NCBI GenBank assembly: GCA_977030845.1
Contig: OZ365109.1
Location: 32,984,001 to 33,048,000 of the forward strand
Length of the DNA: 64,000 bases
Reading direction: 5' to 3'
DNA from: Fimbriosthenelais zetlandica
Lineage: Eukaryota
Shown here: in pieces, positions 1 to 64,000 of the stretch
Position numbering within the stretch: position 1 is the stretch's first letter
How the letters are laid out: each line of letters starts with the position of its first letter
Notes under the pieces: generated by a model
What the model saw: only the letters and a program-made list of their open reading frames with translations
Told to the model about the DNA's origin: nothing
Databases searched by the model: none
Program-made: the position numbers and the translations under genes

Positions 1-108
1 GGAAACTTGAACAGGTGAGAAAAACTATTTTGAAATTTGTACAGCACTATAAATTTGAGCTTATAGGCTATTAATAATTTTGTTACAAATTTATAAATAA
101 GTTCTTGC

Positions 109-2481
109 CTTGTATGGGTATTCTTCACTGCCCATAAATATGAGATGTTCTAAAGTGTGGGGCAGACCGTCATCATCATGAGCTTCAGTGGCTGTAATAT
201 AGATATTTATGATTATTAGGCCTACCGTACTACAATAGTTTTCTGCATCTGGTCTCATGGTGATACCGCCGTACTCAATTTAGAATTCCAATCAAGACAG
301 TGGGTGGACTTTTACATGCCTCCCACTAGACACTGGGACACATGGTTGACCTTCTAAATGCCTCCTACCAGACTGTGGAAAACATGGTTAACCTTTTACA
401 TGCCTCCTACTCGACATTGGAAAACATGGTTGACCTTATATGCCTCCCACCAGACAGTGGGAAATATGGTTGACCTTTTACATGCCTCCAACCAGACTGT
501 GGGAAACATGGTTGACCTTTTACATGCCTCCCACCAGACAGTGGGAAATATGGTTGACCTTTTACATGCCTCCCACCAGACAGTGGGAAACATGGTTGAC
601 CTTTTTCATACCTCCCACCAGACTGTGGGAAACATGGTTGACCTTTGCTTTTACATGCCTCCCACCAGACTATGGGAAACATGGTTGACCTTTTACATGC
701 CTCCCACCGGACACTGAAAAACATGGTTGACCTTTTCCCTGCCTCCTACCAGACATTTTAAAACATGGTTGAGTCTGACCTTTCACATGCCTCCCACCAG
801 ACAGTGGGAAATATGGTTGACCTTTTACATGCCGATCCCACCAGAAACTCGGAAACATGGTTGACCTTTTACATGCCTCCCACCAGGCAGTGGGAAACAT
901 GACTGGCCTTTAACTTGACTCAGCTGCATTCTCGAGCATAGTGAGAAACGTGGGTCGTGGCTGGCCTCTATATGTATATATTTTGTATGTAATTAGTCTT
1001 TATAGGTCTACACATCCATGGACTGGCCATATTTTTACCCCTTGACATATATAGCTAACACAAACACGGGGTATAATCTGGGCTAGCCCAGTTTATACCC
1101 CTTGACATATATAGCTAACACAACCAAGGGGTATAATCTGGGCTAGCCCAGTTTATACCCCTTGACATATATAGCTAACACAACCAAGGAGTATAATCTG
1201 GGCTAGCCCATTTCATACCCAATGACATACATGTATCTAGCTAACACAACCAAGGGGTATAAACTGGGCTAGCCCAGTTTATACCCCTTGACATATATAG
1301 CAAACACAACCAAGGGGTATAAACTGGGCTAGCCCAGTTTATACCCCTTGGTATTTTACATATAGAGCACAGACTGATTTGGCTTAACACAGTCTAGATG
1401 ATAATGACTTCAACTTCAATAGGTTAAAGACCAAGAGGAAAGGACGGACAGGACTAACCAAAAAGCTATCGGATATTCTTTTATTTTATGAAAGATATTC
1501 TTTTTCCGATGTCCCTTCTCCCATATTATTATTAAATGATGTGTTCACTGATAGTGTTTGGGGCGTTTTATAATAGTTTAGATTCCTATATTATTTTTGC
1601 AAAATAAAGCAGCCTTCACCCTGGTTTCTTTACAATAAAGATGTGTAAACACGTAGACGTCTTCAGGAAGCCAGGTAATTAACTTAATTTCAAATAAAAA
1701 CCATGAAAACAAACAAACGTGACATTTTTCCCTGTTTTGGCCACAGTTTTCCCTGTTTTAGCCATTGTTTTAAGGGGGGTATATTCTGGGCTGGGGGGGT
1801 ATACTGTAGGCTAGGCTGGAATAGCCCCGGGGTATAATCTGGGCTAGCCTAAATTAACCCCCGGGGTATAAAATGGGCTAGGCTACAGTATACCCGGGTA
1901 TAAAACGGGAGGGGGGTTAAAATGGGCTGTTACACCTGCCAGTACTCAGAGTGGGAATTGATTAATTTTCCTGGTGAAATTATTTAGGCTTGACTTAGGC
2001 CATGGTATATGCTTATGCCTACAGTAGTAGTGACTGTAGTACAGGTAGGGCGTACGGTAGGCCTACCGGTACTAATAAAAGACTTCATTATACATGACTT
2101 TATTGATTAATTTGATACCGGTAGCGGTACCATGTTGCACAACTCGATCTATTCCAACCCTGCACCCCCCAACTACAATCTATAGTCAATACAACAATAG
2201 TAGGCCTACCGGTAGTCGGTACACATAATGACAGATCACATAATGATATGAGCAATACGGGCGGTACCGGTATTCTACAAGTCTGCTATAGGCCTAATAC
2301 TGCTGAATGCCATAAAAATTAATGGCAACTTACCCAAACAAAAATAGCCATTGACGAGTGGGCCCTCGACCTGAGCCAGAACGACGGTCATTCCCGTGTT
2401 GAGAGATTTATATTTGTAGACGGGAATGACAGCGTTCAGCTTACATTCTGTGATCAACTGGAAACCTTCTGAAGCTGCCAT
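109..2481 (-). CDS. M16-family zinc metallopeptidase (C. elegans C05D11.1-like), coding exons 1-2; gene continues beyond the left edge
   Basis: Exon 1 2481-2334 (MAASEGFQLITECKLNAVIPVYKYKSLNTGMTVVLAQVEGPLVNGYFCL, donor G|GTAAGT). Exon 2 191-109 (acceptor TTACAG; ATEAHDDDGLPHTLEHLIFMGSEEYPYK). Phases join (148+83 nt = 77 codons). The inverted zinc motif HxxEH (HTLEH) in the context DDGLPHTLEHL.F.GS..YPYK is typical of this M16 subgroup. Confidence 0.9.
302..905. repeat. About 42-bp minisatellite, about 14 copies (TTTACATGCCTCCCACCAGACAGTGGGAAACATGGTTGACCT), in M16 intron 1
   Basis: Unit read directly. Its 42-bp length explains the repetitive ORFs at 358-717, 396-593, 407-724, 440-688 and 670-900. 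Confidence 0.95.
1033..1350. repeat. 60-bp tandem array, about 5 copies, built of nested palindromes
   Basis: GGCTAGCCCA recurs at 1081, 1141, 1201, 1267 and 1327 (period 60, once 66). Each unit has the arms TTATACCCCTTG/CAAGGGGTATAA and the palindrome CTGGGCTAGCCCAG. Confidence 0.95.
1770..1937. mobile_element. Terminal fragment of a non-autonomous repeat sharing the GGGGTATAATCTGGGCTAGCC motif with the 60-bp array
   Basis: Repeated GGGTATA/GGGCTAG sub-motifs, ending GGGCTGTTACACC. Superfamily not determined. Confidence 0.45.
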
Positions 2482-3106
2482 GATGAGGGATATGTGGATT
2501 ATCGAGACGAATGGCCTCCAGATAGGAGATAGGAGGAATGCTGGAGCAGTAGAGACTCGAGCGACCCCTTGTGAATGCCGGCTGCAACCATACTGGCATC
2601 AATGAGGGGGGCACAATATTTTCTGTTACCGATATAAGTAGGCCTATACTTTTTTTTATATTAATTGATTTTATTGAACACGATCCAAACGTGATCCTGG
2701 GCATATAAAAATAATAAAGCCTACATTTTTATAATCATGATTTTGATTGTGTTCCTGGAAATTTAACCACATAATAATATCACTGTAGATTTCGGCATAG
2801 TTCGGAGTGCCCCCACCACCCTGACTTTTTCAATAATGGCCGCTTACCACCATGAATAACCGTGGTGGGCCTACAGGCTGCAATCTGCTAACATCTCTAA
2901 CTAAGGAACACCTCTAAACAATGAACACTGTTTCACAGTCCCATATTTTGGTTAACACCTAAAACCGACCCCTTAGACCAAGGATAGGCCTACTATCCTT
3001 GCTTAGACTTTGTTGGCACAAACGACAGAACACCGCTCTCCGCGACTGGAGGTAGAGAAAGATGAAATGGACCGCTTACATCAACCAAAACCATCCACGA
3101 GACAAT
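2482..3106. promoter_or_regulatory. Head-to-head, probably bidirectional promoter interval between the M16 peptidase and QSOX
   Basis: Divergent start codons at 2481 (-) and 3107 (+), 625 bp apart. YY1-like AATATGGCGGCC overlaps the QSOX ATG, and AATAATGGCCGC lies near 2832. Confidence 0.6.
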
Positions 3107-6100
3107 ATGGCGGCCGATGTGCATGTCTTACTCTTCCTCGCTCAATTATTTCTTCTTCCTCTGCTCCTCTCGGCGGAGGCTGAACGTGAGCTTTACAGAA
3201 AAGATGACCCTTTATCTATACTTCATGCTGGTAATTTTCATAAAGAGATCATAGGCACTGATCACGCCTGGATGGTGGAATTTTACTCGAGTTGGTGCGG
3301 TCACTGTATTCGCTTTGCACCAAATTGGAGGCAGCTGGCAAAGGAGGTGAAAGGTAGGGACGTGGCCATTCATTCAGCCGGTACTAACATATTGCCATTC
3401 TTTCCTAACATTTACAGGAATATAATAACTATGTTCTGTTTTGAATTTGCTTCGTTTTGTGTTGCAAATTGAAATAGAAAGCTATAGATCTAGACAGTGA
3501 CATTTTCAAAAACTCAAAGCTTCCAACATTGTCATGATTTTTCCCCTTTCAAGTTTTAACTTTAACTTTTAAGGCCTTTCAAATTGTAGTTAGTCCGGCA
3601 TTATTTTGTAGCTTACCGGGACCTGAAAAAGTTCTTGGGTGAAAGTAATGTTTGAATGCTCAGTCCGTGGTAGGCCCCTATTTGTTTATAGCTGAAATTA
3701 AGAATAAAAATAGTTTATTCTCTTCACATGAATTAACTTTAGTTTTATTTCTAGCCTGGAGCCCGGTGTTTCGGTTAGCTGTAGTTGATTGTGCACAAGA
3801 AGAGAATCTTGAACTTTGTCGGGACTACAACGTCGAGTCATATCCTACGTTAAAAGTGAGTCAAATATTGATAAGATTCCCATGTTCTGTCCACTTTGTA
3901 ATACTTCTACATCTCCTGATTAAAGATAGATACCGGTACCGTAAACCAAAAAAAATTTCCTTTGGTTATAAAATGAAAATTTTGTGTGGAGCAATAATCG
4001 TTATCAGTACCGGTAATAATATTCTCATGATAGACTCATATAAAGAAGAAAGATTAAGCGTTGGATTGAGGTCTGCTTTGCGTTTCCAAATGTTTTTGTT
4101 TTTTTAGTATAAATTTAGTTGACATAAAATGCCATGTTTGTTAACAGTGGATTGATGCGTACACCAAGGAGGGAGACAAAGGAGTAGCCTATGAGGGTGA
4201 CCGGGAAACAGTAGATTTAAAACACGCTATAATCGATCATCTCCAGAACCTCACAGGTTCACCTTCAGCACCAAGACTTCTACCTAAATTATCACCATTA
4301 AGGTACTCAAATAAAACGTCCACATTAAAATTAACCCCCACGGTCCATCCCACAAAAACCCAGATTGCATTAAGATTGCTTCCCGATAGTAATCCCGATT
4401 TGAAAGTTACCAATTGGAAATACATATACATGTAACTCTATTAAGCAGACAAAAAACTGGTCCTACTCACAAAATGACATATATTGTCAAAATGTCCCTG
4501 CTGTTTCAGTTGGATTTGTGTACCTGGTATGCTAAAATGAAGCTTTCTTCCACTGTAGATCTCTAGAAGATATATGGAATGATGTGACAGCGTCCACCCG
4601 ATTCACTGTAGTTTTCTTTGAGGAAGGTTCAAGCTACACTGGTCGAGAGGTGAGATGATCCAGCTCTTATTTTTTCTTAATTGTCACATAATTTCATCTG
4701 TTGTGTGAGACAATGAAGCGGCTCTCTAACCGATCTTTTATTGTTCTGACCTTCCTCTGTAAAACCATGAATGATTTCCTGATTCCTTGGACCGATTGAG
4801 AATAAAATGTTCCACCTTCCTCGGAGTGAAACCTATTAAATCTATATTTTTAATCTGATGACCATTTTAAACATTGAGGGCTTTATATAATCACGTGAGC
4901 ACACGCATCATCCGATCTTAAAGCGAGCCGGTCGCAGAATCTGGCAAGAATAATGTACATTTATTCCAAATATGTTTTGGCCTGATTCAACTGTTTTAAG
5001 TGCTCAACCGGTTCATTTTGTAAACACTGATAATCTATTTAATTTAATCATAATATCTGAAAAACTGGACCGTATAAAATCTGGCAAGAATAATGTATTC
5101 CAATTTTCCAAATATGTTCTGGCCAGATTCAACTGTCCTAAGTGCTCACCCGGTCCATGGGATTTTGTAAACACTGATTTTCAATTTATTAAATTAAGCA
5201 TAATATCTGAAAAACTGGACCGAATAAACACATAAAAACCTAAATGTTTGCACTTGAAAACCCTTTAACAACGTATAGTTTCTTTTTTTTAACCCTATTT
5301 AAAAACCTATACCGGTACATGTATTTAGGAGGGATGGCACTCTGAGATCTGCCATCGGGACTCATACTATTCTCTAATTATCATTCAAACATTAACACTG
5401 ACCTTCACTTTCTTAGGTCATTCTCGACTTCGCCTCTCGGACTGATCTCGTTCTGCGACGTATGACCAAGGAGCATATCGCCAAGTTTGGCATCAAGTCC
5501 TTCCCCTCCCTCTTCCTCATCAAAAAACTCGGTACATTTGACAAAATTGCCATGTAAGTTCAAAGATTCGAGAGATATTTATTCACCAAAAATATTTAAG
5601 ATTAGATAATTCGTCCTATATGGGTTTAGTTCAAAAAGTCTATTCTGAAAATAACGCCAGAAGTTGAAAGACCTATTGTCACTTTTTAATAACTTTCAAA
5701 TTCCTCCTTCCAAATTAACTTGTTCTGGATGTGTAACATTATTCATTCCGCTCGAACAAGCACGAACATGACCGTCGTTCTGGCTCAAAATGTAATGGCA
5801 CAGAAAGTGGTGTCAGATGTGCTTGTGCAGTTTTTAATGCTGAGTCCTGATTGATAGTATTTTTAATTAAACTTCACGGGTATTCCATTGTGTATTATGT
5901 AATAAATTCAGTGTATTTTGGGGTCATGCATACATAGCCTACATTAGGAACTATGGCCAGTTGGAATGCAAGTGCAATGCGGTCAAAACACTTGTTCATT
6001 TTATTCAATATCTACTAAATGATAAGCATTTAAATGTGCTACATGAATGGGGCCCTGTAAGGTTTTACTGGCGGGGTTGGATAATTCATCGGGGGCCACA

Positions 6101-8853
6101 AATTTTAAATTAAAGGGGAAATCATGTAGGCCTATATTCATCACTTAGTGACGTCATAGATCCCAAGGGCTTTTCTTGAAAAGAACTTTCTAATATTCTA
6201 TAATTTTTTACCAAATATGTTTCAGGATTTATAATTCAAGTTGTCTTTTTCTACAGGATACTAACTTATTCCCCGCTTTAACCGCTGGCTTTTCAGCGCT
6301 AATGTCTTATTCTCTATAAATCTTGTCGTCTCAATCTTCAGTAACACTAACCGGGAAGGGTTTGTGAAGGCGCTCAACTCGCTTCTCGGTATACACGAGA
6401 CTAAATTGATTGGAAGAGATGTGGAGGGAGGTATGGAGGAGGAGGAGGAGGAGCTGAGTAATGCTCCCCTCTCCAGGCTAGCCTGGAGTAACTACATCTT
6501 CATGGTGGACCTAGAATCAGCCCTCTATTACTCACTCAAACAAGAGGTGGCTGGCCACAACGACATCTCCGCTGATAAACTACAGGCTCTCAAATTATAC
6601 ATCACAGTTTTAGCCAAGGTGAGTTTTTTTTTTAGTTTTTTGTTTAATTCAATTCAATTCAATCAGCTTTATTGCGGACACATTTTTTAAATTTTGTATT
6701 TAGGATATTTATACATGCTATACAGAATATAAAAAGGTCTATATGCGATTTAACATAATTATATAATTTATATGTCTCATGGGGCAATAACAAAAAATAA
6801 TTAGTTCCTTAATTTTAAATCAGAATAGTTAAACGTAAAGCTGCTCTAAATCAGAGGGCGCAATATGGCACCTAGGTTTATATTGAAAGGCTTATAATAA
6901 ACGAACAATAGAAAGGCAGGAGACGTATTGAATGAACATGAATCGGGAAGCTTATTCACAATAAACCAGTCTGTCTTTCCTCACAGCTGCTGCGGTATTC
7001 ATGCTCCATGCCGGTTACTGTCAAATGGTTTTAGTTTCTCTCTGTATTATTACAGTATTTCCCCGGTAGAAAGCCGGTGATGGCGTTCCTCAGTCACCTC
7101 TCTCGGTGGATCCAGGTTGAGGAGGGTCCACTAACTGGGGACAGCTGGCTGCAGCAAGTCACTAAAATACAGGTCAGTAGAAAAGTTATTAACCCGCTTT
7201 GAGAATTCTTGCTTCCCTGTTGAGCCTATAGAAAGGTGTACGAATAGTGAAGGCTGTACTCACTTATATATAAGTGACTGTATAGTGAAGGACGTACTCA
7301 ATTCTGTGAGCTACTGTATCATTTTCGTGAGTTTCCTGTTGTATTCCTTTCCTAATATAACTCCCTATTATAAGGGCTGCTCCATATAATATACAAGGGA
7401 ATTTTGATAATCGAATACAGTATAGTATTTTTATTTTAATACCGGTACAGGATGAGGAGGGAGTATTGAGCGGGGAGGTGGTGTGGAAGTCGTGTGAAGG
7501 TAGCGTGGTTAAGTACCGAGGCTACCCTTGTGGTTTGTGGTTACTCTTCCATACACTTACAGTCAATGCTGTCCTCGACTCCCAAAATAGTAAGTTTTCA
7601 TATTTTATATCAATTTCCTTTATAGTGAAAATTCAATCAATCTTTGACCTACATCTGGCGCCAAAATGATTGATTATCGACCCCCATCACAATTTATACA
7701 TAATGAATTTTCATTGTGATAGCCCCGAAAGTATGCTATAAATCCATATTACAAAATGTATACTACAAATCCATATGTGAACTATGATAATTTTTCTTTT
7801 GTTATTTGAACTATGTTAATTTTTCTTGTGTTTTATCATAAACAACTGCTAAATTTGACATTTTGCCAATAAGTATGTAAATTGTCTCATAACTCTGGGG
7901 CCAACAGTAAAATGTGAATTATGTTAAATGTGAATTTGAATTAATGTGGACGTTTGACTGGAAATGCTCTCTAACATTTTACCGTGTGCGATTTTAAGGG
8001 AAAGATCTTTTCACTTTTGCAGCGGACTCCTATTTTTTGCGAGTCTCTGCTCAAATCACAGCGTTTTATATTTATGGAGAAAAACTAATAAGATATCATC
8101 AATTAATAAATATTTATTTGCCCCTCAGGCCCGCGTTTTAACCACCTGGAGGTGTTACTCTCAATGAGAGAGTATATCAGTAAATTCTTCGGCTGTCGCG
8201 AGTGTTCCAGACACTTCATGAAAATGGCGGTCAACATTGAACAGGAAGTGACGTCATCTGACGAGTCAATACTTTGGTTGTGGCGGGCCCACAACAAAGC
8301 CAATTTACGTCTCCACGGTGACCTGACAGAGGACCCCGCCCATCCTAAGATACAGTTTCCCCCGCCCGACCTCTGTCCATCCTGCCACCACCAACAGCAG
8401 ACCACAGACATCTTCATTGAGAAACAAATCCTTATATTTTTGAAGAAACAATATTCAGCCAAAAGCATTATACGACGTAGCCGGGAAACCGTTGTACGTG
8501 ACAATTTGATATTACCTCCCAAGGAAGAGGAGGAGGAAAACAACTATCAAAGGAAGAGGGATTTTGATGTTTTTGCATCGAAAAAGGGCCAGAAGGGGGA
8601 AAAAGTGGAGGGAGGGAGGGAGATGGAGGATGGGGAGAGTAGGATACGGAGGTTGCGATCAGCTGAGTTGGCGAGTCGTACCGGCTCTCACAGTGCGTTA
8701 GTGTTCACACATTGGGGGATTAACTCTCTAGACATTAGCCTCTGTGTGGTCTTTTACATAGTCTGCTGTGGTATTATCATTCTTCTCTATTATCATCTCA
8801 CACACAATCGCAGAATCAATTTTAAATTGTTCTGTACCAAAAGCCTGTGCTAA
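3107..8853 (+). CDS. QSOX: Sulfhydryl oxidase (quiescin Q6/QSOX family), 9 exons, 662 aa, membrane-anchored type
   Basis: Exons 3107-3353, 3755-3855, 4148-4302, 4559-4649, 5417-5553, 6342-6618, 7056-7172, 7451-7589, 8129-8853. All introns GT-AG, phases consistent, total 1989 nt. Signal peptide; thioredoxin WCGHC; DCA...C...YPTLK; Erv/ALR motifs GYPCGLWLLFH, FFGCREC, WLWRAHNKANLRL, KIQFPPPDLCPSC; C-terminal hydrophobic helix (LCVVFYIVCCGIIILLYY). Confidence 0.96.
4938..5228. repeat. Diverged tandem duplication (period about 140 bp) in QSOX intron 4
   Basis: AATCTGGCAAGAATAATGTA at 4938 and 5078. Both units share GATTCAACTGT..AAGTGCTCA, ATTTTGTAAACACTGAT and CATAATATCTGAAAAACTGGACCG. Confidence 0.85.
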
Positions 8854-8970
8854 CATTGAGTTCTTCTCTAGCTTGGCTATGATTTAATCAAGTAGCTCAC
8901 TATTATAGTAGCTCACATCAGTTAATACAGGGACATCCTTCACTATTTTGTCTGAATTTATCTTCGGGTA

Positions 8971-9322
8971 CAACTGCACTTGAAGGGCGTGCTGCCCAAA
9001 TCCAAGATGGCGGCCAGAAATCTCGCGAAACAAGACGCTTAGCAACGGAATAATTTCAAGGGAATAAGTGCATAATTTGTCGTTTTACACAGGGCTCGAA
9101 AATGCGAATGAAAATGTTGCATTGGCGAGAATAAAATTCCATCAGGTAGAATTTTCGAGCCCTGTAATATAGGTACTAGTTTGTAACCTAACCCTAAACT
9201 TCACCTCTAACATAAAAACCAAACCCTAACCTAATGCCTAAAGACATAAACCTGAACTTAGTAACAGGAGTCTCGGGAGATTTGGCCGCCATCTGAGATC
9301 GCAGGCCCTTAATGTGCAGTTG
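8971..9322. mobile_element. MITE with imperfect long TIRs (CAACTGCAC...GTGCAGTTG), just downstream of QSOX
   Basis: Left CAACTGCACTTGAAGGGC..AAGATGGCGGCCAGAAATCTCGCGA versus right TCTCGGGAGATTTGGCCGCCATCT..GGCCCTTAATGTGCAGTTG. Internal TAACCCTAA motifs. Confidence 0.7.
9090..9164. mobile_element. 75-bp minimal TIR element (CAGGGCTCGAAAAT...ATTTTCGAGCCCTG) nested in the MITE above
   Basis: Perfect 14-bp inverted repeat with hAT-like CAGGG termini. No 8-bp TSD seen. Confidence 0.7.
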
Positions 9323-10641
9323 AGCCTATCTTACAGTCTGTCCAAACTAAGTTGGACCCAAACCGCAGTACATTTCAATGAATAGACTTGGTCAGGCGTT
9401 AAGAGCAATATTCCATGAGTGTGCACTTGCTCAGAAAGATACCGAGATATTTTTACAAGACAGTGAAGGGTGTACCGATTATGTCGGCTGCTGCAGATTT
9501 GTTTTATATGTTATTTTACTAGGTAAAATATAGTAAAGTGAGGTTTGACGCTACCGTATGATATTTCTATTATTTATATAATTTTTAACCCTCATTTAGT
9601 ATTTCTTGTACACGGTGATAATTTTGCGGACTGCCAAAAATTGTTGTGTAAGTTTTTCCCATTCAAAAGGATAAGGTGTCACCTCAGAGACATGAGACTG
9701 CCCAGTAGCATATTAGCCCTTCTCTAACTTTGTCAACAATTGAAACAGAAGCATTAGCGTATAAGCTTTATCTAGGAAAAGACTTAATGTGATATGCCAT
9801 CAAGCTTAACACATATTTATAGTCCAGGCTTTTTATTCTTGCTGACGTCTTACTTTTAATTATCTTTTCTAAAATCATAAAAAGTAGTATCATGAGTGTC
9901 ACCTAGATTGTTAGAAGGACCAGTGTTAGATACGCTTTAATTTTGGGTTGATATATCTTCATGGTTAATATGCAGTATGTGGTGCAAAAGTGTGTTGAGA
10001 ACCGTGCAATCTGTGAGATCATCCGAGTAATTATCTTCTGTGAAATAACAATTTTATCTGCAAGGTTGTTCCTGCAGTTTAATCTCTATATTATTAACGT
10101 GAGTATTTTTAAATGTTAAATTAAAACGAGTCGGTATATTTGTACTTATATTTGTCGGTATAACTTGCACATAACCCAAGGGTAATTGGATTGGGCTTTA
10201 TTTAAACCTAACGTGCACAGATGACATTAATATTGTACGGTCTCAATTCAGCAAGATTTGAAGTGATAACAAAAGAGACAATATTTATTTATAAATAATT
10301 GGTTTCTTATCAGTGGTGGTTATCACCTAATCACCTCTAGATTGGTCCCGTGATAATGCGATGCAAGTTTTATGTTCTCACTTGTGTCACAAATTAGATG
10401 TTAAAATGTCGATTGTCGGTTTATTATGGAGATCGGTCAATAAAATTAATAAGTGTATCTGCATAACCTTCTTTTGAAACAAGCATCTATTGGTAATTTG
10501 GGTTAAGCAATGTGAGACGCTATGACAGGATATACATGTATATATAAATTGAAAAAAAGACTATTTGTGGTACAACATTCTGTCAGGCAGGATGCATATC
10601 ATTTGACAGGCAGTCTATGGCGTCCCAACGACCTATCCCCC

Positions 10642-10841
10642 TGTTGTACAAGGAACCTCGCCAATGGCGAGGGTCGGCGAGAGAAACTCGCCGAGCGATT
10701 GCTTTGTTCAAGTACTGATTTCTTGAAAATGCATTTTCCAAGCATTGTTTTCTCAAGAATATTGCTTGTACAATTCAATTTTATCGAAGAGGGTAGCCTC
10801 GCCGAGGTTTGCCATCGACCCATCGATTTACTTGTACAACA
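10642..10841. mobile_element. About 200-bp MITE (TGTTGTACAAG...CTTGTACAACA); related copy at about 25300-25497
   Basis: 11-bp perfect TIR. Internal GGCGAGGG/CCTCGCC motifs and GAGCGATTGC are shared with 25300-25497. Confidence 0.7.
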
Positions 10842-11359
10842 CCCTGTATATTGAACAATGTAAGTAGATAATGAACATATTTAAGGAAGATCTATAATGA
10901 ACATATTTTTCAAACATTTATTATATGTTTGCATTGTTATACGAATTGGAGGATGCATATGACTCCCAATAGAAATCTGTCTAAATAAAAGAGTACAACA
11001 TTTACACATTTACATTTTTGCTGTTGAACTGGCGCTGACGCCATTGTTTTAAAAGCTGATAAAATATTCAATAAAAAAAAGTTATGTATTTCGTCCTATT
11101 TGTGACGAGAGGTCATTGGCTGATGAGCTATTTTAACACTGTGTTGAAAGTCATCATAAAGGGCAAGCAATGTCTCACACTTTTCTGTTGAGAATTAAGC
11201 ATGTGATGATTTCTAGAAAACCAGGCCCGTGTTCTTATGGTATGCTTCAATCGCGATATCAATCTGGCTATTATGGTATCTATTAGGCCTTTTGAGTATT
11301 CGAACTAGAATCCTAGACATTGACGTTTAATATCTGCTCCTGAATGAATGAATGTTAGT

Positions 11360-13346
11360 TCATATTCCAGTTTCATGATTTGATACTTTATTTACACAAT
11401 GGCCACACAACATGAGCTTCAGTTCCTGTCTGAAGAGGGAGCCACTTATGCCATAGAGAAGAAACCATGATAGGCATTGGTGAAGAGAATGAAACCAAAA
11501 CTGTTGACACCTAACATGATATGGATGCCCTTGTTGTCCAGTACAGTATAGCCAAGCTTCTTCCTCCTCCTTCTGAAAAGTGTAATAAACAAGGTAGTAT
11601 TTGATATCAAGATAATGATGGAAGGAACCACTGCGTATATGACAGCATGAACTTCAGGTAGTGGATAGGTGTCACCAGGTTTGGGGTCCAGTATAGTAGC
11701 ATGTACTAGCAATATATATATACTTTTTTTGTACTTGCCCTGGGTTGCCTGTGAGAAAGTATGCATTTATAAGTGATAGTTGAGTTAGAAGGAGGGAAGT
11801 CATATTATGTGTAAGTAGGGAATTGAGTAGGCGTAAGTTTGTAGACTACAGGCACCCTTAGTAAGGGCCTTACTGCTGCTTTCATGTTGTGTAGTTATTG
11901 GGGTGACAACGTGATAAATGTGTGTTTGTGCGTGCAGTGCACACCCGATTATGAAGGTGAAGAAAACATTACATATGCTGTCCTCTGTACGGTCTGCCAC
12001 TTCCGTTGCGCCTATGGCTACACTCCAGGGCAGACCTTAATTGTTGTTTGGTAGGGAATGAGTAGGCCTACCATAAGGTACAATGATATGCTACAGCTAT
12101 GCTATGACTGTCGATTTGTCATCCTCTTCATTGTGGTCCTGGCAGGGACAGAGACACTGAGACACAGACATACTTTGAATGTGGGCCTGTAGTGGTAGGA
12201 AACACGGTCGATAAGGGGGGGGGGAGGGAAGGACAGACAGACAGAGCAAGTGGGGAAGACAGAGCAAGTGGGAGAGACGCAGATGTAGTGTGTGTGTGAG
12301 GGAGAGTAAGGACCAAGGCAGATGTAAACACAAGCAGGCAGGCGAGCGATAATATAAGGAAAACCAATGCCGGTGCCAGCAGAGAATGTAGAGAGGAGAG
12401 AGACAGAGAGAGACAGCCGGAGAGGGAGATGGTTAGAATATTGTTAAGAATATTCTGAAAATCCTAGAAAAGAAGTGTAGCCTACCTACCCTGTTCAAGG
12501 GTGGTGCAAGAGCATAGCCATATGTAGACTGTAGTATAGGTCATAGCTGTTGTGTGAAGAACAATAACAATGAGTGATCACGTGCATTCATTCTGATGGC
12601 TGATTGGCTGGCAGGGGTTTTTTCAAGTTTTCACCCTTTATTGGACGGAAATAACATATCAATGCCTGGGAATTATGACGTAGAATTACTTCATGTATAA
12701 GTCACACGTTGTGAAAAGACCTTTTCTGTTGACAAAAAGAAAGGCGAGGTGGTGTTTACTGCGTTATGGGAAGATGCGGATGACAATGAGTAGGGGGCGC
12801 TGTAGTCACCTTATAGAAATAGCTACTGTGTAGCTTCTTCGACGCTACAATAGATGGCGCCGCCTCGTCCAGAATCAGGGCCGTGACAGTAGCCAAAGCT
12901 GATGCCACTATGATACAAACCCCAATGAAGAAAGTCTTTCTTTTGATGAAAATAATTTTAACGTACAAAGGTGAGAGAACTGAAATAAGTCTTTCCCAAC
13001 TGAGCAAAACAATCATCCAAGCACTGGAAGTAGTGAATACTAGAATGAGCCATGTTCCCACGTAGTTTAGCCTGCCTTCTTCAATTGTCTTTGGGTCAGG
13101 AGCAACGGTATATGAATGATATAGTGAAATGATATTATACACTATAAGTATCAGGTTATCCAGAACAGCCAACATGCGCAATGATACAGAATAACTTTGT
13201 TTCGAGAACACATCCCGGCTGAAGACAAAGTAGGACAGGGTGTTTCCAATGATGCCCAACACCGAACAACCGATTCTTGTCGATTCAGTCCATGTGAGGG
13301 CGAATTCCTCTACGTCAGTAGAATTGACTCCCTCAGTAAAATTCAT
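11360..13346 (-). pseudogene. Disrupted paralog of the class A GPCR at 19599-20492
   Basis: ATG at 13346; near-identical to the intact copy through VTALILD. Interrupted by a 1175-bp insertion (11692-12866). The TM6-TM7 segment (95 nt in copy B) is replaced by 7 nt (CCATGAT), causing a frameshift and a stop at 11446. Confidence 0.9.
11692..12866. mobile_element. 1175-bp insertion of unknown class with 6-bp TSD GTCCAG
   Basis: GTCCAG at 11686-11691 and 12867-12872. The intact paralog has a single GTCCAG (GGGGTCCAGAATC). No TIRs, no TG..CA ends, no protein-like ORF. Confidence 0.85.
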
Positions 13347-13924
13347 GATCAACTTTGGTAGTTGCCTTGAAACAATCACTTTTAAACATAAATGATTGCC
13401 CTTCGCTAATCCTATTTCAAATTGCAATGCCCCATGCAGATAGCCTAGCTCTTGTTCCGTATGATTATTGTGGATAATAATATGTACCATTCTTTAGGTT
13501 CCTGTTCATGCCTGCTTCTAAGTTCAACTTATGAAATGTATATCAATTCTGATATCCGAATTCTAATTTAAATCTTGTTCTTTTGTATTATGTACATCCT
13601 ATTACAGTGACAAAATAACAAAAATCCCCAAAGTGAATTGTTATTTTACACATGTACATTCCTATCTAATAGCATATGGAAGTTCAAATGATTTAAACTT
13701 AACCCTGATATGCATATCAGGGTTATCTACCCAATTTACTATTAGCACGGAGAAAAACCATAATTTCTAGGTCCTCATTTGTTTCTTTGATTATTTTCAT
13801 TGCATAATTAAAAAATAATTTTAATTATTATCGGTTTTTCAAAGAGACTCAGTTTTCCAAAAAGGTTCAAGTTTCTCAAAGAGTCTTTGTTGCTTCTCCA
13901 TACTAATAAATAGATTGTAAAAGA

Positions 13925-14160
13925 CCAGCCATGTCCCAACTGTCTGTGGTTACAGGCATGGAAATGGCCAACCATGTCTCCCACTGTCTGTGGTTAGAGG
14001 CATGGAAAAGGCCAACCATGTCTCCCACTGTCTGTGGTTAGAGGCATGGAAATGGCCAACCATGTCTCCCACTGTCGGTGCTGAGAGGCATATGATAGGC
14101 CAGCCATGTCCCCACTGTCTGTGACTGAAAGCCAGCCATATTTCCCAGTGTCTGTGGTAA
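13925..14160 (-). repeat. About 41-bp minisatellite, about 6 units, reverse-complement relative of the 302-905 array
   Basis: Unit CCAACCATGTCTCCCACTGTCTGTGGTTAGAGGCATGGAAAGG. Its reverse complement closely matches TTTACATGCCTC..CAGACAGTGGGA.ACATGGTTG.CC. Only about 2 units at the paralogous site 21117-21190. Confidence 0.85.
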
Positions 14161-14708
14161 GAGGGAATGTTCAGCCTTTGCAAAAGTACCCGTTTCCTGA
14201 TAGAACCCTAGCCTCATCTTGAACATTACTATTGGCTCTGCTCTAGCTGAGCTGACACATCGAAGGCTTCCCACTCGCAAACGCTAATAGTAATACCCCA
14301 ATCACAGTGAGTTAGAATCAGCAGGAATCAAGCAGAACTAAAATTCCTGCTACAATTGAGAAGGCCTTTTAAAAAGACAAAAATTTGCAATGCAAGTCTA
14401 CCTAAAAAGACATCACACTAGAGTAGGAATGAGCCAGAATGGCCTCTCAATGAAGGTTCTTTCTATATTCCTGGATATTCAAATTGCATTTTACAGATTC
14501 CAACTGCATTCTGATGGATTCCAAATGGATTCTGAATGTTTCGACCAATTCCTGGGGCCATTTGGAAAGTTTTGGTCATGTTCAAAACTTTCCAACTGCA
14601 TTCTTACGGCAGAAATATCGAACTGCATTCGAAATAATTCTAAATGCACTCTGAAACACACCTGGAATGATTCTTCCACCTTCTAGAATCCAGGCTGGAA
14701 TTCCCTAA

Positions 14709-16606
14709 TGCCTAGTTTACACTTGGTCACTTTGGCCACGTTCTCCACGTTTGTTTGAAACGTACTGGAACCGGGAAATCTTCCTTATTTGTGAATTCAG
14801 AATATTTTCTTTTACCGTTTGATTAGGTTGTGTTGGGATCTCTGAGGGTGATCGGATCAGATCAACTGTAAGAATCGGGTTCCTGAGTCCAGGTGACTCA
14901 AGAACCATAAAGGTTAGATCAGGATGCCAAAATGTTTTGTCCAGTTCCTGCAAGATGCTACCAGTTCCCTCACATTAGTCAATTTTTGTTAAAGTTCCCC
15001 CAAGTTTCTCAAGTCATAATAAGATATAACAAGGCTTCCAATAGATGAACGTGGGAAAAACAGGGCTCAGGGCAAGTTTTGAACACGTTTGGACCGCGTT
15101 TAAAAGGTCGGATATAAAAAGGATGCAGGACAAACACTTCTCATGATACATTTACACTTGTCCACGTTGTCCACGTTACGCATGTTTGCTTGAAACGGGG
15201 TCAAAACGTAGTAAAGTTAAGAGAACCTTAGGCGACGTGATGGGACTGGTAGGGGTAATGTGATATACCTTGAACGCCTGGATGAACGTGAAATTTTTTT
15301 TGCCTGGCAAAAATTTTGCCACGATCGCCACGTTTGAAAATGAATTTCTTGGGATTTGTTAGAACGGGTTGAATGTGACAGAACCGATTAGAGTGTAACA
15401 GGACTTAACAAAACTTCTTTGCTTCCCTAGCGGAACTTGAAACACTGACATTGGAGGTTCTGCTAGCGGCTTGAAAAAGTATGATGATACAAATAAAATA
15501 AAGTACGTAATATTACAAAGGTAGACATGTTGTGTCTGACAAAAATTGTTAATCAAAGACATAATTCAGTCTGGGCCAGGTCAGTATTTGGTGAGGTGAA
15601 TACGCGAGGAATTAAGGGGGGATGGGGAGAGGGATCACCTTGTGCTAGAGAAATATTCAGCATAATTTCCGACAACAAATTTTAATTTTGTCAATTTATT
15701 ATTTGTCTTCACCTTTCATACACATAAAGAATTATTTGCATTTTTAAGCGATATCTAAAGTGAAATCGATTTTAAATACTTTGTTTATAGTATTGTTATG
15801 AGATTATCATTTTACAAATTATTTAATATTAGATATAGGAAACGTAGCCATCTGAGTTATACATGTAGAAGGATGTGGTCTAAATTGGTAGGAAAAGTAA
15901 GAGTTATATAAGACCTAAAATGCGTATAATTGACAAGAATATCACAATTAGTTTCGATGTACATGTTTGGATGTAAAAATCAACCCATTATAAAAAATTA
16001 ATATGATTTCTCCCCACCTCTACCCCAACCCCCCTACCCCTCCTAATCAAATGTTTCCAGTTCCACTAAACAAGCCACCAAAGTTTTCTGAAGTCGTGTT
16101 AGGTTATTTTAAGTTCTGTCACGTTCAAAATGGAATGAAACGTGACTGCCGTGAAGGCCTTATATGGTCCCTCTCAGACCCTGGGAGATGACTAAAACTA
16201 TTACAGCGTGACAGACCGGCAAGCACACCATATCAAACCTTGATAGGCCCTGGCAGAAAGCCAGATCAACGTTGGGACCTTGCTAATAATGTACCCAAAC
16301 TTGGTAGAACTTGGAATCAAATGTTTCCAGTTCCACTAAACAAGCCCCAAAGTTTTCTGAAGTTGTGTTAGGTTATTTTAAGTTCTGTCACATTTAAACC
16401 GTTCTATTAAGGCCTATACTCGCTTTCTTGTTTCAAACGGGAAGATCGTGGCCACATTTTTGACATTCAAACATTTGTCAAAAGCAGCTCTGCACATCAA
16501 GGTCTGTCAGGTTATCCCTTCCCTTCCCCTCAAGTTCCCTCAAATTCATCCCGTTTCAGACAAACGTGAACAACGTGGCCAACGGGCCCTTAGTGTAAAC
16601 CAGGCA
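14709..16606. mobile_element. Nested 1.9-kb Harbinger-like non-autonomous element
   Basis: Imperfect about 45-bp TIRs TGCCTAGTTTACACTTGG..GGCCACGTTCTCCACGTTTG / CAAACGTGAACAACGTGGCC..AGTGTAAACCAGGCA. Recurrent CCACGTT motifs. Internal about 80-bp direct repeat at about 16048 and 16317. Flanks are TAA and TTA, so the TSD is imperfect. Confidence 0.7.
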
Positions 16607-17147
16607 TTAGAATGCAGTAAGAATGTTTAGAATGCACTTAAAATGTCATACAAGTCTGGCTTGATAGCTGCTCGAGTCCCACCTGATGTCTGGTTCGAAG
16701 GAGCCTCAGATGATGCCACCTAGAAGCGAGGGAGAATGCTCCTGGAATATTGTTTGATCATCCAAGAATTATAACCGAATGCAGCTCGACTATCAACAGT
16801 TTAAGTTACTGAAAGCAGTCAATTTATGTTATTGTATCCAAATTTCACCCAAATCTGATCAGAGTTAAGAGAAAATTGTGCTTTTGCTACTTGCAATGTT
16901 TATGAACATTGTTACAGCTTTGGTTTTAGAAAAAACTTATATTTCTAGATACATTTGTTGGTAATCTCAGCTTGCTCTTGTATTCACATGTTTTATTGAG
17001 ATCTTTTACACAATTCGTTCAAGCCCATCTTTTCACCTTAAAACGAAAAATCAAAAAAGACACCCTGCAATAAATTCACCACCATTTATTTTGGGGTGGA
17101 AAGAAAAACATATCGTAAAATAGTAATTTTATTGACATTTTTAATTA

Positions 17148-18018
17148 GAATAGAGGCAATTCCAGATAGCATAAATCGACGGCCGCGCTATGATGCGGTT
17201 AAGTGTGAACTATTTCCAGGAGTCATACCTACTTCCGGTATGGGTATTGGCCCATAGGGAGTTAACGGTGAGAAAATGGTGTTCATTTGTCAGCCGGCAG
17301 AATGCCGCTCAGATTCAAGGAAAAGTCTTTCTACATATCCCTTTATGAAAGGGGTAACTTGGGTCAAGTTTCCAAGGGGAAGTACTCCCATAAATAGGTG
17401 GAAAAGGCTGCTGAGGAGGGCAGATAAAATGAGCTTATTTCGGTGCTCATGGGTATGTTCTCGCCATTTTGATAGTGAGAACATTGATAGAAAAGGATAT
17501 TCCTCAACTGACCCGAAATATTTTGCATGGAACAATTGGGGAAAGACTGAGAATCCGCGCAAAACATCATCCTGTGATGAATTAGATTGTGGACATAAGA
17601 ACTCCTTCATTTCATTGTGTGAAAGTAATGATGTTCAGGTGGGCGACAATGAGGAGGTAGCCATGTTGTTTACACCCGAATCAACATCACAAGTTTCTAA
17701 ATCATCATACATGTACATTCAACTTTTTGCAAGAGATCAACCATATCTCTTTAAATTTGCGCGTGCTGGTGGCTGGTATGCCATTCTTTTTCAGTTTGTC
17801 TTTCAATAAATTTACACTGATTTCCTGTATTTCTAAAATGTTGTTTACATCGGTTACCTCGCACTGACGACCCGCCTACTACCAGATATCCCAGAATGCA
17901 CTCGGGCCGGAAGAGCATACAACTCCATTTCTGTCTCTGTGGTGGCCCGCAGTTGCGCCATTTGGCGGGTAGCGGAAAGTGGAGGAACTAAAATTGCTAT
18001 CTGGAATTGCCTCTATTC
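17148..18018 (+). mobile_element. 871-bp TIR element carrying a THAP-domain ORF
   Basis: Perfect 24-bp inverted repeat GAATAGAGGCAATTCCAGATAGCA (17148-17171) / TGCTATCTGGAATTGCCTCTATTC (17995-18018). No TSD found. Confidence 0.85.
17276..17809 (+). CDS. THAP (C2CH zinc finger) domain ORF, 177 aa, without a transposase catalytic domain
   Basis: MVFICQPAEC...KFP...RW...WVCSRHF matches the THAP signature C-x4-C...FP...W...CSxHF. ETS-like ACTTCCGG and CCAAT-like ATTGG just upstream. The part after about residue 130 may be non-coding. Confidence 0.75.
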   Translation: MVFICQPAECRSDSRKSLSTYPFMKGVTWVKFPRGSTPINRWKRLLRRADKMSLFRCSWVCSRHFDSENIDRKGYSSTDPKYFAWNNWGKTENPRKTSSCDELDCGHKNSFISLCESNDVQVGDNEEVAMLFTPESTSQVSKSSYMYIQLFARDQPYLFKFARAGGWYAILFQFVFQ

Positions 18019-19598
18019 CCTTCAGAATTTCCCTTGAATATGATTAGAATGTTTGAATGTTGTTGGAATGCCATAAGACTATTTCAAATGAATTCAGAGT
18101 TCATTTAGAATGCACTCCGAATGTCATTCAATATTTCTCCACATGAATTCAACTGGAAAGTTTTGAACATGAGCAAAACGCTTGAGCTGGGCCAAGAATG
18201 GGTCAGAATATTTGGAATCCACTCAGAATGCAGTTGGAATCTTTAGAAAGAAAATCGAATATCCAGGAATTAGAAAAGGATTTTCATTCCAACGGCATTC
18301 CGCCCCTGGTGTGATTGGGGTATAACTGTTATTTTTGTCCGTCCTCTCCAATGTTATTTAGGGGTTATTATACGAGAGCTTTTTCCTGAGTTTTTTTGGG
18401 TCGTGATAACAGCCGACGCGAAACGAAGGCTGTTAACCCCGTTGATACACGACACTATCACTTGCCACTCTATAAATTAGGGATTAATGACCAAGGCTTG
18501 GTTGGCGAGGCAGGTTAAAGAAAAGCAATGACTGAGGGCCTTCACCTGGATTTTCACCAAACATCCAGGATTACATTTTTTTTATTAACCTAATTTATTC
18601 AGAAGGTGTCAAATACAGGGATTACAGTTTGAGGCATGCATGCATGATATTGAGAACAAATGAAAAAATGTAAATAATTATACATTTAAAAAGCTAATTA
18701 ATTTCCTGTGAAACTATAGACAACTAGCTCATTCGGGCCCAGACCCGGTCTTCCATGGGCTTCCTGAGTAATAAAGTGACATGCAATGAGTAAATTTTCT
18801 CCTTGAAAGCACAAACATATTTACATAATTTCGGAAGATGGAGGATTCCAAGGCCATTTTAGGGCAAATAATTTATATGGCATATTATATTATTTTGAAC
18901 AAAACGCGCCAGTTGCACCGACATGAGTTTATTAATTTGCCTATCAACCAGTATAAATGATGATACCAATTAGGAGATCCCCTAAAAGTGCCTCCAAGGA
19001 GTTTAATGGAACATATTTTCCGAACATTTATTTACAAAATATGGTTGCATTGTTATACGAATTGGGAAATTCATATGGTACCACGATGACTCCCAATAGG
19101 AATCTGTTTGTATTAGTCCTACAGTTTTGCTGTTGAACTGGCGCCGACGCCATTGTTTTAAAAGCTGATAAAATATTCAATATAGTTTTGTATTTGGTCC
19201 TATTTGTGATAAGAGACTTGTTAAAGGTAACTGCTTGATTGGTATTTTAACTCTGTGTTGAGAGTCATTTAATGGGCAAGCAATGTCTCCCACTTTTCTG
19301 TTGAGAATTGAGAACGTCTAGAAAACCAGGCCCGTGTTCTTATGACCAGTATATGCTTCAATCGTCATATCAATCTGGCTATTATATGGTATATATATCT
19401 ACTTTAGGCATTTTGAATATTCTAACTAGAATCCTGCCTGACATTAATGAATGAATGAATGAATGAATGGTACTGACATTTTCGAATGGTCTGTGAGCCT
19501 ATATCTATAGCGATTCATTTGTTGAATAAATATGTTGAATAAAAAAATTAATGAATGAATAATTGAAAGAATGGCTAAGTTTTCAGTGGGAAGTTAGT

Positions 19599-20492
19599 TC
19601 ATATTCCACTTTCATGATTTGACACTTTATTTACACAACGGCCACACAGCATGAGCTTCAATTCCTGTCTGAAGAGGGAGCCACTTATGCCATAGAGAAG
19701 AAAATTAATTATATGATTGAGCCCTGTGAAGAGGAGCAACAGGCTCCTAGCGTTAAGGTCTATCTGTTCTTTGTTCATGGTCAGTTCATATAGTGGGAAG
19801 GCATTGGTGAAGAGAATGAAACCAAAACTGTTGACACCTAACATGATATGGATGCCCCTGTTGTCCAGTACAGTATTGCCAAGCTTCTTCCTCGTCCTTC
19901 TGATGAGTGTAATAACCATGGTAGCATTTAATATCAAGATAATGATGGAAGGAACCACTGCGTATATGACAGCATGAACTTCAGGTAGTGGATAGCTGTC
20001 ACCAGGTTTGGGGTCCAGAATCAGGGCCGTGACAGTAGCCAAAGCTGATGCCACTATGATACAAACCCCAATGAAGAAAGTCTTTCTTTTGGTGAAAATA
20101 ATTTTAACGTATAAAGGTAAGAGAACTGAAATAAGTCTTTCCCAACTGAGCAAAACAATCATCCAAGCACTGGAAGTAGTGAATACTAGAATGAGCCATG
20201 TTCCCACGTAGTTTAGCCTGCCTTCTTCAACTGTCTTTGGGTCAGGAGCAACGGTATATGAATGATATAGTGAGATGATATTATACACTATAAGTATCAG
20301 GTTATCCAGAACAGCCAACATGCGCAATGATACAGAATAACTTTGTTTCGAGAACACATCCCGGCTGAAGACAAAGTAGGACAGGGTGTTTCCAATGATG
20401 CCCAACACCGAACAACCGATTCTTGTCGATTCAGTCCATGTGAGGGCAAATTCCTCTATGTCAGTAGAATTGACTCCCTCGGTAAAATTCAT
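19599..20492 (-). CDS. Intronless class A (rhodopsin-like) peptide-receptor-like GPCR, 297 aa from MNFTEG
   Basis: N-terminal N-glycosylation sequons (NFT, NST). TM1 GIIGN, TM2 LAVLD, TM3 SWERL (E/DRY variant), TM5 VVPSIIILILN, TM7 NFLLY followed by FRQEL. The ORF extends 66 codons further upstream (to 20690), but ATG 20492 fits the receptor N-terminus. Confidence 0.9.
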   Translation of the reverse strand: MNFTEGVNSTDIEEFALTWTESTRIGCSVLGIIGNTLSYFVFSRDVFSKQSYSVSLRMLAVLDNLILIVYNIISLYHSYTVAPDPKTVEEGRLNYVGTWLILVFTTSSAWMIVLLSWERLISVLLPLYVKIIFTKRKTFFIGVCIIVASALATVTALILDPKPGDSYPLPEVHAVIYAVVPSIIILILNATMVITLIRRTRKKLGNTVLDNRGIHIMLGVNSFGFILFTNAFPLYELTMNKEQIDLNARSLLLLFTGLNHIINFLLYGISGSLFRQELKLMLCGRCVNKVSNHESGI

Positions 20493-22167
20493 GATCAACT
20501 TTGGTAGTTGCCTTGAAAAAATCACGTTTGAACATAAATGATTGCCCTTCGCTAATCCTATTTCAAATTGCAATGCCCCATGCAGATAGCTCTTGTTCCG
20601 TAAGATTATTGGGGATAATAATATGTACCGTTCTTTAGGTTCCTGTTCCTGCTTCCAAGTTCCACTTGTGAAATGTATCAATTCCGACATCCGAATTCTG
20701 ATTTAAATCTTGTTCTTTGGTATTATGTAAATCCTATTACAGTGGTGACAAAATTACAGAAATTCCCAAAAGATTTGGCGTCATGACCAATAATGTGCTA
20801 TAATTGTTAGTTTGCATATGTATGCACTAATTCCTATCCATGACTAGCTCATATGGCAGTTCAAATGATGTAAATTATTAACTTAACCCTGATATGTGAT
20901 CTATACCCTAATTTACTATTAGCACGGAGGAACAAATCATTACTTGGTCTTTAATTGTGTATTTGATTATTTCCATTGCATAATGATTAGCCTTTTGCCC
21001 TATATTTGAGGTACAATAGCAGGTTCAGTTTCCCACAGAGATTCAGTTTTCCAACATGGTTCAAGTTTCTCAAAGACCTTTGTTGCTTCTCCATACTAAT
21101 AAAGAGCTTGTAAAAGGCCAGCCATGTCCCCACTGTTTGTGGTTTAATAGAGGCATACAAAAGGGCAGCCTTGTCTCCCAATGTCTGTGCTTAGAAGTTA
21201 TAGCCTCATCTTGAAAATCCTAGATCCGTCAGTGACATTATAGTTATATTTGACGATTCATACTATTGGCTCTGCTCTAGTTGTGCTGACACACCTGTTA
21301 TTTTTGTCTGTCCTCTCCACTGTTAATATTCACGACTCTCAAAAACTGCAATCTGTCACATATTAGTAACTATTGGGATATTTCTAGACCTGTTAGTAAC
21401 TGTTGGGATTATTTTGACCATTATACAACCTGCCTTTTGTATCTTTGTTAATACTGCCCAGTTCCATTCCTGGCTCCCCAAAACTCATATTAGCTTTGCT
21501 TTTCATAATCCATGTGTAAAATATATATACATATATTATTATAGGCAAATAGTATATTATGGCAAATATTATAGGCATAATGGATTTTCACCAGGATCAT
21601 ATTATCCTGCAGGGTCCTGTTTCGTAACCATAGGTTACAGCATTGTTATGAAATAACTTCCTGGATCATATTATGGATATTATGTCCTTCATATTGGAAT
21701 ACAAAATAGATTTGTTGATTCCAGAATGTTCCAAGGTCATTAATTTTATGGCATAGAATTTAATGGCATATTATTTTTTTTACAAAGACGAGCCTTAAAA
21801 ATATCCACTGGGGACTACAGTCCCAGAATTATTCACGTCTATCGATAATACAAACTGCACAATTTTATATAGGCCGTTACCATGGTAAATATTTCCATGG
21901 AAGGCAAGAATATAATAATATGCAAACAAATTCTTGGTCTTATTATAAAGACACTTTTCACCAGAAATGAGCTCATTCCGGCAGTAATTTATTTCTGTTG
22001 CGCCCAATAAATTCTAGTAAATGTTCTGTTTTGAGGTCATTTTGATGATTCAACCTTGAAATGACCTTGAAACATTCTATTTTTGATTCCAAGATGAAGG
22101 ACATACAAATCCAGTAAGCCGGTAAGAAAAAAAAACCGGTCTCTGTTTCTTACAATGGTTTCTGACA

Positions 22168-22425
22168 CTGGCTGTATCCACTATCGTTTTTGTCATCCTA
22201 ATTATTAACGACCTGAAACGAATTATAATTGTCGTTTTACCAGGTGAATTTTCAGATGGGGTCAGATCCACATTCGTCTACTCTCATCCGACGTTTTGCT
22301 TTATACGGCTAGCACTGGAATTCGCATGTAAACCTTTTTTTATTTCTGTCCGAATATATCACTTTTTCGCGCAAGACGTCGCTAGACAAATTCGGATGAA
22401 AAAAAACGATAGTGCATACAGCCAG
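22168..22425. mobile_element. About 260-bp MITE with CTGGCTGTATCCACTATCGTTTTT / AAAAACGATAGTGCATACAGCCAG TIRs
   Basis: 24-bp TIR with one mismatch; inner CATCC/GGATG subterminal symmetry. Confidence 0.8.
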
Positions 22426-22903
22426 ACTTTCTCATAAATCTTTAGTGGAGGTAATCTGACACCACAAGAGAAGAGAAACATACTTTGTGTTAATGACGTC
22501 TGACGCGATATATGGTCAGGCCTATACTCCTTTTGTCAGGAGCTAACCACATGGATCTAATAGACTAGGCCTACTCTTTTTATGGGCGGTTCATAAGATG
22601 GTGTACACTCACTGGCAAAACTGCTAAAAAGATTTATAGAGCATGAATAGTGCATCAAAAATTGCAACTTAGTCAATGATGAGAAAATTACACTAGAACA
22701 CATACACTAGAACATGCTCTGCTAGAACACAACTAGAATCACATACACTAGAACAGGATATAGTCTATAGAACTTAATTTTTATAGGAGAATTCGGTGTG
22801 AACCAAGATATCGTATCATTCATTACTGAGTTAGCACGCCAGATTATAAAGATGGCAACTCAGAGCAATGATTAATGTGGCCGAGAGTCGGCCGTCTGTA
22901 AAG

Positions 22904-23040
22904 CTAGGATTCCATTTGTGCGGATGCGGAAAAAAATCAGTTATGTACATTTCTACAGGCCTGATTCCTTATGTGCGGATGCGGATGCGTTTTTGTGTGC
23001 GGATGCGGAAGTCGATCGCTCCGGGAACGCATCCCTGAGG
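22904..23040. mobile_element. Repeat fragment rich in GTGCGGATGCGG, likely one end of a DNA transposon
   Basis: Three to four copies of TGCGGATGCGG after GGATTCCATTT. No partner TIR found. Confidence 0.4.
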
Positions 23041-24929
23041 TATGACGTTTCCTAATTTCATACACGAGGTTTAATATGAAGGCACTAAGTCCTTGCATGA
23101 GGACTTATGTCAAAAAGAGAATTTTTGAAATATTTAAATTTCAAAGTTTATTTTAACATAGAGTAACAGGCATTAAGAAACGATGTATTTATATATTAAG
23201 TTTTTATGTCAATATTAAGGTTTTAAGTATGTTTTTTGGTACTCATCTATGATTTTCGGGATTTTCAGTCTGCCTCTCAATACACATTTTTCTCTCACAG
23301 AGGGTCTTTGTTATGTACACAGGTTTTAGGCTGATTGTAATTGGCGACCTGGACAGGAGGTAGATAATTGCCTTCAGTCTATTCCTATAAATTAATTCTA
23401 TAATTATATTCTATATGAATCATCAGAATTCTTGGTAATGCAACTGAATACTTGATCTCTAAAGATAAACGCTGCCTGATTGAACGAGGTTAATCATTGA
23501 GGTGTGAGGCTGTCTTGTAAAACTCTCCTGGGTATATCATGATGATATTATAATGGTTTAGTGGATTTTTAAAGCTTAGTCTGGCAGGGGAAATGGGATT
23601 ATTAATGATTACTGGTAATCATGGTGCTAGTTTTATTTTGTGTTTTGTGTGTAAATTTACGCTTGTCTCACCAGCCAGCTTGGTGACCTATACAGACACC
23701 TAACATAAATTTAGTCCCCCACCACTTTTTTTTAGCATAACAATATCCATATATATGTAACTCTCCTACTTTCAACTAACAAAAACTTGTCTCACAGGAG
23801 TTTCTCGAAGAACAAACTAAACCACATTATATGTTGTATAGGGTCCAAATGTATGTTTCTACCAATAAGTCAGAATGAAAATTATTCACCAATGAGGTGT
23901 AAAGCTGCTTTAACTGAGGCACTGGGCCAGATCATTGTAAACACGAGTCAGGTTGTTGTTTCTGACTTTAGGAAGGCTCAGCAGCAGCACTTTTCTGGAT
24001 AAGCTGTCTCTAGAGAAAGGAGAAGGTTCAATTGAATATATTTAGTAGGTTATAAAAATGACAGGCCATGGCATTTTTGGAGAAACATACATTGGGACCT
24101 TGTGCAACATGTAACAATGCTTTGTTCTTGAAGAAATTACTGTAGTTGAAAGTAGGAGATACTGCTATGCTATTAAAGGTGGGATTAAATTTATGTTAGG
24201 TGTTTGTAGGATCCATGGTCGCATGGTCTTTGATGTCCCGGTTAGCAGCAGTGGGAAAAACACTATTGTGGTGCCCCAGGTAGACACACCAAAGGGGTGG
24301 GTAGCTAATGTATGAACCATATGTGTACTATAATACTATATTGAGCTACCTTGCTACAATATGTCAACAGGTGGTGTCGGTACTCAAGTACACACCTATT
24401 CATAATCAAATATATAAAATGTCAATTAAATCATTCTTTTAATTCTGCAAGTTACTTGTGAAGTATAGATGCTTTTAAATATACTTATCAGATGTATTGT
24501 CTAGAATTACAAACGGGAATCTAAAATCTGATTCATAATTTTACAACTTAAGTAATTTAAGCTTTGGAGGCATTTATACGGTCATAAATACGGTATGATT
24601 TTCGGACATAGCACACTAACTATTACTATACCATTATTAAAAGCTAAAGATTACCTTTGCAGGTTATAATTCATGCTCCGAAAAGAAAAAAAAAGATGAC
24701 GGTTAGGTATGGACGTATTCATTTTGATTGAGAATGGAAATTCACACATTCTTTTTTAACATCGATTTGCTTTAGATCAGTAATTATTCACCAAATGTAC
24801 ACGTATAAACCATGAGTATCTAGATTAGGTCTAGTCTCCTTCAACTGGACCTGATCTCCGGTAGATTGTCCATTCATTTGCACACCTTGATCCAGAAACA
24901 TTGCTAGTCAGGTAAGTTACGTTAGACAG

Positions 24930-25990
24930 CTAGACAACGGCAGAAGCACCCAAGTGTCGCATACAACGAAACCGGCTTTGATTTTTGAGATGGCCCCTAA
25001 AGGCACACCCCGACGCGACAAGCGACAAGCTTGACTGAGCAGGGAAATTTGTATGATTCAGTTAGTCGCGTCAACCAGGCTCGCGCCTAGACACACTGAA
25101 TCGCGTGCTGCCATGCGCCACTGTGCGGCGATTGTGTGTACTAGACCATGACACTACCTGGATCTACCTGGTGGTCATATTACAGGCATCACACGCTTGT
25201 CAGTGTGTTTGAATCAAGGGTGCGACGATTTTCAAGGTCAAAATAGTAGATTGTCGCGTGGCACGTGCTCAAAATCAAAACATTTTGATATGCGAGGGAT
25301 ATGGCGAGGGATCGGCGAGGGTGCCCTCGTCGAGCGATTGCATTGTTGAAGTGCTGCTTTTTTTTTTAAAGTGCTTGGACAACTGCTTGTTATTGCACTG
25401 TCCAAGCAATCTCAAAAACATTGCTTGGTCAATGCAATCTCTCCGCGAGGGTACCCTCGCCGATCCCTCGCCATCGACGATTTTATTGTACGACAGGTGG
25501 GAAGTCTACACGAAAATGACCTTCGCGAGTTAATCGCGAGGTTCTTCTCCAATTCTTTGGAATGCCAAAGATTTTGCAAACACTCACGAAGTTAGCCCCG
25601 AACCCTGACCATTGCAATTCCATCAATTTTCATACGATGGTCAAGATGCCCTCAAGATGCCCATACGATGGTCAAGATGCCCTCACGTATGGCCCGAAGA
25701 TTAGACGATCTGGCAGGAAAATTCGTGTGTCCATCTTGCCATTCGTTATGCCATCTTCAAGGCATCTTCATACATCTTGTCACCGTCGTTGCTACTTCGT
25801 GTAAACATCGTGTAAGATCCATCGGTGTTATTGCCTACTTTGGTCTGAGAACACAATAGGAAGGATACAAGAATCGCCCGATGGCTTCTGGAAGGTAACA
25901 GCCATCTTGAAGGCAACGCAACCACGCTCGAAGAAGCCATCGTGTAGTCATCATAAAGCCATCGTGTTGCATCCCTGTGTCATGTTAATT
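24930..25990. mobile_element. Cluster of GC/CpG-richer non-autonomous repeat fragments, including the MITE relative at 25300-25497
   Basis: Internal inverted repeat ATGGCGAGGGATCGGCGAGGGT / ACCCTCGCCGATCCCTCGCCAT. Downstream GATGG/CCATC-rich block with duplicated CATACGATGGTCAAGATGCCCTCA. Confidence 0.55.
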
Positions 25991-28900
25991 ATGTGTGAAA
26001 TTTATTTAATTATGAACAACCACCATAATTTTGTCTAGTGACAAAATAGCCTAAAGTTGATATCATTGATTTGTGGGATAGGCCTACTACAAAGATTTCT
26101 CTTGGGAGGATTACATGTCAGCCTAGATGAAAATGAGGGAGGAGGAAAGAGGCAGAATGGAGGAGGGAGGATGACAGAGGGAGAATGGAGAAGGGAAAAG
26201 GAAAGAGGGAGAATGGGAATAGTACATGCTTAGGTAAGTTTCGACGAGCCAGTTTCCAGCCAGCGACCCGAAAGTCTTCTGTTTCAAATTATTGCACCAC
26301 CAGATGAGGTGCATACTACATTGCAATGGATAAAAAATTACAGCCTGCAATTAAAGTTTTGAAACAGGATGATAGGCCTACCACAACGACCTCTGCACTT
26401 TAGCCCTCTTCTCCACACACTATTATAGGCCTATTCATTTCTTCGGTATCTTTCTGCAGAAGACAAAAGGATGGATGGAGCATGCAAGACTGACTAAGGC
26501 GACACCGACGAATAGTGGTAGTAAGTAACCAATGACATTATCCATCTAGCCAGGACGCACAAGTCATTCAATACCGACTTTTTTCTCGGTTTCATTTATA
26601 GCATCTTGAAAGATTTCCATGTATCTGGCGATGGGTGGAGATCAGTATTTTAATTTATGTACACAGACAAATCTTACGTTTGAAAATAATGATTTTATTT
26701 CTTTCGATGTAATTGATTTGTTCACAGAACACATGGAAAAGTCAGCAATAACTGAGACGAGCTTAAGCATGTACATGGGTCGGGTGATAATGTCCACTGC
26801 ATGACCCTACTTCTATACACAATGACACAAGTGATTACTTCATCTCACAAAAAACTGCAATTGATTGAAGTATATCGATTTATACTGTACAACAGTGACT
26901 GAACACGAGAGCCTATAGATTTATATACGTAGGCCTATATAGATAAAGATACATACCGGTAGGGTAGGGCGTAAAACTGTACAGGCTGCATTAAATACAG
27001 CAAATATTTCATATATTACAGAATAAAGGCATTACCGGTACGGTTAGGTGTGATTAATGCTAGATATATTATATACATCCAATTGTAGGTGAAGGGCCTC
27101 CTAAAAAAAGAATAGGTACACAAACCCGTCTGGGAATATAGAATTCATTTTCACGTAAGGTGAGCCAATTCCTTCATCTTTAAGGCAATAAACTTTCTCT
27201 ATAGTAGATACACTTGCATTAGTACAATTAAATTATTTTCATATATCAATGTAGAAAATTAGTTTGCTATCTATTGTTTTTGCAACAGCTTAATGGTGTT
27301 TCTTTTAATGATTTAACCTTGAGTGTAGATATATAAGTTGATGTAGGTGAAGTAGTAGTACATGTACTCTATGTTATATAAGAGGATACACTGGAATGGA
27401 AACATAGCTCAAGTGACATTATCAACGGACAACAACGAATGTCCAAAGTTTGTAGTTTCCTTTGACTCAGCAATATTTTAACAAATCCGATTAATTTTGC
27501 TGCAAAATGTGTTTCTTTCTGCTCTTTTGAGAGTGGAAAAATATTTAAGAAACACCAAGTGTTTACAGCCACAAAAGTGGGACATTATATGTGTCTCTCA
27601 CCCTCATATACACCGATACTGGCCTGGAGATATTTACAAGCAGCTCTAGAAGGGTAAAAACCTACCCTCCGCTTTGTAACATGTTTTAGGCAATAACAAT
27701 TAAGTATTTCTTCCTCTATAATCTTCTTACACCTGCAGGTATTTTGCCTGGCATTTCAAAACAAATATATAGAGCATGGGAAATACTAGTGCAGAGCCTG
27801 ATATAGCTATTAACTGTTTCATTCTCAATCGAAGATAGTCTTTGGATCAAGAGAAGATCAATTCTTCAGCCTTTCTTTTGCATTTAAGATCACATGTATC
27901 TGGTTTCCATTATAATCAGCCTAATTCTGCATTTAGTCTAGGGCAATCTACCACAAAAATGTGAAAAAGAAATGTCATTTTGTAAAGGAAACCACTATGA
28001 TTGAAAATAGTAAACTTCACATTAACTGTACATCTTGATTGTCTTTCTTTCATAAAGATGCTGCCTTATCCATCACTTTTACAAGTCAACAACTGAAAAA
28101 GTGTCCAGAAAATAGTGAGCATAAGATTAGATAAAGAATATCAAGAGCAATTAAATATATTCAAGTGACCTTTTTCGAATTTTGCCTTTTCCTGTATACA
28201 CTCTTCTAAAGCTACAAATATATAGGGTATACATCATCTTTATATATAGATATATAATCATATTTATGTACATCGTTCATATACACCGGGATTGTATGTG
28301 TCCATTTTATATATACAATAAATGCAATACTCTATACAGAGCTCCTACAACTTATTCCATTTTAATATTAAAATTCTAAAGCTTGAATAAAACTATGCTT
28401 CTCCCATCCAACGGAAGCCTCGCTCCAATGGACTGCAAAATTCTAAGAACTACTGATGATCATTAAAATTGCAAAATACAGGTAGTTCCGGGAACATCTG
28501 TATGACAGAGATATTATATATAAAGCCCATCTATTGCAATAGAACTAATCATGATTTGTATAATTTAGAATTTTCTCTGTGCAAAAGGGTTTACGGTAAT
28601 TTAGTTTAACGCTATTGTTGATATAACACAACGAAACTAAAATATATAACAAATAATGAAAGCTTCTATTAAAAATGTCCCTTCAGGTTCTAAATTTTAA
28701 TTATAAGGATAAAAAGCACTGGTATAATTATAGAGGGACATATAAAATATATAACATGTAGAGCACCTTTAAGAGAGAGCAAGCACAACAAGGTAAAGAC
28801 ATGTTGTTAACCTAACCAGAATTATAAATATTGAATAATTATTGAAATTCTCTCTTTGCTAAAGTTCGTACTTTATAGCATGGGAGAATTATGTGCTTTC

Positions 28901-29603
28901 TTGAATCAGGGGGAAAAGAAAAAATATCGGTTGAAAGAATGAAGAAATGAACTAAATCACACGAAATTTACAATGGCTCAATGTATAATTCAGTACACTA
29001 CCGTTAAAAATAAAGAGAAATATATCAGAATGGAACAAATGGGCCAGCCACTTCCTTATGGCGCCCTAATGGCAGTATATAACAGTAAGAAATAAACAGA
29101 AACAATAACAATGTGGCCAAACAGGGGTATCTCAACACCGTTCTGTGCCCCTGGCCGTCAAAATAATAACCTAAACCTTGAGGTACTGTCACACATTATT
29201 CACTAACAATGGGAAATATTCTACCATCAGAATTCATTAACACTGTCAAGACACATGAAGTTCTATTAAAAACAAATTTAAAAAACTTGCAGAATTTAAC
29301 ATATATTTTTCTTTGAATTAATAAAACTGTTAGGGTATAATCGAAGAATCAACTACTTTTTTTCCATTTTCTCTGGTAAAACCAAATTAAAAACCGAGAT
29401 AGTTCAAATTGGCGATACTCAAATCACTTCCATATTTTAACATCCGCTTCACATCAGGGCGATTTTAGTATCTTTTAGTGCTCACTGGCCTGTGTCATCA
29501 CTAAATATGTTATAAGTAGTATTCAGTCCGTTTCATGACCAACATTTGGGCCATGGCTTCACGAGTTTCCACAGCCTTGTTTCATAACGTCGGGGTTTTC
29601 TTT

Positions 29604-52234
<22,631 letters not shown>

Positions 52235-52834
52235 CTGAAACACAAACACAAACTATATAATAACTGGTATAAGAAGAAACGAGGATGGGTCCTCTAGGTC
52301 CAAAGATTAAAAAAAAAACCTTTTTCATTGACCTATATAATTATAATAGATCATACCACTAGGTTTTAGAAGCACAGCTTATTTTAGACAATATGATCGG
52401 CTCCTTACCCCGGCCTGCTGGGACACACACAGGGATGGATATTTTTATGATATCTAAGCTTATTTGGCCTTATGGTGATAAGCTTTTATTTGCCAATATA
52501 GGCCTAACTTATATTCTTGGTGCCATTTAGGACTTTTGAATGTGCCAGAGGCATTCGAAATATTTCCATTACCAGGGAGGATTACAAGATAGCCTACCTA
52601 CAAATTACTTATACCGAAATGACCATAAATTATAGGGCCTACATTTATTTATTTTAACAATTTACCTAGGAATATTTAAAATGATGGAAACAGTGTCTAA
52701 GTGATAAATCTGCAAAATCTAAGCAGATATTCCTGTCATTCAGTCAATGATACATTGTAAATGTGGTCATCTAATGTTATTAAAGCCCATGCATAGCAGA
52801 TGACTTTTTTTCCCTATATGACTTCAAACATAAA

Positions 52835-52925
52835 CAACACGTGACGTCTGTGTTGTCATAGTTAACGAGGTCACATACGAACCACGTGACCGAGGAATCC
52901 AAAGATGGCCCCAAACAATGGGAAG
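52835..52925. promoter_or_regulatory. Promoter-like motif cluster 600 bp upstream of BAH-gene exon 52234
   Basis: CACGTGACGTC (E-box plus CRE), a second CACGTGAC, and YY1-like AAGATGGC within about 90 bp. Confidence 0.4.
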
Positions 52926-55369
52926 GGCAGGGCGGGATCAAGAGGGGTCAGGTGAGGGCAGTGAAGGTCGCACAGCATGGGGGAGCGTTGACAGTTACTG
53001 ATCAATGGTAAAGAATGCATGGGGGACCGTGACGAATCCATCCCAGAGATGAAGGGTAGAGAGTTTATTGTGGATGGGGAGATAAAAAGAAGAGCTGCCA
53101 GAACGGAGATAGAACATAGTCAGAGACAAGGGAGGATAAAGGACAGTAGATAGTCACCAATAGGGAAGACAATGGGGACAGGACTCTAACTTAAGGCAAA
53201 GACAATGGACAGATGGGGGACAGATATGGGGGACAATGGATGTTTCGGACAGAAAGGGGAAGAGAACAGAAGAGTAGGCATAGGTCTAAAAGGAGAGCAA
53301 ATCAAGAGCATATGTGGAGGATGAGGAAAGGGAGTTCAAGAGAATCGGTGTCATTTTAATTAATTCATAGCTTGCATTCCTTTATTATAGGCTAACATTT
53401 CCTCAAAAGGGAATCAAGACTGAGAAATAGGCCTACAATAAGACAGAAGGGGTGTAGATTTATGTGTAGACAGAGAGGTTTCCCTCATTTTGCTTGGACC
53501 GCTGCCTGCAACAGACGTGCCCCACTTATTATACGTGCTCTGATTTATATCACATTCATTTTGTCTGCCAGTCACGAGGGAAAAGAAAGCATCTTTGAGG
53601 TTTTAGCGACATGGACCACTTCCAGACTTCTTTTTTGGACGACTACTTTGAATATGTCCGCTCTAAAATCAATGAGCAATCCAGAAAACTATGAATATTA
53701 ATTCACTTTTTTATGTAAATCTGGTGAGGCACGTGGTAGGTCTTATAGAGAAGAAAATGTCGATAGGTCAAAGTGAGAAACAACCGAATCCCTTGTCCCA
53801 ATAGTCTACGTAGGATTGCACTGATGAATCGTGCTAATCACTAAATAACCGAAAATATCTCGAGGAAATGGAATATGGATTGTTAGTTGATTATTGAAAT
53901 ACATCAATTCATAAGCTGTCAGCACCCGTTTGCCCAAAGAATATTGATATAATTGCCAATTATAATCTAACCAATATGATGTAGGCCTATCATAATCTTT
54001 ATACCGGTATTACAAGTACATGTATACACAAATGGACCCATGTCAGGTTCTGGAATTTCCCAGCTCACACATGCAACTGTTCTCATTTCAGGTTTGTTTA
54101 TGAGTTTTCTGATAACATCTTCCAACCTTAAACCCAATATAGGCTACGAACCGGAAGCTGGCTGCCGTAAAAGAAATCGGCTATCACAGTAGCATGCGAG
54201 AAGTAGTTCCAGAAGCGTTTTTGGGGTTCCTACTGACCCGCTTCCCTCTGAGTGGTATGTGATAAAAGGGGTTTTCTTCAGGGTATCTCAAGGACCCGCA
54301 TGAGGCTGCAGATCGGCAGAGTCTGTACTACTCCAGTAGGCTTATTGAATGTGAACTCAAGGTCTTTGGGTGCATTCTTCTGAACACTGTGACGTCACAA
54401 CCAGCATAAGAGAAAGCCAGTTTAGCTTTAAATAATGCAGAACGCAATATATTACACCCGTAAAAAAAGGCACCAGGAAGTAGGCCTATAGCAAAGCCAA
54501 CCCATATATTATAAGGCCTGTGGTATACATGACATGATGGTTTTTGTCCCAAAGATATCAACTGAATATTTATGTAGGCCTTGGCCTGTGACATTCCTAA
54601 AATGAGAATGATGGAAATCAACTGATAGAATATCTCACTACTTTGTAGTCCTACCGACAATTAGGCTGACAATTATGCCTATAGTTGTTGGACAGACATC
54701 TTTGCAATTGGAGTCAAAAAAAGAGGCCTATAAAGAATAAAGCCTACGTAGAATAGCACAAACAATATAAATGAATTTTATTCAAAAGCTCAAATTATGT
54801 ATTAGGCCTAATAATCCAATTACCTGCGAATTGATAATGTTAACATTACAAGTAGGAGGCTTAACTCGGATTTGCATAAAATGAAATAACAGGTTAACAT
54901 TAGTCTAAGTAGGCACAATAGGCCTCGTATGCATATTGCTTTAATCTGTTTCCGATTTATAGGTCACATTCCTCGTTGTGAAATGAGGTAAGACCAACAT
55001 CCATTGGTAGCCCAGGCAAGGGTTAGTTGGCCGTGCATGCCAGGCAGGAGGGGTTTGTGGGGGAAGAGAAGAGAGGTGGGAGGAGAGGCGGGGAGAGGAA
55101 GCCAAGCAGCAAGAGCATCAGCATCAGCAACATCAGCAGGGCTTCCAACTCTAGCACTGCCTCCAAGTCCAAACAAGACCCGATGCCAAACACACGTTCT
55201 AACCACCTATTTATCAAAACCCCTCCCCTAAAACTTCCCTCTCCCATATGACAACAATTTTTCACCAAATATCCCAATACCATTTCCCACCTCTCATCGG
55301 TTTCTGTGTGAATCTCCCGATCTATTTTGTGAAAAATTGGAATTTCATTTGCACGGTAGCCGGGCATGG

Positions 55370-55520
55370 ATCCCAAACCAAGATGGCTGCCGTAATGGGC
55401 GTGAAGAGACGCTGCGTCGCCTTGGTGAGCGCCTGGCGGGAATGGCGCGGGCGGGAATCAGGCGGGAAAGACCGCCATCTCACCATGCCGGCCCGACCGA
55501 ACCTGATGGCACAGAACCGG
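55370..55520. promoter_or_regulatory. CpG/GC-rich promoter-like island inside the long upstream intron
   Basis: CAAGATGGCTGCC (YY1-like, +), CGCCATCT (YY1-like, -), and repeated GGCGGGAA (E2F-like) in an otherwise AT-rich region. Confidence 0.45.
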
Positions 55521-58500
55521 GCAATGACTGAAAGGCCAGGGCGGTCTCTTAGTTACACGGAAGCAAGGGATTTAAAGGGGCTGTCTGACAAACAAAGACG
55601 CCCTATCTGTCTTCTCCAGGCGAGGCCCTGGAGGCAGCAGGGTGAAATGCAGGCCACTCTGAAGCTTATACAACAGACTCTGTGTGCCATCTCTTCTAAA
55701 CCACAAATGGTTGGTGGTCTTGGACAGCAAGCTGTGTGTGGCAAGCTTCACCTTCACATGCAAACGCATGCACACATGCCCCATTCACTCTCGCACGCAT
55801 AGGGTTCCCACGGAGTTCCTCTGGAACCTTGAACTACTCGTCTTACCAGTAAGCTATCAATAAATCCTCCATCCCGCCCGCTTCCCACTGATCCTCATTT
55901 ATTCTCCCAGTCAAATATACTACCCTTGCTTTGCCTGGCACTTTGGACTTCATTCAAGATTGATTACAGTTGCATTAGATCCCAGTGATATCAGACGTTC
56001 AGATTAGGTTTCCCTTCCCTGCCTCTTTGCCTAGTATGTCATATTAAACATTTTTCTTGGCAAAAGCCATCATTGCACCATTCTAGTCACTCAGCCAAAA
56101 ATGTAGTGAGTCCACATATTTTTTTTGGTCTATGGAGCTATGCTTTTCTCATGGGATTAAGAAACAGCCAGTTACACCAAGCTTTGACCGACCAAGGCCT
56201 TGTTCCTGTCCCCATGGCAGTAAGCACTTCGGCCCTATGTCCTAAATAGTTCTAAATATCTAAATCTTGATGTATTGTGTGGGAGGGTTGGGTTTATGTC
56301 CAGTCCCAATTCACCCGTCTGTGCAGGGTTCCATTTCCAATCCTGGTTAGGACACAAATGTTTTAAACCTATTGAACACTTCATAATTATTTTTCCATCA
56401 TTGGACCTTTTTGACGAATCTATTTTGATATTTTGCATGGAAACCTTTAGATCCCTCTTATTTTCCTTTCCATCAACCCTTCACACCAGAGATCAATAGT
56501 TGTCATGGTCGCTTGTTTGCATGGACGCTTGTCTCTGTGTGCACAACATGAACAAGGTGCATAAAATTTGAACCGATCTTCATTTTATTACGTCCCTGAA
56601 CCCAACTCAAGGACAACTCGCCAGGACTGCAACTTGCAAAGGTAAAATGTAAACTACACTTACATTACATATGAAAGATACTGTACATACAACCGACCTC
56701 AGTGACCCTATAGATAAATGGCCCCTTTTTCCTTCCTTTGGGGATTCAATATTACAGGCCTACATCATTAGCGTAATTCTTCTGATGACTATACATGTAT
56801 ATCCTTAAGCTAAGCACTTTAGCATGAAAATTGAAATATCACAACTTCTGTCAGTCATTAGTAACTTGTTCAATCATACCAAAGCTATCTTGTCAAGTTA
56901 AAAGTAATATCTTGCATAAGGTTTGGTCCAAAGGAGGCCCTCCGTTTGGCGAGGGGTAAACTAGACAACCATAAGGTACTGTACACATGCATTACCTATT
57001 ATCCCAACCAAGCCTTTGTCATATGACAAGGCTGCTAATCCCACATTCTGGCAGGACGCCAAAAGTCAATATTACAAGGGAGACAGAGGGAGAGTGACAG
57101 AGAGGCAGGGAACGAGGGAGAAACTAGAAATGAGAGGAGAAAACTGGAAACTGGAAATAGAAGTGAAAGGTGAACAAATAACCTAGGCAAAATTAAAGAA
57201 TATAACGGGCGAGAAAAAATTGTAAACAAGAACTACTTTCTCCCTTCATCTTTTCAGTCATTCCATCCCATCACAGACCGTGCTCCCATCTTTCAATTTT
57301 AACAAACTAAGGGCCTAATATTTTGCCATATAATATTAATGAGGAAGTTCTACCAATCCCTGAAGACTTGACCTGCATGGTATTTTCATTGACTCGTTGA
57401 TTGACCCGGTCATTGACACCAGCTCTCCCACTTCCCACATCAGATCTAACCTGAAGTTTCCTGGCCCTCCTGGAATCCTGGACCCCATGAATAAAACTGC
57501 TCAATTCAAGAACAAGGGCTGCCAAAAGGAATGCCGAAGCCTATATTGCGAGACACAAATAAACTAATCGGGACACACTCATCCTACAACAGAGGGTTCA
57601 AAGAATTAAAGAGAATGTACATCAAAATGTAACAAACATCACCAACTTTATTCCGAGAGGAAGTTTTCAGTTTATTAAAACTGTTAAAATAAAATCAATG
57701 TTTTTTCTGAAATATTTCATTTTTACAACATTCCTCAGTGGTAATTTCGCCATACATGTGATTTCATATATTTTGTCTGATGACAAACTTAATATTTTGT
57801 ATTTTCCTAGATCCACTTTTTAGCCCTAGTTCAAACCGATAGACACCCAAGACCTATTATAGTACACCATCCTGCATGTTGTTGGAGCTATAGGCCTAAC
57901 GTGGTCATTTAAAGATCCACAATGTCAGCGGTAAACAAGGACCTCTTGTATATCTCCATTAAATTTGTAACGCATGTCACAGGGGATGTATGTCATCAAA
58001 ATTTGGATATGTACCATATTTACCCAATTTATATCCAGTATCAGACACAGTCAAACAATGCAATCATTGTACATGTACTGCATTTGGCATTTCATGATTA
58101 AAAGGTGGCATTATTTCTTGTCCGATGCCAGGCTACGATAAGCGCAATGGGAATATTTATGTGAACTGTTTGCGCACATAACTTCCTTGTAACTGATGGT
58201 ACAAGAATTACCTGACCAAGCAATATATTCAGGAGGGAGGAAATACGGTATTGTTGCAGTACATACGCAGGCCCCAAGCATCTGCCAAGCCAGCCGAACC
58301 ACACGAGAAAGATATCCACTTGATTATTGTCCGAACCTCTTGATATTCATCGTTCCAGAAGAGTTCGTACTCTTCCCCTGGAGGCATGGATTCGGTCTGC
58401 TGGGTAAGGTGGAGTCGGGGACTAGGGGTGTTTTAGTTTGAGGAAGGAGCAGGAGGGGGCTGACTATGGGGACTTATGTCTCAAATTATCCTGCATAGAT

Positions 58501-59599
58501 GACATGGAAGGATTGGGTGCCATAGGGTGCAGGACAAAGTCACATGAACGAAAGGGAAAGAATGTAATAATTATTATATATGGGGGGTAGGTGATGAGAA
58601 GGCAATGCACAGACGAGGGGCAAGGGAAAATGTAGAGTTCGAGTACGAGTTCACAGGCGAGAGGAGAGTAAGGGAGAGAGTGGACTTTAACGAACTAAGA
58701 TGTGGATAAAATCCAATATAGAAGGTACAGTACACTACACTATAAGAGGGTTCCCAATAATGTCCCTTCTAAATTTCCTTACATTTTCCTGACTATAATT
58801 CCCTGACTAGAGTTCCCTAACCAATTCTAATGATCACCGTTTTATTTTGTTATGCTACTTTCAAAACGAAATGAGCACAGAAGAAGGAAAATGGGGTTTT
58901 CCTTACCAGCAGGGACTCATTTTAATGTATAGATATAAAATAATAACAGTTAAAGAGAGATCACAACTTCATCAACATATTTTTCTCACAACCTTTCCTA
59001 TTCAAAACACTGAATAAGATAAATGGCTTGTTTTGACCTATTAGCTCGATATTAATACCATTTTTTCCCTATAACTAATTATTCCATAACAATTAATCTA
59101 CCTGAGATGAATAATCAGAGTATCGTATTTAATTAAGAAGTCCATCTCGATTCGTAGTTTATCCTCAGTGTATCCCCTTTATTACACAAAATACCTGTAG
59201 ACGTTTCACTATCCCGTCTTTGATTACTGTCATTTTGTTTTGTGATAAATTAATTACTGGTTTTGACCATGCACTGTCACGCACATCAAATTATTTTCGG
59301 CAACCAGCATTTAACCAGTATTTGATACCTCAGGGGACTGATCAGTCTTACAGGGCCTACCAGTTTGTATCCACGTTCTGAATACATTTTTAACGCCCTC
59401 ATTCTATCAACAACTTCTCCCCATTCTTTCAAATTATAGGTCCCTTTATTTGACCCTACTTCAACATTTATGTCAATTGCTCCAATAGACAATTAAAAAA
59501 AATAGTTCATTGGTCGTCAAGGATAGCACTAGCAACGCGGGACAGGGAATGGGTGATAAGAAGAGGATGGTCTCCGAAAGAATGGTGGGAGACGGGCAG

Positions 59600-59820
59600 G
59601 CAGGAAGAAGAGCTATCACGGTGGGAGCAGAGAGTATAGGGAAACAGGCGGGCAGGATGAGAGAAGGAAATCGTTGGGAGGAATGGTGACAGGGAGGTAG
59701 AAGATCTGCCAGAGAGGGAGTCGGGCAAGTAGGGTGGGAGGCAGGCAAGCAGGGAGGTAGACAGGCAAGCAGGGAGGGAAGCAGGCAAGCAGGAAGGTTA
59801 AGGAGCTCTCAGGGAGGGAG
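59600..59820. repeat. Purine-rich low-complexity tract with GGCAAGCAGG repeats
   Basis: AGGCAGGCAAGCAGGGAG recurs several times. Confidence 0.7.
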
Positions 59821-62800
59821 ACATGAAGGCAGGGCTACATAACTTAGTGTGGGAACAGCGGTGGAAATAATATTTGCCATCAGCAAAATCATTTTGTGTC
59901 GTTTTTTTGCTGTTCTCGCTTGGAAACGTATCAGATTATATAAGAGAACCTGGGAGGAAATTTGTATCATTATCTGACCTCTTATTAATGGTTATCGACT
60001 AGCAGATGGAATTGGCAAGCGACAACAACCAAGCTCGATTTACCAATCACAGTTTTTAGAGCAGTCTGCTTCATTAGGAGTTCATATCTGGATGGATTCT
60101 CACATTAAAAACTTTTTATCCGGGGAAATATGGACAGCTGGAGCATAAATTGGAACATATTTCATTCCAGCCTGGAAAGAACAAATAAATGGGATGGATT
60201 TCTCTCCGGGTTGTAAAAACTCTGGGACGTAAATGCTAGAAATCATTAGAACAACACATTTGCCTATGCCTATGGCGGCAAGGACTGATTTGTGGTCCTT
60301 CAAACAAGCTGAAAATTTTAATTTTGGATCCAATGACATTTTACTAAGCAGACAAACGCAATAGACAAAGTTTCTTCACGTGCTTAACTGCTTTTAAGAA
60401 AAAGCAGAAGCTCCCCATACACCAAGTGCAATTAATTGATAATAAAGACTCAAAAATAATAAAAAGTATTGAAAGCACTGAGCTACACTATGACTATTAC
60501 CCCAAGTAAACTGCCTCGGGATAGGCTTCAATTTTTTATGAACACATGCAAATTCCCAGTCAGAAGAAACTCAGAAGAAACTCATATTCAGAAGACTATA
60601 TTTTAGAAGTCCAATCAACGTGGACTTACGGGAAATATGTTTTTCGGTATTCCTGGTTTACCATAGCTTCCTTTCTAAGTCCAGTCAAGTGAGTCTGCAT
60701 AGACAACATATACGCCCGTCATCCCTAGTCGATGCTGTGTAAACGAATAATGCTTTACCTGGCAAATATTGGTTGTCACCCCATCCCCTGGCCCCTCCTT
60801 TCCCCCATTTTTTCTCGTATTATATGCTGGCATACAAGACTGTACACAGTACACCCATAACCCTGCTTCACCTTAGTGTCTTCTCAAAGTTCTATTACGA
60901 ATACGTTTGTTCTCAATGATTGTAGCAATAGAAATGTTTATTTCCGAAAGACTTAGTCATTATAAATTTAATCGATTAAAATATATGAATTCACACTAAA
61001 TATATATTATGGACGGCATAGGAAAGGATGACAAAACAGAAAGGACACGCGGAGCGACAAGGGAAGAGAACCGACAGAAATACTGAGCAAGTAACAACAT
61101 TTTGGACATCAGCCCATTTAATTAATGCCAAGGGCTCTGTACTATTGGAGCCATCCAAGAGACAGCCTCCTGAACTCACCAACTACCCAACATCAATTTG
61201 GCATTGAAAGGTTGTATGGTGCATGACTACCCATACACCTGTCATGTACTATATACCCGGCTACAGGCTAGAATCTCTGTTTATGTCTGTACATGCTATT
61301 GGTATCCTACATGTGATAGCATGGGTCACTTACTAGGCATGGCCAAGCATAACCACCCTTCATACAGGATGATTGGTTTACTGATGGACAAAAACAATAA
61401 CTCTTATCAATTCCCGAGACAAATGCAAATGGACAAAACAGTAGTTGGAAAATACTTTGCCTTTTACTTTTACGATAAAGCTTGGCAAACTGAAGCAAGT
61501 ATGGTATGGCTCACTACGTTCGTAATACACAAGAAAAACGTAGAAAAGATTTAGAATCATTTTGGAATGTGGATCCCATTTTGCTGGCAGGGTGGTTGAT
61601 CGTCTGGGCAGATCACAGGTGATGGTTAGTTCTGTATAGGAGCACACAATGCTCCCAGTGGCACGGGACACATCATTAACAATGGTGGCCTAACATGAGA
61701 CATAATGCACCCGTGTAGGACATGCCAATATAAGAACAAGTAATAGAAACACATAGGTTCCAAGCAGGAGGACAGTTTTAAACCATGATGGTTTCAGCGA
61801 TCCTCCTTAACGAGGATACACAATAACTTTGCTTTGTCAAGCAATGCTTGATAGCGCCTTAATATGTTAGGCCTAATTAAGAATCACTTTCATTATTTCA
61901 AATAAAAACCATGCAGGTCATATTTTCCTGATAATCACGGATGAAAAATCGTGATGAAATTAAAAAAAAAAGAAAGAAAAAAAAAGATTCGCATGGTGTT
62001 TCTGTAGCGGGAAACGTGTTTGAAAAGGACTATTAGTAATCGTTGACAGATCTGTGGACAGGAAGACAGACAGGGGACAGAAAACAGCGTGAACCATGTG
62101 CACCAGCAACTATAGGAGACTCAATGATTAGCCTACAACTGGGCACCACCAGTTTGAAGCCATATCAGAGACAGTAAACTGACCCCAGGCCAGCTAACAG
62201 CTGAAGTGGGGGAGATACAGTTACACAGGCTGCAAAAGGGACACAAAGAGGGTAAGCCATAAAAGAGAAACACCATAACCGCTGAGTCCTTATAAAACCT
62301 GATCATGATTATTCTCAGAATTGTATTTCATTATTTCGGAGCAAGGGGTAAAGCTTTCATTTTGGCCTTAACACTGACTACATGCTTTCAAAATAGTGCA
62401 CATGTATACATATTAAATTCCGGAAATAAAATTATTCGCAGAATTTAGTACAATACCTACTCTTATAAATGTGTTTTATAAATAAAATATTCGGTACAGA
62501 GTAGCGGTTGTATCGAAGCAATAAAGCTGTTTTTTTTTGTTTTCAACTTGGGATACAGTGGCCGAGACCCAAATAAGGAGATCAATAATGGACCCACAGA
62601 GGCGACACCTAACACGCTGCCAATATGATCGACCTGCACCTCGCTGTCCCCAGGAGCCATAAATTAACCAAACACATCCACCCACCCAACCAGGTGAGAC
62701 TGGAGCAAGAGAAATATGGAGGAGCCAGTCTGCCAACCAACAGGCAGGGCTTAATACGCCATAAAATTCCATATCTCAAAACTAATACATCCATCAAAAA

Positions 62801-63387
62801 CCTTATAATTATGACCCATGACTGGACATTTGGGCTCAGCCATTGTTAGGAATATTTAAAATTTTAGCCATTATTAATATGAGAACATACTTGAATATAG
62901 GCCTATTAATCTCCCACAAAGCTGTCTCATATACAGAGTTTTATGCACTCAAAGAACAATATATCAATCGTCCCTTAAATAATTAACTGAGAAGATGACA
63001 ACTACCATGAATATCACATTGCTCATTTTTCATGAAAGTCATTTTTCATGAATGCTGCAGAGCATTGCAGAACAGGCCTTTGCTAAATTGTTGATCCAAA
63101 ATCTATATTGGTGAATGGTCTCCACCGAAAAAAGGCATGTAGGAAAGATATATTGTATGCACTTGTAAAGTACATGTACATCCAAATTGTGGCATATTCA
63201 ATACTGGACCAATCGAGCAACTCATATCTGCTCACTGCTGCTCGAACCGACATCCTCTCTGACGCATGTATCCAATGACAACAGCCTAATTCAAAAGCCA
63301 CAGAAACCCCACAAAGATCCAAACCCATCCCCAGTATCTTGACCTTCAACTCTTCCAGCGAACTTTGACCTATGAAACAGGCGTTGC

Positions 63388-63478
63388 CTTCTAGCGTCGG
63401 GTGTCGGAACCATAAACCAGAAGGCCCACGTGTTCCATTGTGATCCTGGGGATGGGTAAACGGAGGGAGAGCTGGCAT
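63388..63478 (-). CDS. Candidate upstream (possibly first) coding exon of the BAH gene
   Basis: MPALPPFTHPQDHNGTRGPSGLWFRHPTLE-G ends in phase 1, matching the phase-1 acceptor at 52234. WFRH resembles the N-terminal WFSH segment I recall from BAHCC1. Requires a weak GC donor (GAAG|GCAACG). Confidence 0.35.
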
Positions 63479-64000
63479 CTGATTGGTCCTTAACAATTAG
63501 GCCGAGATAGCGACCTCGCGAGAGGTTAAAGTGCAGGGTCTGGGGCAGGTTACATCCGCTGATCATAATTTCCATGGAGGACGCCAAGGGTCGGAGTGTT
63601 GGTAGTAGTATGTCAATAGGGGACTAGTGGCGGGCGTGGAGGGAGATCTGTCAACACGGGTACGTGTGTTACCTTGATTAGACTATGGGCATTCCCCCTA
63701 GAGTTCAATGTGTACATATTCCATGGCCCAGTTATTGGGTAAGTGTAGATCTGATCTGATCCACATTCTCTTCCAGAAACGATGATTCAATGATAGGTCT
63801 ACAGGCAACAAGTACAGGGTCCTGGAACATAGAACAGCATAGTATATAGTAGGCCTACTATTATAGCACATGGTTTTCTGTAGGCCCTTTAGGAGGGCGT
63901 GGGAGGGGAGTATTATGTTACTCTCCAAAAATATTTCTATGGGACAAATTCGAAGACAGTTAGGCCCACTCCTTTCAACGCGAAAACCCACATATTACAA

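Follow-up and report, generated by a model that had tools for sequence, protein, structure and literature searches.

Octamers and octamer fields in the window

The window, which is the whole stretch of 64,000 nucleotides analysed here, contains many copies of three palindromic octamers, TAGGCCTA, TACATGTA, and TACCGGTA, in which a GGCC, CATG, or CCGG core, respectively, stands between two TA dinucleotides (positions are those of the window; strand is given where one was assigned). TAGGCCTA is the top 8-mer, with 23 copies observed against 0.75-1.03 expected, followed by TACCGGTA (11 against 0.36-0.48) and TACATGTA (11 against 1.3-1.8), and 23 of the 181 GGCC tetramers are flanked as TA..TA. 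Most of the octamers sit in non-repetitive flanks, and the examples named in an earlier note made from the sequence (217, 2058, 2064, 2201, 2207, 17708, and 54481) are all correctly placed. Their distribution is clustered, with a variance-to-mean ratio of 3.5-4.0 in 2-kb bins. The densest field (2058..2992), surrounded by single-copy DNA (1960-4120), contains TAGGCCTA at 2058, 2201, 2289, 2639, and 2985 and TACCGGTA at 2064, 2116, 2207, and 2265, including two fused TAGGCCTACCGGTA. A second field (26079..27040) has four TAGGCCTA and two TACCGGTA inside 1 kb, and a third (52499..54810) has six TAGGCCTA, one TACCGGTA, and one TACATGTA. Chains are also found outside the fields: at 217..224, TAGGCCTA is followed by CCGTA, a 5-nt partial unit of the CCGG type, and at 5310..5323, TACCGGTACATGTA forms a mixed chain with one common TA.

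Clustered palindromes of this kind might be protein-binding sites that selection has kept or multiplied near genes. Homeodomains of the Iroquois type prefer TACATGTA as their site, and in Phytophthora promoters this palindrome is abundant; it lies upstream of 12,070 Phytophthora genes and has been named as an Irx site (PMC3520976). In the window, the gene start beside the densest field is unsupported, as the candidate exon there has no Pfam match, and the link between octamers and CpG-rich DNA is not significant (p about 0.08). Binding sites also fit poorly with the fresh 5-6-nt insertions described below in a satellite unit, a transposon copy, and a coding region (one of them a frameshift), and with the TA-sharing chains, partial 5-nt forms, and large halo of decayed copies, so that selection on binding sites is regarded as quite improbable.

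The tandem array and its 66-bp unit

A tandem array of 5.2 units (1021..1350), with a period of 60 bp by TRF, belongs to a dispersed repeat of foldback-like structure and makes up the inner portion of one of its arms. The terminal segment of this element (280 bp, 1657..1938, plus strand), ending in ...GGGCTGTTACACCTG, recurs with 96% identity as the inverted ends of 4-8 kb copies. The array units at 1081, 1141, and 1267 read TTGACATATATAGCTAAC, whereas that at 1201-1266, with a length of 66 bp, reads ATGACATACATGTATCTAGCTAAC and differs by six extra bases and five linked substitutions. As the earlier note had observed, this unit is exactly 6 nt longer than its neighbours and carries TACATGTA in place of TA: the octamer (1228..1235) lies where the sister units have a TA (GACA-TA-CATGTA-TCTAGC versus GACA-TA-TATAGC), and aligning the 60-bp and 66-bp forms always costs +6 nt plus one substitution. 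The further suggestion that an excision had taken place in this single copy had to be abandoned, since eight other loci (L026-L033) contain 14 examples of the 66-bp variant, together with its linked substitutions. The octamer at 1228 was inherited as part of a variant repeat unit and is not the product of an excision at its own locus, and the recurrence of the unit points to one old event that was multiplied with the 4-8 kb foldback-like repeat.

Length gains at TA between paralogues

The change from a single ancestral TA to two TAs around extra bases was seen in four paralogue comparisons, as the earlier note had predicted. Besides the repeat-unit comparison at 1228 (+6, CATGTA), these include L064 compared with six sister copies (+6, giving TACATGTA), L010 compared with L009 (+6, giving TACCGGTA), and an insertion of 5 nt (TAGCC, 13441..13445) at a TA, giving TAGCCTA, compared with a paralogue near 20.59 kb. 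This last case, a partial GGCC type, frameshifts a GPCR-like copy. The events at L064, L010, and 13441 are independent of one another and of the event at 1228, and the four represent about 4 of the 14 distinct clean 5-6-nt insertions in the loci compared. A substitution is found within 2 nt of the insertion in three of the four, the case at 13441 being clean; such substitutions are not predicted by a simple excision model. Another palindrome-creating insertion was seen at 13700.

Some of these words could be produced in TA-rich DNA by ordinary substitution or slippage, either from TATATATA, which is two transitions away from TACATGTA, or by unit slippage giving TAGGCCTAGGCCTA. TATATATA is common (16 copies in the window), and the reversed word ATGTACAT is itself 2-3-fold enriched. 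TA runs hold two of the 14 clean insertions, several more are simple tandem duplications, and when the first 100 sites of TAGGCCTA were inspected, about 9 proved to be 6-bp doublets. Neither GGCC nor CCGG can arise from TA in this way, however, and slippage cannot yield mixed chains. The documented cases are length gains and not substitutions, and the non-repetitive setting of most octamers likewise speaks against slippage, which is considered very improbable.

Abundance, product spectrum, and decay

Across the 447-Mb assembly, TAGGCCTA occurs 113,146 times and its reversed word, used as a control, 2,970 times; the corresponding numbers are 71,537 for TACATGTA and 34,027 for ATGTACAT, and TACCGGTA occurs 18,503 times, with many copies within satellites. 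Among palindromic TA-NNNN-TA words of the window whose core contains G or C, only those with GGCC, CCGG, and CATG exceed expectation and the others are at expectation. All three cores are palindromic, and the enrichment of non-palindromic cores is not comparable. The excess is well above chance and confined to these three words, which are far commoner than other palindromic 8-mers. In a full-text literature search for TAGGCCTA, the 20 top-ranked of 283 matches had no relation to the phenomenon.

Chains with a common TA are frequent throughout the genome, with 3,292 words of the TAGGCCTAC[CG/AT]GTA type compared to 2 in the control, and mixed chains reach ~3-10 times the number expected if hits fell independently and uniformly on the TA sites, of which there are roughly 31.7 million. 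Such TA-sharing chains are what serial TA-targeted events predict. Super-dense fields lie at C1:9,070,494-9,085,615, C1:3,024,702-3,027,544, and C1:6,102,082-6,105,038. The product itself is uniform, since TAGG-N0-CCTA was counted 42 times versus 0-3 times for spacers N1-N8. Partial and longer forms of an end-joining spectrum are present. Enrichment of the partial forms is only 2-3-fold, with about 3-fold for TAGGCTA and TAGCCTA (5 nt), and the 10-mers TAGGSSCCTA (TAGGGGCCTA, TAGGCCCCTA) occupy 2,558 sites versus 749 in the control, or some 2% of the number for the 8-mer. No enrichment is shown by TAGGTA and TACCTA (4 nt), and the Sleeping Beauty-type 7-mers TACAGTA and TACTGTA are only about 1.7-2-fold enriched. 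One-mismatch neighbours number 208,241 against about 100-145 thousand expected, so that copies decayed by one letter are about as numerous as intact ones, which indicates that the process is old or long-lasting. The presence of octamers in unique DNA, satellites, transposon copies, and one gene copy further indicates that this process is mutational.

Search for possible parent elements

If the octamers derive from mobile elements, then elements with matching termini might still reside in the genome, as the earlier note had anticipated. This was borne out for the CA..TG core: a resident Tc1-like family with the ends TA-CAGTTG...CAACTG-TA duplicates TA and fits this core, and the family is low-copy and diverged (68-73% identity). 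Searches of the window and of 182 kb of other loci, together with genome-wide pattern trials, turned up no TA-flanked element for the other two cores, with either GG..CC or CC..GG ends. Genes for transposases of the Tc1, pogo, and mariner types are few, with 21, 47, and 0 matches, respectively. A MITE scan of the window identified TIR elements at 14705, 17148, 21681, 22168, 23696, 25301, and 37846, none of which begins with GGCC, CCGG, or CATG. The sole clearly recent TA-duplicating family in the window is represented by a young 1.9-kb TIR element (14706..16609, plus strand), which lies between TA duplicated inside CTAG, has the ends ATGCCTRGTTTACAC, and is present in at least 37 copies with 96-99% identity. 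Its AT..AT ends are unlike the three cores, and the family shows that TA-duplicating elements are active in this genome.

Several candidate parents were considered and rejected. The pair formed by TA-GGCCTACCGTAC and GTACGGTAGGCC-TA at 217/2065 is based on a 14-mer that occurs as 236 dispersed singletons and not as pairs, and it reads as a scar chain; the interval starting with TA-GGCTGATTGTAAT and closing with TA at 23327/27923 is not repetitive, and that between the TA-CCGGTACTRATAA pair at 2064/4015 is single-copy. ISL2EU duplicates AT, not TA (PMC4482050). Short palindromic remnants of the form TAGGCC..GGCCTA are 5.6-fold enriched, yet they have no common arm beyond GGCC. The recurrent TAGGCCACG... 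cases lie inside dispersed repeats and have conserved upstream flanks, and L002, L003, and L006, with DDE_3-like ORFs and a weak GG..CC inverted pair, have flanks other than TA.

The parent element, still missing after many trials, could mean that fixed palindromic hexamers are written at TA by a mutational process other than excision, for example by an enzyme (a nuclease of the host, or a transposase that has been domesticated) which cuts TA and appends fixed bases during repair, or through the integration of very short end-to-end products. The unusual uniformity of the product would agree with such a process, as would the very dense fields (10 events within 2 kb where the DNA is unique; at C1:9.07 Mb, about 45 within 15 kb) and the capacity of this genome for other palindrome-creating insertions, of which 13700 is an example. 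On the other hand, the three discrete cores suit three families with inverted ends, and we know of no repair pathway that adds constant untemplated GGCC, CCGG, or CATG. By our estimate, the observed numbers would be reached if about one scar formed in every few hundred gametes for as long as an 8-mer lasts, and a few active, now lost copies would suffice. Such non-excision writing is judged unlikely.

Proposed origin of the octamers

The best reading of the octamers, with a probability of roughly 0.6, is that they are excision scars of cut-and-paste DNA transposons, the ~100,000 genome copies of a few palindromic words being most likely the traces of departed elements. An element would insert at TA and duplicate it and, on leaving, both TAs and a few terminal bases would remain; given inverted-repeat ends, the outcome is TA, a palindromic 4-mer, and TA, with a net gain of 6 bases. 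The earlier note had put forward scars of TA-targeting elements with three kinds of ends, and this proposal is partly supported, by the gains at TA, the excess, the chains, and the CA..TG match, and lacks its GG..CC and CC..GG elements. Their absence from the searches above, the small number of Tc1-, pogo-, and mariner-type transposases, the low copy number and divergence of the Tc1-like family, the AT..AT ends of the one clearly recent TA-duplicating family, and the rarity of the full TACATGTA form among Tc1 footprints in C. elegans count against excision. At least three end types may have acted in the lineage, with GGCC dominant and CATG and CCGG beside it. Each scar recreates two TA targets, so that later events would build chains such as TAGGCCTACCGGTA, and a regional concentration of scarring would give rise to the fields. 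The scar at 1228 would be old, having arisen in a 60-bp array unit before it was multiplied with its host repeat. The breaks would have been made by a transposase, and the uniform 6-nt product may mean that 2+2 bases were retained, which is the Tc1 pattern, or that the cut had a 4-nt stagger, which is the Minos pattern. With GGCC, CCGG, or CATG ends, a 4-nt stagger would leave self-complementary overhangs that ligate cleanly.

A more specific and rather unlikely proposal is that TAGGCCTA stems from a so far undescribed cut-and-paste group, possibly PIF/Harbinger-like (PHIS), which would combine GGCC ends, TA duplication, and 4-nt-stagger excision, its self-complementary GGCC overhangs resealing like restriction fragments. 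If true, it would account for a product of such extreme uniformity and for a record on the 10^5 scale, and the fields would mark chromatin accessible in the germline over tens of millions of generations.

Should the octamers be excision scars in general, the genome would hold an unusually legible record of cut-and-paste traffic, in which three or more families would have left over 10^5 scars that are still intact and about as many that have decayed. This would provide a direct tally of insertion-excision cycles, which are normally traceless in repeat annotation, and would allow estimates of transposition rates, of the targets and the chromatin preferred in the germline, and of the mutational load of excision, exemplified by the +5 scar that frameshifts the GPCR-like copy. 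It would also point to an element of high activity, either overlooked by ordinary annotation or since lost. Restriction-based genotyping has to reckon with a strong bias in the sites of StuI (AGGCCT) and AgeI (ACCGGT) in this genome.

Comparison with known systems

The proposed scars resemble those of Caenorhabditis elegans Tc1/Tc3 in the duplicated TA, in the two terminal bases kept from each inverted end, and in the identical TACATGTA product, and a Tc1-like family with CAGT ends resides in the present genome. TAGGCCTA would require GG..CC ends and, to our knowledge, the ends of Tc1/mariner elements are not of this kind. Footprints of Tc1/mariner elements keep 2-4 nt from the start or the end of the element (PMC6943129). 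Among the known footprints of Tc1 is TACATGTA (PMC3520976, citing Eide and Anderson 1988). The full TACATGTA form is described as a rare Tc1 footprint in C. elegans (PMC3520976), whereas the full form dominates here, with 71,537 copies.

As with Minos and Sleeping Beauty, the proposed scar would be a uniform end-joining product consisting of TA and 2-4 terminal bases. The canonical footprint of Sleeping Beauty is TAC(A/T)GTA. The ends of Minos, studied by Arca et al. in 1997, are reportedly not self-complementary and give two alternative scars; unlike this, every core in the present genome is a perfect 4-nt palindrome. The net gain of 6 equals the Minos product, a footprint of 6 bp (PMC10992017).

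Harbinger-type genes (DDE_Tnp_4) are very numerous and often intact, with 150 matches scored out of 478 candidates, and the copies examined are all internal to their elements. The TIRs of PIF/Harbinger (PHIS) elements classically start with GGCC or GGGCC. PHIS elements prefer AT-rich targets, and their target cut varies by subgroup (PMC4482050). The known groups duplicate TWA, AT, ANT, CWG, TNA, or nothing, and none duplicates TA (PMC4482050). A PHIS origin of the GGCC scars is, at present, a lead and not a result. Scars of the P-element type, short palindromes in a 7-8-bp duplication, are likewise fossil excision scars, and they differ from the octamers in their longer retained ends, a 7-bp duplication, and the absence of a TA rule.

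Octamer frequency and arrangement

The excess of TA-NNNN-TA octamers is real and narrow. In the window, TAGGCCTA (core GGCC) is the most frequent of all 8-mers, with 23 copies against 0.75–1.03 expected, and TA stands on both flanks of 23 of the 181 GGCC tetramers, while TACCGGTA (CCGG) and TACATGTA (CATG) occur 11 times each against 0.36–0.48 and 1.3–1.8 expected, respectively. The octamer positions listed in the earlier note were all correct, and these words outnumber other palindromic 8-mers, as its reading requires, the remaining palindromic TA-NNNN-TA words with G/C in the core showing no excess over expectation in the window. Genome-wide, TAGGCCTA is found 113,146 times and its reversed word 2,970 times, TACATGTA 71,537 and 34,027 times, and TACCGGTA 18,503 times (many within 20- and 40-bp satellites) against 14,334 for a reversed word that lacks the CpG and is a poor control. 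Reversed TACATGTA, i.e. ATGTACAT, is itself 2–3-fold above expectation (10 copies in the window), one part of this being due to TACATGTACAT overlaps.

The product is strikingly uniform. In 121 kb of non-redundant sequence, TAGG and CCTA adjoin directly 42 times and are separated by each spacing from 1 to 8 nt only 0–3 times; enrichment was about 3-fold for the 5-nt TAGGCTA and TAGCCTA and absent for the 4-nt TAGGTA and TACCTA. TAGG-SS-CCTA 10-mers number 2,558 genome-wide against 749 in the control, and 46 of 50 sampled were TAGGGGCCTA or TAGGCCCCTA. The dominance of the unspaced form, with few shorter or longer ones, puts uniformity above 95%.

The octamers also form chains. At 3,292 genomic sites, compared with 2 for the control, TAGGCCTA is joined to CCGGTA or CATGTA through a common TA; in the sample taken, the CCGG and CATG types each made up about half. 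Triple chains are also present. With independent, uniform hits on ~31.7 million TA sites (TA frequency 0.071), ~130 CCGG-type and ~510 CATG-type fusions would be expected, so that the observed numbers are ~10-fold and ~3-fold higher. This surplus fits the regional clustering of the octamers, as 2-kb bins have a variance-to-mean ratio of 3.5–4.0 and positions 2–4 kb of the window hold 10 of its 34 GGCC and CCGG words. Chains sharing a TA are a prediction of serial TA-targeted events, and are poorly explained either by slippage or by selection for a binding site. The densest field seen comprised ~45 irregularly spaced TAGGCCTA copies within 15 kb (G000:C1:9,070,494-9,085,615); also on C1, a long tandem array (31,834,885-32,050,248; period ~3.1–5.4 kb, >55 copies in 215 kb) has a unit that includes TAGGCCACGAAAAATTACAT.

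Allowing up to one mismatch, TAGGCCTA occurs 321,387 times genome-wide, with exactly one change in 208,241 cases. A Markov model scaled up from the window predicts 134–145 thousand such one-mismatch words, or ~100–110 thousand after reversed-word calibration, leaving a surplus of 60–100 thousand decayed copies, comparable in magnitude to the intact set. Octamer formation is thus old or long-lasting, and the description of the octamers as a fossil record is a fair one. By a rough estimate, these counts would be reached if about one scar formed in every few hundred gametes for as long as an 8-mer survives; a small number of active copies that were later lost would have been enough.

Gain of octamers at ancestral TA sites

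All paralogous sequence in the data set was compared, and only insertions with well-matching flanks were retained. Among ~14 distinct clean 5–6-nt insertions, four duplicate TA and carry the three cores (CATG, GGCC and CCGG, one being partial), as anticipated if the octamers arise by insertion at an ancestral TA; the others are tandem duplications or length changes of homopolymer or TA runs. The four are a +6 insertion with a CATG core at window position 1228 (66-bp versus 60-bp unit), ACTCATATAT to ACTCGTACATGTATAT in the Harbinger-type element copy L064 relative to six of its sisters, AAAAGGTATA to AAAAGTTACCGGTATA in locus L010 relative to L009, and CAGATAGCTC to CAGATAGCCTAGCTC at 13441, a +5 partial GGCC form. 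In three of the four, a substitution lies within 2 bases of the insertion, which may reflect repair noise or chance given 6–15% divergence.

The 13441 insertion (TAGCC) distinguishes two GPCR-like (Srx-like) paralogues (12756-13490 and 19599-20690; 85.5% identity over 1.2 kb); it interrupts RNKS|YLHG in the first and shifts the frame, so that the N-terminal reading frame of the 12756-13490 copy is lost. Nearby, a perfect 22-bp palindrome, ACCCTGATATGCATATCAGGGT, flanked by TA on either side (13700-13725), corresponds to a site near 20.9 kb where the paralogue lacks 8 nt, and therefore resembles a snap-back (templated) insertion; judged from this comparison, it looks like a second, distinct type of palindrome-making mutation in the genome.

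The insertion at 1228 lies in the second of two satellite arrays at the window start (1021-1350, 60-bp period), whose units at 1081, 1141 and 1267 carry CCCCTTGACATATATAGCTAACAC, whereas the 66-bp unit at 1201-1266 carries CCCAATGACATACATGTATCTAGCTAACAC. Every alignment of the two forms requires six extra bases and one substitution, one possibility being GACA-TA-[CATGTA]-TCTAGC against GACA-TA-TATAGC. The array is part of a repeat that has >1,000 genome matches (window 1021-1938 and loci L036-L045; 2.9–7.8 kb in these ten fetched copies), which is termed foldback-like on account of its 280-bp inverted ends, finishing in CAGGTGTAACAGCCC (one such end being 1657-1938), and of 60-bp arrays oppositely oriented on its two arms in the ten copies. 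Its right ends vary (CACCTG or CACCGGC). A set of 328 oriented 60-bp units was excised from the retrieved loci. In it, the 66-bp form that carries TACATGTA and five linked substitutions recurs 14 times, at eight loci distributed over two further chromosome-scale contigs, and this indicates a single +6 event in an ancestral unit, later multiplied with the host repeat. The 1228 insertion was inherited rather than formed locally: of the excision footprint proposed for 1201-1266, the gain of six bases at TA stands, yet it is uninformative on excision at that locus. In another variant of 66 bp, GACATA-ATTATA-TATAGC, the core is not a palindrome, and the change resembles slippage.

Elements with matching ends

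Pfam searches of the genome gave 21 matches to DDE_3 (Tc1 type), 47 to DDE_1 (pogo type), zero to Transposase_1 (mariner type) and, among 478 DDE_Tnp_4 (Harbinger type) candidates, 150 scored matches, many with open frames. Several DDE_Tnp_4 families are 99% identical between chromosomes with frames open, which suggests current activity. The earlier note assigned the octamers to elements with CA..TG, GG..CC and CC..GG ends. The first has a matching family, namely L001, a Tc1-like element of 1.69 kb whose inverted repeats span 277 bp and whose ends read TA|CAGTTGTGCCC, and ~30 relatives (68–73% identity) with the same ends. Neither scanning 182 kb for TA-anchored TIRs nor scanning the window for TIRs in general revealed elements with GG..CC or CC..GG ends, and genome-wide pattern trials for longer remnants yielded no element. 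Three specific candidates were examined and none is a parent element; ISL2EU is rejected as a source, its target duplication being AT rather than TA (PMC4482050).

A 1.9-kb non-coding TIR element (14706-16609) duplicates TA within CTAG and ends in ATGCCTRGTTTACAC. Its family comprises at least 37 near-full copies on several chromosomes at 96–99% identity, is very young and was therefore recently active, although its ends are AT..AT, unlike those sought. An 871-bp element at 17148-18018 has 24-bp inverted ends, GAATAGAGGCAATTCCAGAT, and contains an ORF of 177 aa (17276-17809) that includes a THAP domain.

Possible mechanism and known systems

Tc1/mariner transposases cut the non-transferred strand 2–4 nt within the element, and end joining leaves TA, retained terminal bases and TA (PMC6943129). 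TACATGTA is a recognised Tc1 footprint according to PMC3520976, and the Minos footprint is 6 bp (PMC10992017). The octamers could retain two bases from each element end. Alternatively, we infer that a 4-nt stagger may act on ends reading GGCC, CCGG or CATG, leaving self-complementary overhangs that would be ligated without processing and would explain the uniform product. Both readings fit the data.

The common footprints of Tc1 would equal the 4-nt forms, which are unenriched in this genome. PIF/Harbinger elements typically have GGCC ends. TA duplication occurs in none of the known PHIS groups (PMC4482050). A possible likeness to PIF/Harbinger would lie in such ends, which would match the main scar core, and in the abundance of Harbinger-type transposase genes in this genome.
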